Part shown: positions 1 to 30,712 of the stretch, one piece after another | Layout: the number at the start of each line of letters is the position of its first letter | Position numbering within the stretch: the stretch's first letter is position 1 | Source: a virus | Taxonomy: Duplodnaviria > Heunggongvirae > Uroviricota > Caudoviricetes | Length of the DNA stretch: 30,712 nucleotides | IMG/VR virus record: IMGVR_UViG_2872698443_000006 | Strand: one strand, 5' to 3' | Translations under genes and position numbers: made by a program | Notes under the pieces: generated by a model | What the model saw: only the letters and a program-made list of their open reading frames with translations | What the model was told of the DNA's origin: nothing | Database searches by the model: none

Positions 1-219
1 TTACATCCACATAATTTGCTGCCCTGACGGCAACGGGTGCGGCCTTACGGCGTGGACTTCTCCCGGCTTCACGATGTATCGCTGTACCGACTCATAAGTG
101 ATGAACGTGGCACTACAATTCACGTTCTGGCACTGATGATAACGCTCTTTTGTCGTGTCAGTGATATAGCGGCTTGTACGCGCATGTGCGGCATGCTGGC
201 ATAAAGGACAATGAAACAT
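1..219 (-). CDS. ogr: Late-gene transcriptional activator Ogr (C4 zinc finger)
   Basis: 72-aa product MFHCPLCQHAAHARTSRYITDTTKERYHQCQNVNCSATF... with CPLC...CQNVNC zinc-finger cysteines, matches my recollection of P2 Ogr; ATG at 217-219, stop at 1-3. The ORF-track entry (to 282) is an upstream in-frame extension. Confidence 0.9.
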   Translation of the reverse strand: MFHCPLCQHAAHARTSRYITDTTKERYHQCQNVNCSATFITYESVQRYIVKPGEVHAVRPHPLPSGQQIMWM

Positions 220-300
220 CGCGAGCACCTCTTCCGGTTTTGTTGATGGTGCCATTTTAGTTAAATTATCCTTATAAAACAAACAGATAAAATAAAAACA

Positions 301-1464
301 TCACTCATCATCTTCTGTTTCGTACTCCACATCAGAAAGCCTGACCTCAAGCTCTAAGGACGTCGTGAAGCCGCTATTATTCAGAAAATGTGTCACCTTA
401 GTGATTGTCCAGTCCTGCTCGTCTATGACGCGCTTAAAGCCTGACACCTTAACCGGTGTTTCCGTGTAAATATCTGCCCGACCGGTAGCCAGGCTGATGG
501 AGAACTCCGCAACGCCCCGTTGCAGTTTATCCCACTTCGCCTGAGCGGCGCGCATGGCCTGCGCTTTCGTGGCATATACCGTGGTCAGGGCAAAAACATT
601 GTCAGCCTCACCGGCCATGTATTCACCTTCGCGCGCTTCCGGTACTTTTGGCGCTTTCTTCTGCCTGACCGGTTTCGCTTTCGGGTGCTCCAGTGCGCGC
701 AGGTGTTTTTCTTTCTTTTTGCGTTTCAGTTTTACCTTCTGCTTTTGCGGCTTCGGGTCTTTGGTGTGTAACCACTTTGCCGTTACGCCGGTGTAGGCTC
801 CACGGTCAGCAATCGCAAAATGATGGCGGTCGCCGTCACTGCGGGTGATGGTAATCTGCGGGATTTTTTTACCACTGGCCGTCACCCCCTGCCCCGCTTT
901 GAGAAACAGCAGTTTTCCCATTTTTACCGACACCTCACCGCCGTTGCGTTCAGCAAGGCGGGTCAGAAATTTCGCATCAGACTCCTGCGACTGGTCGATG
1001 TGCGGGATTTTAATTCCGGCCAGTGACGGAGCGACACTGGCTTCCAGCCTGTTACGGGAGGCTATCGCCTCAACAATCGCACCGAGCGTGGTGTCATGCC
1101 AGGAGCCTTCCCGGCGGGAATTGAGCGTCCCGCGAAAATCTGCACTCCGGGCGCGGATGGTGACCACATCCGGTGCGCCCCGGTGTTCAACCTCATCAAC
1201 GGTAAATTTCCCTTTGCATACCAGGGCAAAACCTTTCCAGCCGATATACACCGTCAGGACAGCGCCACGAACCGGCAGCCCGACCTGCCCGTCGGCATCG
1301 TTCAGTTCAATATCAAGCTGGTCAGCCTCAAAGCCCCGGTTATCCGTCAGGGTCATGCTCATCAGACGGTCGCTGATATTGCCGGTAATATCCCTGCTGT
1401 CGAGCATCAGCATGTAATCCGGCGTCAGCGTACTGCCTGCATCAAATGTCAGCGCATCCAGCAT
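301..1464 (-). CDS. D: Tail protein D (gpD, P2 late gene D)
   Basis: 387 aa, ATG at 1462-1464; position between U and ogr; lysine-rich KQKVKLKRKKKEK linker; matches P2 gene order. Confidence 0.85.
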   Translation of the reverse strand: MLDALTFDAGSTLTPDYMLMLDSRDITGNISDRLMSMTLTDNRGFEADQLDIELNDADGQVGLPVRGAVLTVYIGWKGFALVCKGKFTVDEVEHRGAPDVVTIRARSADFRGTLNSRREGSWHDTTLGAIVEAIASRNRLEASVAPSLAGIKIPHIDQSQESDAKFLTRLAERNGGEVSVKMGKLLFLKAGQGVTASGKKIPQITITRSDGDRHHFAIADRGAYTGVTAKWLHTKDPKPQKQKVKLKRKKKEKHLRALEHPKAKPVRQKKAPKVPEAREGEYMAGEADNVFALTTVYATKAQAMRAAQAKWDKLQRGVAEFSISLATGRADIYTETPVKVSGFKRVIDEQDWTITKVTHFLNNSGFTTSLELEVRLSDVEYETEDDE

Positions 1465-1943
1465 TATCCCGCCCCCGTCATACCCGTGAATCTGGTCGCC
1501 ATACTGCCAGCCTTACCGATGAGCGATTCCGCCTGTTTACCGATATCGCCATAAAGCGCGGCCAGTGATTCATCAACGCGGGTGAGCGACAGCGTAAAAT
1601 CAATTTTTCGGGGTGTGCCGTCTGCAAAGAAAATACTCCCTGTTTCACTCACCTTACTGATGACATACATGCCGTAAATCATGCCGGTGCCATCCAGCAA
1701 CGGCCACGCCCGACCTTCCTCTGCCATCAGCCTGAGCGTGGTCATCGTCAGCTTGCCGCCGGTCAGTTCGGGATAAAGCACACCGGCAAGCGTGATGTTT
1801 TCCTCACCCACACCGAGAAATTGAAAGGCATCCCGTTTGCCGATACGGGAATTTGACGGCCAGCGATAATCTGATTCACGCTGCATGGTCTGGTGTGGCA
1901 GCGTCTGGCGCATAAAAACAAACATACCTAACGCGAGCATCAT
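1464..1943 (-). CDS. U: Tail protein U (gpU)
   Basis: 159 aa, starts MMLALGMFVF; its start overlaps the T stop region and its stop overlaps the D start (coupled). Confidence 0.85.
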   Translation of the reverse strand: MMLALGMFVFMRQTLPHQTMQRESDYRWPSNSRIGKRDAFQFLGVGEENITLAGVLYPELTGGKLTMTTLRLMAEEGRAWPLLDGTGMIYGMYVISKVSETGSIFFADGTPRKIDFTLSLTRVDESLAALYGDIGKQAESLIGKAGSMATRFTGMTGAG

Positions 1944-1957
1944 TTTTCGTCACCTCC

Positions 1958-4405
1958 TTAACCGTCATGCATCATGCTGGCACGGGCGCGCGCACGTTTA
2001 TCCCGCTCGTATTTTTCGAGCGCATCCTGTAACTGGCGGTCAAGCTGTGTCCCCGGCGCAGTACCACCCGTCAGGCTGATGTGATATTCGTTTTTACTCT
2101 GGTCCACATAAGAGCGGCCAGCCGGTGCCGTGACCGGCTGATAAGCCTGATAGCCTGCATAAGAGCTGGTCGCCGGAATATAACCACCGGTGCCATACGT
2201 GGCGGCATGAGTTCTGGCGGCGGTCTGGTCAAGTGTGTCTGACTCTTTGTTGATGACCCCGAGCTTTTCCAGTACCCAGTCAATACCGCTGCGCAGTTTG
2301 TTGAACGCATTAAGCGGCAGCATCAACGCGTCAGCCAGTGCCTGCCCGAACATGACACCCGTGTCACGACAACGGTTCAGGGTGTCCTGGGTGGCTTTAA
2401 CCGGAGCAATCAGGTTTGTAAACCACTGCCACGCGGCCTGTAACTTTTCGCCCAGCCAGTCAAACACCGGTTTCAGTGGCGTGAACAGTTCCCCCACCGG
2501 CGCAAATGCCGCTTTCAGCCCTTCCACCACACCGCCAAAGAATGCGCTGACAGGCTCCCAGTATTTACGGATAAGCAACGCCCCGGCGACAATTGCAGCC
2601 ACCACGGCCACAACCGGCCAGCTAATCGCCCCGATGGCCGTCATAACAGCACTGCCAACCGTCGTGAAGATTGCCCCCATTGCGCCTGCTGCCGCGATAA
2701 TGGCATTGATGCCGGTGATAACCGGCCAGGCTACAAGACCAATGGCACCGATGATGCCAATAAGCGCCAGCGCGCCACCGACAATGAGGCCGATGGTTGA
2801 CGCCAGTGATTTGTTTTTCTGGATCCAGCCGTCGAGTTTTAACACATACTTTGTGGCCGTCTGAGTGAGCTTACGCAGTGCGCCTTCCTGCTGGTCAAAC
2901 AGGTCTGTCCCCACCGCCTCATAAGCGGACTGAAACTCCTTAAAGTCACCGCCGAGGTTATCCTGCATGATTTTAACCAGCTCTTCCGTTTTACCGTCCG
3001 AGGCTTTCAGCGTGGCGGTCAGCTTATCCAGCTTTCCGCTTGCAGCCGCTGCCAGTAAAACGTTCGCTGATTTCAGGGCTTCCTCACCAAAAATGGTTTT
3101 AAGGTATTCCCCCTTCTGAGACGTTCCCAGCTTGTGTTTATCAAAGCTGGCCTGAATCTCTTTCAGAATGGTGAACAACGGACGCATATTTCCCTTTTTG
3201 TCCGAGGTTTTAACGCCAAGCTCTTTGAGTGCTTCCCATGCTTTCCCTGTCGGAGCCTGTAATCGGGTGACAACGGCACTACTACCAGTACCCGCCATTG
3301 ACCCCCTGATGTTATTGTCATGTAGCACACCGGTCATGGCTGCTGCCTGCTCAAGACTTACACCTGCCGTTCTTGCGACCGGGCCAAGATAAGTCAGTGC
3401 ATCACTGAGTCCCTGAAAATCAGCCGCCGACTTATTCATCGTTGCCGACAACACATCGCCCACATGGCTGACATCATCATTTGACAGTTGAAAAGATGCT
3501 TTAGTCCCCAGCAACAGTTGCGCGTTTTCTTCCATCGACCGCTGATTCGCCAGCGCCATATTCAGCGTGACCGGCGTTGCCGCCTGAATAGCCGCAGCAT
3601 CTCCACCCGCTTTCGCAATGATAATCTGCGCACCGGCCGCATCATCTGCCGAGGCGGCGGTGTTGTCACCGAGCTGGCGCGCCTGCCTGCGGAGTGCAGC
3701 CATTTCGGCGGAGTCTTTTGCCACTCCGAGCACAGCCTGTAATTCTGAGTTTTTCTGCGCAAACTCATAACCGGGCATCAGCAGCTTAACTCCGGCCATC
3801 GTTCCCGCCGCCGCAATCCCCACACCGGCAGAGCCCACCGAGGCCATATTTCCGGCCAGTTCCTTGCCTGCCTGATAACGCTGTTTTACTGCGTTAAGTT
3901 TTGCCTGTTGCGCACTGACACGCGCCAGCGCGTCACGCTGACGGTTAAGCTGTGCGGTGGTTTCACTGATACGGTTTTTCAGCCCCTGCTCATCATGTGC
4001 AAGATTGCGGGTATTAATTCCCACAGCGGCCAGTTCCCGCTGCTGGCGTTTAACGGAATCTGTCAGGCGGTTATATTTCGCCTGTAAGTCCTCCGCCGCA
4101 CGCTTTGCGGATTCCAGCACTTTCGCCTGAGCACGGGTCGGACGTTCGGTGTTTTTAAACTGTGTGGCAAGGGCTTCGGCCTCCTGCCGTGCCTTTTCAA
4201 GTGCATGACCAGTCACGGCGAGCTGTGCACTGGTCTTGCGGAATCCCTCAATACGGGATGCCTGACCGTTCAGCTCGCGCAGTGATTTTTGTGTTTCCCG
4301 GATATCCCCCGACAGCGATTTGCTCGCTGTGCGGATGGATTTAAACGGGCGGGATGCCTGGTCAACAGCCCTGAGCAATACCTGTAATTTTACATTGTTA
4401 CTCAT
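1958..4405 (-). CDS. T: Tail tape measure protein (gpT)
   Basis: 815 aa; coiled-coil-rich N-terminus, Gly/Ala-rich hydrophobic central region (GLIVGGALALIGIIGAIGL...), typical tape measure; ATG at 4403-4405. Confidence 0.9.
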   Translation of the reverse strand: MSNNVKLQVLLRAVDQASRPFKSIRTASKSLSGDIRETQKSLRELNGQASRIEGFRKTSAQLAVTGHALEKARQEAEALATQFKNTERPTRAQAKVLESAKRAAEDLQAKYNRLTDSVKRQQRELAAVGINTRNLAHDEQGLKNRISETTAQLNRQRDALARVSAQQAKLNAVKQRYQAGKELAGNMASVGSAGVGIAAAGTMAGVKLLMPGYEFAQKNSELQAVLGVAKDSAEMAALRRQARQLGDNTAASADDAAGAQIIIAKAGGDAAAIQAATPVTLNMALANQRSMEENAQLLLGTKASFQLSNDDVSHVGDVLSATMNKSAADFQGLSDALTYLGPVARTAGVSLEQAAAMTGVLHDNNIRGSMAGTGSSAVVTRLQAPTGKAWEALKELGVKTSDKKGNMRPLFTILKEIQASFDKHKLGTSQKGEYLKTIFGEEALKSANVLLAAAASGKLDKLTATLKASDGKTEELVKIMQDNLGGDFKEFQSAYEAVGTDLFDQQEGALRKLTQTATKYVLKLDGWIQKNKSLASTIGLIVGGALALIGIIGAIGLVAWPVITGINAIIAAAGAMGAIFTTVGSAVMTAIGAISWPVVAVVAAIVAGALLIRKYWEPVSAFFGGVVEGLKAAFAPVGELFTPLKPVFDWLGEKLQAAWQWFTNLIAPVKATQDTLNRCRDTGVMFGQALADALMLPLNAFNKLRSGIDWVLEKLGVINKESDTLDQTAARTHAATYGTGGYIPATSSYAGYQAYQPVTAPAGRSYVDQSKNEYHISLTGGTAPGTQLDRQLQDALEKYERDKRARARASMMHDG

Positions 4406-4825
4406 TCGTGTTTCCGCTTCGCCGGAGCGCCTTTTCGCGCCATGTGATGAGTTCGGTCAGGCTCATGGGATACAGTTCTGATGGCGGCCAGTGAAATATC
4501 ACTGCCACATCCGCCATCAGGTCATCGACCGAGAGATTTTTCGGAAACGTCACTGCACCGAGTTCGGCGACAAAAAACCGACCACCTTACCGGCCAGCGC
4601 CACAAGGTCAGGCAGTTCCAGTGCGGCGACTTCCTGCTCGGTCAGCATCGGTGCCGTCATGCGCGGCAACACCTTAATCAGTGCATCGACTTCGGAGTTT
4701 GCGACCGCTGCCAGACTGACACCGCGCAGCGTCCCGGCATTGGGTTTCATCAGCGTGACCTGTTCGATAACCTGCTCACCACGTTTGACCGGATTGTCCA
4801 GGGTAATCACATTTTCTTTGTTCAT
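4398..4825 (-). CDS. E': Tail assembly chaperone E+E' made by programmed -1 frameshift
   Basis: Slippery run GGUUUUUUG on the mRNA (reverse complement of 4571-4579) sits in codons G-F-L of E. Translating the -1 frame from there by hand gives an open frame (VAELGAVTFPKNLSVDDLMADVAVIFHWPPSELYPMSLTELITWREKALRRSGNTNE) that ends at TAA 4398-4400, overlapping the T start. Total 142 aa, the size I recall for P2 E+E'. Confidence 0.7.
4550..4825 (-). CDS. E: Tail assembly chaperone E (gpE)
   Basis: 91 aa ending ...KVVGFLSPNSVQ; lies directly upstream of T as in P2 FETUD operon. Confidence 0.85.
   Translation of the reverse strand: MNKENVITLDNPVKRGEQVIEQVTLMKPNAGTLRGVSLAAVANSEVDALIKVLPRMTAPMLTEQEVAALELPDLVALAGKVVGFLSPNSVQ
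4571..4579 (-). promoter_or_regulatory. -1 ribosomal frameshift slippery site (G GUU UUU UG)
   Basis: Seen directly: six consecutive A on the + strand give a U6 run in the E mRNA at the position where the E' frame opens. Confidence 0.65.
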
Positions 4826-4881
4826 GGTTTTCTCACTTCTTAATCAGGGTTAACCGGTCAGCCAGGCTGACCGGATGAAAA

Positions 4882-5400
4882 TCACAGGCCGATATTGCGG
4901 CGGTGTTGCTCCAGCCGGTCGACGCCGTTCACCTTCTCAATCATGTTGATGGTGTCGATTTCGACCAGCTCCTTACCGTCCATCGTCAGCCGGAAATAGG
5001 TGCATACCACGGAGATTTTCGACTCGGTGTCTTCTCCCTGTTTCCCCTCGCCGGTGTCGATTTCTTTCTGACGGCCACGCATGACCACCTCGACGGCCAC
5101 CGTTTCGCCGGTATCGTCGCGCTGGTAAGAGCCTGCAAAACGAATCGGCACGGCATCCACACCGGTTGCGGCGTAAAGCTCCCAGATAACCGAATCCGGG
5201 AAGCCCCCGAGCGACCACTCCATTGACAGCGCATCGTCATCAAGGCCGAGGTCTACCGGTGCGCTGCCGTTCATCCCCGCACCTCGATAGTTTTCGAGCT
5301 TACGGGTCAGTTTTGGCAGCGTGACGGACTTTGCAACGCCCTGATAGCTGTAGCCGTTCAGAAAGACGTTCATTAACTTGAGTTTGCGCGGCATTGCCAT
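4882..5400 (-). CDS. FII: Tail tube protein FII
   Basis: 172 aa, MAMPRKLKLMNVFLNGYSYQGVAKSVTLPKL...; contractile tail tube family; follows FI. Confidence 0.9.
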   Translation of the reverse strand: MAMPRKLKLMNVFLNGYSYQGVAKSVTLPKLTRKLENYRGAGMNGSAPVDLGLDDDALSMEWSLGGFPDSVIWELYAATGVDAVPIRFAGSYQRDDTGETVAVEVVMRGRQKEIDTGEGKQGEDTESKISVVCTYFRLTMDGKELVEIDTINMIEKVNGVDRLEQHRRNIGL

Positions 5401-5412
5401 CGGTCAGGCTCC

Positions 5413-6603
5413 TTAATTGCTGTTAACCGAGGTGACCAGATTTGCCAGGTATTTATCGGTAATACGCTGGCGCAGGGTCAGGTTTTCAAGAGGAGGCACC
5501 GGGGTATAGTCGTAGTCGATATACAGTTTTCCGGCCTTAAGGGTTTCCGCATCGTTGGATTCTTCGCTGAACCAGCAGGTCGCATCCACGATATAGCCGT
5601 TTGTTTTCAGCTCACGGAATTTGGCATTGATGCCGTCAACGATGTCGCGAATCAGCGTTGCGGTGATAGGCTTGTCCACCGCCCACATGTGCGCTTCAGC
5701 CATCGTGTCGGCCAGCACCTGCGCGGTGCGGGTGTAGTTTTCAAAGAGGAACAGCGGGTCATCCGAGCAGGTACGGTTACCCCAGAATCGGAAACCGTCA
5801 CGGCGAATCAGCGTAGTGACGCCTGACTCGTTAAGCAGGTCAGCATCGGTGCCGGACTCCTGCAAATCCCAGAATACAGATGCGCTGATGCCGGTAACAC
5901 CGTTCACCCCGACGTTGGACAGCGTTTTATGCCAGCCCTGCTCCTGGTCGATTTTAGCGCGCAGCCCCAGCGCACGGGCGGTGGCATACGCGGTGGCGGT
6001 GGTACTGGTGACCGTATCCCATGCGAGGAAATCCGGCCAGATGACCATCAGCTCACGCTGGCTGAAATTCTGGCGGTAGGCTTTCACCTCGGAAATGGTC
6101 TTACAGCCCCATGCGCTGATATACCCGAAAGCGCGCAGCTTCTGACAGACGGATGCCAGTGCAACAGCCACCTCTTTGGTGTCCAGTCCCGGCACACCGA
6201 GAATACGCGGTTTAACACCGGTTACCGACTCTGCCGCCAGCAGGGCTTTCAGTCCGGTGTACTGACCGTTTTCGTCGGTGGTGCCGATGATATTGGAAAC
6301 GGTCTGCGCAAGTTTCGTTTCTTCGTCGTCGCCGGTGCCGTCCTCCACGCGCACAACAACGGTGACCGGTTTTGACTGGTCGGCGATGGCCTGCAACGAT
6401 GCCGCCAGCGTGCCTTTTTTACCGGCCTTTGCAATTGCACTCTGCACATTGGTAATCAGCACCGGTTTATTGAGGGGGAAGGATTCCGCATCCGCATCGC
6501 TGGCCGTACAGACCATGCCAACAATGGCCGTGGATACGGTGGAAATGACGCGGGTGCCGTCGTTAATCTCCAGCACCTGCACGCCGTGATGATAGTCACT
6601 CAT
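5413..6603 (-). CDS. FI: Contractile tail sheath protein FI
   Basis: 396 aa, MSDYHHGVQVLEINDGTRVISTVSTAIVGMV...; ATG at 6601-6603 with GGAG upstream. Confidence 0.9.
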   Translation of the reverse strand: MSDYHHGVQVLEINDGTRVISTVSTAIVGMVCTASDADAESFPLNKPVLITNVQSAIAKAGKKGTLAASLQAIADQSKPVTVVVRVEDGTGDDEETKLAQTVSNIIGTTDENGQYTGLKALLAAESVTGVKPRILGVPGLDTKEVAVALASVCQKLRAFGYISAWGCKTISEVKAYRQNFSQRELMVIWPDFLAWDTVTSTTATAYATARALGLRAKIDQEQGWHKTLSNVGVNGVTGISASVFWDLQESGTDADLLNESGVTTLIRRDGFRFWGNRTCSDDPLFLFENYTRTAQVLADTMAEAHMWAVDKPITATLIRDIVDGINAKFRELKTNGYIVDATCWFSEESNDAETLKAGKLYIDYDYTPVPPLENLTLRQRITDKYLANLVTSVNSN

Positions 6604-6662
6604 CCGTTTAACTCCGTGGTTAATGGGTGAGTGGTATTTTCAGTTGTGCCGGAGATGTCAGG

Positions 6663-7256
6663 CTATTTGTCCCGGTTGGCTAAGGGATGACACAATTTAT
6701 TCTTTGTCGCTGATGAGGGGAATTTTTTATAGAGCGTGGACAGGCCAATATCAAAAATCAGCGCCACACGTTGACGAGATTCCCCCGCAGCCAGCAACCG
6801 TCCGACCTGCTCCCACTCACTCGCGGTGAGTTTCGGACGTCTGCCACCAATACGACCTTTGGCTCTGGCCGCTTCCAGTCCGGCGCGTGTCCGCTCGACA
6901 ATGAGTTCTCGCTCCATTTCAGCCAGGGCACCCATCACATGAAAGAAAAAACGCCCCATCGGCGTGCTGGTATCAATAGCATCCGTCAGACTGCGAAAAT
7001 TAACGCCGCGTTCGCGCAGTTCCTCAACCAGAATGACCAGATGCCGCATACTACGCCCCAGCCTGTCCAGCTTCCAGACTACCAGAGTGTCACCTGCTGA
7101 TAATGTTCTGAGCAGTTTTTTCAGTCCCGGTCGGTCGGACTTCGTGCCGCTGATTTTATCCTCAAAAATCCGCTCGCATCCTGCGCACTCCAGCGCGTTA
7201 CGCTGCAATTCCGTGTTCTGGTCATTTGTTGATACGCGGACATAGCCAATAAGCAT
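6663..7256 (-). CDS. Serine recombinase, DNA invertase of the Hin/Gin/Pin/Cin family
   Basis: 197 aa, MLIGYVRVSTNDQNTELQRNAL...VVWKLDRLGRSMRHL...MGRFFFHVMGALAEMERELIVERT...IGGRRPKLT: catalytic serine context (YVRVSTNDQ) and C-terminal HTH, near-identical in pattern to E. coli Pin as I recall it. Confidence 0.9.
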   Translation of the reverse strand: MLIGYVRVSTNDQNTELQRNALECAGCERIFEDKISGTKSDRPGLKKLLRTLSAGDTLVVWKLDRLGRSMRHLVILVEELRERGVNFRSLTDAIDTSTPMGRFFFHVMGALAEMERELIVERTRAGLEAARAKGRIGGRRPKLTASEWEQVGRLLAAGESRQRVALIFDIGLSTLYKKFPSSATKNKLCHPLANRDK

Positions 7257-7311
7257 GATGGATCCCCTGAATAAAAACCGGGGATGATGCCAGTTAGCCG
7301 TAATCTCTGCA

Positions 7312-7337
7312 TTTTCTTAAACGTTGGTTTGGGAGAA
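7312..7337. repeat. Invertase crossover site, right (26 bp, hix/gix-like), core TT at 7324-7325
   Basis: TTTTCTTAAACG TT GGTTTGGGAGAA: imperfect palindrome of two 12-bp halves around a 2-bp core, resembling hix/gix (TTC..AAACC..GGTTT..GA.AA). Lies inside the alternative fibre segment reading frame. Confidence 0.7.
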
Positions 7338-7799
7338 GGTGCTCCAGCTATTGGCGTTCCGTTCTTCTGGCCGTCCGCCGCAATGCCAGATACCGTAATC
7401 GAAAGCTGGTCCGGCATGGTGTTTTTGAAGTTCAACGGCGCGAAATTCTCTGCCACTGATTACCCTGTGCTGGCGAAAGTGTTTCCTTCGCTGGTATTAC
7501 CTGAAGCCCGCGGTGATTTCATTCGTATCTGGGATGATGGTCGTGGTGTAGATAGTGGACGTGGATTACTTAGTACGCAGTCTGACCTGATGAAACAATT
7601 TACTTTGCAATACTACGGTCCTTCTGCTGGTACTGGAACAAGAACGGTTTTCGCCCTCCAGAGTAATGCGAACGGCATATATACGAGTGGTATTAGTCAG
7701 AATGATGGTAGTGGCACCGCTGCGGCTTTTAATGTACCAGGCGGCACCGAAACACGCCCACGTAACATTGCATTCAACTTTTTAGTAAGGGCTAAATAA
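7323..7799 (+). CDS. Alternative tail-fibre C-terminal (variable) segment, expressed only after inversion
   Basis: Frame open from the crossover site: ...FLNVGLGEGAPAIGVPFFWPSAAMPDTVIESW...; inversion would fuse H ...LAYL to GLGEGAP... in frame (the codons spanning the core are cTT in H and gTT here). The ATG at 7284 is probably not used. Confidence 0.65.
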   Translation, partial: VGLGEGAPAIGVPFFWPSAAMPDTVIESWSGMVFLKFNGAKFSATDYPVLAKVFPSLVLPEARGDFIRIWDDGRGVDSGRGLLSTQSDLMKQFTLQYYGPSAGTGTRTVFALQSNANGIYTSGISQNDGSGTAAAFNVPGGTETRPRNIAFNFLVRAK

Positions 7800-8392
7800 T
7801 GAAACCTGTTTTTGATAAAAATGGGCTGGCTACAGTGCCGGGTGATATGCGTTGTTTTTATTATGATGCAGTAACGTCTGAATATACTGGCTGGTCTGAT
7901 GAATATATTAATACTGGTGTAAGTATGCCCGCCTGTTCCACTGGTATTGACCCGGGCGAATACATTCCGGGGAAAGTGGCAGTATTTACGGGTAAGGGAT
8001 GGAGCCATGAAGAAGACCACCGCAATGAGACTGCTTACTCAATCGAAAATGGCGCAGCTGTTACAGTGGATTATATCGGTGCCATCAAAGACGGTTATGT
8101 CACGCTTTCACCGTTAACGCCATACGATAAATGGGATGGTGAGAAATGGGTGACAGATACTGAGGCACAGCATAGTGCCTCAGTAGACGCGGCAGAAGCA
8201 CAGCGCCAGTCGCTGATTGATGCTGCAATGGCTTCCATCAGTCTGATTCAACTGAAATTGCAGGCCGGGCGGAAGCTGACGCAGGCAGAAACAACCCGAC
8301 TTAACGCCGTGCTGGATTACATTGACGCGGTGACGGCAACAGATACCAGCACCGAGCCGGATATCATCTGGCCTGAACAGCCGGAGGCGTAG
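7799..8392 (+). CDS. Alternative tail fibre assembly protein (Tfa)
   Basis: 197 aa; C-terminus ...LNAVLDYIDAVTATDTSTEPDIIWPEQPEA shares the conserved Tfa C-terminal motif with the other tfa (..FDYLDALEMVDISSAPDIEWPTPP). ATG overlaps the TAA of the preceding segment. Confidence 0.75.
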   Translation: MKPVFDKNGLATVPGDMRCFYYDAVTSEYTGWSDEYINTGVSMPACSTGIDPGEYIPGKVAVFTGKGWSHEEDHRNETAYSIENGAAVTVDYIGAIKDGYVTLSPLTPYDKWDGEKWVTDTEAQHSASVDAAEAQRQSLIDAAMASISLIQLKLQAGRKLTQAETTRLNAVLDYIDAVTATDTSTEPDIIWPEQPEA

Positions 8393-8798
8393 GCCATTCA
8401 ATATCTGGAGCACTGGAAATATCAACCATTTCCAGTGCGTCCAGATAATCAAACCAGGCGTTCAAAAGTGCTTCTTCATCTGGCTTGATGCGTTTGAGCG
8501 CCAGTCTTGTCCGTAGCATCTCTGTTTCCGATTTCACTTCTGATATCAGAAATACTTTTTTGACTTCCGCCTGATGCACCAATTCCTCATGGGTAGGCAG
8601 AGTGACATTCACCCAGGCAGGTCGACCTTTGACACTACCGAGTTCTTTTCCTTCCGGAGCCGGTTTCATCCAGTATTTATCACGCTCTGAATCCGTCAGT
8701 TTAACGATATCGTCCGGCCATGTTCCGGCGGCGATATAGCCGTCTTTCATATCCAGAGGATAAAACGCCAACGTTGTGGCTGAGAAGCACATATCCAT
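8364..8798 (-). CDS. G: Tail fibre assembly protein (gpG-like Tfa)
   Basis: 144 aa MDMCFSATTLAFYPLD...APDIEWPTPPAVQAR; directly downstream of H; its 3' end overlaps the convergent alternative tfa by 29 nt. Confidence 0.85.
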   Translation of the reverse strand: MDMCFSATTLAFYPLDMKDGYIAAGTWPDDIVKLTDSERDKYWMKPAPEGKELGSVKGRPAWVNVTLPTHEELVHQAEVKKVFLISEVKSETEMLRTRLALKRIKPDEEALLNAWFDYLDALEMVDISSAPDIEWPTPPAVQAR

Positions 8799-8800
8799 AA

Positions 8801-10231
8801 TTAAAATCCTATCGCTAGCCAGGTGGTGGCGTTATTATCGGGAAGGAGCACTCTGTCTGATGTGTTGCTTAACACGCAAATCTGTGTGGCATTAAATCCG
8901 ACATTCGTTATAGCATTAGCTGTCCACACTGATGTCGTTTGTCCGCCGCCCGGCGAAGACTCGCCGACAAACAGTGGTGGTCTTGTGAAAGCCACCGGGA
9001 ATTTTACGTAGATATCCGTTGATGTAACCTCTGACATCCCCCACTGTATAATCATGCCGGACGGTAACTTCTGATATCCATTAGTTGACGGTGAACTACC
9101 AAAATCAGCAGGTAGCCCGCGCACCAAATCGGCATCAAGCCCTGACCCGGAACCATCAACCTGAAGCAGTTTTGTCAGTATTGCCTGCGCCGTTACCTGT
9201 TCTTCAAGAGCAAGACTTCCTCCTTTGTTTTGCAGATATACGTATTTTGCGGCACCGTCGACTTTAAAAGCGATAGCAAATTGTTTCTTCTGTTCATCAT
9301 ATGCCAGCCAAAGACTATCCTCTGGCCTGCCAGACTCAAACACGAAAGTCGAGAATCTGTTATCTGTCTTATCTCTCTTCAGGTTCAGTAATTCCGGTAA
9401 ACCAAGGTATGCGAGAAGACCGGCAACATCCTTTCCACTCAAATGAGTCAGCGTCTCATCCAGTGGCTGCTTACCTGACAGCGCATTGTTAATGGTGGTG
9501 CTGAATTTCGGGTCATTGTTAATGGCCGCGGCAATTTCTTTCAGTGTGTCCAGTGTGGCTGGCGCACCGTTAATCAGAGCGGTAATAGCGGCCTGAACAA
9601 ACTCAGTGGTCGCAATCCGCGTGGTGTTATTTCCTGCGGCAGGCGTCGGCGCTTTTGGTTCTCCGGTAAATGTCGGATTATGTTTCTGTGCATACTGGGT
9701 ATGAGGATCCTGTGCGGCAATGTGGTTTCTCATCTGGTCATCCACATACAGCCTTAATTCCAGGACTTCATCATCCACGTATTTACGGGTCGCCAGTACC
9801 ACCGACGGGTCGATTTTCAGCGTAATAGCTTCGGTATTCGTGACAACCAGAATCATGCGGATAGTCTGGGTACGACCACTGCCTTCCTGCAACTGCGGTT
9901 TGTACGTTTCCGGGCAGTTTGCCACCGCAATGAGTACGCCTTCATCATCATAAAGCCCAATCTCACGGATCCAGAATCCGCCCTCGTTCTCAGGGATGAT
10001 TTGCTCCGCAATAATCTGGCTCTGGTTATTCGGGTCAACACTCAGAAGATTCAGCGGTGCAATGCGTTTCTGGTTAATCAGTTTTGTCTGTGCCGGGTCT
10101 GGTGTCGGCAAGACACCATTCGCATCACCAACGGCCATTTGCGTCAGATTCAGCTTACTGCCGAGCATCGTCGCGTTAGCCAGCCGTGCTGCGCCCTGAT
10201 TAGTCAGAATGGCGTAGTATTTCACTGTCAT
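8801..10231 (-). CDS. H: Tail fibre protein H (constant N-terminal part plus currently expressed variable C-terminal part)
   Basis: 476 aa, MTVKYYAILTNQGAARLANA... typical P2 H N-terminus; crossover site at codons for LAYLGLPEL. Confidence 0.9.
   Translation of the reverse strand: MTVKYYAILTNQGAARLANATMLGSKLNLTQMAVGDANGVLPTPDPAQTKLINQKRIAPLNLLSVDPNNQSQIIAEQIIPENEGGFWIREIGLYDDEGVLIAVANCPETYKPQLQEGSGRTQTIRMILVVTNTEAITLKIDPSVVLATRKYVDDEVLELRLYVDDQMRNHIAAQDPHTQYAQKHNPTFTGEPKAPTPAAGNNTTRIATTEFVQAAITALINGAPATLDTLKEIAAAINNDPKFSTTINNALSGKQPLDETLTHLSGKDVAGLLAYLGLPELLNLKRDKTDNRFSTFVFESGRPEDSLWLAYDEQKKQFAIAFKVDGAAKYVYLQNKGGSLALEEQVTAQAILTKLLQVDGSGSGLDADLVRGLPADFGSSPSTNGYQKLPSGMIIQWGMSEVTSTDIYVKFPVAFTRPPLFVGESSPGGGQTTSVWTANAITNVGFNATQICVLSNTSDRVLLPDNNATTWLAIGF
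9392..9417. repeat. Invertase crossover site, left (26 bp, hix/gix-like), core AA at 9404-9405
   Basis: TTCCGGTAAACC AA GGTATGCGAGAA inside gene H; very close to my recollection of Mu gixL (TTCCTGTAAACCGAGGTTTTGGATAA). The core is the complement of the other site's core, i.e. the sites are in inverted orientation. Confidence 0.75.
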
Positions 10232-10839
10232 GCGTTTACTCTCAGGTTATCAATTAAATGAATGGCCGAGGCCGGGAAATAATCCCCTCCGACAATAATG
10301 GCCTCCGGGGTGTAGGGATAAACCGTCAGGGCGTCGCCGTGATAGCATCCCGCACCGGCAAAAATGTTGCCGGTTGTACTTAAACTGATAGCCAGTCCCG
10401 TCAGATGGCGGCTTGCCGGTTTTGCATCAGCAACGAGACGCTCCAGCTCCTGATACATTTCCTCGGTAATACCCTGCTCAAGCACGCCAACAACGATGCG
10501 GAACGTCCCCGGCGCCTCGTTGAGCTGCCACCACTCCCTCACCTCAATCAGATAGCCGAGCTGCTCCACCACACGGCGAATCGCACCAATAGTGCCCTTA
10601 TGGCAGTGAATGAAATACGCATCGCGGATAACAGCGCGTTTTGTCGCTTCCGGCCACTTATCATCCCAGCGGTCAACCGAAAATGACCACGCCAGCCACG
10701 GCAGCAGATTTGCCGGGCAGGTGTCCGGGTTCCACAGCTCACGAATACTGACCGGCGTTTTTTCAATTTCCGCACAGGCTTTTGCGGCGGCAACTTCAAG
10801 CGGTGATGAGCCGGTCGGCAGCAGGCGCGAATCACTCAT
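10228..10839 (-). CDS. I: Baseplate assembly protein I
   Basis: 203 aa; ATG 10837-10839 preceded by GGAGG; overlaps J stop and H start (ATGA coupling). Confidence 0.8.
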   Translation of the reverse strand: MSDSRLLPTGSSPLEVAAAKACAEIEKTPVSIRELWNPDTCPANLLPWLAWSFSVDRWDDKWPEATKRAVIRDAYFIHCHKGTIGAIRRVVEQLGYLIEVREWWQLNEAPGTFRIVVGVLEQGITEEMYQELERLVADAKPASRHLTGLAISLSTTGNIFAGAGCYHGDALTVYPYTPEAIIVGGDYFPASAIHLIDNLRVNA

Positions 10840-11740
10840 CCGAGCCTCCGGTCACGACGCTGTATTCGGTGCAGAAAGACGCCTGCGTACTGTTGAGCAC
10901 AATGTCAGCCAGAGGTGCAGTCAGTTCGACACGCTGCACGCCTTCCACATGCAAAGCGGCATAAATGGCAGACAGACGGATGTCGCGCCCAAGCCGGTGC
11001 TGTGCCGTGATGTACGCTTCCAGTTTTTTCACGGCAGCAGCGCGGATGGGTTCGCTTTCAGGACCTGGGTAAAGGTAAAGCGTGGCATTTATCTGATATT
11101 CAACAATGGCGGCAGACTGCACGGTCACGCGGTCGGCCACCGGCCTGACGTCCTCGCCATTAAGGGCGTTACGCACCACGGCCAGCAGGTCTTCGGATGC
11201 GACGCCGTTATTTTCACGTGACAGCACGGAGATAGTGACGCAGGCCGGAGACGGACTGGTGACAGAGATATCCGCGACACGCCCGTCAGCACTGCGACCA
11301 TGATACTGATAGGCTCCCACCGACCCGGCGACGCTTAAGCCCTCAAACGCCTGCTGAATACGCAGACGATAATCGGTGTCAGATTCCATCACTGCCGGTG
11401 TCGGCGGGATAGTCGAATCATCTGCCGGGGTGATAATCAGGCGCGTGGTGTTGTAATTGGCACCAATCACATCAAGGTCATTACCGGCGGCACAGGCCAG
11501 CATCACCGCCCGTGCGGCCTCATTCACACGCTGACGCCAGATAAGCTCACGATAAGCATTTTCCTCCAGAAGTTTGACGAGAGGCTCGGATTCCAGCGTC
11601 AGGGTACGGGCGACCGCCTCCTGCTGGTCTTCCGGGTAAAGGGAAATCAGTGTCGCCTTGCGTTCAGCGAGAATGGTTTCAAAGTCCAGCTCCTCGACCA
11701 CATCCGGTGCGGGTAGCTTGTTCAGGTCGATAATCGGCAT
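10832..11740 (-). CDS. J: Baseplate protein J (gp6-like)
   Basis: 302 aa, same length as P2 gpJ as I recall; position between W and I. Confidence 0.85.
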   Translation of the reverse strand: MPIIDLNKLPAPDVVEELDFETILAERKATLISLYPEDQQEAVARTLTLESEPLVKLLEENAYRELIWRQRVNEAARAVMLACAAGNDLDVIGANYNTTRLIITPADDSTIPPTPAVMESDTDYRLRIQQAFEGLSVAGSVGAYQYHGRSADGRVADISVTSPSPACVTISVLSRENNGVASEDLLAVVRNALNGEDVRPVADRVTVQSAAIVEYQINATLYLYPGPESEPIRAAAVKKLEAYITAQHRLGRDIRLSAIYAALHVEGVQRVELTAPLADIVLNSTQASFCTEYSVVTGGSDE

Positions 11741-11744
11741 GGTT

Positions 11745-12092
11745 TCAACTCACAGGGATGGTTAACGAAAGTGGCTGGCCGGTGTCGTTGTGCTGACCGG
11801 TTAACGTGACCGTCATTCGCCCGTCAAAACTGCGCGCCGTGGTGACGGATGACAGGGTGACGCGGGGTTCCCATTTCAGCACCGCCATGTAACAGGCGAC
11901 CTTAATCTGCAACTCAAGCGCCGGAGTCTGCGGCTGGTCAATCATTGACGCCAGCAACGAGCCGTAATCACGACGCATCACCCGTGAGCCGACCGGTGTG
12001 CGCAGGATATCGCCGATACTCTGGCTGATATGCTCAGGGTCAGTGACAGTCAGGCCATCACTGCGATTCATTCCGAGATAACGTGCTGTCAT
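11745..12092 (-). CDS. W: Baseplate protein W (gp25-like)
   Basis: 115 aa MTARYLGMNRSDGLTVTDPEHISQSIGDILRTPVGSRVMRRDYGS..., gp25/lysozyme-like baseplate wedge pattern. Confidence 0.85.
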   Translation of the reverse strand: MTARYLGMNRSDGLTVTDPEHISQSIGDILRTPVGSRVMRRDYGSLLASMIDQPQTPALELQIKVACYMAVLKWEPRVTLSSVTTARSFDGRMTVTLTGQHNDTGQPLSLTIPVS

Positions 12093-12724
12093 AGAGGACT
12101 CCCGGTTGTGCCGCCGCTGTCTCCTGGGTGTTTATGGGTATGCAGTACCTTACCGTTTGATGAGAGTTCACCACCGGTATGTTCAATGTTGCCGTGCATC
12201 GTTCCGCCCTTCTGCACTTCCAGCGTGCCGGTAGTCAGTTTGTTAGTGCAGACCACTTCCGGTGTGTCCAGGGTGACACGGGTTGACGCTTTCACCGTGA
12301 CCACCGGCACCGTGGCGGTAACAGAATCAGAAGCCGTCACGCTGGCCGTTTTAATTCCGCTTACCGTCAGTGCACTGGTTTCAGGTTCATACTCAATCAC
12401 CGCCCCGTCAGGGAAACGGATATGCAGGGCATCCGCCGACGCAGACGGCGGAGGGTTATCGCCGGAATAAATCCCCGGAAGAACGAACGCCGTGTCGAGT
12501 TCACCGCCCACGGCCAGAATCAGCACCTGCTCCCCCACGGAAGGTGCCCACCATGTGCGCGAACGTCCGGCGCGATGGGTCAGCCACTGAAGCCAGTCGG
12601 TGCACATGCCGCCGGTCTGCACACGGCAGCGACCGGCGTTAAGGTCGGTTTCGACGATAATGCCGGTGCGAATCATGTTGCGCAGTGCGCGCGCGAGTTC
12701 CTGAATATTTGCGAGAGTGTTCAT
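12089..12724 (-). CDS. V: Baseplate spike / assembly protein V
   Basis: 211 aa; ATGA overlap with W; position matches P2. Confidence 0.85.
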   Translation of the reverse strand: MNTLANIQELARALRNMIRTGIIVETDLNAGRCRVQTGGMCTDWLQWLTHRAGRSRTWWAPSVGEQVLILAVGGELDTAFVLPGIYSGDNPPPSASADALHIRFPDGAVIEYEPETSALTVSGIKTASVTASDSVTATVPVVTVKASTRVTLDTPEVVCTNKLTTGTLEVQKGGTMHGNIEHTGGELSSNGKVLHTHKHPGDSGGTTGSPL

Positions 12725-12790
12725 AACGGGAAGGATGCCGCCGGGTCATACCGGCGGCAATGTGACGATGAGGTGTCAGGAATGGCACAA

Positions 12791-13243
12791 CTAACGGTCG
12801 AGGTGAGCCAGAATAATCTCTTCAATCATCTGCACATCCTCACCGGTAAAGCCGAGCAGAGGACGCGCCGGATAATCAATTTTCTTACCGTCTTTCCGGT
12901 TTTCTTCCGACAGACCGAACTGATGCACGCTGGCGATTTTCGGTGACTTCCCGCCGTAAAACTCCATTGATGCCTGTTCCGGGCTGGCGCGGATATGCAA
13001 AAAACGACTGGTGATAAGTTTCGCAAACATTTTTCGCTTAACACGACCGGTCTTTTTTCTGGCGCTCTGCTGCTGGCGTGGCGCGTAGGGTGTGCCGTCC
13101 GGGGCTTTCTGTGCCATCACCCGACGCTGCTGACTCTGACGCAGACGTTTCGCCAGTTCGGCACTCAGTCGTCGACGCCCTGACGGTGACAGCGACTCAA
13201 TCAGTCCGGTCAGCCGGTCTTCAAAACGCTTAAACTCATTCAT
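12791..13243 (-). CDS. S: Tail completion protein S
   Basis: 150 aa MNEFKRFEDRLTGLIESLSPSGRRRL...; overlaps R stop. Confidence 0.8.
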   Translation of the reverse strand: MNEFKRFEDRLTGLIESLSPSGRRRLSAELAKRLRQSQQRRVMAQKAPDGTPYAPRQQQSARKKTGRVKRKMFAKLITSRFLHIRASPEQASMEFYGGKSPKIASVHQFGLSEENRKDGKKIDYPARPLLGFTGEDVQMIEEIILAHLDR

Positions 13244-13703
13244 CCCACTTGCTCACCAGTTCGCCATTGATATACAGCTCCATCGGGCGGGTGACCGGCT
13301 CCGGCGGCGGGGGTTCCGGGATATTCTTCACATGCAGCGCGCCGTCCACCTCACTGACCAGCGTGCGCTCGGTCAGCATCAGGCTGATGCTGATATCAAA
13401 GCTGCTGTCATTGTTGATGTCCGCATAAAACGTGAAGCCCTTTTTCTGGCCTGCGTCGGTGGTCATGATGTCGGGCTGATTTTCCCGCAGCCACGCCAGC
13501 ACCGGCACGATGAGCAGGTCAAAATCACCGGTAAAGTCGGTCACAATCACATTGAGCGTGTAACGCTTTTCGAATGACAACGACGTCGCCAGCGTGGAGG
13601 CAATACTCCCGTTATCAACGAATATCCGCAGCATCTCGGGACTGGTTTTCAGCACCGTGACGGCATCAGTCAGCGCCCTGCGCAGGCTGTCGGGTTTGAG
13701 CAT
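13236..13703 (-). CDS. R: Tail completion protein R
   Basis: 155 aa MLKPDSLRRALTDAVTVLKTSPEMLRIFVDNGS... Confidence 0.8.
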   Translation of the reverse strand: MLKPDSLRRALTDAVTVLKTSPEMLRIFVDNGSIASTLATSLSFEKRYTLNVIVTDFTGDFDLLIVPVLAWLRENQPDIMTTDAGQKKGFTFYADINNDSSFDISISLMLTERTLVSEVDGALHVKNIPEPPPPEPVTRPMELYINGELVSKWDE

Positions 13704-13956
13704 CGTTTTCGTCCTGACAGTGTTTAATCATTTTTACCTGGCTGGCACAGCGTGCCAGCGCGTTCTCAAGCTGCCGGATATCGGCACTTAAATCGCCGTT
13801 CTTCTGCGGGTCACTGCCCGGCATCGGGCAAAGGCTCACTTTCGGGCAGGCGTTGTGGACAATCACTGGCGTCAGTGCAGGCGGGGCGCTGGTGCAACCG
13901 GCGCACAGCATCAGGCAGGTCAGCACCATACCAGCGGCGAAAATCTTCGTTTTCAT
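13666..13956 (-). CDS. lysC: LysC, Rz1-like outer-membrane spanin lipoprotein, nested in a different frame within lysB
   Basis: Internal ATG at 13954-13956 gives MKTKIFAAGMVLTCLMLCAGC...: signal peptide with lipobox LCAGC; embedded in the 3' part of lysB and running into R, as in P2. Confidence 0.65.
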   Translation of the reverse strand: MKTKIFAAGMVLTCLMLCAGCTSAPPALTPVIVHNACPKVSLCPMPGSDPQKNGDLSADIRQLENALARCASQVKMIKHCQDENDAQTRQPAQGAD

Positions 13957-14236
13957 TAAGTAACCTCGTGATGGTTTTCTCGCGCTGTGCTTCACGCTTC
14001 GCGGCGTTTTCCAGTTCCTGACGCAGTGCCACCTGCGCCAGCTCGTTTTTGTCTGCCCTGGTGAGGGCAACATGAAGCTGATTTTTCAGCATGGTGATGG
14101 TCACCTGCTGTTCACTGGCGACGTTGTTCGCCCTGTCCAGCGAGGCGCGCAGGCTGGCGTTTTCATGCTTCACCAGAAACAGCCCCGCCACCGCCAGCGA
14201 TAACAACACAACCAGCACAATCATCAGCCTTGACAT
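13811..14236 (-). CDS. lysB: LysB, Rz-like inner-membrane spanin
   Basis: 141 aa from ATG 14234-14236 (the ORF-track start is a TTG five codons upstream): MSRLMIVLVVLLSLAVAGLFLV... N-terminal TM then coiled-coil region. Confidence 0.8.
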   Translation of the reverse strand: MSRLMIVLVVLLSLAVAGLFLVKHENASLRASLDRANNVASEQQVTITMLKNQLHVALTRADKNELAQVALRQELENAAKREAQREKTITRLLNENEDFRRWYGADLPDAVRRLHQRPACTDASDCPQRLPESEPLPDAGQ

Positions 14237-14648
14237 GGTTCCCGCCCCCAAGACGCTGACGGCAGGCCGTACGTATCAGCCGGAAAAACAGCGACGCCAC
14301 AAGATAAATCAGCGCAGTAAAAATCCACCCGGCAGCGACCAGCGAGATAAACGTCGCCACCATCACTACCAGAGCCACTGACCGCCTGCGCCACGGCACC
14401 GGCTGCAAAAACAGCGCCGTGACAATCTTCACGGCCAGCGATTCCGGCGGCAGCTCCCGCCCGTAGCGTTCCAGCACATACTCAGTGGCATACACGCCGA
14501 CACCACCGGCAACCACACAGATAACCGTCACCAGAATCGCCCAGGCGGCGACAAAATTGACGTCCACGCTCTGCGGGTAAATCAGGGACAGTGCCAGCAT
14601 CAGCGCCAGCGACACGTTCAGCATCAGTGAAAGGGATAATTTCTTCAT
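14163..14648 (-). CDS. lysA: LysA-like membrane protein (lysis timing)
   Basis: 161 aa with four hydrophobic helices; sits between K and lysB as in P2. Confidence 0.7.
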   Translation of the reverse strand: MKKLSLSLMLNVSLALMLALSLIYPQSVDVNFVAAWAILVTVICVVAGGVGVYATEYVLERYGRELPPESLAVKIVTALFLQPVPWRRRSVALVVMVATFISLVAAGWIFTALIYLVASLFFRLIRTACRQRLGGGNHVKADDCAGCVVIAGGGGAVSGEA

Positions 14649-14662
14649 GGTATTTACTCCGT

Positions 14663-15160
14663 TTAAGCCGGTACGCCGCCGGCGGTACGCCAGACGGTGA
14701 CCAGTTTTTCCAGTGAATGCTCACGCTGACCGTAACCGGCACCCGGCAGGGACGCCCAGATATTGCGACAGCGTGAAATGGCGCGCTCAATGCGTCCCGC
14801 CCTGATGTCATCCAGCGCCCCGCGTTCGCGGATCAACTGAATGGCGAGTCTGTCCTGTGACAACGGACTGAAATCCGGCAGGGCAAGCTGTTTGCGGTAA
14901 TGCGGCCAGAACAGGTAAAGCTGCTGATAGCGACCGGAGGCCGTGGATTTTTCACCGCGACGGTTAAACACCTTCGCCGGTCGGCCATGTGCGAACGGGT
15001 GGTCACTGTAGTCGGTGAAGATTTCCGGCTTTCCATCCAGTCCGGTGACTATCACGTCATAGCCCCGGTTTTTCGTCAGCGGATGGTTTGCCGTCCCTTC
15101 GGACACGGCCAGCATGTCGAGAAAGGCGGCGATATTCTGATGCGTGTTAATAACCGGCAT
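14663..15160 (-). CDS. K: Endolysin K (lysozyme)
   Basis: 165 aa MPVINTHQNIAAFLDMLAVSEGT...: lambda R/P2 K-type lytic transglycosylase N-terminal motif (E in VSEGT). Confidence 0.9.
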   Translation of the reverse strand: MPVINTHQNIAAFLDMLAVSEGTANHPLTKNRGYDVIVTGLDGKPEIFTDYSDHPFAHGRPAKVFNRRGEKSTASGRYQQLYLFWPHYRKQLALPDFSPLSQDRLAIQLIRERGALDDIRAGRIERAISRCRNIWASLPGAGYGQREHSLEKLVTVWRTAGGVPA

Positions 15161-15441
15161 TACGGTTTCCCCCTGCCCTTAAAGCGGCGCTGAATGGCAA
15201 TCTCAATCACCTGATAACCGGCGATACCCAGCATGGAGCCGATGCCGCACACCGCAGGCAGTGACAGGTCAGGAAACTGCACCAGAACAACACCGGCAAC
15301 CATCGAGACAAAACCACCGAGCAACATGCGCCCGATAAACAGACGCGGGGTGATGGGTTCACCACCGGCAAGCACCTTGCCGACAACAATCAGCACCCCA
15401 ATCATGAAAAGCGACAGGACGCTTTTTTCTTCTGCTGTCAT
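15160..15441 (-). CDS. Y: Holin Y
   Basis: 93 aa with three hydrophobic segments and a charged C-terminus (RRFKGRGKP); its TAA overlaps the K ATG. Confidence 0.85.
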   Translation of the reverse strand: MTAEEKSVLSLFMIGVLIVVGKVLAGGEPITPRLFIGRMLLGGFVSMVAGVVLVQFPDLSLPAVCGIGSMLGIAGYQVIEIAIQRRFKGRGKP

Positions 15442-15444
15442 GCG

Positions 15445-15648
15445 TTACTCCCACAGATTGACAGTTTCAGCCACGGGCGCGGTCTGAACGTCGGGCAGTT
15501 CGACGGCGGTGCCGTGCGGCAGCACCGCGCCCAGTTCAGCCAGTCCCGGATTTGCGGCGAGCACGGTCTCAACCACGCCCTCAGTGCGCCCGTAATACCG
15601 GACACAGATGGCGTCGAGCGTGTCGCCCTGTAGCGCAAAGGTCTTCAT
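15445..15648 (-). CDS. X: Tail protein X (LysM-like)
   Basis: 67 aa from ATG 15646-15648: MKTFALQGDTLDAICVRYYGRTEGVVETVLAANPGL...; the ORF-track start (15717) is an upstream extension. Confidence 0.85.
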   Translation of the reverse strand: MKTFALQGDTLDAICVRYYGRTEGVVETVLAANPGLAELGAVLPHGTAVELPDVQTAPVAETVNLWE

Positions 15649-16157
15649 CAGATTTGACTCACGATGCAGCGCGGCTTGTCCTGGATACGCGCCACCGCCC
15701 AGCGCATATCCCGCCACAGCTCATCAATGGTGCTGTCAATGCTGTCGGCCTTCTTGTCGCCTTTCGCACTGGCATCCACGCCGCGATAACGCTCATAAAG
15801 CGATGCGGTCGCCATCGCACACACGGCGCGCTCGTAGTAAAAAACTTTGATGCTTTCACCGTCGATGTCGTCCGCCGGGACGTCCGCCAGACGCGTAAAA
15901 CCGGCAGCAATTTTCTGTTCGCGGTACTCGTACAGCTCCGCATTCGTCTCCGCCATGCCTGACTTGATGGCCTCACGCAGACGGGCGGGGGCGACGGTCT
16001 GCTCAAGGCGCATACGTTCCCGGACGCGCTTCGGGTCGATATCGGGAAAAAAGAACGTGTTTTTAATCACCGGCTCGTCGCCTGCCGGTTGCGGGATGAC
16101 CACCGTACCCTCACCGGACACGGGAGCCTCCTTTCGCGGAATAATCAGCGTCATCAT
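15648..16157 (-). CDS. L: Head completion / stabilisation protein L
   Basis: 169 aa from ATG 16155-16157 (MMTLIIPRKEAP...); stop overlaps X start. Confidence 0.8.
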   Translation of the reverse strand: MMTLIIPRKEAPVSGEGTVVIPQPAGDEPVIKNTFFFPDIDPKRVRERMRLEQTVAPARLREAIKSGMAETNAELYEYREQKIAAGFTRLADVPADDIDGESIKVFYYERAVCAMATASLYERYRGVDASAKGDKKADSIDSTIDELWRDMRWAVARIQDKPRCIVSQI

Positions 16158-16256
16158 GACTACCTCTGAAAAGTCGGGCGGTGGACGCCGGTGCAGTGTC
16201 AGGTGATTCACCCTCACTGACCGGCGTGCCGCCCTGGCGCGGGGCGCATTCGGTTG

Positions 16257-17000
16257 TTAACTGGCTTTCTTTTTCGGGCGTCCACGTTTTGCCGGTGTCA
16301 CGCTCCGGGTCTTACGCAGGGCGCGGGTGACCGCTTTTGGCTGCGGCTCCGGCTTCGGTTTCAGCTCCCGCTCCAGTCGTTCAATCTCTTTTTTGACGCC
16401 TGCCTGACAGTCGAGCTGTGTCGCACGTTGCAGGTGCGCCAGCGCCCCTGCGGCATCACCAGCGTCACGCAGAAACAGACCGGTGATTTTGTGCAGCTTT
16501 GCGCGCACTTCATCAGGCATGTCAGCCGTGGCGGTCAGTTCAAGGGTGTCCGTCAGCAGGCGGGGATCCACAGACTCACCGGCAGCGTGAGCGCGCATGG
16601 CCGCGAGTGCGACCTCCTCGGTGAACATGTACGGCGGGGTGCGGCGGTGTTTACCCGGCATGGTCAGACCGTACTTCAGGGCATAACGGGCAATCTCCAG
16701 CGCACCGGCAATATCGCCGGTATCCAGACGCCACAGCATGACCGTCATCAGAATGTCATCCTGTGCACCTTTGCCCTGCTCCAGCACGCCGTTCACCCAC
16801 GGCAACCAGAACGGCAGCAGTTCGCGTTTTTTCGCGGCCTTCAGCTCTTTTGAATAAATCGCTTTCAGTGTGCGCTGGTCTGCGGCCAGCTTGACCAGCA
16901 TCTGCTCATAGACAGTTGCATGTCGCAGCGGGGCGGCTTCCCGCTGCGCGGTCATCGCTGCCGAGACCCGCATCATGTGGCGCTGTGCGGGACTCGTCAT
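16257..17000 (-). CDS. M: Terminase endonuclease (small) subunit M
   Basis: 247 aa MTSPAQRHMMRVSAAMTAQREAAPLRHATVYEQMLVKLAADQRTLK...; basic C-terminus. Confidence 0.85.
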   Translation of the reverse strand: MTSPAQRHMMRVSAAMTAQREAAPLRHATVYEQMLVKLAADQRTLKAIYSKELKAAKKRELLPFWLPWVNGVLEQGKGAQDDILMTVMLWRLDTGDIAGALEIARYALKYGLTMPGKHRRTPPYMFTEEVALAAMRAHAAGESVDPRLLTDTLELTATADMPDEVRAKLHKITGLFLRDAGDAAGALAHLQRATQLDCQAGVKKEIERLERELKPKPEPQPKAVTRALRKTRSVTPAKRGRPKKKAS

Positions 17001-17003
17001 CGG

Positions 17004-18077
17004 TTACGCTCCCGGCTCTGCGGTCGCTTTAGCCGGTGTGGAGAAATCACCGACCTTAATTTTTTCCACCAGACAACCGGCGGCGTAGTCCTCCACCACG
17101 TAATCAATGTTCATTGACTCGTAGTTCTCCACGCGGTCGAGTTTCGGGTTTTCCTCAATCACGCGGCGATGGCTGTCATCCATGTAGTAGATGGACAGGT
17201 TTTCCAGCTTTGTGATGAGCATCGCATCCGCCGGGAAGTACGGGACGCGTACCGCCGGCAGGTTACCGATGCGTTTCTGGCTGATGATGACGTCAGCGGC
17301 CAGCATTTCGCTGTTGTCCTGCTCCTTGTTGACGATGGGAAAATACTTGTCCGCCAGTAGCTGACGTCCCACAATCACCACAAGGTCAGGGTCTTCCTGA
17401 TACCACGGCTCAATCAGGTTGTTGGTCGCATCCATCACCAGTGCGTCAAGGCTGGCATAATCACCGCCCTTACCCACGCGGATAACCTCAGAGGTGGTGT
17501 GCCCTTCCTCGTCAGTGACCTTGCTCATCACGCGCGCCGGTGCTTCATTGCGGTATTTCTGCAGCCAGCCGACCGCCACATCCTGTAGCATCGGATTACT
17601 GCTGCGGTCAGAGGTTTCGGCACGCCTCACGCCGTTAAAACCGGCCATGATTAAATCAAGGGACTGGCGTTTGATAATGGCGTTACGGACACGGAGCTGG
17701 AAATCCTGATAACGCGCCCACAGGTCAAGCGTTTTGTAGCGGATATAAAAATCGAAGTTAATCTGGTCGCATTCGTACTTGTTTGACGCCAGCTTCGAGA
17801 AGTCCTTCGGCTGACGCTCGGTGCCACCGGCGGTGTCGGTGGTGCTGGCGATGGAGCCGGTGACACCGATACCAATTTTTTCCCCTTTCATTTCGCTGAC
17901 CGGCACAATATTGATGCGGGTCAGAAAGTCAGAGGACTCCTGCATGGTGTTCATCAGGGTCTGGGTGACCGACGGTTCAACGGTGAATTTTTTCGACACA
18001 TCACCGGCGTCGATGCCGTTCAGTTCGGCAACACGGGACAGGTAGGCATTAAATTTAAAGCGGGTTTCCTGGCGCAT
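17004..18077 (-). CDS. N: Major capsid protein N
   Basis: 357 aa MRQETRFKFNAYLSRVAELNGIDAGDVSKKFTVEPSVTQTLMN... Confidence 0.9.
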   Translation of the reverse strand: MRQETRFKFNAYLSRVAELNGIDAGDVSKKFTVEPSVTQTLMNTMQESSDFLTRINIVPVSEMKGEKIGIGVTGSIASTTDTAGGTERQPKDFSKLASNKYECDQINFDFYIRYKTLDLWARYQDFQLRVRNAIIKRQSLDLIMAGFNGVRRAETSDRSSNPMLQDVAVGWLQKYRNEAPARVMSKVTDEEGHTTSEVIRVGKGGDYASLDALVMDATNNLIEPWYQEDPDLVVIVGRQLLADKYFPIVNKEQDNSEMLAADVIISQKRIGNLPAVRVPYFPADAMLITKLENLSIYYMDDSHRRVIEENPKLDRVENYESMNIDYVVEDYAAGCLVEKIKVGDFSTPAKATAEPGA

Positions 18078-18135
18078 AGTTTTTCCTGAAATTAAGGGTT
18101 AATCGTGAAGGTTTTCCCGGACTGACTGACGCCGG

Positions 18136-18990
18136 TCAGCAGTTCGTCATCAGGGCGTCACCGCCACCGCCGGTGGCTTTACTGCGGCGCTGCTGGGTCA
18201 GACTCTCGGTGTGGTCGAGACTGTTTTTCAGGCGGGTGAATGCCTGGCTGGTTTCATCCGCCCTGTCAGTCACCTCCTGCTTAAGAGCGGAAAAGGCGGT
18301 TTCCATCTCAGCGAGGCGCTGCTCAGTGGCACTCAGTTTTTCCTGCACATGTTCAGCAACAGCGGTCACCGCTTCATGCACGTCATTCAGACGGGCGTCA
18401 TCGCTGGCCTGCTTGCGGCCAAAAATGGATTTCACCTTTTCGGTCAGGGCGGTGAACACGGTTTCAGGCAGGTCTTCAAATTCCAGCTCAACGGGCGTTG
18501 CCACTGAAATCAGGTTTTCAGGGCTTAATTTGAAGCGGTTCAGGGGGTTGTGTTTTGCCGTGCGGCAGAATTCCAGGTATTCCGTGCCGAGGCTTGCCGG
18601 GTCATCGGTGACGGCCAGCCCCACCAGATAACATTTGCCGGTATTGGCAAAGTTCGGCTGAATTTCCATTGAGGTATAGACCTTCTGCGCGGCCTTGTTC
18701 ATCGCGATAAGGTCATCGGTCGGGGTGATTTTCGCAAACAGCGCCCATTTGCCTTTCAGCGCCGAATCATCGTCAATCTTTTCGGCCTTCAGTTCGGCCA
18801 CATCGCCATAACGTTTAAAAATACCGTCAGGCAGGATGCCGCGCAGATGTTCCAGGTTAATGCGGCAACCATAGACGCGCGGGTCAAAGGTTTCGGCCAT
18901 TTCCTGAATATCCTGCGCACTGATGACACGCCCGTCACAGGTGTCACCCTCAACGCCGATACGAAAGAATTTTGATGCTTTTTTTGCCAT
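18136..18990 (-). CDS. O: Capsid scaffolding protein O
   Basis: 284 aa from ATG 18988-18990 (MAKKASKFFRIGVEGDTCDGRVISAQDIQEM...); the ORF-track start at 19056 is an upstream extension. Confidence 0.9.
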   Translation of the reverse strand: MAKKASKFFRIGVEGDTCDGRVISAQDIQEMAETFDPRVYGCRINLEHLRGILPDGIFKRYGDVAELKAEKIDDDSALKGKWALFAKITPTDDLIAMNKAAQKVYTSMEIQPNFANTGKCYLVGLAVTDDPASLGTEYLEFCRTAKHNPLNRFKLSPENLISVATPVELEFEDLPETVFTALTEKVKSIFGRKQASDDARLNDVHEAVTAVAEHVQEKLSATEQRLAEMETAFSALKQEVTDRADETSQAFTRLKNSLDHTESLTQQRRSKATGGGGDALMTNC

Positions 18991-19163
18991 TGTCAGGAGT
19001 CCTGAATAGTGATTAGAGGAGTCACATGTCGGCATCAGTTTCCCGACGATGCGCATCCTCCGCCATCAGTCCCGGATGGCTTATCACTGACACAACAGCA
19101 CCTTAGCGAATCGCGGGACGCGACTCAGTAGCCTTGCCGTGTATTCATCACGGCGAGGTATTC
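18991..19163. promoter_or_regulatory. Divergent late promoter region (PO leftward, PP rightward), Ogr-dependent by analogy with P2
   Basis: 173-bp gap between divergent O and P starts. I looked for the P2 TGT-N12-ACA upstream element and found only partial dyads (GTCGG-N10-CCGAC at 19028-19047; ACAACA at 19089-19094), so exact promoter positions are not assigned. Confidence 0.4.
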
Positions 19164-20936
19164 ATGACCATCACCACAGACACCACTCTTTTACACGACC
19201 CGCGTCGTCAGGCGGCGCTGCTGTACTGGCAGGGGTTTTCCGTGCCGCAGATTGCCGCCATGTTGCAGATGAAACGCCCGACGGTGCAGAGCTGGAAACA
19301 GCGCGACGGCTGGGACAGCGTTGCCCCCATCAGCCGTGTCGAAATGAGTCTGGAAGCGCGGCTGACCCAGCTCATCATCAAACCGCAGAAAACCGGCGGT
19401 GACTTCAAGGAAATTGACCTGCTCGGACGCCAGATTGAACGACTGGCGCGGGTCAACCGCTACAGTCAGACCGGCAACGAGGCAGACCTTAATCCGAACG
19501 TCGCTAACCGCAACAAAGGCGGGCGTCGCAAACCGAAAAAGAATTTTTTCAGTGACGAGGCCATCGAAAAGCTGGAGCAGATTTTCTTTGAGCAGTCTTT
19601 CGAATATCAGTTGCACTGGTATCGCGCCGGACTTGAGCACCGCATCCGCGACATCCTGAAATCCCGCCAGATTGGCGCGACGTTTTATTTTTCCCGCGAG
19701 GCGCTGCTGCGCGCCCTGAAAACCGGTCATAACCAGATTTTTCTGTCGGCCAGTAAAACGCAGGCGTATGTGTTCCGCGAATACATCATCGCCTTTGCCC
19801 GTCTGGTTGACGTTGACCTGACCGGTGACCCGATTGTCCTGAGCAATAACGGCGCAAAACTGATTTTTCTCGGCACCAACTCCAACACCGCACAGAGCCA
19901 TAACGGCGACCTGTACGTCGACGAGATTTTCTGGATCCCGAATTTTCAGGTACTGCGTAAGGTGGCATCAGGTATGGCCTCACAGAGCCACCTGCGCTCG
20001 ACCTATTTCTCCACCCCGTCCACGCTGGCGCACGACGCCTATCCGTTCTGGTCGGGTGAACTGTTCAACCGGGGACGCGCCAGTGCCGCTGAACGCGTGG
20101 AAATCGACGTCAGTCATAACGCCCTTGCCGGTGGGCTTCTCTGTGCGGACGGCCAGTGGCGACAGATTGTCACCATTGAGGACGCGCTGAAAGGCGGCTG
20201 CACGCTGTTCGACATTGAGCAGCTCAAACGTGAAAACAGCGCCGACGATTTTAAAAACCTGTTCATGTGTGAATTTGTTGACGACAAGGCGTCGGTGTTC
20301 CCGTTCGAGGAGCTGCAACGCTGCATGGTCGACACGCTGGAAGAATGGGAAGACTATGCGCCGTTTGCCGCCAATCCGTTCGGCTCCCGCCCGGTATGGA
20401 TTGGTTACGACCCGTCACACCGTGGCGACAGCGCCGGATGCGTGGTGCTGGCACCGCCGGTGGTGGCCGGTGGCAAATTCAGGATCCTTGAGCGTCACCA
20501 GTGGAAAGGCATGGACTTTGCCACCCAGGCAGAATCCATCCGCAAACTCACCGAAAAATATAACGTTGAATACATCGGGATTGATGCCACCGGCCTCGGT
20601 GTCGGTGTGTTCCAGCTCGTGCGCTCGTTCTATCCCGCCGCTCGCGATATCCGCTACACGCCGGAAATGAAAACCGCAATGGTGCTCAAGGCAAAAGACG
20701 TTATCCGCCGTGGCTGTCTGGAATATGACGTCAGCGCCACCGACATCACCAGCTCGTTTATGGCTATCCGCAAGACCATGACCAGCAGCGGACGCAGCGC
20801 CACCTATGAGGCCAGCCGCAGCGAGGAAGCCAGCCACGCCGACCTCGCCTGGGCGACCATGCACGCCCTGTTAAATGAGCCACTCACCGCCGGTATCAGC
20901 ACCCCGCTGACATCCACCATTCTGGAGTTTTACTGA
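19164..20936 (+). CDS. P: Terminase large (ATPase) subunit P
   Basis: 590 aa from ATG 19164 (MTITTDTTLLHDPRRQAALLYWQGFSVPQIAAMLQ...), GAGG RBS; the ORF-track start at 19134 is a TTG extension. Confidence 0.9.
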   Translation: MTITTDTTLLHDPRRQAALLYWQGFSVPQIAAMLQMKRPTVQSWKQRDGWDSVAPISRVEMSLEARLTQLIIKPQKTGGDFKEIDLLGRQIERLARVNRYSQTGNEADLNPNVANRNKGGRRKPKKNFFSDEAIEKLEQIFFEQSFEYQLHWYRAGLEHRIRDILKSRQIGATFYFSREALLRALKTGHNQIFLSASKTQAYVFREYIIAFARLVDVDLTGDPIVLSNNGAKLIFLGTNSNTAQSHNGDLYVDEIFWIPNFQVLRKVASGMASQSHLRSTYFSTPSTLAHDAYPFWSGELFNRGRASAAERVEIDVSHNALAGGLLCADGQWRQIVTIEDALKGGCTLFDIEQLKRENSADDFKNLFMCEFVDDKASVFPFEELQRCMVDTLEEWEDYAPFAANPFGSRPVWIGYDPSHRGDSAGCVVLAPPVVAGGKFRILERHQWKGMDFATQAESIRKLTEKYNVEYIGIDATGLGVGVFQLVRSFYPAARDIRYTPEMKTAMVLKAKDVIRRGCLEYDVSATDITSSFMAIRKTMTSSGRSATYEASRSEEASHADLAWATMHALLNEPLTAGISTPLTSTILEFY

Positions 20937-21970
20937 TGAGCAAGAAAAAAGGGAAAACACCGCAACCTGCGGCAAAAACAATGACCGCCAGCGCCCCGAA
21001 AATGGAGGCATTCACCTTTGGTGAGCCGGTGCCGGTACTCGACCGCCGTGACATTCTGGATTACGTCGAGTGCATCAGTAACGGCAGATGGTATGAGCCA
21101 CCGGTCAGCTTTACCGGTCTGGCAAAAAGCCTGCGTGCTGCCGTACATCACAGCTCACCGATTTACGTCAAACGTAATATTCTGGCCTCGACATTTATCC
21201 CGCATCCGTGGCTTTCCCAGCAGGATTTCAGCCGCTTTGCGCTGGATTTTCTGGTGTTCGGTAATGCGTTTCTGGAAAAGCGTTACAGCACCACCGGTAA
21301 GGTCATCAGACTGGAAACCTCACCGGCAAAATATACCCGCCGTGGCGTGGAGGAGGATGTTTACTGGTGGGTGCCGTCCTTCAACGAGCCGACACCTTTC
21401 GCGCCCGGCTCCGTGTTTCATCTGCTGGAGCCGGATATTAATCAGGAGCTGTACGGTCTGCCGGAATATCTCAGCGCCCTTAACTCTGCCTGGCTGAATG
21501 AGTCGGCCACGCTGTTCCGCCGCAAGTATTACGAAAACGGCGCTCATGCCGGATATATCATGTACGTCACTGATGCCGTGCAGGATCGCAACGATATCGA
21601 AATGCTTCGCGAAAACATGGTCAAGTCGAAAGGCCGCAACAACTTTAAAAACCTGTTTCTCTATGCCCCGCAGGGGAAAGCTGACGGCATTAAAATTATC
21701 CCGCTCAGTGAAGTGGCAACGAAGGACGATTTTTTTAATATCAAAAAAGCCAGCGCCGCTGACCTGCTGGACGCGCACCGCATCCCCTTTCAGTTGATGG
21801 GCGGCAAGCCGGAGAACGTCGGGTCGCTGGGTGATATTGAGAAAGTGGCAAAGGTCTTTGTCCGCAATGAGCTTATCCCGTTACAGGACAGGATCCGCGA
21901 GATAAACGGCTGGCTCGGTCAGGAGGTCATCCGCTTTAAAAACTACTCACTGGACACTGACAACGGCTGA
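20936..21970 (+). CDS. Q: Portal (capsid portal vertex) protein Q
   Basis: 344 aa MSKKKGKTPQPAAKTMTASAPKMEAFTFGEPVPVLDRRDILDY...; ATG overlaps the P stop (TGATG). Confidence 0.9.
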   Translation: MSKKKGKTPQPAAKTMTASAPKMEAFTFGEPVPVLDRRDILDYVECISNGRWYEPPVSFTGLAKSLRAAVHHSSPIYVKRNILASTFIPHPWLSQQDFSRFALDFLVFGNAFLEKRYSTTGKVIRLETSPAKYTRRGVEEDVYWWVPSFNEPTPFAPGSVFHLLEPDINQELYGLPEYLSALNSAWLNESATLFRRKYYENGAHAGYIMYVTDAVQDRNDIEMLRENMVKSKGRNNFKNLFLYAPQGKADGIKIIPLSEVATKDDFFNIKKASAADLLDAHRIPFQLMGGKPENVGSLGDIEKVAKVFVRNELIPLQDRIREINGWLGQEVIRFKNYSLDTDNG

Positions 21971-21975
21971 ACATC

Positions 21976-21997
21976 GCCGCCTGCGGGCGGCTTTTTT
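21976..21997 (+). terminator. Rho-independent terminator downstream of Q
   Basis: GCCGCC-TGCG-GGCGGC stem-loop followed by TTTTTT, 6 nt after the Q stop. Confidence 0.75.
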
Positions 21998-22140
21998 ACA
22001 CCCCCGTCATCACGCCCTCACACGCTCATCACCGCACAAAAAATCCCGCAGACACACCAGCGCCCCGGCGCATAATCTAAACGCCATTACGACGCGCTGA
22101 GACGCTGAAAAAATAAAATCAGCACCACCGCCAGCGCGCA

Positions 22141-22159
22141 GTGCTTTCCCCGCCTCGCC
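22141..22159. other. cos site (19-nt cohesive end of the P2 type)
   Basis: GTGCTTTCCCCGCCTCGCC is the exact reverse complement of GGCGAGGCGGGGAAAGCAC, which I recall as the P2 cohesive-end sequence; located just beyond Q as expected. Confidence 0.8.
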
Positions 22160-22301
22160 CGCCCGCTTCATGGGTCGGTTTTAATGCAGTTGCATGAACA
22201 CGTCGAAACAGCACCAGTCCTGAACTAAAACAACCAATGTGAATGCTGCTTGCGCATGCAAATCCATGCATATTGTGTATGCATGATAACTGATTAGGTA
22301 A

Positions 22302-23000
22302 TTAATTCAGTTTTTTATACCGTGACCACCCTGATTTAACTGAGTTACGTTTAGATTCTTCCTCTATGCTTTGATACTCACTCTGTAATATTGAGAGAAA
22401 GTCTTTCCGCATCTTTAACTTGTATTGTTTCATTGCTGTTTCAATGATGAAATGCCCTTTTTTAAAGGATGGTCGACCTTCATATTTCAACCCTGACAAT
22501 AGAAATCTCAATCTAGGGTTTGACTCCATCCCAAATGCAAACTCCCACATATCGCTTATATTACATAGCGTATAAGGTATTGGCTTACCTCCCTGTTTAA
22601 GGTTATTAATCTTTAATGGTTCCTTAACATCACTAAACTTCATATAAACATTAACAATAGTACACTTCACACCGTGTAAATTTGTCACTTTGATATTAGC
22701 CAAGTCTTGCGATGAAAGCTTATCTGCTTTTTTTGCCGTAGAGGTCGTATATATAGGCGCAAAAACAACGTCAACTTTCTCTTTGCCTGACATCATCGCA
22801 TAATAACTTGTAAATAATGAAACCCCCACAGCCGCGAGAGTAGCCAATCCTGACACCCACCCTCCTAGCATTGTCCAAAATGCGACCTTGCTATTATTTT
22901 CACTCTCGCCCCATGCCCATTGAACTCCACCCAACACAAAACCAAATGCGAACATAAACAAGCAAAGACATATTATTAAAGCTATCCCACAATACTTCAT
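22302..23000 (-). CDS. Cargo gene: uncharacterised membrane-anchored protein (two N-terminal TM helices plus about 160-aa soluble domain)
   Basis: 232 aa; ATG 22998-23000 with AAGGA 9 nt upstream; TM1 IALIICLCLFMFAFGFVLGGV, TM2 FWTMLGGWVSGLATLAAVGVSLF; AT-rich codon usage unlike the rest of the prophage; no family recognised. Confidence 0.7.
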   Translation of the reverse strand: MKYCGIALIICLCLFMFAFGFVLGGVQWAWGESENNSKVAFWTMLGGWVSGLATLAAVGVSLFTSYYAMMSGKEKVDVVFAPIYTTSTAKKADKLSSQDLANIKVTNLHGVKCTIVNVYMKFSDVKEPLKINNLKQGGKPIPYTLCNISDMWEFAFGMESNPRLRFLLSGLKYEGRPSFKKGHFIIETAMKQYKLKMRKDFLSILQSEYQSIEEESKRNSVKSGWSRYKKLN

Positions 23001-23204
23001 GAAACAAATCCTTGATATAGAAAATCACAATATTTTCACACAACATTTAAACGAAATTTAAATCATCAAGCACTCTAATTACAAACAAAACAACGCACAA
23101 CACATCAAAAAAAATCATGTAAAACAAAAAAAATAGACATGCTTTAAGATCATCTTTCAATGCCACCGACACAATATCAAACTTCAGTATCGGTGGCATC
23201 ACCA

Positions 23205-23936
23205 TCAATTATTTAGTATCGAAACTATTTCACCCGTTTTCACATTAACACGCGCTGCTATTGTTTGCTTCACGACACCACCATAGGCATTAGTACCGCG
23301 AAATGTGGTTTTCACAATGGCGTGAGGGTCTTTATTCAGGATTAAATGATACACTGTTGACACATGTTTATAAGATGAATCATCGTTCATATTCTCTTTA
23401 ATTAACTTTTCCAATGGTCGATAAGAACCATCCCAACCACTAAAATTACTCTGAAATGTATCAAGGTTGATTTTATTGTTTAGTGATTGCGGATCTTTTT
23501 CATAATCATTAAAGCACCATCCAAGAACATCACCGAGTTTCAACTCATCATCTTTGGTAAAAGTATATTCACTCATGCAGGCATAAAATGCATCTGATGC
23601 GGTGACTGGCACTTCCTTAAAATCAATGTAACTATTTACAATATCGTGTCGAGTTTTCTTTGGCTCGTTCCGATATTCCTTGAGTGTTTTTCCACCATAT
23701 TCGAATGTTTTTTGGACTTGGTGTTCTGCAACGGTTGATGTTTCAGTTTTAGCAACTGGCTGGCTTTTTTCTGTTGGATAGAGTATTGAACCAATTATGC
23801 TCAATACAAAACCTCCTCCGAGATAAACCGCACTTGCACGTTTACGGTTTGGCATCCGCACCAGTGATGGTTTGATTAACCCGATGAAAAAAGCAACGAA
23901 AAAAGCGAGTGATAGAAAAGCGATTACAGTATCCAT
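23205..23936 (-). CDS. Cargo gene: uncharacterised membrane-anchored protein (two N-terminal TM helices plus about 190-aa soluble domain)
   Basis: 243 aa from ATG 23934-23936 (AAAGGA 5 nt upstream; the ORF-track start at 23960 is GTG); TM1 TVIAFLSLAFFVAFFIGLI, TM2 AVYLGGGFVLSIIGSILY; AT-rich; no family recognised. Confidence 0.7.
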   Translation of the reverse strand: MDTVIAFLSLAFFVAFFIGLIKPSLVRMPNRKRASAVYLGGGFVLSIIGSILYPTEKSQPVAKTETSTVAEHQVQKTFEYGGKTLKEYRNEPKKTRHDIVNSYIDFKEVPVTASDAFYACMSEYTFTKDDELKLGDVLGWCFNDYEKDPQSLNNKINLDTFQSNFSGWDGSYRPLEKLIKENMNDDSSYKHVSTVYHLILNKDPHAIVKTTFRGTNAYGGVVKQTIAARVNVKTGEIVSILNN

Positions 23937-24165
23937 AGCTATCCTTTTTGCATCATCCACATAAAAAATCGACCTTATGTTAGCAACAGGAAGCTTACTT
24001 TTGAATATTTGTAAGTTGTTAGCTTTAGCTCTCCGAGCTAACTCCTTTCAACCGTCAAAAACCAGCACCAACGCAGTAAAAATATTACTGTCAACTAACG
24101 CCTCGCTTCGCTCGTTGTTCAACCCCGCCAGCCCTGAAAACAAGTTTCACGACTGGCGGCGTTCT

Positions 24166-24372
24166 CTATCGTCTGCGTGGTGGTGGCATAACTCTGGATT
24201 GACCGATATGGTTAAACCGCCCGTAATTATCCCGGACTATTTCGGCACACCCGACCAGCTCGTCAGGCGTCAGATTTTCGTTAACCATAATCTGCTGTAG
24301 ACGGTGAACAATAGCCATCAGCTTGATATTTTTAGTTTTATGTTGCGGTATCTCGCCTGGTATTCTGTGCAT
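24166..24372 (-). CDS. Possible small protein (68 aa) coupled to the upstream ASCH-like gene
   Basis: ATG at 24370-24372 overlaps the TAA of the upstream gene (TAATG); no recognisable motif; could be non-coding. Confidence 0.3.
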   Translation of the reverse strand: MHRIPGEIPQHKTKNIKLMAIVHRLQQIMVNENLTPDELVGCAEIVRDNYGRFNHIGQSRVMPPPRRR

Positions 24373-24827
24373 TATCCAAGCCACCCGTTTTGCTGTGCAC
24401 GCTCCATCTGTTCATCTGAATAGTTCCATGCTCCATCCGTGGCAACCATTGCCCCGCCAGACATCCCCGTCTCTGGTTCATACATAACAGAAAGGCCGAG
24501 CTGATGCATAATTTCATGATTAATTCTGAATACCAGACCACGCTCACTAAGTTCTTTCCAGTTCACAATCTCATATGCGCCTGTATTAAGCAGCTCAATA
24601 CTTAGCAAGACATAATCTTCCAGCCAGTCTGACAGGTCAGTAACATCTGTTATCCGGGCTTCAACCTTTCGCCCCGTATACACACCCTGTACCCATTCAT
24701 GCAAAATCAACGTGTCCCCGCGCTCATAATTACGGTCATTTTTCCGAAACTCTGCGCGTTTCTTTCCTTCCAGCACAAGGTCAAAATATTTGGCGTGCAG
24801 CTTTACCTCGTGAATTTTTGCCATCAT
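24372..24827 (-). CDS. ASCH/PUA-like (DUF3850-like) domain protein with C-terminal HExxH motif
   Basis: About 151 aa from the ATG pair at 24825-24827 / 24822-24824, overlapping the A stop (ATGATGG). N-terminus KIHEVKLHAKYFDLVLEGKKRAEFRKNDRNYERGDTLILHEW fits the ASCH-like pattern as I recall it; C-terminal FRINHEIMHQLGL contains HExxH. Confidence 0.6.
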   Translation of the reverse strand: MMAKIHEVKLHAKYFDLVLEGKKRAEFRKNDRNYERGDTLILHEWVQGVYTGRKVEARITDVTDLSDWLEDYVLLSIELLNTGAYEIVNWKELSERGLVFRINHEIMHQLGLSVMYEPETGMSGGAMVATDGAWNYSDEQMERAQQNGWLG

Positions 24828-27109
24828 TTCCACTCCATTACTGTTGAGAATCCCGGCCACTCATCAGCGACCGGATACGTGAATTTTTTTCCGTCATAAT
24901 TTACGGTCGCGCCACGCGCCAGCGCCTCAAGCTCCCATCGCTGCGGCCTGATACCGTTCTGAGCAAGGTCAACGCGGATACGGGTAATTTGCATTCTTTC
25001 CGACCGGGTCAGTCTGGCCGATGGTGCAATTTCATGTAGTTTTAACGGGCTTCCGTTTCTCTGCTGACGGTTTGGCGTTCGCAGGTCGTGTTTTAATGCG
25101 CCCCTGAGCGCCCTCACGACCTCCGGTTCATTCCATTCAATAACTCCGTCATCAACCAGATTAAGCACGGCTGCGGCGTGCTCAGAAGGTGTGGGAGCCG
25201 GTAACGAAGTATCACCACCGGTGAGCTTTCCACAGTTATTGACAGGACTCCGAGGCGCGGCGATGCCGCTTTTTAAAGTCAGAGGCTCAACGACCGGAAC
25301 TTTCGGCACAATGCGCCAGTCCGTCGTTCTGGTGATATGAATATGACGCGCGCCGAGATGCGGCGCGTAAATGCCGACCACTCTCTCGACTTCTTCCTCG
25401 TACTCGTTAACTTCATCCGACGGACTACGGGCGACCCTGACAGTCTGACAATCGCGCGGGACATTTGCCCCACCCTGCGCGCTGATATACAACGCAAAAT
25501 CACCACTGTCTGCGGCGGCGCGTGCAGCCTCGACGCGCTCGTCAAACTCATCAGCAATGCTGACGCCGCGAGGCAATTTGCGTAGTTCACGGTAAGCCCC
25601 CATTGTCGGCAGACCAACCGTTTTAAATTGTGGGATGCGCCACGTTGACGCCCATGCGGTAACAGCCGCAGCAGTGTCTTTCAGCGGTCTGCCGGTATCG
25701 TTATCGAGCTGACCATCCAGTGCATAGCCATCGATGTTTTTTGAGATGTATTTCGCGATATACCCCGCAGCACCGCCCTGGTTAAGGTGTTTTGCCTGAA
25801 AACGGTTTCGCGCGGCTCCTCTTTCGTCGCCATCCTCTTTGAGCGCATAGCGACGCATGATTTCGATAATCTGGTTACGCTGGCGTGGATTACAAAAAAG
25901 CATCATATGCCAGTGCGGCGTTCCGTCGTGGTGTGGCTCGACGACACGCAAACCGTAGACCTGTAAATCATTATCCTTGAATGCCGTGCGCATCAGGCTC
26001 CAGATATGGCAGAGATAACGCTGCGCATCCTTTGGATTAAATGCCTCATCGTTCCAGCCGTGATTTAGCTGGACGGTTTTACTTTCGCCTTTTCCGACCT
26101 GACGTGTCGGGTGATACTTTGACGGCGCGGTAAGCGTGATAAACATCCCCACATCACCCTCTGCGGCGGCGTAACGCTCAATACCGGCAATGGTGTTCAT
26201 CAGCTCCATCCGGCGAATTTCAGGATTAGAAATACTGCCCATCACCTTACTGATAAGGTCGATGCGCTCGCCGGTTTCCCTGTTTTCAAGGTCACACGAT
26301 TTAAGAAATTCCAGATTTGCCTGGCGGCGTGCACGCACATCACGAATGGCATGTTTACTGGCATAAGGAGAACGGTCTTTATTCACCTCCCCGACAGCAA
26401 TCAGTAACGCCTCATGCCAGCGCATACGCTGGCCTTTGAGCTGATGAGTCCACCACTCATCGTTAAACAGACGGGCAATGGCAGAATATGCCTGCCTCGT
26501 GGTCATCTGTCCTTTACGGTATTTTTTCCAGTAAAGCGGGGAAATATTGAAAGCACGTGCAGCGCCAGCAACATGACCATAGAGGTGAGCCTGCGCCTCA
26601 TCCGTAAACAGCGATTCTTTTTCGCCATGTGCATCCACCCAGGCATCGCTGAGTTCCTCATACATCATGAAAAGCTGCGATGAGATACGGGCGGCAAACT
26701 TTTTCAGCTCCTTGTCATTCATTCCCGGCAGGCGCGCATAGTGGTCACGCTCTGCCAGAAACAGCAACGACGCGTCGGTGTTCATTTCATGGCGCTGATT
26801 CACACGCTCAATGCGCGGCCATAAACGACGCTGAAAAGTGGATGTGAGGAAATAAAACCCGTGCACCGGGCTTTTATTGCGCCGGATGTAGTCATAGCGT
26901 GAAGTAAACAGCGAGCGCAAAAAGTAAGGCAGGCGGTTAATCGTGGATAAAACACCTTGCACCTGACGCATCTCGTCACGTGTAAGGGGTCTTTCGCGCC
27001 CGACGGCCTCGCGTGGCGCGTTCCATGCATAAGCACCGGTAAACATCTTACCGGTGCCTGCGGCAAATGCTGACGGAGGGACAAAACGCCCGGAGGCTTT
27101 AACGGCCAT
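24824..27109 (-). CDS. A: Replication initiation protein A (rolling-circle nickase)
   Basis: 761 aa from ATG 27107-27109 (MAVKASGRFVPPSAFAAGTGKMF...); the ORF-track start at 27151 is a TTG extension; size and N-terminus match my recollection of P2 gpA. Confidence 0.9.
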   Translation of the reverse strand: MAVKASGRFVPPSAFAAGTGKMFTGAYAWNAPREAVGRERPLTRDEMRQVQGVLSTINRLPYFLRSLFTSRYDYIRRNKSPVHGFYFLTSTFQRRLWPRIERVNQRHEMNTDASLLFLAERDHYARLPGMNDKELKKFAARISSQLFMMYEELSDAWVDAHGEKESLFTDEAQAHLYGHVAGAARAFNISPLYWKKYRKGQMTTRQAYSAIARLFNDEWWTHQLKGQRMRWHEALLIAVGEVNKDRSPYASKHAIRDVRARRQANLEFLKSCDLENRETGERIDLISKVMGSISNPEIRRMELMNTIAGIERYAAAEGDVGMFITLTAPSKYHPTRQVGKGESKTVQLNHGWNDEAFNPKDAQRYLCHIWSLMRTAFKDNDLQVYGLRVVEPHHDGTPHWHMMLFCNPRQRNQIIEIMRRYALKEDGDERGAARNRFQAKHLNQGGAAGYIAKYISKNIDGYALDGQLDNDTGRPLKDTAAAVTAWASTWRIPQFKTVGLPTMGAYRELRKLPRGVSIADEFDERVEAARAAADSGDFALYISAQGGANVPRDCQTVRVARSPSDEVNEYEEEVERVVGIYAPHLGARHIHITRTTDWRIVPKVPVVEPLTLKSGIAAPRSPVNNCGKLTGGDTSLPAPTPSEHAAAVLNLVDDGVIEWNEPEVVRALRGALKHDLRTPNRQQRNGSPLKLHEIAPSARLTRSERMQITRIRVDLAQNGIRPQRWELEALARGATVNYDGKKFTYPVADEWPGFSTVMEWK

Positions 27110-27374
27110 ATGAGCCAAAAGCCTCTGAACAACGCTTGCTGAGTTGCTCAACCTGCACGTTTAAATCAGCAAAAGACTTTGCGCTTCCGGTCAGAATATC
27201 GTGATGCATCAGGCCTGAAACGAGCTGGCTTAATTTCGGGTAATAACCAACCACCGCCAGCCATTCCTGACCGGCGTTTTTACCGCTTTCCGCTCTCTTT
27301 TTCTCGTGGAGAATAAACTGAAAGCTGTCACTGGTAACGACATAACGTTCGCCAATTTCAATACGAATACTCAT
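27099..27374 (-). CDS. Small early protein (P2 orf83-like position), unknown function
   Basis: 91 aa, ATG 27372-27374 overlapping the upstream stop (ATGA). Confidence 0.55.
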   Translation of the reverse strand: MSIRIEIGERYVVTSDSFQFILHEKKRAESGKNAGQEWLAVVGYYPKLSQLVSGLMHHDILTGSAKSFADLNVQVEQLSKRCSEAFGSYGR

Positions 27375-27595
27375 GCCGTTCTCCGGTAATGTTTGTTTTT
27401 TGCTTCAAAGACTGACTGACAGGAAACACAACGCGTGGCTGACGGGTAAGCCGCACGACGGGCAGCAGGTATTGGCGCGTCACACTCTTCGCAAACCAGC
27501 GCAGAAGCACCGCAATGTTTTACCCTTGCCGCGTTAATCTGGCGCTCCAGTAATTCAGCCTGTTGTTCCTGAATAAAATCTACGTTGTCCGGCAT
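27371..27595 (-). CDS. TraR/DksA-family C4 zinc-finger protein
   Basis: 74 aa with CGASALVCEECDAPIPAARRAAYPSATRCVSCQ (C-x4-C-x2-C ... C-x2-C), typical of phage TraR-like proteins. Confidence 0.7.
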   Translation of the reverse strand: MPDNVDFIQEQQAELLERQINAARVKHCGASALVCEECDAPIPAARRAAYPSATRCVSCQSVFEAKNKHYRRTA

Positions 27596-27897
27596 TACCA
27601 GTTCCTTTTGTCGTTCAGTTTTTTAAATTCATCAGCGCAATAGCTGGCGATTTCTGTCGTTAATTTCGTCAGTTCATCCACGGAGGAAATTTGCTTGTGA
27701 AATACAGCGCGTTTAACAAGTAAATTGACCACATCAGACAGGAGGTTTAATTCACTCTGATAAATCGCGATAACAGATTCAGTTATTTCGCGTTTTTCTT
27801 TATCAAGACCAAGTTGAATAAGAGACAAATCGCCATTTTTCATAACGGCGATTTTTAAGGCATTGTTCAGTAAAACAACTGAACGAGAACAGGACAT
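27595..27897 (-). CDS. Small early protein, unknown function
   Basis: 100 aa from ATG 27895-27897 (ATGA overlap with the upstream gene). Confidence 0.55.
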   Translation of the reverse strand: MSCSRSVVLLNNALKIAVMKNGDLSLIQLGLDKEKREITESVIAIYQSELNLLSDVVNLLVKRAVFHKQISSVDELTKLTTEIASYCADEFKKLNDKRNW

Positions 27898-28121
27898 CAA
27901 AGCACCTCCCCGCGAGACAATCCGATGTTGTGAAATTTTTCCGACTCCTGACTGAGCAGCTCGACTATCTCCACGCGGGATAACTCCGCCTTTGTGATGT
28001 GGCGAATCATGGCGTCAAGATGAGAAGAAAAGCGCGTCGCTGCATCGGCCTGTGCTTCGGTTCTGGCCTGTTGCAGCAGTAATGCGTATTTACCGCACTG
28101 ATTTTCAGAAACTGTATGCAT
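27897..28121 (-). CDS. Small early protein, unknown function
   Basis: 74 aa from ATG 28119-28121 with GGAGAAAG RBS; the ORF-track start is TTG. Confidence 0.5.
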
Positions 28122-28184
28122 GACTTTCTCCAGGCAAAAAGAAGCCCCGCACAATTAAGTGCGTTAAAAACTCTGGTTAATTAC

Positions 28185-28685
28185 TTAATGCAGATATTGC
28201 TCTGGTTTTACCGATGTCAGAATTGTCGGTGCATACTCAAACAGACTGAATAATTCACGTAATGCACGGAATAAAGCATCACGCCAGTAACATGATTCTT
28301 CATTAATTCGCCAGTATGGCTGATTGAATTCTTTTTCTGTCAATCTGGCATGCATAAATAAAGTACGCCGCTGACTGACTGTTAAAAAACTAATATATGC
28401 ATACTCACTTGCACCGACCTGACGGCGTTTTGAGAATGCCCCACGCAATTCATCAATTGCACAAACCAGCCGTTCACGTTCGACGTCGTTCATTTCTTCA
28501 AAACGCATCGTTGCGTGACGTTGTTTTAACTGCGCATGGAAGCAAACCGTTAACCGTTCGCGTTCCATCATCTGATTATAATAATCACATGTCTCCTGCC
28601 AGCGAGGGACGGCCAGATGCTTACCAATTATCCGGCGCATAGCTGCTGGCTGTTTTTCGACGAGATTAAGTGTCATCACTGTCAT
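28185..28685 (-). CDS. B: Replication protein B (helicase loader-like)
   Basis: 166 aa MTVMTLNLVEKQPAAMRRIIGKHLAVPRWQ...; same length as P2 gpB as I recall. Confidence 0.8.
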   Translation of the reverse strand: MTVMTLNLVEKQPAAMRRIIGKHLAVPRWQETCDYYNQMMERERLTVCFHAQLKQRHATMRFEEMNDVERERLVCAIDELRGAFSKRRQVGASEYAYISFLTVSQRRTLFMHARLTEKEFNQPYWRINEESCYWRDALFRALRELFSLFEYAPTILTSVKPEQYLH

Positions 28686-28852
28686 TTCCAGACCCTCCGG
28701 CTTTTCAGAAAGGTCAGAGCCTTTTTTAACGGACTCTGTTTTTTGGTACGGATAATGATTCCCTTACGCCCCTTACCGTGGGTGATGGTGAAGTCAATCG
28801 CCCTGGGGCTTTCGTTACGCAATAACTGAGCAATACAACGCGGCTCCTTCAT
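28682..28852 (-). CDS. Small basic protein between cox and B
   Basis: 56 aa from ATG 28850-28852 with AAGGTGGA RBS; stop overlaps the B start (ATGA). Confidence 0.45.
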   Translation of the reverse strand: MKEPRCIAQLLRNESPRAIDFTITHGKGRKGIIIRTKKQSPLKKALTFLKSRRVWK

Positions 28853-28862
28853 CCTTTCCACC

Positions 28863-29219
28863 TTAAGCCGCACGGCCATGTCTTGATTTGCTATAACTAA
28901 TGCGATTTTTCCAGTCGTGCCATTCTGATGGAGCTTCATCGACTAGCTGTGCTGCGTACTTGTCCCACTCACGACGATTAATCCATAACTCAGCATGACC
29001 TCCCGGCTTTAATGGGTCTGTCATGTAAAAGGCTGGCAGCTTTCCTGCTTTCGCCATTTCAGCCACCGCTCGTGGTGTCTTGCCGATGTAAAGTGCAAAA
29101 CCTTCTTTCGACAGCAAATCTGATGGTGCCGCCGCCAATTTAACGGAATCACGCTTTGCTTTTGTGAGAACGGAGAGTTCTTGTCTTGTCTCGTCAGAAA
29201 TTTCAGATCCGACATTCAT
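28863..29219 (-). CDS. cox: Cox-like excisionase / early-operon repressor (HTH)
   Basis: 118 aa, first gene of the leftward early operon, AGGAGA RBS; GKLPAFYMTDPLKPGGHAELWINRREW resembles the Cox-family motif (GKLP..MTDP...W) as I recall it; longer than P2 Cox. Confidence 0.65.
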   Translation of the reverse strand: MNVGSEISDETRQELSVLTKAKRDSVKLAAAPSDLLSKEGFALYIGKTPRAVAEMAKAGKLPAFYMTDPLKPGGHAELWINRREWDKYAAQLVDEAPSEWHDWKNRISYSKSRHGRAA

Positions 29220-29323
29220 TTTGCTATTCTCCTAATTGGCCCCACTAACTAAAGCTAGTTGGAGTTGACTAGAGTTAGATGTGGAATATCACAACGGATT
29301 AAAAATAAGAGATCTGATTCATT
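29220..29323. promoter_or_regulatory. Immunity switch region: divergent Pe (cox) and Pc (C) promoters with putative operator repeats
   Basis: Intergenic between divergent cox and C; TTGACT at 29265-29270 with a possible -10 TATCAC 16 bp downstream (Pc candidate); direct repeats AGTTGGA / AGTTAGA at 29258-29264 and 29273-29279. Confidence 0.45.
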
Positions 29324-29623
29324 ATGTCAATTGAGATTCGTGAAAAGCTAAAACTTATCCGTGAGTCTGAACGGCTCAAGAAGAAGGAAGTAGCTGAAAT
29401 GACAGGTATTAATTACGTTACGTATGTAGGGTACGAAAATGGGAAATCATCTATTTCACATGATGCAGTGGTGCGGCTTCTAAAACATCCAAGATTCCGT
29501 AAATACCGTGACTGGTTCATGTTTGATGAAACTGATCCCGCAGCTGGTCAAATAGCCCCAGCTCTCGCACACATTGGGCAAGACTCAACAACCTTGCACC
29601 ACTCAGATCAAAAGATTGGCTGA
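29324..29623 (+). CDS. C: Immunity repressor C
   Basis: 99 aa; ...GQIAPALAHIGQDSTT... C-terminus and HTH region (LKKKEVAEMTGINYVTYVGYENGK) closely resemble P2 C as I recall it. Confidence 0.85.
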   Translation: MSIEIREKLKLIRESERLKKKEVAEMTGINYVTYVGYENGKSSISHDAVVRLLKHPRFRKYRDWFMFDETDPAAGQIAPALAHIGQDSTTLHHSDQKIG

Positions 29624-29716
29624 CGATTTATTCAGCTTATGTGTGTAGTAAATGTGCGAAAGAAAATTGTATTAATTTTCAAGCAGTAGAGGTAAGCAGC
29701 ATCATCGGAGGGCTTT

Positions 29717-30712
29717 ATGTCTATTAAAAAGCTCGATGATGGTCGTTATGAAGTGGACGTCAGGCCGCAGGGTGCAGATGGGAAACGTATCAGGCGGAAA
29801 TTTAAAACTAAAGGTGAAGCTCAGGCATTCGAGCGTCATGTCCTGGTTAACTACCACAACAAAGAGTGGATAGAGAAACCAGCCGATCGCCGAACTCTTA
29901 CCGAGTTGTTAGGCCGATGGTGGATATATCACGGAAAATCGCATGAGCGGGGGGATATTGAACGGGGGCGTTTAACGACAATAATCGCCAAATTTGCAGA
30001 AATGGGAGTGTCCAGAGCTGACCAGCTAACAAAGAAAACGATAACTGATTATCGCGTTGTAATGATGAACGATGGCCTAAAACCAGCCAGCGTAAATCGG
30101 CATCTGGCAATAATGAGCGGAATGTTCACCAAATTAATTGACGCCGGTGAATACCACTCTCATAACCCGTTCCGTGAGGTTAAGCGGTTACGTGAAGCTG
30201 TTACGGAAATGGCTTTTTTGTCCAGTGAAGAGATTACGCGGCTGTTATCCATGCTCGATGGTGATGAATTAAATGCAACTCTAGTCTGCCTTTCTACTGG
30301 TGGACGCTGGAGTGAAGTGTCTAATTTAAAAGCTGAACACATCATTAACCAGATGGTTACGTTTATGAAAACTAAAAACGGAAAGCGCAGGACAATTCCC
30401 GTTTCGCAGGACCTGATTAAACGGATCAAGACCAAAAACTCAGGCAGGCTTTTTAATGCCAGTTACTACAAAGTGCGCAACGCTCTCAGGGAAGTAAAAC
30501 CCGATTTACCTGACGGACAGGCAGTGCATGTTTTGAGGCATACATTTGCCACACATTTTATAATGAATGGAGGTAACATAATCACATTGCAGCGCATCCT
30601 GGGTCATTCTAACATTCAGCAAACTATGACCTACGCACACTTTGCACCGGATTTCTTACAAGATGCTGTGACTCTTAACCCGGTGTCAGGAATGTCCATA
30701 ATGCGTCCATAA
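29717..30712 (+). CDS. int: Tyrosine recombinase (phage integrase)
   Basis: 331 aa, GGAGGG RBS; C-terminal catalytic motifs HVLRHTFATH ... ILGHSNIQQTMTYAHF (R...HxxR...Y); stop is the last codon of the window. Confidence 0.9.
   Translation: MSIKKLDDGRYEVDVRPQGADGKRIRRKFKTKGEAQAFERHVLVNYHNKEWIEKPADRRTLTELLGRWWIYHGKSHERGDIERGRLTTIIAKFAEMGVSRADQLTKKTITDYRVVMMNDGLKPASVNRHLAIMSGMFTKLIDAGEYHSHNPFREVKRLREAVTEMAFLSSEEITRLLSMLDGDELNATLVCLSTGGRWSEVSNLKAEHIINQMVTFMKTKNGKRRTIPVSQDLIKRIKTKNSGRLFNASYYKVRNALREVKPDLPDGQAVHVLRHTFATHFIMNGGNIITLQRILGHSNIQQTMTYAHFAPDFLQDAVTLNPVSGMSIMRP

Follow-up and report, generated by a model that had tools for sequence, protein, structure and literature searches.

In the G segment of phage Mu (invertase Gin) and the C segment of phage P1 (invertase Cin), a constant fibre part, Sc, is joined to a variable part, Sv or Sv', each with its own U or U'. 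The invertase gene lies just beyond the segment and ~68 bp from the centre of a crossover site, and the crossover site encodes a ...LGL... motif. The P segment of e14, a cryptic prophage of E. coli K-12 that carries the invertase PinE, sets a gp53-like tip and its TfaP-like chaperone against a collar-type tip and its TfaE-like chaperone. P2-like loci in EPEC E2348/69, pro483 and 'Escherichia phage P2' from O157:H43 T22 have such a cassette between the fibre genes and FI. The EPEC locus has been proven by sequencing and PCR to invert in culture; EPEC has two such loci, one of them with three repeats and four states (Goldberg et al., 2014; PMC4272514). The Z/fun slot of P2 is a hotspot in which an invertase is often present (preprint 10.1101/2024.10.15.618418). 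An invertible tail-fibre switch in P2-like E. coli prophages is already well documented and the arrangement is common: among complete E. coli genomes, ~10% have the sheath end, invertase and site in one piece.

The window, by which we mean the whole 30,712-nucleotide stretch of DNA that was analysed, follows the P2 gene order (ogr-D-U-T-E-FII-FI ... H-I-J-W-V ... Q), with all of these late genes intact. P2 has fun(Z) on the opposite strand, a fixed H/G pair and no invertase between G and FI, whereas in the window an invertase ORF lies between FI, the gene for the sheath, and H, the gene for the tail fibre. Alignment with P2 places this ORF in the same slot, between G and the pF promoter. We consider it highly probable that the locus is a tail-fibre switch with two states, driven by its invertase and of the same type as Mu G, P1 C and e14 P, at the Z/fun place of an apparently intact P2-like prophage. 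Its features are as follows.

6663-7256, minus strand: serine DNA invertase of the Pin/Gin/Hin/Cin family (ORF of 197 aa with Pfam domains)
6663-6700, minus strand: 3' tail of the invertase gene (last ~12 codons), overlapping the P2 late promoter pF in its upstream part with the Ogr/activator site (seen by alignment to pF as annotated in P2)
7137-7235, minus strand: putative recombinational enhancer (Fis sites) in the invertase 5' coding region, assigned by homology to hin/gin/cin
7284-7799, plus strand: ORF of 171 aa (from the ORF list) that begins outside the segment and continues across site 1 into whichever tip is silent
7312-7337, unstranded: crossover site 1, beside the invertase, TTTTCTTAAACG TT GGTTTGGGAGAA, with the central TT at 7324-7325
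7326-7799, plus strand: silent alternative C-terminus of the fibre, a collar-domain tip with 157 aa beyond the site (PDB 2xgf, T4 gp37 tip, 8.9e-9)
7799-8392, plus strand: tfa' for the silent tip, 197 aa, TfaE-like chaperone (Caudo_TAP, 9.9e-27)
8364-8798, minus strand: tfa for the expressed tip, 144 aa, TfaP-like chaperone (Caudo_TAP, 7.7e-26)
8801-10231, minus strand: tail-fibre gene H (ORF of 476 aa)
8801-9403, minus strand: expressed variable H C-terminus, ~200 aa, gp53-like C domain (PF21882, 8.7e-11; PDB 4mtm, 1.4e-4)
9392-9417, unstranded: crossover site 2, within gene H (codons ~272-280, ...AYLGL...), TTCCGGTAAACC AA GGTATGCGAGAA, with the central AA at 9404-9405
9406-10231, minus strand: constant N-terminal part of fibre H, ~275 aa, P2 H-like tail-collar fibre N domain (PF12571, 1.6e-62)

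Judged by its domains and alignments, the enzyme is a Din-family (Hin/Gin/Cin/Pin) invertase. It has an N-terminal catalytic domain (Pfam Resolvase, PF00239; 7.7e-53) and a C-terminal DNA-binding domain (HTH_7, PF02796; 5.4e-13, residues 138-181), and its length is in keeping with the ~180-200 aa of the family. It is closest to e14 PinE (86% identity), with 81% protein identity to the EPEC P2-like invertase and 80% to Mu Gin. The ZF34 protein WP_000905108.1 is 100% identical, and the pro483 gene is ~95% identical at the DNA level. The N-terminus MLIGYVRVSTNDQ, Ser9 included, is the same in PinE and Gin. The catalytic positions of the Din family (the nucleophilic Ser9, with Y5, R7, D64, R65 and R68) are unchanged across the PinE and Gin alignments. 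The two domains and the identity to PinE bear out the Pin-like serine invertase of the original prediction, and the alignment with P2, which has no invertase in this slot, agrees with its proposal that the switch replaces the P2 Z/fun locus.

The two crossover sites are 26 bp each, are mutually inverted and share a matching central dinucleotide, the two-site arrangement of Din systems. A consensus scan gave one match (0.00 expected), and a pattern made from sites 1 and 2 themselves gave two (0.09 expected). The proximal site is shared in identical form with the EPEC E2348/69, pro483 and O157:H43 T22 loci, which also have an equal gene order and differ in their tip sequences; it differs by one base from the e14 proximal site. 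Compared with gix, cix and hix, the sites match at 19-20 of 26 bases. The window has two sites only, unlike the four-state EPEC locus: no third site, as in a shufflon-like system, was found in the window or in ZF34, where a 207-bp tandem duplication accounts for the added length. A generic repeat finder gave 7583-7604 / 9275-9296 (22 nt, 82%) as its longest inverted repeat, which was rejected as a crossover site because it lacks a site-like core and the inversion in ZF34 breaks at other positions.

The invertible segment spans 2106 bp with both sites, or ~2080 bp from centre to centre. Site 2 splits the fibre gene into a constant N-terminus (42% identical to the P2 H N-terminus) and alternative in-frame C-termini; inversion in silico keeps the frame of H and converts the 476 aa protein into an H' of 433 aa. 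An assembly gene of its own follows each tip, and the two are opposed in orientation. The tips are unrelated in sequence and belong to different fold families, one gp53-like C and the other collar or T4 gp37-tip-like. The expressed tip has almost no homologue among 50,697 phage records, and a look-up of the H protein for exact matches gave none. A match annotated 'StfP' suggested that it was K-12 e14 StfP, but direct comparison showed only a short gp53-like motif. The silent tip shares 41% identity with e14 StfE and at most 64% with tips in E. coli phage records (lambdoid, P2-like and others); it shows no similarity to those of P2 H, Mu S or Mu S'. The C-terminus encoded by tfa is identical to that of TfaP, and tfa' is 61% identical to TfaE. 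The convergent 3' ends of tfa and tfa' share 29 bp, a convergent overlap also present in e14, and the central block is 93% identical to that of e14.

The locus has the pairing of tips and chaperones of the e14 P segment. The e14 prophage, however, is defective, its fibre gene is truncated and its segment measures 1.8 kb, whereas here the cassette lies within an intact P2-type tail operon; the tips have also diverged, with only a marginal local match to StfP. The constant and variable fibre parts, the placing of the invertase and the motif encoded by the crossover site are shared with Mu and P1. The Mu G segment differs in being 3 kb long, in having tips without similarity to those here and non-overlapping tfa genes, and in belonging to another phage backbone.

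Evidence that the segment has inverted in nature comes from complete E. coli genomes. The junction inverted in silico matches ZF34 and ZF31 at 601 of 601 bases, while the junction in the orientation of the window had no match covering at least 80% of it among 5,426 complete genomes. The ZF34 prophage is collinear with the window at 99.3% identity over 1-7330 and 99.9% over 9399-22223, with 7324-9408 reversed and a breakpoint at 9399-9408. Its proximal site is a hybrid, TTCCGGTAAACC-AA-CGTTTAAGAAAA, in which the inner half of site 2 of the window and the outer half of site 1 are fused at the central AA. Half-site exchange at the central dinucleotide is the signature of recombination by serine invertases. 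The annotated H of ZF34 has 433 aa, the same length as H'. The comparison, which is made from prophage to prophage and not within one culture, shows at the level of aligned sequences a natural inversion, by exchange at the central dinucleotide and at the predicted cleavage point, between near-identical prophages. The original prediction had described a 2.1-kb segment with two fibre C-termini and two opposed tfa genes, ending at 9417, and a switch of the Mu G / P1 C type. The 2106-bp segment, the Caudo_TAP domain in both tfa products, the exact outer end of site 2 at 9417, the Mu G / e14 P architecture and the flip in ZF34 at the predicted site centres all agree with it. ZF34 is a flipped twin of this prophage and CUVET17-1418 a cassette-swapped twin. 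With these twins the locus is one more well-resolved example, showing the diversification of P2-like tips via a Din-family cassette at the Z/fun hotspot, and it raises no new question.

In the proposed mechanism, dimers of the invertase would bind both 26-bp sites and, by analogy with Hin and Gin, would assemble with host Fis on an enhancer in the 5' end of the invertase gene. Both sites would be cut at the central AA/TT and the ~2.08-kb segment inverted. The segment does not include the constant 275-aa N-terminus of H, so each orientation would fuse this N-terminus to a different tip and would bring the Tfa chaperone gene belonging to that tip immediately downstream. The orientation seen here would give the H of 476 aa with the gp53-like tip and the TfaP-like chaperone, and the other the H' of 433 aa with the collar-type tip and the TfaE-like chaperone; gene H as annotated here is thus one of two products. 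With different tips in the two orientations, a lysogen population would release two kinds of virion, presumably with different receptor specificities and hence different host ranges. The host-range switch is real and, from its sequence, probably working. The anatomy, the conserved frame, the intact enzyme and the natural inversion between near-identical prophages are seen directly, whereas the rate of flipping, the dependence on Fis and an enhancer, and the difference in host range are inferred.

A different reading of the same anatomy is that the cassette came from an e14-like or Mu-like source and is now frozen, with a poorly expressed invertase or a degenerate site 2, leaving in effect one fibre. 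The outer half of site 2, GGTATGCGAGAA, does deviate from the family consensus GGTTTnnGAnAA, a sigma-70 promoter scan upstream of the invertase gave no consensus match (the sole promoter-like element is a conserved extended -10-like TGGCATCAT), and the window holds one orientation only. The flipped ZF34 copy, however, carries the same half-site. Recombination at these sites postdates the split between the window and ZF34 prophages, whose flanks are still 99.3-99.9% identical; the intact invertase ORF matches that of ZF34 at 100% identity, and both the silent tip and tfa' remain unbroken and in frame. Homologous EPEC loci, moreover, flip in culture (PMC4272514). We regard a frozen cassette as very improbable, and retain the two-state switch.

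The ORF at 7284-7799 bears on what the switch is for. If it is read from the ATG at 7284/7287 through site 1, the product would be a free tip protein, which together with its Tfa might mask outer-membrane receptors against other phages, a role in the lysogen instead of, or besides, virion host range. There is a precedent in e14, where StfE2, formed after PinQ/PinE inversion, is reported to block the adsorption of other phages by masking receptors (PMC12529663), and the annotations of e14, pro483, ZF34, CUVET17-1418 and Mu include counterpart ORFs that start ~30 nt from the invertase. Against this, the scan found no promoter-like site on the plus strand upstream of 7284, and 13 codons without a stop are to be expected by chance. 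The conserved ATG reads, in reverse complement, as the conserved TGGCATCAT and is more simply explained as part of the -10 region of the invertase. The prophage is also intact, and the classical virion role therefore suffices. It is very unlikely that this ORF is made in the lysogen as a free receptor-binding protein, giving a phase-variable block to adsorption as claimed for StfE2, and a lysogen role for the switch is likewise very unlikely; if true, the switch would be a defence for the host as well as a host-range device for the phage. Under the preferred two-state fibre switch, the '171-aa tail fibre protein' ORF corresponds to the silent tip and is no gene in its own right.

Din-family invertases act with a Fis-dependent enhancer in cis, inside the 5' part of the invertase gene. 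In the corresponding region here, the block GTATCAACAAATGACCAGAA is unchanged in the window, pinE, gin, pro483 and ZF34, and a motif scan placed G-N13-C motifs, candidate Fis sites, at +22 and +71 of the invertase gene. By analogy with the family, inversion of this segment would be expected to depend on Fis and the enhancer. At the other end of the gene, alignment with the annotated P2 pF region shows P2 homology starting at ~6693, and on this alignment the region is the left edge of the inserted cassette. The pF region of the window is nearly identical to that of P2, and 13 additional C-terminal residues of the invertase derive from read-through into the P2 pF sequence.

The window is a P2-like prophage whose first end is the ogr end and whose late genes are all intact. 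Its tail genes and the fibre locus are laid out as follows, where H is the tail-fibre gene in the window orientation, tfa and tfa' are assembly chaperone genes and site 1 is the crossover site adjoining the invertase.

1958-4405, minus strand, T (tape measure)
4398-4825, minus strand, E/E'
4882-5400, minus strand, FII
5413-6603, minus strand, FI (sheath)
6663-7256, minus strand, invertase, 197-residue ORF
from site 1, plus strand, alternative C-terminus, 157 codons; resembles the T4 gp37 tip collar region (PDB 2xgf, 8.9e-9)
7799-8392, plus strand, tfa', 197 residues, after the alternative tip; Caudo_TAP, 61% identical to TfaE
8364-8798, minus strand, tfa, 144 residues, after the expressed tip; Caudo_TAP
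8801-10231, minus strand, H
8801-9403, minus strand, expressed variable C-terminus of H, ~200 codons; gp53-like C domain (PF21882, 8.7e-11; PDB 4mtm, 1.4e-4)
beyond H, minus strand, I, J, W and V

Between G and FI, P2 has a terminator, an oppositely oriented fun(Z) and the pF activator site, in this order, and its annotated sequence has no invertase in this region. The original prediction that the cassette replaces P2 Z/fun is thus right positionally: it occupies the fun(Z) slot. Homology to P2 is regained at ~6693, exactly where the pF activator lies, and the invertase gene finishes, over its last ~12 codons plus stop (6663-6700), in sequence nearly identical to the P2 pF promoter/Ogr activator site. 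The protein is 13 residues longer than PinE of e14, the cryptic prophage of E. coli K-12, because these last ~12 codons are P2 promoter sequence; judged from this match, the C-terminal extension is an incidental result of where the insertion is joined to P2 sequence. Transcription of the invertase gene leads directly into the FI operon promoter (6663-6700).

The invertase contains Resolvase catalytic (7.7e-53) and HTH_7 (5.4e-13) domains (Pfam), has 86% identity to e14 PinE and 80% to Mu Gin, and shares with both the N-terminus MLIGYVRVSTNDQ, which includes the Ser9 nucleophile. The stretch homologous to the recombinational enhancer is conserved: GTATCAACAAATGACCAGAA is invariant across the window, pinE, gin, the P2-like phage pro483 and the prophage of E. 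coli ZF34, and G-N13-C motifs are present at gene positions +22 and +71; this conserved stretch is a candidate enhancer. The invertase ATG is preceded at 27 nt by a conserved TGGCATCAT that resembles an extended -10 element. A consensus promoter scan gave no match there.

Site 1 (TTTTCTTAAACGTTGGTTTGGGAGAA, 7312-7337) was matched in a scan with the 26-bp family consensus (0.00 chance matches expected), and site 2 (TTCCGGTAAACCAAGGTATGCGAGAA, 9392-9417) was found by reading the sequence. No third copy was present in the 30.7-kb window with a pattern derived from both sites (0.09 chance matches expected). The central dinucleotides are TT in site 1 (7324-7325) and AA in site 2 (9404-9405), and the sites are therefore in inverted orientation. 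Their centres are ~2080 bp apart, and the segment measures 2106 bp with both sites included, in line with the 2.1 kb first proposed; the interval originally marked, 6663-9417, is bounded exactly by the invertase stop codon and the outer edge of site 2. This second site falls within H, at about codon 275, and codes for ...AYLGL.... The window H has ...LAYLGL (residues 272-280) at the crossover site, the non-inverting P2 H has ...IEYLGLQETVN... (residues ~377-386) and the counterpart in Mu S is ...NLGLQETV at gixL. The YLGL stretch of P2 H looks like a fossil crossover site.

The two chaperone genes are convergent and overlap by 29 bp (8364-8392). Inversion of 7324-9405 in silico keeps the frame and gives a product, H', of 433 residues; together with the two Caudo_TAP genes, this bears out the claim of two alternative fibre C-termini and two tfa genes in opposite orientations. 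The alternative tip is 41% identical to e14 StfE. The expressed gp53-like tip occurs in E. coli prophages, but among 50,697 phage records it was matched just twice, weakly and over part of its length (32-39% over 100 residues); 8801-9403 is a receptor-binding tip so far unrepresented in isolated phages.

Evidence for inversion comes from a comparison between two strains. The ZF34 prophage is collinear with the window over 1-7330 (99.3% identity) and 9399-22223 (99.9%), whereas 7324-9408 is reversed (98.7%). Its invertase is 100% identical to that of the window, and its H is annotated at 433 residues, the same length as the in silico H'. The inverted junction predicted in silico was matched at 601 of 601 bases in ZF34 and ZF31, and in 45 of 5426 complete E. 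coli genomes at a coverage of at least 80%; the window-orientation junction (9105-9705) had no match at this coverage in the same genomes. The invertase-side site of ZF34, TTCCGGTAAACC-AA-CGTTTAAGAAAA, consists of the inner half of window site 2 and the outer half of site 1 joined at the central AA, the product predicted for a staggered cut by a serine invertase at the central dinucleotide. That the cassette is a frozen relic which no longer flips in this prophage is unlikely, since its parts are intact and a flipped twin exists.

In the Hin/Gin/Cin systems both sites are bound by dimers, and an enhancer that carries Fis and lies within the 5' part of the invertase gene assembles the invertasome; cleavage at the central 2 bp followed by subunit rotation inverts the segment. 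By analogy, dimers of the window invertase would bind sites 1 and 2, an invertasome would be built with Fis on the candidate enhancer in the 5' region of its gene, and central 2-bp cleavage and subunit rotation would flip the segment.

In the ZF34 fibre, a ~207-bp (69-residue) unit with which the gp53-like variable region starts is duplicated in tandem (14013-14436 of that record); the window has one copy (9189-9399). The two fibres differ here in repeat number, just past the crossover site; the duplication accounts for the extra length, and a third recombination site in ZF34 was rejected.

The annotated layout of pro483 (Peduovirus) is identical to that of the window locus, and the invertase likewise adjoins FI in the P2-like phage from O157:H43 T22, phage S164 and Salmonella phage MET_P1_103_31. 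The end of the sheath gene, the invertase and site 1 form a single contiguous stretch in 546 of 5426 complete E. coli genomes. A DNA invertase is frequent in the P2 Z/fun hotspot, with adjacent genes inverted (2024 preprint, 10.1101/2024.10.15.618418), and two P2-like prophage loci of EPEC E2348/69 invert in culture, as seen by sequencing and PCR (Goldberg et al., 2014; PMC4272514). One of these (2977580-2979467) has the window's gene order beside the sheath gene, an invertase 81% identical to that of the window and an identical proximal site. The e14 P segment is of the same cassette type, with a gp53-like tip and TfaP-like chaperone facing a collar-type tip and TfaE-like chaperone. The proposed switch is thus supported by the in-frame tips, the flipped ZF34 twin, the e14-type cassette and the EPEC precedent. 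The locus is real and was rightly interpreted, and it is already known, given the pro483 layout, the 546 genomes, the EPEC inversion, the hotspot description and the e14-type cassette.

A role in lysogen-side defence, modelled on the report on e14 StfE2 (PMC12529663), is conceivable because an ORF from the ATG at 7284 crosses site 1 and continues into the silent tip. However, the promoter scan gave no signal for this ORF, and a simpler reading of the conserved ATG is that it is the complement of the putative invertase -10 element.

The backbone of E. coli CUVET17-1418 matches that of the window at 100% identity as far as 7338 and at 99.2% from 9399 onwards, and its invertase is the same protein as in the window and ZF34 (WP_000905108.1), but its tips differ; backbone homology thus stops at the crossover sites. 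Within the segment the two share only a central 346-bp block (8111-8456) formed by the 3' ends of tfa and tfa', including the 29-bp overlap. Identity over this block is 92-93% for e14, pro483, CUVET17-1418 and one EPEC locus and 85% for the other, while the surrounding tips differ. The pattern suggests that the crossover sites and the central block serve as joints for half-cassette swapping, the block probably by homologous recombination.

Elsewhere, the window gene at 14211-14648 is 93% identical to its ZF34 counterpart (annotated merely as 'DNZ54_00345 family protein') with a five-residue indel, whereas its neighbours are 100% identical. The P2 old/tin hotspot (22223-24842), between the portal gene Q (20936-21970, plus strand) and the replication gene A (24824-27151, minus strand), differs between the window and the otherwise ~99% identical ZF34, which has an RNA-directed DNA polymerase gene there. 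The window ORFs at 22302-23000 (232 residues) and 23205-23960 (251 residues) had no Pfam or PADLOC match, and a 107-residue ORF also had no match; the protein at 24372-24860 has ASCH/DUF3850 and DUF7415 domains. The hotspot may hold uncharacterised defence cargo.

Follow-up and report, generated by a model that had tools for sequence, protein, structure and literature searches.

A probable two-state tail-fibre inversion switch between H and FI of a P2-like prophage

The module between the sheath gene and H

The DNA stretch analysed here (the window, 30,712 nucleotides) comprises approximately a whole P2-like prophage. The tail genes D, U, T, tube and sheath, the fibre gene H and the baseplate genes I, J, W and V were identified, together with genes of lysis, head and replication and an integrase gene. 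The layout of the open reading frames followed the P2 tail and baseplate order V-W-J-I-H ... FI-FII-E-T-U-D, as in the genus Peduovirus. Shared parts were 96-97% identical at the DNA level to pro483, which is classified in the Peduoviridae, to S164 and to a P2-type E. coli phage. Two reading frames on the minus strand, 22302-23000 (232 aa) and 23205-23960 (251 aa), gave no Pfam or PADLOC match. Their location is an accessory slot flanked by the head/portal-side genes and the replication gene A, where defence cargo is often found in P2-like phages.

A module of about 2.7 kb occupies the interval from the sheath gene to H, both on the minus strand (5413-6603 and 8801-10231, respectively). It contains an invertase gene, a silent fibre arm ending at 7799, a chaperone gene, a second, converging chaperone gene and the 3' part of H. 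Coordinates of all features are given in Table 1.

Table 1. Features of the invertible module and its surroundings (window coordinates)
Feature	Position	Strand	Properties
Serine DNA invertase, Gin/Cin/Pin/Hin type, 197 aa	6663-7256	-	Transcribed away from the invertible segment, like gin in Mu
Putative recombinational (Fis) enhancer, nt 19-90 of the invertase gene	7167-7238	-	Counterpart of the annotated P1 cin enhancer
Left 26-bp crossover site, cix/gix-like	7312-7337		TTTTCTTAAACG TT GGTTTGGGAGAA; core TT 7324-7325; matrix score 23.1 bits
Silent C-terminal arm, 157 codons plus stop 7797-7799	7326-7799	+	Gives an open frame in phase with H once inverted
Fibre assembly chaperone of the silent arm, 197 aa	7799-8392	+	Pfam Caudo_TAP, E = 9.9e-27; ATG overlaps the TAA of the arm
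Fibre assembly chaperone of the expressed arm, 144 aa	8364-8798	-	Pfam Caudo_TAP, E = 7.7e-26
Expressed variable C-terminal arm of H	8801-9403	-	Gp53-like_C, E = 8.7e-11, H residues 388-475; inside the segment inverted in ZF34
Right 26-bp crossover site, within the H frame	9392-9417		TTCCGGTAAACC AA GGTATGCGAGAA; core AA 9404-9405; matrix score 21.8 bits
Constant N-terminal part of H, residues 1-276	9404-10231	-	Pfam Phage_tail_fib, E = 1.6e-62 (tail-collar fibre N-terminal domain)

The invertase is full-length and has the architecture of a small serine recombinase, with a resolvase catalytic domain (Pfam Resolvase, E = 7.7e-53) carrying the catalytic serine of this family (Ser9/10) and a C-terminal helix-turn-helix (HTH_7, E = 5.4e-13). 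Its sequence was 78% identical to P1 Cin and 76% identical to Mu Gin. The N-terminus MLIGYVRVS(9)TND, which includes the catalytic Ser9, is invariant among the three proteins, and the best solved structural relative was Mu Gin (3uj3, E = 4e-94). For neither the invertase nor the fibre parts did any NCBIfam family reach the cut-off. The stretch of the gene that is equivalent to the annotated P1 enhancer interval was 79% identical to it, compared with 68% for the remainder of the gene, which is a moderate degree of conservation. A Fis-like 15-mer at nt 71-85 of the gene also occurs in cin and gin, and a strict Fis-motif scan of the stretch recognised one of the two expected sites. Judged by this similarity, 7167-7238 may act as an enhancer. 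A hairpin resembling a terminator, with a T run behind it, was noticed on the minus strand at 7276-7295, in the interval that separates the left crossover site from the start of the invertase; late transcripts from the invertible segment could be stopped by it short of the invertase gene.

H residues 277-278, which follow the constant part as delimited in Table 1, are likewise unaltered by inversion. The expressed arm was 97.8% identical to a gene annotated as stfP/gp53-like in another E. coli. The silent arm matched the receptor-binding tip region of T4 gp37 (2xgf, E = 9e-9) and gave a weak match to Pfam Collar. As in other invertible fibre segments, each arm is followed by its own chaperone gene and the two cassettes converge; both chaperones are Caudo_TAP proteins. 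The chaperone of the silent arm showed dN/dS ratios of 0.12-0.16 in comparison with the copies of ZF34 and E. coli W.

Crossover sites and reading frame

The two 26-bp crossover sites claimed in the preliminary description were read directly from the sequence and by script, and were found exactly as given there. They lie in inverted orientation, and the AA core of the right site is TT on the other strand, matching the core of the left site. The pair therefore has the form known from the Gin/Cin/Pin/Hin (Din) systems, with two imperfectly palindromic 26-bp inverted sites whose cores are identical when aligned.

Aligned as an inverted repeat, the two sites were identical at 17 of 26 positions. 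A plain inverted-repeat search ranked the pair 20th of 264, with 74% complementarity over 19 nt. The 12-nt core pattern AAACCNNGGTTT, with one mismatch allowed, gave three matches against 1.1 expected, and three or more were obtained in 10 of 100 shuffles. As a bare inverted repeat, the site pair is not above chance. A half-site matrix was then derived from four sites only, namely P1 cixL and cixR at the annotated crossover points and Mu gix at the G-segment boundaries, and every position of the window was scored. This comparison with gix and cix sites, which had been proposed earlier as a check, put both claimed sites at the top of the window, in first and second place; the third-best position reached 6.6 bits. 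In 100 windows simulated with a Markov model, the top score was 10.8 bits on average and 20.1 at most, and no second-best score was above 13.6. Measured against the family of invertase sites, the two sites are far above chance, a significance that was reached only with the full Mu and P1 half-site matrix. Further sites of the kind expected for a Min or shufflon-like multi-inversion system were detected neither in the window nor in five related loci, and the lack of a third site in the window points to a simple two-state switch.

At the site, H reads TAC CTT GGT TTA CCG GAA (Y L G L P E) on the minus strand, and the silent arm reads AAC GTT GGT TTG GGA GAA (N V G L G E) on the plus strand. The cores occupy codon positions 2-3 (cTT in H, gTT in the silent arm) and are followed by GGT TTA and GGT TTG, respectively, in agreement with the preliminary description. 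In silico inversion of 7326-9403 converted H from 476 aa to an open frame of 433 aa (...LAYLGLGEGAPAIGVPFFWP...VRAK), with residue 279 as the first altered one and termination at TAA 7797-7799. The in-frame fusion that had been predicted is thus real: neither a frameshift nor a premature stop, the outcomes that would have contradicted it, occurred before this TAA, and the same 433-aa product is found in E. coli ZF34 and ZF31. As in the known fibre switches, a site inside the fibre frame fuses a constant N-terminus to alternative C-termini, here giving products of 476 aa or 433 aa.

Preservation of the frame had also been taken as direct evidence that the silent segment is functional. The fusion is real and function is supported, but the frame alone is weaker evidence than was claimed, since the codon phase comes with the site and is the same in Mu, in P1 and here. 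The core lies in codon positions 2-3 in Mu S, Mu S', P1 S and P1 Sv' as well as in both arms of the window. The peptides encoded at the sites (IQNLGLQE, IQYLGLRE and ILNLGLRE in the Mu/P1 set, LAYLGLPE and FLNVGLGE in the window) are variations on the theme L-G-L-x-E. On the basis of these comparisons, frame preservation is regarded as an inherited property of the site family and not as a peculiarity of the window element. The decisive evidence for what appears to be a working switch is provided by natural flipped copies together with the intact invertase.

Natural copies in both orientations

The chromosomes of E. coli ZF34 and ZF31 contained the 801-bp junction produced by in silico inversion at 100% identity; in both, the 433-aa product is annotated as phage tail protein. 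At least 80% of the length of the junction was matched in 33 complete genomes. ZF34 and the window were collinear up to 7330 (100% identity) and from 9399 onward (99.96%), and inverted in between. The breakpoints were located at 7324-7330 and 9399-9408, with the inverted block starting at 7324. The sites of ZF34 are exact reciprocal recombinants of those in the window, TTTTCTTAAACG TT GGTTTACCGGAA and TTCTCCCAAACC AA GGTATGCGAGAA. Identity common to both breakpoints was restricted to the 7 bp TTGGTTT, and the genome comparison therefore locates the crossover to this heptamer but no more closely to the TT itself.

The orientation of the window had no full-length match among 5,426 complete E. 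coli genomes; matches to the native junction in complete E. coli genomes ended at 9399, inside the right site and 5 bp from the core. Both states of the exact window element in one strain were not seen among the 5,426 genomes either. Strain ST2747, represented by three complete assemblies, carries a sister element in both orientations, with an H constant part that is 99% identical. The inner half-sites of the sister element are swapped and the outer ones fixed, the breakpoints fall at the equivalent sites, and H is open in both states (441 aa and 399 aa). Both orientations with breakpoints at the sites are thus found in nature, as known for this family, in the comparison with ZF34 and ZF31 and in the sister element of ST2747. 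Inversion in the P2-like prophages of EPEC E2348/69 has likewise been detected by sequencing (PMC4272514), a precedent for inversion only.

Further observations were made on these loci. In ST2747 the segment was assembled in one orientation in loci L008 and L010 and in the opposite orientation in L009. The sister element has an additional reading frame annotated as 'hypothetical protein' between the invertase gene and the left site, and a gene with an adenylate/guanylate cyclase domain is inserted beside the baseplate gene V (L008, 7227-8006), a position at which the window has no such gene. In E. coli TUM9754 (L003) the same gp53-like arm with its chaperones, 97.9% identical to the window, is joined to a different and longer H constant part, and the identity extends about 80 bp beyond the crossover site (window 9399-9487). 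It suggests that P2-like prophages exchange cassettes, the breakpoints lying close to the sites but not always at them.

The cassette that is silent in ZF34 differs from its counterpart in the window. An in-frame tandem duplication of a 207-bp (69-aa) fibre repeat was found in the gp53-like arm of ZF34 (L002, approximately 2127-2540; window 9189-9399), where this arm is silent; the gp53-like arm of the window has a single copy of the repeat. Of 28 substitutions between the inverted segments of the window and ZF34, 21 fall in the gp53-like arm or its chaperone, which form the silent cassette of ZF34, and the other seven in the chaperone at 7799-8392; the collar-type arm has none. None of the 5,426 complete E. 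coli genomes showed the constant part of the window H joined to this gp53-like arm as the expressed arm. The silent cassette might be a place of hidden diversification, in which arms change in repeat number without cost and are later tried by inversion, but this idea is speculative and considered rather unlikely.

Three other explanations of the locus were weighed. The window element could be a frozen relic, a once-active switch in which inversion has stopped and the silent arm is drifting. The single orientation in the window and the limited identity of the two sites agree with this, as does the weak selection test on the silent arm, in which four synonymous and three non-synonymous substitutions relative to EC0885 were too few to give it strength. 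Such a relic is nevertheless very improbable, given that the invertase is full-length, has kept Ser9 and shares 76-78% identity with Gin and Cin. ZF34 carries the same prophage in flipped form, and its expressed collar-type arm is identical in nucleotide sequence (100%) to the silent arm of the window. With flanks that are nearly identical as well, the inversion must be very recent, and the sister element flips within strain ST2747.

Still less weight is given to the view of the silent arm as an independent gene, whether in addition to its role in the switch or in place of it. A mechanical reading frame with an upstream ATG at 7284 exists (7284-7799, 171 aa), and the records of pro483, ZF34, EC0885 and E. 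coli W list the equivalent frames as proteins in their own right. The first 14 residues of the 171-aa frame, however, are a read-through of the crossover site and of the spacer to the invertase gene, and the product would be devoid of the N-terminal baseplate-attachment domain. A promoter scan, which is weak evidence, gave no promoter-like site upstream (plus strand, 7257-7320), and the equivalent arms of Mu and P1 are annotated as silent until inverted. RecA-dependent general homologous recombination between inverted repeats as the source of the inversion between genomes is the least probable explanation of all: inverted repeats can support such an inversion and genome comparison alone cannot name the enzyme, but efficient exchange by RecA needs far more than the 7 bp of identity at the breakpoints, the two sites of invertase type, the only ones in the window, have their centres at these breakpoints, and the ST2747 element repeats the same breakpoints.

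Proposed mechanism, related systems and significance

With the sites, their codon phase, the open fusion, the invertase family and the natural copies in both orientations observed as described above, the module is interpreted, with a probability of about 0.93, as a host-range switch of the Mu G / P1 C type with two states, driven by the invertase and carried by a P2-like (Peduovirus) prophage between its genes H and FI. The invertase would bind both 26-bp sites and make a staggered 2-bp cut in the central TT/AA of each, after which the subunits would rotate and the strands be exchanged; the position of cleavage within TTGGTTT is assumed by analogy with the family. Exchange at both sites would invert 7326-9403. 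The constant part of H would thereby be joined in frame either to the gp53-like arm, as in the window, or to the collar/gp37-tip-like arm, in-frame joining in both cases being possible because the two sites share the codon phase of the conserved L-G-L-x-E coding motif. With each arm, the assembly chaperone encoded downstream of it would become part of the late transcript. By the example of related systems, inversion would be helped by Fis bound to an enhancer within the 5' part of the invertase gene, and the exchange of arms would change receptor specificity. For the window element itself, catalysis, the rate of inversion and the effect on host range are likewise deduced from these relatives.

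The Mu G segment (gin, gixL/gixR, Sc-Sv/U, Sv'/U') has the same gene order along the fibre strand: constant part, site, arm, chaperone, converging chaperone and arm, site, and outward-directed invertase. It also shares 26-bp sites with an AAACC NN GGTTT centre and the same codon phase in L-G-L-x-E, besides the related invertase. Differences concern the core (TC/GA in Mu, TT/AA in the window), the length of the segment (approximately 3 kb versus 2.08 kb), the constant part of the fibre (Mu S versus the P2 H-type, Phage_tail_fib) and the host element, which is a P2-like prophage in the window. The P1 C segment (cin, cixL/cixR, enhancer within cin) resembles the window in the TT/AA core, in the invertase and enhancer stretch, and in an unusual GGTAT in the fibre-side half-site (AA GGTATTGGATAA in cixR, AA GGTATGCGAGAA in the window). 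In P1, however, cin is directed toward cixL and its end overlaps the site, whereas in the window the start of the invertase gene faces the site at a distance of 56 bp; the P1 segment is also longer (4.2 kb) and has longer inverted repeats.

Among P2-like elements, pro483 has the same order of sheath, invertase, arm, chaperone, chaperone and H, with 96% identity over the shared DNA and the same two types of site. It matches only 54% of the region, and the arm and chaperone cassettes vary between elements. One prophage of EPEC E2348/69 has three repeats and four variants, in contrast to the two sites of the window. In the P segment of e14 (pinE, stfE/ycfK; E. coli K-12), Pin fuses a constant fibre part to alternative C-termini (PMC4272514). 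e14 is a defective lambdoid element, and its likeness to the window lies in the type of fusion. The arrangement as such is already known: it is textbook knowledge for Mu and P1, is annotated in pro483, and its inversion has been observed in P2-like prophages.

The main use of the finding lies in annotation. Silent arms are labelled as separate 'gp53-like' or 'tail collar fibre' genes, or H is called a pseudogene in one of the orientations. In the ST2747 assembly CP007393 (L009), PGAP reports H as a pseudogene next to a separate gp53-like gene, although H is open at 399 aa. With both 26-bp sites known, both fibre isoforms can be predicted and orientation differences between assemblies are explained. 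Biologically, the element raises no new question and would be another case of a well-understood bet-hedging host-range switch.

Follow-up and report, generated by a model that had tools for sequence, protein, structure and literature searches.

SieA of phage P22 and Imm and Sp of phage T4 are small phage-encoded proteins that stop DNA entry at the inner membrane or in the periplasm, and to our knowledge exclusion is mechanistically understood in very few cases for contractile-tailed phages. The old gene of phage P2 encodes an ABC-ATPase/TOPRIM nuclease, and the product of tin is cytoplasmic. In coliphage 186, Brumby et al. are said to have described in 1996 an SOS operon under the LexA-controlled promoter p95, with orf97 as its second gene. 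The tin and old genes of P2 confer phage exclusion and are cargo of the interval between cos and gene A, a known hotspot for anti-phage genes (PMC9122126), although part of the hotspot cargo, such as partition systems and cytolethal distending toxin, is non-defensive (Rousset et al., 2022, PMC9122126). [quoted passage not shown] The 186 GenBank record places orf97 within a p95-tum-t95a-orf97-t95b SOS operon adjoining cos, annotates it as LexA-repressed and turned on only during SOS induction, and carries the note 'expression from plasmid blocks 186 infection'. Because LexA represses orf97, Orf97 of 186 is not a classical lysogen-expressed defence. Literature searches on Orf97 function led to this note and to articles citing Brumby et al. 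1996 but to no account of the mechanism, and a 2024 review of superinfection exclusion makes no mention of Orf97.

The window, which is the whole stretch of 30,712 nucleotides that was analysed, is a P2-like prophage with 99.7% identity to Peduovirus P24A7b, whose genome record has an end that coincides with window position 22160. The hotspot is bounded on its outer side by the P2-type cos cohesive-end sequence GGCGAGGCGGGGAAAGCAC (22141..22159), for which the 19-nt P2 cos gave one exact match in the window and none in 100 shuffles. Outside the island on the other side lies replication gene A (24824..27151), annotated 'replication endonuclease', the product of which is 98% identical to P2 gpA. 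Both are on the minus strand, as are all of the features described below. The initial annotation had recognised this interval as the P2-like variable hotspot, in agreement with the published description (PMC9122126), and had reported it to be AT-rich and to contain neither tin nor old. Pfam, PADLOC and PHROGs scans combined with the existing annotation gave no tin or old homologue between cos and gene A. Sliding windows confirmed the lower GC content, with a value of 0.375 for positions 22160–23960 compared to 0.526 for the whole window and 0.53–0.58 for the flanking genes P, Q and A, making this the lowest-GC 1.8-kb block of the window at approximately 3 standard deviations below the mean.

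When the cos-to-A interval was compared across related prophages, the slot was found to be filled by different genes in prophages that are otherwise nearly identical (loci L003, L004 and L028–L031), with sharp homology breakpoints at approximately 22200, 23207 and 24093. The conserved flank next to cos extends to approximately 22195–22201, where all of the compared P2- and 186-like loci lose homology, while homology with P2, Wphi and other relatives picks up again at 24093. By sequence comparison the variable island is therefore limited to approximately 22200–24093 and stops short of 24823, the end given in the initial annotation. The rest of the interval holds the possible small ORF and the ASCH-like/HExxH gene of the initial annotation. 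The former encodes 68 amino acids (24166..24372), is a PGAP-annotated CDS matching phrog_11386 (E 3.5e-41) and is 95% identical in P2; in locus L009 it is 83% identical in its frame compared to 53.5% for the opposite-strand ORF. The latter is P2 orf91 (24372..24824), encoding 150 amino acids that are 98% identical in P2, with Pfam matches to DUF3850/ASCH and DUF7415 (PF12961, E 7.9e-18, 64.9 bits against a curated cut-off of 22.9; PF24187, E 1.7e-13, 51 bits against 27; PF04266, E 9.1e-11, 42.8 bits against 21.2). Its HEIMH motif occupies residues 103–107 within the DUF7415 region of approximately 50 residues. Pfam gave no peptidase family match for orf91, and the retrieved homologues are all at least 69% identical, too alike for conservation of HExxH to be informative. 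The start codon of the 68-residue ORF shares one base with the stop codon of orf91, and the start codon of orf91 shares one base with the stop codon of gene A. Because of these overlaps with upstream genes, both are assigned from sequence to the P2 backbone, or early operon, and not to the cargo; the GC content is 0.464 for orf91 and 0.46–0.47 across the two genes. Horizontal acquisition, which had been proposed for the whole interval, thus holds for the exchanged AT-rich part between sharp breakpoints and not for the two backbone genes. What had been taken as one island of four ORFs comprises two backbone genes and two cargo genes, each of which is found alone elsewhere.

The two cargo genes encode p232 (22302..23000; 232 aa), in the slot proximal to cos, and p243 (23205..23936; 243 aa). 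Both genes have a GC content of 0.378, compared to 0.304 for the spacer between them. Each protein has two N-terminal hydrophobic helices, as expected of the membrane-anchored proteins annotated initially, and confident AF2 models were obtained for both. Their description as proteins of unknown family did not survive comparison: p243 is an orthologue of 186 Orf97, both proteins have PHROG families, and both are catalogued as '2 TM' systems (systems 12 and 30, Table S5B), each in only approximately 1% of P2 loci (Rousset et al., 2022, PMC9122126). The systems cloned and tested in that study (Table S2) include neither sequence (PMC9122126), and identity of the island with the 'three hypothetical proteins' system validated there against P1 was rejected for this reason. 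Scans of six candidate ORFs against Pfam, PADLOC, NCBIfam and PHROGs matched p243 and p232 to unnamed PHROGs only, and the same family scans of 38 Orf97-family and 52 p232-family members were empty. PADLOC-DB 2.0 gave no match for p243, p232 or the wider p232 family, and for orf91 a match at E 0.024 only. PDB sequence profiles returned no matches for p243 or p232 even at E 10, and the WP and YP accessions appeared in no article main text in a literature search.

p243 is 79% identical to 186 Orf97 (NP_052294) over 243/243 residues (E 7e-136) and belongs to phrog_3403 (E 3e-145). Translation begins with the ATG at 23936, a start at the GTG at 23960 having been rejected. The first transmembrane helix (residues ~3–22) is followed by a basic loop, RMPNRKR, a second transmembrane helix (~36–54) and a disordered linker leading to two domains, of which the first is helical, resembles HdeA, Rap1a and Tai4 and contains the invariant residues Cys120 and Cys141, and the second is a cystatin-like α+β domain. 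The cysteine pair is invariant down to 27% identity among homologues. The soluble part of approximately 190 residues most likely faces the periplasm, a prediction for which the evidence is the basic charge of the loop between the helices, a homologue from Oxalobacter with a lipoprotein signal (LAGC), homologues from Xenorhabdus that carry a zinc ribbon and one transmembrane helix, the cysteine pair and the periplasmic location of the structural neighbours. This domain is probably disulfide-bonded.

With a dN/dS of 0.09–0.11, p243 is a real gene under purifying selection. Prophages of eight or more genera have it in the gpA–Q hotspot, often with no other cargo gene, and approximately 1.5% of the complete E. 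coli genomes, as well as many Enterobacterales, contain a p243-like gene. The foreign-looking AT-rich DNA could be read as carrying decaying or non-functional remnants, and some relatives do contain an IS5 insertion or truncated copies, with L005 retaining only a p232-family fragment. This reading is very improbable given a dN/dS of approximately 0.1, a length of 243 residues kept across genera, the confident models of both proteins and a p232 family that is intact in many genera.

In structure, the helical domain of p243 comes closest to HdeA and HdeB, which are acid-stress chaperones, and to Rap1a and Tai4, which confer immunity to T6SS amidases. Identity to HdeA/HdeB, YmgD, Rap1a and Tai4 is only 6–16% with no profile match, and unlike these proteins p243 has a membrane anchor and an additional cystatin-like domain, so the modelled likeness may serve as a lead and is not evidence of common function. 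It does allow for genes of lysogenic conversion or self-benefit in place of defence, acting as a periplasmic chaperone or stress protein, as immunity to a T6SS or bacteriocin cell-wall hydrolase or as an aid to the induced phage; that 186 orf97 is on only in SOS induction and that some hotspot cargo is non-defensive (Rousset et al., PMC9122126) agree with such a role. It is nevertheless considered improbable, as 186 Orf97 is on record as blocking infection and the p232 family was seen only in the cos-to-A phage hotspot.

186 Orf97 and p243 share the same length, orientation and site between gene A and cos, and both are transcribed towards cos. They differ in context, the gene of the P2-type window coming after orf91 and the 68-residue ORF and before an extra cargo gene. 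Window positions 23207–23986 have 74% DNA identity to 186, and the p243 leader (23937..23986) is homologous to 186 DNA upstream of orf97, comprising the final codons of tum and a degenerate form of the t95a terminator. Because this leader keeps the 3′ end of tum and a remnant of t95a, the p243 module is traced to a 186-type SOS operon. No tum/DinI homologue and no 186 p95 promoter are present in the window, and a box search gave no LexA box near the island. p243 would then represent an orf97 cassette that was taken out of such an operon and left tum, the p95 promoter and the LexA box behind.

Superinfection exclusion is the most likely function of the island genes. p243 would form a two-helix anchor in the inner membrane that presents its domain of approximately 190 residues to the periplasm, and it may exclude incoming P2/186-type phages, perhaps also other phages, by a block that falls after adsorption, as the tail passes DNA through the periplasm and inner membrane. 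We infer the topology, the blocked step and the target range, as well as all function of p232, and the exclusion phenotype would be carried over to p243 from a single source, the database note on 186 Orf97. An overexpressed membrane protein can block infection non-specifically. The undescribed defence or exclusion function anticipated for the interval is plausible as exclusion; it is not undescribed, since the 186 orthologue of p243 was already noted as blocking 186, a sequenced phage matches the locus at 99.7% identity and both genes have been catalogued. The PADLOC search proposed at the outset returned no known defence family, and a defence role draws on inference and one old phenotype note. 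The locus is accordingly a modest lead and not a new defence system. If the Orf97 family does block P2/186-type entry from the periplasm, a common one-gene example of exclusion would be added, and a gene of the classical 186 SOS operon that has been unexplained since 1996 would be accounted for.

The fold of p232 consists of a two-helix transmembrane hairpin with a very conserved second helix, an Ig/ApaG-like β-sandwich and a long C-terminal helix. In relatives with a single transmembrane helix, the N-terminal tail is neutral or acidic and Lys and Arg cluster after the helix, and the β-sandwich is probably cytoplasmic. For p232 as for p243, the topology is predicted from charge rules and the architectures of homologues. 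The most conserved part of the family is the transmembrane helix rich in small residues (GGWVSGxATxxAV), and all of the contexts examined (8/8) sit in the cos-to-A hotspot. On sequence grounds p232 represents one allele of a small and polymorphic family that has no name, resembling in this respect the SieA sequence types found at one locus. Of the searches suggested initially, structural comparison gave the domain resemblances for p243, and for p232 fold searches gave only generic β-sandwiches and uncharacterised phage proteins, the latter being the only matches of Foldseek against BFVD. In outline p232 resembles CBASS Cap15, which likewise has two N-terminal transmembrane helices followed by an all-β domain, in that case a β-barrel. 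Pfam, PDB-profile and fold searches gave no sequence or fold similarity of p243 or p232 to characterised superinfection exclusion proteins (SieA, SieB, Imm, Sp, Cor and others), and P2 Tin and Old are unrelated proteins; a possible entry block like that of P22 SieA and T4 Imm/Sp is proposed for the cargo proteins by analogy. p232 would place an inner-membrane helix and a cytoplasmic β-sandwich at the cytoplasmic face, where it may have a second and separate exclusion or abortive function. A new small defence gene may reasonably be sought in this uncharacterised membrane protein family, which is restricted to the hotspot.

In known defence systems, transmembrane proteins usually act as suicide effectors (PMC9122126), and p243, p232 or both could instead work by abortive infection or membrane permeabilisation, killing or arresting the infected cell without blocking entry. 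The small-residue-rich helix of p232 fits oligomerisation in the membrane, and its soluble domain, probably cytoplasmic, could sense phage components. However, no sensor, cyclase or nucleotide-binding domain is associated with either gene, the large p243 domain is predicted to be periplasmic and so poorly placed to sense replication, and carriage is stable, with strong purifying selection and no linked antitoxin. Effectors of this kind are thus a doubtful explanation, and superinfection exclusion is retained as the preferred function.

The arrangement of the two genes bears on whether they act together. The two are adjacent in the same order although the p232-family allele differs greatly, with at least four such alleles seen, in the window, in L004 (28% identical), in phage BIS20 (~30%) and in L043. 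Of 84 complete E. coli genomes that contain a p243-like gene, 36 have one of two p232-family alleles adjoining it. With each gene in only approximately 1% of the P2 loci of the Rousset catalogue, this co-occurrence looks non-random and suggests a single two-gene system, in which a periplasmic sensor or blocker would be combined with a polymorphic partner at the cytoplasmic face for specificity or effect. Clonal lineages inflate these counts, however, and each gene also occurs by itself: 186 carries orf97 alone, p243 was found without any p232-family gene in 20/20 species-representative loci and adjoins unrelated genes in L028–L031, and the p232 family is present without orf97 in L032, L034, L037 and L041. 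An obligate pair was rejected on these grounds. In L043 another gene intervenes, the window has a spacer of approximately 205 nt with a strong hairpin and a recombination breakpoint between the genes, and the 186 phenotype is on record for orf97 alone, all of which make a joint system unlikely. The arrangement is one of two independent single-gene cassettes, which probably entered the cos-to-A hotspot of P2 through cassette exchange. The best explanation overall, held with some reserve, is that each cassette has an exclusion-type function of its own; it is built on the anatomy of the locus, the Orf97 homology, the breakpoints, the purifying selection and the independence of the genes. A far more tentative extension is that the Orf97 family is a widespread and unrecognised class of periplasm-acting exclusion proteins in P2/186-like phages and that prophages of Vibrio, Xenorhabdus and others carry related forms. 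Its disulfide-bonded HdeA/T6SS-immunity-like domain would neutralise a periplasmic step of DNA delivery by contractile tails, and the p232 family would act as a polymorphic and frequently neighbouring partner at the cytoplasmic face, providing a second layer or specificity.

The breakpoint between p232 and p243 falls at the p243 stop codon, and against other orf97-carrying prophages it lies at 23204–23230, so that the AT-rich spacer (23001..23204; GC 0.30) was exchanged together with p232 and moves with that cassette. It contains a hairpin at 23159–23200 with a 14-bp stem, beginning 5 nt past the p243 stop and having a fold z-score of −2.9. The p232 promoter is presumably housed in this spacer, where a promoter scan gave no site reaching threshold; the scan gave nothing convincing upstream of p232 or p243. 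Upstream of the p243 leader is a joint of 108 nt (23987..24094) containing TTGACA and the palindrome CAGTAA-N5-TTACTG, which is found only in P2-type carriers of the orf97 module, being present in L004 and L028–L031 and absent from 186-type loci and P2. Its motifs make it a possible candidate promoter or operator, although it contains no LexA box and no promoter past the scan threshold.

The general picture of P2 hotspots, already published, is unchanged by this locus, which illustrates how such a hotspot is built from sharp-edged cassettes, with a conserved hairpin element of approximately 70 nt (24095..24163) at the inner boundary that in some prophages flanks the orf97 module. No direct repeats were found in the island by a repeat search, and Rfam gave only a chance sub-threshold match. 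The element has a 17-bp stem with compensatory change in two pairs and is likely a recombination anchor or a structure at the end of the early operon. Copies that are 85–90% identical follow orf97 in 186, BIS20, Kluyvera and L043 and follow the 68-residue gene in P2; the window has a single copy, whereas L004 and L031 have a second copy downstream of p243.

In the window, terminase P (19134-20936, + strand) and portal Q (20936-21970, +) are followed by an exact match to the 19-nt P2 cos site (22141-22159), and replication gene A lies at 24824-27151 (-). Neither tin nor old is present between cos and gene A; this hotspot instead contains genes for two cargo proteins of 232 and 243 residues, p232 (22302-23000, -) and p243 (23205-23936, -), followed by a 68-aa ORF (24166-24372, -) and the P2 gene orf91 (24372-24824, -). 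A 3.1 kb region around the island is 99.7% identical in Peduovirus P24A7b (NC_049390), whose record terminates at window position 22160, and is matched by five complete E. coli chromosomes at 99.1-99.5%. In the bovine isolates E. coli E92 and E94 (NZ_CP119734, NZ_CP119740) the region equivalent to 21900-25000 is 97.7% identical and the island is interrupted by an IS5-family transposase, which adds approximately 1 kb.

The initial annotation described 22160-24823 as an AT-rich cargo island in the tin/old position of P2; the AT-rich block proved real, but its extent to 24823 did not. The GC content of 22160-23960 was 0.375 (0.378 for both the p232 and p243 genes, 0.304 for the spacer between them), compared to 0.526 for the whole window and 0.53-0.58 for the P, Q and A genes. 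Sliding-window analysis placed the lowest-GC 1.8-kb block of the entire window inside the island, starting at 22251 with a GC of 0.368 (mean 0.529, sd 0.052). The only other stretches below 0.44 were 27500-28500 and 29000-29750 (0.40-0.44), in the early/immunity/integrase part. BLASTN of the window against 15 related loci gave sharp edges: the conserved cos-side flank stops at 22195-22201, loci containing p243 without p232 part from the window at 23204-23230, and homology with P2, Wphi and other relatives returns at 24093. The cos-to-A comparison across relatives therefore confirmed a swapped part, while orf91 and the 68-aa ORF are shared with P2.

Both of these genes had been counted as cargo, an ASCH-like/HExxH gene and a possible small ORF, and both are indeed present. 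However, P2 itself has orf91 at 98% and the 68-aa ORF at 95% identity; both have a GC of 0.46-0.47, follow gene A in the order A, orf91, 68-aa ORF with each start codon overlapping the preceding stop codon by one base, and are therefore assigned to the early operon backbone. Orf91 (150 aa) contains ASCH/DUF3850 and DUF7415 domains; its HExxH motif is HEIMH (residues 103-107), within the DUF7415 domain of approximately 50 residues, and no match to peptidase families was obtained. All orf91 homologues retrieved were at least 69% identical, too alike to gauge conservation of HEIMH. In Wphi the C-terminal DUF7415 part is called as a separate 64-aa ORF (gp92, P0150), and in E. coli isolateD (L030 3625-4076) orf91 is annotated as frameshifted; disruption of the gene seems to be tolerated, in line with a non-essential role. 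The P24A7b record gives a plus-strand ORF of 99-107 aa (gp45, phrog_33524; window 23977-24300) that overlaps the 68-aa ORF, the minus-strand frame called instead by PGAP. Identity to the related locus L009 was 83% for the minus-strand frame against only 53.5% for the plus-strand frame, which makes the 68-aa ORF the probable gene.

A tblastn search of a phage collection with p243 returned 33 records, including coliphage 186, whose Orf97 is 79% identical over all 243 residues. By sequence p243 is thus the orthologue of 186 orf97, which overturns its initial assignment to an unknown family. The 186 record places orf97 last ahead of cos, as gene two of the LexA-controlled p95-tum-t95a-orf97-t95b operon, and the feature note of orf97, "expression from plasmid blocks 186 infection", is the sole functional datum. 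The same operon is described, with citation of Brumby et al. (1996), in PMC5322425. DNA identity to 186 is 74% over 23207-23986; this stretch includes a 50-nt leader of p243 that can still be aligned to the 3'-terminal codons of tum and a degenerate t95a. Since this remnant is retained, while no tum/DinI homologue was found in the window and no LexA box near p243, the alignments indicate that a P2-type backbone acquired the module, but not its SOS control, from a 186-type phage. A promoter scan of the island gave nothing convincing for the cargo genes. The length of 243 aa is constant in many Enterobacterales, and comparison with five other E. coli alleles showed strong purifying selection on p243 (dN/dS 0.09-0.11). 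Of 5426 complete E. coli genomes, 84 contain a p243-like gene. In the P2 hotspot catalogue of Rousset et al. (2022) p243 corresponds to system 12 (210 occurrences, labelled "2 TM"), which is absent from the systems cloned in that study.

In the AlphaFold2 model of p243 (pLDDT 82), two N-terminal helices are joined by a disordered linker (residues 56-73) to a helical domain (about 85-155), after which comes an alpha+beta domain (about 170-243). The inter-helix loop is strongly basic, with conserved residues (RMPNRKR), and C120 and C141 are invariant down to homologues of only 27% identity. In an Oxalobacter homologue the p243-type domain is preceded by a lipoprotein signal peptide (LAGC), and in Xenorhabdus homologues by a cytoplasmic zinc ribbon and single TM helix. 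Together these features point to a periplasmic domain. A membrane anchor, a periplasmic face and a block of infection on expression fit a superinfection-exclusion protein, and p243 would then be anchored in the inner membrane, facing the periplasm, and may act at DNA entry. T4 Imm and Sp exclude superinfecting phage at this step. So does P22 SieA (PMC10883804). No sequence or fold link of p243 to characterised Sie proteins was found. In 186, where orf97 is LexA-repressed, the gene may naturally serve to keep secondary phage out of the induced cell rather than to shield the lysogen.

The only match to p232 was phrog_16957. A word-indexed search gave 19 relatives (28-51% identity) and a profile search run exhaustively over 1.84 billion representatives gave 130, just 29 of these with E <1e-10. 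No family member was matched by Pfam or by PADLOC, the latter having been suggested at the outset. The family is uncharacterised and, across the contexts examined, restricted to the gpA-Q hotspot of P2/186-like prophages (8/8: the window, L004, phage BIS20, L032, L034, L037, L041 and L043). In a P2-like prophage on metagenome contig k141_3026 (L037 3894-5645; also L038, L039) the p232-family gene lies directly 3' of two genes, one with a SocA_Panacea domain and one of 191 aa, which look like a toxin-antitoxin pair, implying that this hotspot holds a stack of several cargo modules. In Rahnella inusitata a 185-aa ORF (L017 8953-9510) is separated by a 575-aa ORF from the orf97 homologue upstream of it; its single N-terminal TM helix and beta-rich-looking sequence resemble in outline the single-TM p232-family members, and it was not detected by the p232-family HMM.

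It is unlikely that p243 and p232 form one paired system. Four widely differing p232-family alleles do lie immediately or almost immediately 3' of an orf97 homologue (the window; L004, 28% identity; BIS20, about 30%; L043), and in 36 of the 84 p243-positive E. coli genomes one of two p232-family alleles adjoins the p243-like gene, which looks non-random. However, the p232 family is missing from 186 and from all 20 species-representative loci with p243, which is often the sole cargo gene; in other E. coli prophages p243 is followed by unrelated genes (260, 198, 429 and 224 aa). Conversely, orf97 is lacking from L037 and from Serratia, Citrobacter and Enterobacter prophages that contain the p232 family. 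A recombination breakpoint also falls exactly between the two genes, the AT-rich spacer (205 nt) travelling with p232. Since each gene is found without the other and the breakpoint separates them, independence is better supported than pairing and the genes are treated as two cassettes; Rousset et al. (2022) likewise keep two entries, systems 12 and 30. The initial suggestion of an undescribed defence or exclusion locus is partly supported: exclusion is plausible and is recorded for 186 orf97, so that for this gene the function is not undescribed. The hotspot is well known and its cargo here is of an ordinary, already catalogued kind: one gene with an old, largely forgotten exclusion phenotype and one member of an uncharacterised hotspot-restricted family. 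A positive exclusion result would not surprise a specialist.

The inner hotspot boundary is marked by a conserved hairpin element of ~70 nt (24095-24163, -), with copies at L026 4845-4913, L027 3246-3315, L006 6741-6809, L043 3582-3650, L003 about 3436-3505, L004 1547-1611 and L031 2434-2481. It lies just 3' of the last early-operon gene in P2-type loci and just 3' of orf97 in 186-type loci. L004 and L031 contain a second, diverged copy downstream of the orf97 module, which is therefore flanked by direct copies. The 17-bp stem shows compensatory change at two pairs, and the element may anchor recombination or form an operon-end structure. A second, strong hairpin with a 14-bp stem (AUGCCACCGAUACU/…GUGUCGGUGGCAU; 23159-23200, -) begins 5 nt past the stop codon of p243 and lacks a U-tract; the 215-nt p232-p243 spacer as a whole gave a fold z of -2.9. 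Possible roles of this hairpin are termination or stabilisation of the orf97 transcript.

Follow-up and report, generated by a model that had tools for sequence, protein, structure and literature searches.

ORF232, the last gene before the cohesive end of a P2-like prophage, is a real gene for an inner-membrane protein in which a conserved transmembrane (TM) helix is joined to a fast-evolving Ig-like domain, and it is carried on an exchangeable cassette in the gpA-gpQ hotspot. Genomic context and analogy with known membrane effectors make it a candidate for a stand-alone anti-phage protein that would act by membrane permeabilisation, a reading that we hold with middling confidence. The gene (22302-23000, minus strand) was studied within a stretch of 30,712 nucleotides, hereafter the window, which represents a P2-like prophage and is 99.7% identical to Peduovirus P24A7b over the ORF232 region.

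Coding evidence and protein architecture

The reading frame starts with ATG, encodes 232 amino acids and is preceded by a Shine-Dalgarno motif (AAGGA, 23009-23013, minus strand) located 8 nt 5' of the start codon, which bears out the ribosome-binding site proposed in the initial annotation. An identical CDS has been annotated by RefSeq in E. coli AR_0081 (WP_048266361.1), and the ORF232 CDS is also annotated in Peduovirus P24A7b (VUD39089.1), which is an isolated phage. Profile and homologue searches assigned the protein to PHROG 16957, a family of unknown function that is its sole PHROG match (E = 5.6e-52). Nineteen homologue clusters were retrieved from a collection of 5.8 billion proteins, and when 1.84 billion representatives were scanned in full with HMMER, 130 matched at E <= 1e-3, 18 of these below 1e-30. 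Whole-gene dN/dS values of 0.26-0.47 for pairs of diverged homologue alleles demonstrate that the family is protein-coding and under purifying selection. A signal of positive selection was not obtained, all whole-gene and per-region values being below 1. The status of ORF232 as a gene, and not a chance ORF, is confirmed.

The initial annotation had failed to assign the roughly 160 residues behind the hydrophobic N terminus to a family, and they indeed lack any Pfam, NCBIfam or PADLOC match. HMM scans of ORF232 and up to 58 relatives against these three resources returned nothing relevant; with PADLOC-DB 2.0, there was no significant family match for ORF232 and none of relevance among the 58 relatives. 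Sub-threshold matches to tRNA_Me_trans/TrmU and isolated matches to the TM region were discarded. Against PDB sequences, a profile produced nothing beyond a marginal match to an archaeal pilin; neither PDB nor BFVD provided a functional match for ORF232, and a full-text literature search for the proteins, their PHROG families and the phage was negative.

The two N-terminal hydrophobic helices recognised previously agree with hydropathy peaks at residues 5-23 and 45-63 and with an AlphaFold model (mean pLDDT of 80.9), in which TM1 comprises residues 2-29 (22914-22997, minus strand) and TM2 residues 36-70 (22791-22895, minus strand). The helices are followed on the same strand by an Ig-like beta-sandwich (residues 75-197; 22410-22778), which was modelled with a pLDDT of about 90, and by a long charged C-terminal helix (residues 199-231; 22308-22406). 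The best-conserved segment of the protein is TM2 (FWxMLGGWVSGxATxAAV), with a pairwise identity of 75% among close and 45% among distant relatives versus 46% and 18%, respectively, for the sandwich. The dN/dS values range from 0.0 to 0.33 in the hairpin and from 0.24 to 0.71 in the rest of the protein. TM1 is missing in about half of the distant relatives, and their single TM helix is the equivalent of TM2. Since a membrane helix is here conserved above the soluble domain, TM2 is not a passive anchor. It contains a series of small residues at i, i+4 spacing (G46, G47, S50, G51, A53, T54, A57, and S61), an arrangement characteristic of helices that pack tightly or form pores.

The topology can be predicted from the relatives with one TM helix. 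In 58 such proteins, the N terminus is short and acidic (mean K+R of 0.62, mean D+E of 1.59) and the 15 residues past the helix are basic (K+R of 3.12, D+E of 0.71); K+R is higher on the C-terminal than on the N-terminal side in 88% of them. According to the positive-inside rule, this charge bias indicates an N-out/C-in orientation with a cytoplasmic sandwich, and a cytoplasmic sandwich in turn implies an N-in, loop-out, C-in topology for ORF232. Both of its termini are hence predicted to be cytoplasmic, with the positive-inside rule as the single basis of the prediction. The absence of conserved cysteines from the sandwich fits this location. A pilin-like or periplasm-facing reading was rejected on the same charge bias of the one-TM relatives; type IV pilin-like proteins also combine an N-terminal hydrophobic helix with an Ig-like domain, but their N-in/C-out orientation with a basic leader peptide does not agree with the prediction for ORF232.

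Cassette exchange at the cos-proximal end of the gpA-gpQ hotspot

Read along the plus strand, the local gene order comprises the terminase (19134-20936), the portal protein gpQ (20936-21970), the cos site and then a minus-strand run of ORF232, the 243-aa gene ORF243, a 68-aa ORF, an ASCH/DUF3850 gene and the replication gene gpA (24824-27151). The 19-nt cohesive end GGCGAGGCGGGGAAAGCAC (22141-22159, minus strand) was recognised by its match to a sequence identified as the cos end of the P2 family (PMC3931495). It is situated 143 bp beyond the stop codon of ORF232 and thereby makes this gene the terminal one in the packaged genome. Annotations conflict at 23977-24384, where the phage record shows a plus-strand 99-aa ORF (the 107-aa ORF of the window, 23977-24300) and RefSeq an overlapping minus-strand ORF, namely the 68-aa one; no family match was found for either. 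Elsewhere in the window, at 6663-8798, a resolvase/invertase gene (6663-7256, minus strand) adjoins two tail-fibre-assembly genes in opposite orientations (7799-8392, plus strand; 8364-8798, minus strand), and a tail-fibre gene (8801-10231) is located upstream of this segment. It appears to be an invertible segment for host range, comparable to Mu G / P1 C.

The locus between gpA and gpQ is a hotspot of anti-phage systems that harbors old and tin in P2 and exists in 1,650 gene arrangements in E. coli (Rousset et al. 2022, PMC9122126), and a 2026 study confirmed it as the main defence hotspot of P2 (PMC13586616). Its cargo also comprises non-defence functions, e.g., partition systems, toxins, and the cytolethal distending toxin (PMC9122126). 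ORF232 is placed inside this locus, next to cos. Table S5 of Rousset et al. contains an arrangement designated 'DUF3850/ASCH + hypothetical + hypothetical + hypothetical' that includes the 243-aa protein of the window, and a motif search of their tables detected no ORF232-like or ORF243-like sequences among the systems that were cloned (PMC9122126). The identification of ORF232/ORF243 with the 'three hypothetical proteins' system of that study was rejected, because its sequence tables contain neither of the two N termini nor the GGWVSG motif and a PADLOC match is lacking.

The comparison of positions 21500-24900 with six other E. coli P2-like prophages revealed an exchangeable cassette at 22203-23204. 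The identity of the window to these prophages amounts to 94-96% until about 22195-22202, is essentially absent thereafter and is restored from about 23195-23230 onwards; all six share the breakpoints, which lie at about 22200 and about 23205. These breakpoints define a swapped unit of about 1.0 kb that consists of ORF232 and its own AT-rich leader of 204 bp (23001-23204, minus strand). The GC content is 36-39% in the cassette versus 52-58% in the phage backbone, and a value of 34-39% over 22200-24000 substantiates the AT-rich upstream region reported earlier. The content of the slot is variable among phages that are otherwise nearly identical, since it is occupied by unrelated genes or by family alleles that are 24-41% identical to ORF232. 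At least 10 alleles have been found in the P2 slot, most of them 20-41% identical to one another, and the 44 family loci collected represent 24 allele clusters at <90% identity. The exact allele of the window is present in 7 of 5426 complete E. coli genomes and is intact in all seven.

Four of the E. coli P2-like prophages (L027, L028, L030, and L031) contain genes of 198, 260, 429, and 224 aa at the equivalent of the slot. The 260-aa product has a C-terminal TM helix, none of the four has a Pfam or PADLOC match, and all are candidates of the same kind as ORF232; a PDC-S15 FRG-domain gene adjoins the occupant in L027. In the bovine E. coli strains E94 and E92 (NZ_CP119740.1 / NZ_CP119734.1), an IS5-family transposase is located within the equivalent of positions 22000-24400, and ORF232 and ORF243 are both intact despite this insertion.

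The 204-bp leader is not conserved with that of other alleles. A simple consensus scan for sigma-70 promoters gave no hit in this region, but the structure of the cassette suggests that ORF232 presumably has its own promoter there, and a possible extended -10 element, TGTGAAAAT, was read by eye near 23029-23037. The right-hand cassette junction is marked by a 14-bp hairpin directly after the ORF243 stop codon (23159-23200, minus strand; dG of -23.7 kcal/mol, z of -6.2). The independent transcription unit postulated in the initial annotation is consequently upheld in part: the breakpoints enclose the gene together with its leader and a strong hairpin follows the upstream gene, but the consensus scan did not provide the promoter. 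A related hairpin is present at about 24123-24163, and related long hairpins recur at gene or cassette junctions of the hotspot, also at L002 2960-3035 and L031 2425-2490. The copies differ by compensatory base changes (GCCGCCAG/CTGGCGG versus GCCACCGA/TCGGTGGC), and the recombination breakpoint of the cassette coincides with the hairpin. This recurrent structure could be a terminator, an insulator or a recombination joint.

Relatives in other phages and functional interpretation

Beyond the alleles described above, relatives of ORF232 were detected, and they include occupants of variable or accessory positions in unrelated temperate phages. In a Serratia prophage, the homologue is the sole sizeable ORF between gpA and the portal gene. 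In lambdoid prophages, which have a separate holin gene, the relative is located between the lysis genes (holin, GH19 endolysin and Rz), which it directly follows on the same strand, and the terminase genes, which come right after it; this is the slot of bor in lambda. Enterobacterial prophages of about 58 kb harbor it in a variable stretch between portal and scaffold. A conserved synteny is found in siphovirus-type prophages of Pseudomonas (L093-L096), where the relative (7001-7627) lies in the head operon between the gene of a Mu-F-like minor head protein and those of scaffold and major capsid. Such a location is unusual for a membrane protein, and it is the main reason why a non-defence role is kept as a possibility. 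The relative of another Pseudomonas prophage is located in the early region near the integrase, antisense to all of its neighbours. In several phage groups, by contrast, the relatives are co-oriented and tightly spaced in lytic operons, as illustrated by one that follows a DnaT_2-like gene with a gap of 4 bp; this pattern fits a lytic function of the phage itself equally well.

Associations with defence genes were observed as well. Family members elsewhere adjoin an AbiL pair and an NsnA/PD-T4-2_A-like gene. The 220-aa protein WP_175091281.1, which represents the L002-type allele and is 39% identical to ORF232, is listed as a 'predicted novel defense gene' in Table S10 of the DefensePredictor study, with a mean log-odds of 6.35 and a minimum of 5.3 at a cutoff of 4; it does not appear in the searchable tables of tested units, and 45% of the predicted units that were tested gave protection (PMC13092281). 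For the P4 hotspot, six of eight randomly chosen unknown loci proved to be protective against phages (PMC13586616). In two P2-like loci (L090, 4894-6645; L034, 678-2461), alleles with 38% and 28% identity to ORF232, respectively, follow a SocA/Panacea antitoxin gene and a gene of 191-192 aa at a distance of about 20-55 bp. The three genes may form one unit, or the family gene may simply adjoin a toxin-antitoxin pair.

Taken together, ORF232 may best be regarded as a stand-alone accessory 'moron' that an exchangeable cassette of 1 kb carries at the cos-proximal end of the defence hotspot. It would most probably serve in the competition with other phages, as an abortive-infection or exclusion device made of a single protein. 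The fast-evolving cytoplasmic sandwich and the C-terminal helix would recognise a phage-derived cue, and the conserved, small-residue-rich TM2 would then self-associate and permeabilise or depolarise the inner membrane in the manner of a pinholin or a CBASS Cap15-type effector. The anti-phage role, the division into sensor and effector and the permeabilisation step are all suggested by context and analogy; abortive infection with a sensor domain gating permeabilisation is favoured over a block of injection. The exclusion or abortive-infection candidate of the initial annotation has thus gained from the hotspot position, the swapped low-GC cassette with its deep alleles, the neighbouring defence genes and the prediction for the 39% identical allele, but the predicted cytoplasmic C-terminal domain is at odds with a periplasm-facing blocker, and relatives in lytic operons leave room for a function of the phage itself. 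A broader proposal, which we regard as doubtful, is that the family constitutes a new class of single-protein membrane anti-phage devices, in which a hypervariable cytoplasmic Ig-like domain would sense a phage protein directly and release a conserved, pinholin-like TM2 for depolarisation of the cell, and which would travel as a mobile cassette in variable slots of at least four unrelated lineages of temperate phages in Enterobacterales and Pseudomonas.

Superinfection exclusion at the inner membrane, i.e., a block of genome entry with survival of the cell as exerted by T4 Imm, P22 SieA, and HK97 gp15, would account for the hotspot position, the cassette swapping and the allelic diversity equally well. 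TM2 might in this case interfere with the constituents of the DNA conduit, either a host inner-membrane component or ejected phage proteins; the strong conservation of this helix could result from its binding to a conserved membrane protein of the host, and the co-orientation with lytic operons would provide exclusion during lytic growth, too. Nevertheless, exclusion is rather unlikely to be the correct explanation, because the variable domain is predicted to be cytoplasmic and thus away from the first site of tails and ejection proteins, a conserved host target would make the deep diversification of the soluble domain less expected, and neither sequence nor profile similarity to known exclusion proteins was found, the only PHROG match being the family of unknown function. 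A role in the phage's own lytic cycle, either as a holin- or antiholin-like modulator of lysis timing or as a membrane anchor for replication or assembly, appears distinctly unlikely for a gene that is missing from most P2-like phages and therefore not needed for P2-type growth; as noted above, the allele of the window is rare in E. coli, and an allele of any type occurs in only 11 of 54 contigs with ORF243. The placement of the lambdoid homologue directly behind the lysis genes, the conserved synteny in the head-morphogenesis operon of the 58-kb enterobacterial and the Pseudomonas prophages, the orientation of ORF232 with the early operon in the window, and the resemblance of an N-in/C-in hairpin with a glycine-zipper-like TM2 to class II holins and pinholins all speak for such a role, but there is no match to a Pfam holin family, a protein of 232 aa with a folded domain of 120 residues is unlike known holins, and the gene's surroundings in the 58-kb prophages are themselves variable, with some genes on the opposite strand.

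The documented presence of partition systems and the cytolethal distending toxin in the P2 hotspot (PMC9122126) also allows for cargo that is not directed against phages, for instance a prophage-stabilising toxin or addiction module, or a protein that modulates the membrane physiology of the host. Toxins of the membrane hairpin type are common, and the location of two divergent alleles behind the SocA/Panacea antitoxin gene is in line with such cargo, but an adjacent antitoxin-like gene is absent from the window and from most loci, the gene is intact in all seven E. coli carriers, and a relative was scored as defensive by DefensePredictor, so that we consider this explanation very unlikely. 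The remaining alternative is a two-gene system in which the upstream neighbour ORF243 (23205-23936, minus strand) senses periplasmic events and ORF232 provides the membrane effector half. ORF243 belongs to PHROG 3403 and is a conserved 2-TM protein whose periplasmic domain has an HdeA/Tai4-like fold, contains two invariant cysteines and would complement a cytoplasm-facing partner; in the window, ORF243 and ORF232 are direct neighbours in the same orientation, and the pairing recurs in P2-like phages, including those with a gpA of only 37% identity, and in a further locus. However, ORF243, which was found in 84 of 5426 complete E. coli genomes, lacks a downstream ORF232 relative in 43 of the 54 viral contigs and is the last gene before cos in several of them, and ORF232 relatives occur without it in Serratia, an enterobacterial, lambdoid, 58-kb and Pseudomonas prophages. 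The ORF243 protein is 80-96% identical across P2-slot loci with family alleles and retains an identity of 92-96% while the downstream gene changes completely, and the strong hairpin and the leader separate the two genes. With a co-occurrence that is far from consistent, the two-gene system was rejected, and any such functional pairing is highly improbable; ORF243 is an independent module and no obligate partner of ORF232. The preferred reading is that of a single-gene abortive-infection candidate.

Published work suggests that a large share of the uncharacterised genes in P2 and P4 hotspots are defence genes (PMC13586616). The ORF232 family stands out by the clean split of its domains, the TM helix being conserved and the cytoplasmic Ig-like domain variable. 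If active, ORF232 would be a further membrane defence, reduced to a single gene and equipped with its own sensor, and the natural alleles in an identical genetic background would represent a ready-made panel for the mapping of phage-specificity determinants. If inactive against phages, the relatives in head modules and next to lysis genes would point to a membrane function in the development of temperate phages.

Comparison with known systems

Among the systems considered, the CBASS effector Cap15 offers a close architectural parallel, as it consists of two N-terminal TM helices and a small C-terminal beta domain, by which the disruption of the membrane is triggered. ORF232 has the same layout, i.e., a TM hairpin and a compact cytoplasmic domain that is all-beta and comprises about 120 residues, and the soluble domain presumably gates the membrane effector; homology to Cap15, a match to its fold and a CD-NTase gene in the operon were not found. 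Class II holins and pinholins, such as the S protein of phage 21, form an N-in/C-in hairpin with a glycine-zipper-like TM2. ORF232 resembles them in its predicted topology, its two TM helices and the small-xxx-small repeats of TM2, which is the conserved core of this family, with TM1 being dispensable in about half of the relatives. In contrast to these proteins, ORF232 is three times larger, contains a folded cytoplasmic domain and is encoded outside the P2 lysis cassette, adjoining cos and not the lysis genes.

The exclusion proteins T4 Imm, P22 SieA, and HK97 gp15 are comparable as small inner-membrane proteins of phages or prophages that are encoded in accessory positions and are highly phage specific, but they have no detectable homology to ORF232 and are devoid of an Ig-like cytoplasmic domain. 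The small membrane protein drt1b of the DRT type 1 system is the only remote match given for the 220-aa allele in Table S10 of the DefensePredictor study; the HHblits probability of 65.8 refers to 13% of the query, about one TM helix, and ORF232 has no reverse transcriptase nearby and no PADLOC match. The closest correspondence in genomic terms exists with the cargo of the P2 gpA-gpQ hotspot, with which ORF232 shares the cos-adjacent position, the low GC content, the small size and the rapid replacement between near-identical phages, although it is unrelated in sequence to Old, Tin, and the systems validated by Rousset et al. (PMC9122126). The family is absent from the searched releases of Pfam, NCBIfam, and PADLOC and its architecture is distinctive, but ORF232 is a gene of a kind that is already known, namely the small membrane cargo of a prophage defence hotspot.

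Follow-up and report, generated by a model that had tools for sequence, protein, structure and literature searches.

The 243-residue protein encoded by the gene described here, T, is on balance probably a single-gene, envelope-level superinfection-exclusion protein, the counterpart in the P2-type peduovirus hotspot of orf97 from coliphage 186. T is a phage-exclusion gene of a known kind and not half of a new two-gene system. The window, by which we mean the whole 30,712-nucleotide stretch of DNA that was analysed, is a P2-type prophage in which T and a second gene, N, occupy the cargo hotspot between gpA and the portal gene, the site of tin and old in P2 (Table 1). Across its full length (243/243 aa, no gaps) T is 79% identical to 186 Orf97 (NP_052294; E 7e-153), and it is the orthologue of that protein. 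The GenBank/RefSeq record of 186 (NC_001317) carries the feature note "expression from plasmid blocks 186 infection" on orf97, so the word 'uncharacterised', used of T in a preliminary description of this DNA, no longer holds.

Table 1. Features of the T locus and their positions in the window.
Feature	Position	Strand	Remarks
T (orf97-type gene, 243 aa)	23205..23936	-	stop codon 23205-23207; phrog_3403; purifying selection
Shine-Dalgarno AAGGA of T	23942..23946	-	5 nt before the ATG at 23936; read from the sequence
TM helix 1 of T (aa 2-21)	23874..23933	-	hydropathy, AlphaFold model
Inter-TM loop of T, KPSLVRMPNRKR	23847..23873	-	strongly basic, highly conserved, predicted cytoplasmic
TM helix 2 of T (aa 31-52)	23781..23846	-	hydropathy, AlphaFold model
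Linker of T (aa 53-78)	23703..23780	-	low-confidence, variable; membrane tether of the soluble part
C-terminal alpha + 4-strand beta module of T (aa ~164-243)	23208..23447	-	
Hairpin after the T stop codon	23160..23199	-	begins 6 nt past the stop; the inverted repeat of the T-N spacer
N (232 aa, 2 TM helices)	22302..23000	-	phrog_16957; downstream of T, spacer 204 bp
Second copy of the ~70-bp boundary hairpin element	24080..24165	-	better conserved; just after the stop of ORF 24166-24372, upstream of T
Phage backbone upstream of T	24166..27151	-	same strand as T
Small ORF	24166-24372	-	upstream of T
DUF3850/ASCH orf91-like gene	24372-24860	-	upstream of T
gpA replication protein	24824-27151	-	upstream of T
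Terminase gpP and portal gpQ	19134..21970	+	bound the hotspot on the cos side

T is a real gene. The ATG at 23936, which gives 243 aa, is a better start than the GTG at 23960, with which the ORF list opens a frame of 251 aa (23205..23960, minus strand). Residues 1-243 of the 243-residue phrog_3403 align to residues 9-251 of that longer frame (E 3e-145), the homologues begin MDT... or MEL... and are 243 aa long in nearly all cases, and identical loci in RefSeq are annotated with the same 732-nt CDS. An alignment of upstream regions shows a conserved AAAGGA ahead of the gene. There are 157 homologues with E values down to 5e-159. When T is compared with 186 orf97, codon positions 1 and 2 are 86 and 89% identical and position 3 only 48%; third positions have therefore diverged far more than the other two, the mark of purifying selection. 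The GC content of T is 38% against 46% in 186 orf97, and its GC3 30% against 48%.

The reading frame, the homologues, hydropathy and the AlphaFold model agree on the two-TM protein that the preliminary description had placed here. Hydropathy locates the TM segments at residues 3-21 and 34-52, and the AlphaFold helices span 2-21 and 31-52. The loop between them, KPSLVRMPNRKR, contains five K/R and no D/E, and P23, V26, M28, P29 and R31 are invariant in the homologue alignment. By the positive-inside rule the soluble domain is predicted to be periplasmic, a placing backed by homologues in which the same unit hangs on other anchors: an Oxalobacter protein matching T residues 75-242 bears the lipoprotein signal LAGC, a Zn-ribbon and one TM helix precede the module in many distant homologues, and a Xenorhabdus copy (L019) has a Zn-ribbon and one TM helix in place of the two-TM anchor of T. 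The linker has pLDDT below 50 at residues 56-72 in the AlphaFold model, and its alignment columns are variable and gapped. Beyond it lies a soluble part of ~165-190 aa, in which a putative HdeA-like helical domain with a pair of cysteines comes first and a small alpha/beta module second. The two cysteines, C120 and C141, do not vary in the alignment and in the AlphaFold model flank a helix-turn-helix at 7 residues on either side; a disulfide between them, 21 residues apart, would staple one helical hairpin. The C-terminal module, common to proteins of many phyla, is recognisable by the motifs WDGSYRPLEK.IK, MNDDSSYKH and F.G.N.YGG. A Foldseek search of the T model against the PDB returned nothing at E <= 0.001 and only weak NTF2-like matches; searching PDB sequences with a profile from the alignment of T and its homologues likewise gave no relevant match.

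T is an autonomous single-gene cassette between replication gene A and cos/portal. In the mechanism we propose, the two N-terminal helices would fix the protein in the inner membrane with the short basic loop in the cytoplasm, and a flexible linker of ~25 residues would put the two-domain soluble unit, a disulfide-stapled HdeA-like helical domain followed by the small alpha/beta module, into the periplasm. Once expressed, T would keep out superinfecting phages of the 186/P2 type early, at the envelope, most likely by hindering the delivery of their genome across the periplasm and inner membrane. It is very unlikely that T acts at adsorption instead, altering or masking the LPS-core receptor of P2/186-type phages in the manner in which Cor or Llp act on other receptors. 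The predicted exposure of the domain in the periplasm would suit such a role, as would the existence of lipoprotein versions of the module, known receptor blockers being lipoproteins, and the recorded target of orf97, which is 186 itself; however, an inner-membrane anchor with a ~25-residue linker would hardly be expected to extend as far as the outer membrane's outer leaflet, and searches of T brought up no enzyme fold, whether glycosyltransferase, acyltransferase or any other.

Superinfection exclusion of the kind we favour would make T an analogue, not a homologue, of P22 SieA or of T4 Imm and Sp. P22 SieA, in the account given in PMC10883804, is encoded by a single prophage gene, resides in the inner membrane and excludes phages related to its carrier. 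T is likewise a single-gene prophage protein, predicted to lie in the inner membrane, and is proposed to act in the same way, and the presence of SieA types less than 30% identical at one locus has a similar pattern here in the neighbour, N. The two proteins have no detectable sequence similarity, and the injection step and the ejection-protein targets gp16 and gp20 are experimentally defined for SieA, whereas for T the step is one that we infer. Myoviruses of the P2/186 type deliver their DNA through a contractile tail, not with P22-type ejection proteins. T4 Imm and Sp (Spackle) are envelope proteins that stop DNA injection by secondary phages, Sp acting in the periplasm on the tail lysozyme (PMC11436027). 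They are expressed in the phage's own lytic programme, as is 186 orf97 after SOS induction, but differ from T in size and domain make-up, T being without any Pfam match at E <= 1. Between T and the characterised Sie proteins (the class of P22 SieA, T4 Imm/Sp and HK97 gp15) we observed no sequence or significant fold similarity. The K139 phage family is P2-related, and the Glo protein of Vibrio phage K139 is soluble, not membrane-anchored. Glo is described, in the account of Nesper et al. 1999 (PMC4870250), as a periplasmic protein, the product of a K139-family immunity gene linked to exclusion. A tblastn search of phage records with the soluble domain of T at E <= 1e-3 returned no K139 record, the Vibrio matches being VHML ORF47 and Va_PF430-3_p42; Glo is therefore ruled out as a homologue and is an analogue, not a relative, of T.

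The location of T is itself informative. The P2 hotspot between gpA and portal holds old/tin and validated defence systems, so the defence framing of the preliminary description was reasonable; it also houses non-defence cargo, for example partition systems and toxins. Tin and Old of P2 occupy, as T does, the interval from gene A to cos in P2-like phages, and each of these genes excludes other phages on its own, but their products are unrelated to T. Both are cytoplasmic, Old being a nuclease/ATPase and Tin counteracting the replication of T-even phages, whereas T is predicted to lie on the periplasmic side. In Rousset et al. 2022 (Table S5B) the T and N types appear as two separate, untested P2-hotspot entries, 'system 12' and 'system 30', the former being the 12th most abundant with 210 of 18,150 E. 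coli loci, and the sequences of T and N are absent from that study's tables of tested systems.

T and 186 orf97 share the layout of two TM helices and a soluble part, the slot between gene A and cos, and the same hairpin element after the stop codon. They differ in that T belongs to a P2-type (Peduovirus) backbone, where DUF3850/orf91 and a small ORF precede it and an extra cargo gene, N, comes after it. They also differ in regulation. The operon map in NC_001317 reads p95(LexA)-tum-t95a-orf97-t95b, orf97 of 186-like phages being the distal gene of the LexA-controlled tum-orf97 SOS operon, and tum with a perfect LexA box precedes the orf97-type gene both in 186 itself and in 8 186-like loci. 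Neither a tum homologue nor a perfect LexA box was found in the window, nor in L001, L050 and L051, which are P2-type loci of E. coli; the nearest LexA-like site in the window (24408-24423) has 1 mismatch, and the stem of the t95a terminator has decayed upstream of T. SOS-operon membership is therefore a feature of the 186-like orf97 that T lacks, a trait of regulation and not of the protein family. With tum, the LexA box and the t95a stem gone, T is probably transcribed either by read-through of the early (A) operon or under its own weak promoter. A sigma-70 promoter scan gave fewer sites than in shuffles, with none at threshold or usable upstream of T. A weak candidate picked out by eye in that region, TTCAAA-17-TGcTAACAT, overlaps what is the t95a terminator position of 186-like loci and is not relied on.

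The 186 phenotype comes from a one-line database note and concerns plasmid expression of the 186 copy, and infection can be blocked non-specifically when a membrane protein is over-expressed. The primary paper for the phenotype is Brumby et al. 1996. A literature search on orf97, accession numbers and the 186 SOS operon returned only a passing mention in papers on Salmonella BTP5. In 186 itself orf97 is SOS-induced and is not expressed in the lysogen, and this pattern suits protection of the induced cell, or another role tied to induction, no less well than it suits classical immunity of a prophage.

These circumstances could also be read as those of an abortive-infection or toxic membrane effector, which would damage the envelope or the membrane potential of the infected or over-expressing cell and not exclude DNA. 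TM proteins of hotspot systems are commonly proposed as suicide effectors (Rousset et al. 2022), the orf97 phenotype was recorded under plasmid expression, and SOS induction takes place in a cell already committed to lysis. We regard this as unlikely. The conserved, structured bulk of T is its soluble two-domain unit, which in other proteins is carried by a lipoprotein anchor or by just one TM helix, and this disfavours a pore-forming or membrane-disrupting anchor. Nor does a conserved antitoxin-like partner adjoin T, and in Brenneria (L011) T is stably kept between the CI repressor and integrase genes on one strand, a lysogenic-operon position in which a toxin without a partner could hardly be tolerated. 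Superinfection exclusion remains the reading that we prefer.

Could T instead work together with N? N, like T, has two TM helices and a soluble domain, and to that extent the 'same architecture' earlier ascribed to the pair stands, but the likeness is only superficial, since the soluble part of T is predicted to be periplasmic and that of N, a predicted Ig-like beta-sandwich with a C-terminal helix, would by the positive-inside rule be cytoplasmic. Pairwise and profile comparison of the two proteins (BLASTP E about 1, hhalign probability 4.8%) bore out the lack of obvious similarity between T and N, and the hhalign result rules them out as paralogues.

A two-component membrane system, in which T might for example sense in the periplasm and signal to N as an effector facing the cytoplasm, would make sense of their complementary predicted topologies and of their constant order, T first and on the same strand. 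An N-family gene directly follows T in 5-7 distinct arrangements (window/L004, L001, L003/L052, L063 and L064; phages BIS20 and S164), and among complete genomes of E. coli the two N types that are detectable by blastn are listed for T-carrying genomes. In L064 one small ORF lies between T and N, and another collection holds an E. coli contig with N only (L056). Against such a system, T occurs without N in ~20 arrangements from more than 12 genera, alone or with at least 9 unrelated cargoes, which can also fill the slot next to it. It is the sole cargo in L005, L007, L012, L013, L014 and 186, where the phenotype is that of orf97 alone. Conversely, N occurs without T in 5 lineages (L044, L048, L056, L057 and L060). 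Among E. coli loci T is 93-95% identical while the adjacent N proteins are only 24-31% identical to one another, so that no co-divergence was found, and DNA homology ends at the 3' end of T (query positions 689-728 of 732). This pattern points to a slot 3' of T that is swapped, not to a co-evolving pair. T is effectively a backbone gene of 186-like phages, and whatever cargo inserts there therefore becomes its neighbour. An obligate pair is ruled out on co-occurrence, which shows no obligate link in either direction, and Rousset et al. 2022 entered the two types separately; we consider a two-component system, as the preliminary description had offered, quite improbable, and of its two suggestions that of two independent single-gene systems is favoured. 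As far as the evidence goes, N is a separable cassette outside the function of T.

The spacer between the two genes, given earlier as about 200 bp with a 10-bp inverted repeat, is as described. The arms of the repeat (23160-23172 and 23187-23199) are 13 nt long with 92% complementarity and a 14-nt loop, and include a perfect 10-bp core, ATGCCACCGA/TCGGTGGCAT. Folded as RNA the hairpin has an energy of -25.2 kcal/mol (z = -4.4; equally stable shuffles 0/200), and by alignment it is a diverged copy of a cassette-boundary element located after orf97 in phage 186. The second copy in the window, on the other side of T, has z = -3.85, and copies of this element are found in 17 loci. An Rfam search with the hairpins gave no credible family, the single match scoring 20.9 bits against a gathering score of 60. 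A 53-aa ORF in the spacer (23047-23208, TTG start) was rejected as a gene on account of its overlap with the hairpin and the lack of annotation in all records inspected.

The C-terminal module of the T family extends well beyond this locus, to 2,759 representative clusters from many phyla of bacteria and at least one archaeon. Given this spread, often without an identified phage context, the module may have a general envelope function. T might not be a defence protein at all, serving phage or host envelope physiology as, for instance, an HdeA-like periplasmic chaperone, in stress protection, or in induction or lysis. The SOS (induction) operon of 186 orf97, the wide occurrence of the module and the non-defence cargo of the hotspot are consistent with such a role, which we nevertheless judge unlikely, as the sole phenotype recorded for orf97 is a block to phage infection and full-length T was found only on P2/186-type prophages or beside integrases and repressors. 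In Mixta (L017) T adjoins a repressor and an integrase gene, and in Vibrio, Oxalobacter and a deltaproteobacterium it lies beside CI-like or integrase genes; together with the Brenneria position and the tum-LexA arrangement of the 186-like loci, these are sites of expression tied to lysogeny or induction, which favours the exclusion reading. Any resemblance of T to HdeA, HdeB and YmgD would be in fold only, with 6-16% identity (6% to HdeA), no Pfam HdeA match and no significant Foldseek match.

Neither T and N nor the distant proteins bearing the T module matched a model in Pfam, NCBIfam or PADLOC (PADLOC-DB v2.0.0: no family at E <= 1 for either T or N), and the PHROGs matches of both proteins are to families without an assigned function. 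The preliminary description had named annotation as a known family by profile search as a finding that would tell against its claim; in spirit the 186 orthologue supplies this, but the domain libraries do not. A more speculative extension, which we think possible but doubtful, is that the two-domain unit of Orf97 and T defines a large superfamily of envelope-exposed phage-exclusion modules with interchangeable anchors (two TM helices, Zn-ribbon and one TM helix, or lipoprotein) and a novel mechanism, such as periplasmic capture of the tape-measure or tail-tip proteins of contractile tails, the cassettes moving between P2- and 186-type phages by recombination at the ~70-bp boundary hairpin.

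If our reading of T is correct, T would be a small single-gene model for stopping contractile-tailed temperate phages between the outer and inner membranes, a step about which far less is understood than about defence in the cytoplasm. Entry 12 of the P2-hotspot catalogue of Rousset et al. would gain a function as well, and there would be a first handle on a conserved extracytoplasmic module of thousands of protein clusters without a domain-library description. Genes of this kind influence which hosts P2-like phages and P4-type satellites can infect and are relevant to phage-therapy cocktails. As T is orthologous to a gene noted in the 1990s, the finding mainly ties an old observation to modern hotspot catalogues. 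Around the module in five distant loci, 3 of the 10 neighbouring genes scanned had a Pfam match, and among complete E. coli genomes 84 of 5,426 carry T.

At the protein level T, the gene under study, had been described as uncharacterised, a label it loses on comparison with phage genomes. Close relatives in phage records bear the name Orf97, traced by a tblastn search of these genomes to coliphage 186, and T aligns with 186 Orf97 gap-free over all 243 residues at 79% identity. The phenotype comes from the RefSeq feature note for 186 orf97, 'expression from plasmid blocks 186 infection', behind which the primary paper, as cited elsewhere, is Brumby et al. 1996. Identity between the two genes is 48% at third codon positions and 86-89% at positions 1 and 2, showing that the protein is under purifying selection. 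Judged by sequence, T is the orthologue of 186 orf97, with the recorded exclusion phenotype belonging to the 186 copy. No Pfam, NCBIfam or PADLOC model matched T. ORF calling starts the gene further out, at a GTG (23960). The ATG at 23936 is preferred because the alignment to the family phrog_3403 covers residues 1-243 of 243 from this Met, homologues are nearly all 243 aa with the same start, the RefSeq annotation gives the same CDS and AAGGA lies 5 nt upstream.

The prophage is P2-like, with 99.7% identity to Peduovirus P24A7b across the stretch, and T and its downstream neighbour N lie in a low-GC island (36-42% GC versus 52-58% around it; see table). P2-like phages have their tin/old hotspot in the gpA-portal interval, shown by Rousset et al. 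2022 to be a reservoir of anti-phage systems that also holds non-defence cargo. In Table S5B of that study the T family is P2-hotspot entry 12 (210 occurrences, '2 TM', without a Pfam domain) and the N family is the separate entry 30 (119 occurrences, '2 TM'); neither sequence is present in its tables of tested systems, and a literature search by the protein accessions found no mention. The DUF3850/ASCH protein, a weak PADLOC match to PDC-M11B (E 0.024), and the 68-aa ORF after it are kept beside gene A in E. coli P2-type loci, and in a 186-like hotspot of Enterobacter the ORF forms a cassette of its own. In the bovine E. coli E94 and E92 (NZ_CP119740.1 and NZ_CP119734.1, hits H31 and H32) an IS5-family transposase splits the T-N locus, which matches as two pieces and is ~1 kb longer.

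Coordinates of features in the window, in protein T and at comparison loci (L-numbers; L055 is phage 186)
Feature	Sequence	Position	Strand	Remark
Terminase gpP	window	19134-20936	+	
Portal gpQ	window	20936-21970	+	then cos-proximal region
N	window	22302-23000	-	low-GC island; slot beside T
N-family copies	L001; L003; L052	3288-3944; 266-964; 4331-5029		same slot beside T
Inverted-repeat arms	window	23160-23172; 23187-23199		
T	window	23205-23936	-	low-GC island
68-aa ORF	window	24166-24372	-	after DUF3850/ASCH gene
DUF3850/ASCH gene	window	24372-24860	-	DUF3850/ASCH + DUF7415 protein, P2 orf91-like
Replication gene A	window	24824-27151	-	far end of listed order
~70-bp element	window	23150-23200; 24080-24165		after cargo stop codons
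~70-bp element	L055	4507-4575		after cargo stop codons
~70-bp element	L001	3946-4010; 4903-4986		
~70-bp element	L054	3277-3362; 4248-4295		
~70-bp element	L008	7475-7536; 7864-7933		
t95a	L055	3708-3739		intact
t95a counterpart	window	23937-24000		decayed
TM helix 1	T protein	aa 2-21		hydrophobic; AlphaFold, hydropathy
TM helix 2	T protein	aa 31-52		hydrophobic; AlphaFold, hydropathy
Linker	T protein	aa 56-72		low confidence, pLDDT < 50 (AlphaFold)
All-helical domain	T protein	aa ~79-163		confident in AlphaFold model
C-terminal module	T protein	aa ~160-243 (window 23208-23459)		helix + four antiparallel strands at aa ~164-243 (AlphaFold)
Gp49/HTH_3 pair	L016	5209-5836		
Orf97-type unit, Zn-ribbon anchor	L019	5869-6618		
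Second LexA box	L064	3179-3194		
68-aa ORF cassette	L008	7628-7861		
198-aa and FRG-domain proteins	L050	3988-6356		
198-aa protein	L008	6816-7412		
ATPase and 1-TM protein	L015	6801-9510		
SocA_Panacea-domain protein and partner	L060	2394-3481		

That T and N form a two-gene system is a rival reading prompted by their adjacency, which phages BIS20 and S164 and two more 186-like loci also show. T occurs in 84 of 5,426 complete E. coli genomes and is 93-95% identical among the E. coli loci, where DNA homology breaks variably within its last ~45 nt and the downstream slot is occupied by at least seven different cargoes: three N variants, mutually 24-31% identical, a 198-aa protein with an FRG/PDC-S15 protein, and proteins of 260, 429 and 224 aa. 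In a GTDB survey of one genome per species, full-length T was found in Kluyvera, Citrobacter, Erwinia, Enterobacter, Chimaeribacter, Scandinavium, Brenneria, Serratia, Yersinia, Rahnella, Xenorhabdus and Mixta, with an N-family gene absent from all T loci of these 12 genera, and T is the sole cargo in several of them, as it is in phage 186. Loci with N but no T come from Citrobacter, Serratia, E. coli, Enterobacter and a metagenomic lineage. The preliminary description had seen no obvious sequence similarity between T and N, and their profiles are unrelated (hhalign probability 4.8%); of its two options, independent single-gene systems or a two-component system, co-occurrence favours the first. 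We conclude from these sequence comparisons that T and N are separable cassettes; their frequent adjacency arises because 186-like phages and one P2-type sublineage carry T more or less as part of the backbone, while the cos-proximal slot next to it is exchanged. A functional interaction may exist, though nothing in the data requires one. The 198-aa protein is common to an E. coli (L050) and an Enterobacter (L008) locus, in the former beside an FRG-domain protein that is a PADLOC candidate PDC-S15 (E 8e-98). In a Rahnella locus (L015) the cargo is an ORC/CDC6-like ATPase of 575 aa plus a 1-TM protein of 185 aa, and in L060 N is preceded by a SocA_Panacea-domain protein and its partner of 191 aa. 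The diversity of N variants beside T resembles the type diversity reported for P22 SieA (PMC10883804).

The spacer between T and N, put at about 200 bp in the preliminary description, is 204 bp, and its 10-bp inverted repeat proves to be the perfect core of 13-nt arms (folding z = -4.4 versus shuffled sequence). By sequence the repeat is a diverged version of a hairpin element of ~70 bp, AACGCCGCC.G...GAAACT...TTTCAG..CTGGCGGGGTTGAACAACGAG...GCGTTAG, copies of which stand right behind the stop codons of various cargo genes in the gpA-portal hotspot of P2/186 phages. Phage 186 and 186-like prophages have the element directly behind orf97. In P2-type phages of E. coli, the window among them, it comes after the small ORF that precedes T; L001 and L054 have a copy on either side of T, and L008 has copies behind two different genes. 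Folding of the copies is stable (z = -3.8 to -4.4), and the two in the window both keep the stem although their sequences differ; no Rfam family matched. The element may serve as a recombination joint through which cassettes pass between hotspots of the 186 and P2 types, or it may be a structure at the 3' end of mRNAs.

In the 186 RefSeq record the SOS operon runs from LexA-repressed p95 through tum (the antirepressor), the partial terminator t95a and orf97 to the terminator t95b. In each of the 186-like loci scanned for the box (L005, L006, L008, L010, L018, L063, L064 and 186), T sits behind tum and a perfect LexA box, mostly CTGTATGTTTATACAG; tum is present in L007 as well. In Brenneria, T shares a strand with its two neighbours, a 186-type CI repressor on one side and the integrase on the other (gaps of 85 and 52 bp). 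T comes after an HTH repressor and before integrase in Mixta, and between a Gp49/HTH pair and ogr in Xenorhabdus, where pair and T sit at the end nearest ogr of a P2-like cluster of tail genes. For distant homologues, the neighbouring gene is a Cro/CI-type HTH in Oxalobacter, an S24 CI-like repressor in Vibrio and an integrase in a deltaproteobacterium. These settings are positions where temperate phages keep lysogen- or induction-expressed genes. The pair directly upstream of T in Xenorhabdus innexi (L016) is of toxin-antitoxin type, Gp49 (HigB-like) with HTH_3.

The window has no tum and no perfect LexA box. The t95a stem of 186-like phages, ACCCCATG...CATGGGGT plus a T-run, all about 25 nt upstream of orf97, is intact in 186 and the prophages L005-L010/L018. 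The window shares with the other E. coli P2-type loci a decayed form (CTTCCTG...CATAAGG), a sequence change consistent with an altered expression regime. A consensus promoter scan of the window detected none for T, whose transcription probably either reads through from the early operon or starts at a weak promoter. In the 186-like prophage L064, T is separated from a 96-aa ORF directly followed by N by a second perfect LexA box, CTGTATATAAACACAG, so that the N cassette may also be SOS-inducible there.

AlphaFold (for T, a 35-sequence alignment and mean pLDDT 83) and hydropathy bore out two hydrophobic helices in both proteins. The 'same architecture' assigned to them is not a true likeness, because by prediction the soluble parts lie on opposite sides of the membrane. 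The inter-TM loop of T, KPSLVRMPNRKR, has five basic residues and no acidic ones and is predicted by the positive-inside rule to be cytoplasmic, which would place the soluble part in the periplasm. Independent support comes from homologue anchors, namely the lipoprotein signal peptide (LAGC) of an Oxalobacter homologue spanning T residues 75-242 and the Zn-ribbon forms described below, and from a pair of cysteines in T. N (phrog_16957), with a conserved TM2 motif MLGGWVSGLATLAAV, is predicted to be N-in/C-in; its cytoplasmic beta-sandwich is Ig-like/ApaG-like, and a helix lies at the C-terminus. The cysteines of T, C120 and C141, invariant in the T family alignment, lie seven residues before and after the turn joining two adjacent helices in the AlphaFold model, from which we infer the geometry expected of a disulfide staple.

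Many distant homologues consist of a Zn-ribbon, one TM helix and the C-terminal module, and in Xenorhabdus sp. Sc-CR9 (L019) an Orf97-type soluble unit follows a Zn-ribbon and single TM rather than the two-helix anchor, which by sequence is anchor swapping inside the close Orf97 family. A soluble unit behind interchangeable anchors speaks against a pore-forming role, and hence against T as an abortive or toxic membrane effector. The orthologue's recorded phenotype, the predicted location and the kind of locus together tip us slightly towards T being a single-gene exclusion function at the envelope. An inner-membrane tether would hold its periplasmic part, which would block 186/P2-type infection at an early step, most likely genome delivery, a detail held less firmly than exclusion itself. 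T might instead act by masking a receptor, or as an envelope chaperone or induction-linked factor, a role suggested by an HdeA-like fold and the SOS operon.

The Orf97/T family is abundant, absent from annotation libraries and readily open to experiment. At E <= 1e-3 an exhaustive profile search gave 2,759 representative clusters, of which 1,251 also pass 1e-10. Around a hundred have the whole soluble unit, and most others the C-terminal module alone. This module, FSAWDGSHR.LE..IK..MNDP.SY.H..T...TTFRGKNAFGGVV, has no model in Pfam or NCBIfam and usually follows an N-terminal zinc ribbon and one TM helix; it retains ~45-55% identity across phyla (loci L022-L043), occurring in Proteobacteria, Nitrospirota, Bacteroidota, Planctomycetota, CPR bacteria, Bacillota and one Methanoregula MAG.

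What the first reader, a model, noticed from the sequence alone, without database searches (positions are those of the whole stretch)
24372..24827. ASCH/PUA-like protein with HExxH motif, translationally coupled to replication gene A
Start codons overlap the A stop (ATGATGG), so it is expressed with the early replication operon. The N-terminal half has an ASCH-like pattern (a fold often associated with nucleic-acid or modified-base recognition). The C-terminal half carries HEIMH, which could be a minimal zinc-binding or metallopeptidase-like site or could be coincidental. It occupies the P2 orf91/tin neighbourhood.
Basis: partly seen in the sequence, partly recalled or inferred. Interest (0 to 1): 0.55.

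Follow-up and report, generated by a model that had tools for sequence, protein, structure and literature searches.

The report
Full-length phage P2 orf91 gene
This is the ordinary, already annotated two-domain orf91 gene of a P2-like prophage (an ASCH/PUA-like DUF3850 domain joined to a phage-only DUF7415 domain), and its HExxH motif is a lineage-specific coincidence, not a zinc or protease site.

Summary
The ORF is real and lies exactly where stated, on the minus strand at 24372..24827. It encodes 151 aa, and its ATG overlaps the TGA stop of replication gene A.

- **Identity.** It is the orthologue of phage P2 orf91, in a prophage 99.7% identical to Peduovirus P24A7b. RefSeq already names it "DUF3850 domain-containing protein" (WP_048266410). 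Rousset et al. 2022 list it as "DUF3850/ASCH".
- **HExxH.** HEIMH (residues 104-108) sits in a helix. E105 and H108 are family-conserved, but the first His is present in only 19 of 149 homologous domains; most have R or K there. No peptidase family or fold matches, so the zinc/metallopeptidase reading is rejected.
- **Context.** A 68-aa gene follows with a TAATG overlap. Canonical P2 Orf91 keeps only the DUF3850 half, because the tin-old cassette replaced the rest. DUF7415 recurs next to gpA or the portal gene in P2-like prophages of many genera.

Function is still unknown. The most likely role is a non-essential nucleic-acid- or nucleotide-binding accessory of the early operon. Interest is low.

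The parts
24372..24827 (-). orf91-type CDS (151 aa from the first ATG, 150 aa from the second; TAA stop at 24372-24374)
   Evidence: ORF and translation. Annotated in RefSeq as WP_048266410, 'DUF3850 domain-containing protein', and as HYP17_gp44 in Peduovirus P24A7b. PHROG 1812 matches over the full length, E 3e-82.
24821..24836 (-). Translational coupling signals: GGAG (24836..24833), a 5-nt spacer, then ATGATGG (24827..24821), in which the gene A TGA stop (24826..24824) overlaps both ATGs
   Evidence: Read directly from the sequence. Conserved in P2, Wphi and L-413C. P2SIAC10 has ATAATGG instead, that is a TAA stop and the second ATG.
24597..24815 (-). DUF3850 / minimal ASCH (PUA-like) beta-barrel domain, residues 5-77
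   Evidence: Pfam PF12961, 65.1 bits, covering 1-77 of 77 profile positions. Pfam PF04266, 43 bits, covering profile positions 2-67 of 103. PDB 3IUW matches at E 1.3e-13. Foldseek against 3IUW gives TM 0.95 and rmsd 1.1 A. pLDDT is about 90.
24744..24767 (-). ASCH octapeptide G-x-K-x-x-[ETS]-x-R, here G21-K-K-R-A-E-F-R28
   Evidence: Motif definition taken from PMC9599836. Sequence. The alignment to YqfB places K23 on Lys21, E26 on Thr24 and R28 on Arg26.
24570..24596 (-). Variable inter-domain linker, residues 78-86
   Evidence: Only 11-22% identity, with indels, among the Enterobacter-type orthologues. pLDDT dips to 71 in this block. Homology to canonical P2 breaks here, after DYVLL.
24417..24569 (-). 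DUF7415 domain, residues 87-137 (helix 90-95, helix 98-110, strands 112-117 and 122-128), followed by a C-terminal helix at 138-147
   Evidence: Pfam PF24187, 51.2 bits against a cut-off of 27. The exhaustive search found 185 cluster representatives. The domain-only model has pLDDT 93.9. No solved structural relative was found.
24504..24518 (-). HEIMH (H104 E105 I106 M107 H108), a coincidental HExxH
   Evidence: Sequence. Lies inside helix 98-110. H104 is not conserved (19/149); E105 is 126/149 and H108 is 144/149.
24166..24372 (-). Downstream 68-aa gene of the same operon; its ATG overlaps the orf91 TAA stop (TAATG)
   Evidence: PGAP CDS WP_048266359. 58-64% identical to the syntenic small gene in Enterobacter-type P2-like prophages. 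The N-terminus of P0048 is homologous to it and sits in the same protein as a DUF7415 domain.
24824..27109 (-). Replication gene A (rolling-circle initiator), the upstream gene of the coupled pair
   Evidence: ORF. PGAP 'replication endonuclease'. P2 gpA homology.

Best explanation
The ORF is the intact, full-length form of phage P2 gene orf91, carried by a P2-like (Peduovirus) prophage of E. coli.

**Shown.**
- It is translated as part of the early/replication operon. Its start overlaps the stop of gene A, and a 68-aa gene follows with a second stop/start overlap.
- The protein has two independently folding domains joined by a variable linker.
- The first domain is a minimal ASCH/PUA-like beta-barrel (DUF3850) carrying the ASCH octapeptide GKKRAEFR.
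- The second is a phage-specific alpha-alpha-beta-beta-alpha domain (DUF7415) with no solved structural relative.
- The HExxH motif is not a metal or protease site. It exists only because this lineage has His at position 104, where the family usually has Arg or Lys, next to the family-conserved E105 and H108.

**Inferred mechanism.**
- The ASCH-like barrel acts as a non-catalytic binder of nucleic acid, or of a nucleotide or modified base, through its basic K23/E26/R28/N30-D31-R32 cleft.
- DUF7415 is the better conserved half. It recurs in the gpA-to-portal region of P2-like prophages (next to gpA and/or the portal gene) and in early regions of T4-like and T5-like phages (beside nrdD, and near an origin-binding protein gene). 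It supplies the second activity, most likely binding of a conserved partner protein or small ligand during phage DNA replication or nucleotide metabolism.
- The protein is an accessory factor rather than an essential one. Canonical P2 has lost the DUF7415 half and the 68-aa gene to the tin-old cassette.
For: **Identity and synteny.**
- The region is 99.7% identical to Peduovirus P24A7b and 100% identical to E. coli AR_0081.
- It corresponds to the genes annotated orf91 in Wphi, L-413C and P2.
- P2 Orf91 residues 1-75 match at 73/75 positions, and homology then stops.
- Orthologues at 47-57% identity lie immediately after gpA in Enterobacter-type prophages.

**Coupling.**

**Domains.**
- Pfam matches.
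- PDB 3IUW by sequence and by fold.
- AlphaFold models with pLDDT 90 and 94.

**HExxH not conserved.**

**No zincin fold or family.**

**Not a YqfB-type enzyme.** The Thr24 nucleophile aligns to E26, and the region holding Glu74 has no counterpart.

**ASCH/PUA members bind nucleic acids, nucleotides or modified bases.** PDB titles for TRIP4 ASCH bound to dsDNA; literature.

**DUF7415 contexts.**
- 20 of 22 loci in species-representative genomes have a P2-type portal and/or gpA within 7 kb.
- Aeromonas P2-like prophages carry DUF7415 and DUF3850 as separate genes, two genes apart, downstream of gpA.
- Fusion partners include a dATP/dGTP pyrophosphohydrolase, thymidylate kinase and an exoribonuclease.
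- The gene lies beside nrdD in T4-like Klebsiella phages and near an origin-binding protein in a T5-like phage.

**Relative conservation.** The C-terminal domain (60-72% identity) is better conserved than the N-terminal domain (40-55%) among orthologues.

**Prevalence.** 407 of 5426 complete E. coli genomes carry the block, and 345 carry it essentially complete.
Against: - No experiment on any DUF3850 or DUF7415 protein was found. A search for DUF7415 returned no papers.
- Binding rather than catalysis is an inference from missing YqfB residues. Other ASCH-fold proteins are enzymes: the ZmASCH RNase and the BapA 5hmC glycosylase.
- Some orthologues (P0025, P0028) have lost E26 and R32 of the ASCH cleft, which weakens the idea that this cleft is the key site.
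- DUF3850 was not detected within 7 kb of DUF7415 in any of the 22 genome loci, so the link between the two domains is restricted to some lineages.
- DUF7415 has many near-invariant polar residues (R101, N103, E105, H108, S123, D131), so it could itself be a small enzyme.
- One preprint calls orf91 'an essential protein', without giving evidence.
- Model coordinates could not be inspected, so the metal-site geometry was not examined directly.
Confidence: 0.6

Rival explanations
1. The C-terminal HExxH is a minimal zinc-binding or metallopeptidase active site. H104 and H108 ligate zinc, E105 acts as the general base, and a downstream acidic residue (E117 or E119) is the third ligand.
For: HEIMH lies in a helix. 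It is invariant within the Escherichia/Enterobacter orf91 subfamily. E105 and H108 are conserved across the family, and position 119 is acidic in 96 of 149 sequences.
Confidence: 0.03
2. The ASCH/DUF3850 domain is an enzyme. It could be an N4-acylcytidine amidohydrolase like YqfB, a single-strand RNase like ZmASCH, or a modified-base DNA glycosylase like BapA, acting on host or competitor nucleic acid or nucleosides.
For: The ASCH octapeptide is present, with the Lys conserved. YqfB (PDB 1TE7 / 9KYF) is the next-best sequence match after 3IUW, at E 0.03. ZmASCH structures appear among the fold hits. Enzymatic ASCH-fold proteins exist.
Against: The YqfB nucleophile Thr24 aligns to Glu26, and the C-terminal segment carrying Glu74 is absent from this 77-residue domain. 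Pfam ASCH profile positions 68-103 are unmatched. Similarity to ZmASCH is weak (E > 0.01, TM 0.35-0.38). Some orthologues have lost E26 and R32.
Confidence: 0.12
3. The gene belongs functionally to the variable gpA-gpQ anti-phage hotspot. It would be a defence sensor, or a counter-defence factor such as a sponge for a modified-nucleotide signal, rather than part of the replication machinery.
For: It lies inside the gpA-gpQ interval defined as the P2 defence hotspot, and it is listed in those loci as 'DUF3850/ASCH'. Its GC content (about 0.46) is lower than that of gene A (about 0.55). PUA/ASCH-clan domains serve as modified-nucleotide sensors in defence systems. DUF3850 fusions to ParB-CTPase domains are enriched in prophages, and those authors suggested an anti-defence role.
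Against: It keeps the same position and the same coupling to gene A next to many different cargo sets: a methyltransferase in Wphi, tin-old in P2, and two hypothetical genes here. It is also retained across genera. The only PADLOC match is a single weak one (PDC-M11B, E 0.024, 12.6 bits, residues 11-30). The homology and GC break that marks the cargo starts near 24100, downstream of this gene and of the 68-aa gene.
Confidence: 0.2

Closest known systems
Phage P2 Orf91 (NP_046796) and the genes annotated orf91 in Wphi and L-413C
   Same: Same position directly after gene A, with the ATGATGG overlap. Residues 1-75 are 97% identical to P2 Orf91. L-413C orf91 (150 aa) is a full-length equivalent.
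   Different: Canonical P2 Orf91 (109 aa) shares only the DUF3850 half. After DYVLL it reads into unrelated sequence at the edge of the tin-old cassette. In the Wphi record the gene is split into orf91 and orf92 by single-base indels.
PDB 3IUW, 'activating signal cointegrator' from Enterococcus faecalis (DUF3850, a structural-genomics entry)
   Same: 41% identity over 80 aligned columns in the Foldseek structural alignment (44% in the MAFFT alignment A5). TM 0.95 and rmsd 1.1 A. The K-x-x-E-x-R-K-N-D-R cleft motif is shared.
   Different: 3IUW is a stand-alone 83-aa protein with no DUF7415 domain, and it has no assigned function.
ASCH superfamily (PF04266): human TRIP4/ASC-1, ZmASCH, E. coli YqfB
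   Same: PUA-like beta-barrel, and the octapeptide G-x-K-x-x-[ETS]-x-R is present.
   Different: Only about 77 residues, matching profile positions 2-67 of 103. It lacks the YqfB Thr24 and Glu74 catalytic residues. Fold scores to ZmASCH and TRIP4 are weak.
Pfam DUF7415 (PF24187), small phage proteins
   Same: The core motif W-x-x-L-S-x-x-G-L-x-x-R-I-N-x-E-I-[LM]-H-x-L-G-L ... G-x-S-x-G ... D-G-x-W-x-Y is present. The predicted fold matches BFVD models of DUF7415 proteins.
   Different: Typical members are stand-alone proteins of 75-80 aa. Here the domain is fused behind DUF3850. Position 104 is H instead of R/K, 109 is Q instead of P, and 116 is Y instead of R.
HExxH zincin metallopeptidases
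   Same: An HExxH motif in a helix.
   Different: The first His is not conserved. There is no family or fold match. The domain is far smaller than any zincin catalytic domain.

Membership tests
DUF3850 (PF12961) | Match to the family HMM above the gathering score, over the full profile length | tested here: met
   65.1 bits against a cut-off of 22.9; residues 5-77 cover profile positions 1-77 of 77.
ASCH superfamily (PF04266, PUA-like clan) | Match to the family HMM above the gathering score | tested here: met
   43 bits against a cut-off of 21.2, but only profile positions 2-67 of 103 are covered.
ASCH superfamily (PF04266, PUA-like clan) | Conserved octapeptide G-x-K-x-x-[ETS]-x-R (definition from PMC9599836) | tested here: met
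   G21-K-K-R-A-E-F-R28. It aligns in register with the YqfB sequence GRKTITIR.
ASCH superfamily (PF04266, PUA-like clan) | PUA-like beta-barrel fold | tested here: met
   The model (pLDDT about 90) gives TM 0.95 to 3IUW. Lower-ranking hits include 2Z0T, 1WK2, 1XNE, ZmASCH and the TRIP4 ASCH domain.
ASCH superfamily (PF04266, PUA-like clan) | Full domain length of about 110 residues | tested here: not met
   The domain ends at about residue 79, and the C-terminal third of the ASCH profile is absent. It is therefore a minimal ASCH domain, as in 3IUW.
YqfB-type N4-acetylcytidine amidohydrolases | Catalytic triad Lys21 / Thr24 / Glu74 | tested here: not met
   The Lys is present (K23). Thr24 aligns to E26. 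The alignment stops at YqfB residue 60, so there is no counterpart of Glu74.
DUF7415 (PF24187) | Match to the family HMM above the gathering score, and presence of the conserved core residues | tested here: met
   51.2 bits against a cut-off of 27. W90, G97, L98, I102, N103, E105, H108, G111, L112, G121, S123, D131, G132, W134 and Y136 are present. P109 is replaced by Q and R116 by Y.
HExxH zincin metallopeptidases | Both His residues and the Glu of HExxH conserved among homologues | tested here: not met
   H104 is present in 19/149, E105 in 126/149 and H108 in 144/149. The first His is present in 1 of 22 genome loci.
HExxH zincin metallopeptidases | Sequence or fold similarity to a peptidase family | tested here: not met
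HExxH zincin metallopeptidases | A third zinc ligand positioned next to the two His residues, and bound zinc | not testable with these tools
P2 orf91 orthologous group | Sequence identity to P2 Orf91, and a position immediately 3' of gene A in the early operon | tested here: met
   73 of 75 residues identical over the shared part. The same ATGATGG junction is present.
Known anti-phage defence systems (PADLOC-DB) | Significant match to a defence-protein model | tested here: not met
   The only hit is a 12.6-bit match at E 0.024 over 20 residues (PDC-M11B).

The most novel reading that the evidence does not exclude
Orf91 and the 68-aa protein encoded after it could form a previously unrecognised accessory module of P2-type phages. 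The minimal PUA-like barrel would capture a nucleotide or modified base, for example by sequestering a nucleotide-derived immune signal such as those sensed by PUA-domain defence systems. DUF7415, a fold with no solved relative and a near-invariant R101/N103/E105/H108/S123/D131 constellation, would be a new small enzyme or ligand- or partner-binding domain shared by P2-, T4- and T5-like phages.
Probability: 0.1. Interest if true: 0.6.

Novelty: already known. Interest (0 to 1): 0.15.

Why it matters
It matters little as a discovery. The gene, both of its domains and its place in the P2 genome are already in RefSeq, Pfam, PHROGs and a published hotspot catalogue.

The useful outcomes are corrections and clarifications:
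- The HExxH motif should not be read as a protease or zinc site.
- The textbook P2 'Orf91' is a truncated chimera. The natural protein is about 150 aa with two domains, followed by a coupled 68-aa gene.
- In canonical P2, the left edge of the tin-old hotspot cassette cuts through this gene at the domain linker.
- DUF7415 is a widespread, strongly conserved early-gene domain. It is found mostly in P2-like prophages and has no structural or functional assignment, which makes it a reasonable but not urgent target for biochemistry.

Tried and rejected
- NCBIfam gave no hit.
- PADLOC gave nothing significant for this protein or for the two cargo proteins.
- A literature search for DUF7415 returned no papers. 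The DUF3850 papers contain only domain-census remarks.
- Sequence profiles of DUF7415 against the PDB found nothing.
- The afdb50 fold library was not available.
- Two apparent multi-repeat DUF7415 hits, P0170 (a YadA-type adhesin) and P0185, were examined and rejected as accumulations of weak repeat matches that lack the motif.
It was rerun with a trimmed core alignment.
- The terminator and promoter scan gave no convincing operon end after the 68-aa gene.
- A consistent DUF3850-DUF7415 gene-neighbourhood link was looked for and found only in Escherichia/Enterobacter (as a fusion) and Aeromonas (as adjacent genes). It was absent from all 22 species-representative DUF7415 loci.
- The Aeromonas small gene lying between the two domain genes is not homologous to the 68-aa gene here.

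Full report
**The observation.** The minus strand from 24827 to 24372 encodes a 151-residue protein, MMAKIHEV...QQNGWLG, ending in TAA. The plus-strand bases 24821-24827 (ccatcat) read ATGATGG on the minus strand. Gene A ends with TGA at 24826-24824, so its stop overlaps the first ATG and abuts the second. A GGAG sequence lies 5 nt upstream. HEIMH is at residues 104-108, coordinates 24504..24518.

**Source and identity of the gene.** The region is 99.7% identical to Peduovirus P24A7b. The 671 bases around the gene are 100% identical to a prophage in E. coli AR_0081, where PGAP calls the gene WP_048266410, 'DUF3850 domain-containing protein'. There it sits between 'replication endonuclease' (gene A) and a 68-aa hypothetical gene. 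It is the same gene that is annotated orf91 in phages Wphi, L-413C and P2. It is therefore orf91 itself, not merely a gene near orf91. The block is common: 407 of 5426 complete E. coli genomes carry it, 345 of them essentially complete. The hotspot catalogue of Rousset et al. 2022 lists this exact protein accession as 'DUF3850/ASCH' (PMC9122126, supplementary tables).

**Anatomy.**
- Pfam finds DUF3850 at residues 5-77 (E 6.6e-18) and ASCH at residues 9-74 (E 7.8e-11). It also finds a second, independent domain, DUF7415, at residues 87-129 (E 1.4e-13).
- PHROG 1812 covers the whole protein. Other PHROG families match only one half or the other.
- An AlphaFold model built on a 79-sequence alignment has mean pLDDT 90. 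It shows a beta-barrel at residues 5-79, a less confident linker, and then helix 90-95, helix 98-110, strands 112-117 and 122-128, and helix 138-147.
- The barrel superposes on PDB 3IUW, an 83-aa Enterococcus DUF3850 protein from structural genomics, with TM 0.95 and rmsd 1.1 A. Other ASCH/PUA-like proteins follow at much lower scores.
- The ASCH hallmark octapeptide G-x-K-x-x-[ETS]-x-R (PMC9599836) is present as G21KKRAEFR28.
- The domain is a minimal ASCH of about 77 residues, covering only profile positions 2-67 of 103.

**The HExxH question.** The motif lies in helix 98-110, but it is not a family feature.
- An exhaustive search with the C-terminal 72 residues found 185 cluster representatives.
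- In 149 aligned domains, position 104 is R in 56, K in 24, H in 19 and T in 18. E105 is conserved in 126 and H108 in 144.
- In 22 DUF7415 genes from species-representative bacterial genomes, only one has His at the first position.
- The P2-like prophages of Aeromonas read RINREILH.
- The motif here is thus produced by a lineage-specific His at a normally basic surface position, next to two residues conserved for other reasons.
- No peptidase family matches even at E <= 10.
- A DUF7415 profile finds nothing in the PDB.
- The protein has no cysteine, and HExxH occurs three times in this window's long open segments.
- The zinc or metallopeptidase reading is rejected. I could not inspect model coordinates, so this conclusion rests on conservation and fold rather than geometry.

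**Relation to canonical P2.**
- P2's annotated Orf91 (109 aa) is identical to this protein at 73 of the first 75 residues and then diverges completely.
- The DNA alignment shows that homology ends right after the codons for DYVLL, which is at the inter-domain linker. Beyond that point P2 carries the tin-old cassette.
- The textbook Orf91 is therefore a truncated chimera that retains only the DUF3850 domain. P2 grows without the DUF7415 half and without the following small gene, which argues that these are accessory.
- One preprint calls orf91 essential but gives no evidence.
- In the Wphi record the gene is split into orf91 and orf92 by single-base indels.

**The operon continues past the finding.**
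- A 68-aa gene (24166..24372, minus strand) starts with an ATG that overlaps the orf91 TAA stop (TAATG). PGAP annotates it.
- It is 58-64% identical to the small gene that follows the orthologue in Enterobacter-type P2-like prophages. There the two-domain protein (47-57% identical) again sits directly after gpA.
- One unrelated protein, P0048, combines a homologue of this small protein with a DUF7415 domain. This is a weak hint that the two act together.
- Homology to other phages and GC content both break near 24100. The variable AT-rich cargo (about 22200-24100) therefore begins after these two genes.

**What the domains are associated with.**
- *DUF7415, typical form.* It is usually a stand-alone protein of 75-80 aa with no functional name anywhere.
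- *DUF7415 in bacterial genomes.* It is overwhelmingly a P2-like prophage gene. Of 22 loci, 20 have a P2-type portal and/or gpA within 7 kb. The gene lies before or after gpA depending on the lineage.
- *DUF7415 in virulent phages.* It lies next to nrdD in T4-like Klebsiella phages and near an origin-binding protein in a T5-like phage.
- *DUF7415 fusion partners.* Occasional partners include a dATP/dGTP pyrophosphohydrolase, thymidylate kinase, an exoribonuclease and DUF551.
- *Link to DUF3850.* In Aeromonas P2-like prophages, DUF7415 and DUF3850 are separate genes two positions apart, downstream of gpA. This is the split counterpart of the fusion seen here. However, DUF3850 is absent from all 22 other loci, so the link between the two domains is restricted to some lineages.
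- *Relative conservation.* Among orthologues the DUF7415 half (60-72% identity) is better conserved than the ASCH half (40-55%). Some orthologues have lost E26 and R32 of the ASCH cleft.
- *DUF3850 elsewhere.* It is often fused to ParB-CTPase domains in prophages.

**Most likely function.**
- *Shown:* the gene is a translationally coupled early-operon gene. It encodes a minimal ASCH/PUA-like barrel plus a DUF7415 domain. The HExxH is incidental.
- *Inferred:* the barrel is a non-catalytic binder of nucleic acid or of a nucleotide or modified base.
  - ASCH/PUA-clan domains do this in TRIP4-dsDNA complexes and in defence sensors.
  - The YqfB amidohydrolase triad is not present: Thr24 aligns to E26, and Glu74 has no counterpart.
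- *Inferred:* DUF7415 provides a second, conserved interaction or activity connected with phage replication or nucleotide metabolism.
- I put about 0.95 on the identity and domain statements and about 0.35 on the specific binding-accessory mechanism.

**Rivals.**
- An enzymatic ASCH domain: about 0.12.
- A defence or counter-defence role tied to the hotspot: about 0.2. This is supported by the location, the lower GC content and the roles of PUA domains in immunity. It is opposed by the constant synteny next to varying cargo and by PADLOC giving only a single weak match (E 0.024).
- The zinc site: about 0.03.

**Novelty and verdict.** The gene and both domains are already annotated and catalogued, so this is 'already known' and of low interest. 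The points worth keeping are:
- the refutation of the HExxH reading;
- the recognition that P2's Orf91 is a truncated form of a two-domain protein cut at the hotspot edge;
- DUF7415 as a widespread, structurally unassigned early-gene domain found mostly in P2-like prophages.

Noticed in passing
window 24166..24372 (-), compared with 23977..24300 (+): A 68-aa gene follows orf91 with a TAATG stop/start overlap. It is conserved (58-64% aa identity) and syntenic in Enterobacter-type P2-like prophages, and PGAP annotates it. The RefSeq record of Peduovirus P24A7b instead annotates an overlapping ORF on the opposite strand (107 aa here). Both have PHROG families, but the minus-strand gene is the better supported.
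   Followed up: partly
L005 (phage P2, NC_001895) 4317-4646, compared with window 24372..24827: Canonical P2 Orf91 is a chimera. Homology to the two-domain protein stops after residue 75 (DYVLL), at the domain linker, where the tin-old cassette begins. In P2 the hotspot boundary therefore lies inside this gene.
   Followed up: yes
L002 (phage Wphi) 3662-4177: Wphi orf91 and orf92 are the two halves of the same gene, separated by single-base indels relative to four other phages. This is either a sequencing error in the 2003 record or a pseudogene.
   Followed up: partly
window 22302..23000 (-) and 23205..23960 (-): The gpA-gpQ hotspot cargo consists of two AT-rich genes (GC 0.30-0.42) encoding 232-aa and 251-aa proteins with hydrophobic N-termini (PHROG 16957 and 3403). 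They have no significant Pfam hit (only a sub-threshold tRNA_Me_trans match, E 0.038, for the 232-aa protein) and no PADLOC hit. Rousset et al. list the arrangement only as 'DUF3850/ASCH + hypothetical + hypothetical + hypothetical'. It is a candidate uncharacterised defence or exclusion pair.
   Followed up: partly
L016-L018 (Aeromonas P2-like prophages) about 4500-6300: Downstream of gpA these prophages carry a 166-170-aa hypothetical gene, a stand-alone DUF7415 gene (81 aa), a 76-78-aa gene, and a DUF3850 protein with a variable C-terminal extension (one has a CxxC...CxxC ribbon). This is the split counterpart of the E. coli fusion.
   Followed up: yes
L021-L042 (species-representative genomes): Of 22 DUF7415 loci, 20 lie within 7 kb of a P2-type portal and/or gpA gene. 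The hosts include Pseudomonas, Pectobacterium, Shewanella and Pseudoalteromonas. In some lineages the gene lies between gpB and gpA, in others after gpA. One further locus, with neither marker within 7 kb, is in a Bacteroidales MAG.
   Followed up: partly
proteins P0017, P0018, P0038; locus L012 3168-3461: Database proteins join a Cox-like or RepB-like N-terminus to the C-terminal part of Orf91, and one is seen on 16 contigs. A remnant annotated 'DUF7415 domain-containing protein, incomplete' lies next to an integrase fragment beside cpxP. These look like deletion derivatives of P2-like prophages.
   Followed up: no
window 24372..24827 compared with 24824..27151: The GC content of orf91 and the 68-aa gene (about 0.45-0.48) is intermediate between gene A (about 0.55) and the cargo (about 0.35). 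This suggests a different evolutionary history from the core replication genes.
   Followed up: no
protein P0048 (188 aa, metagenomic): A single protein combines a homologue of the 68-aa downstream gene product, a weak ClpX-type C4 zinc-finger match (E 5.7e-4, below the Pfam cut-off) and a DUF7415 domain ending in the same 'GW' tail.
   Followed up: partly
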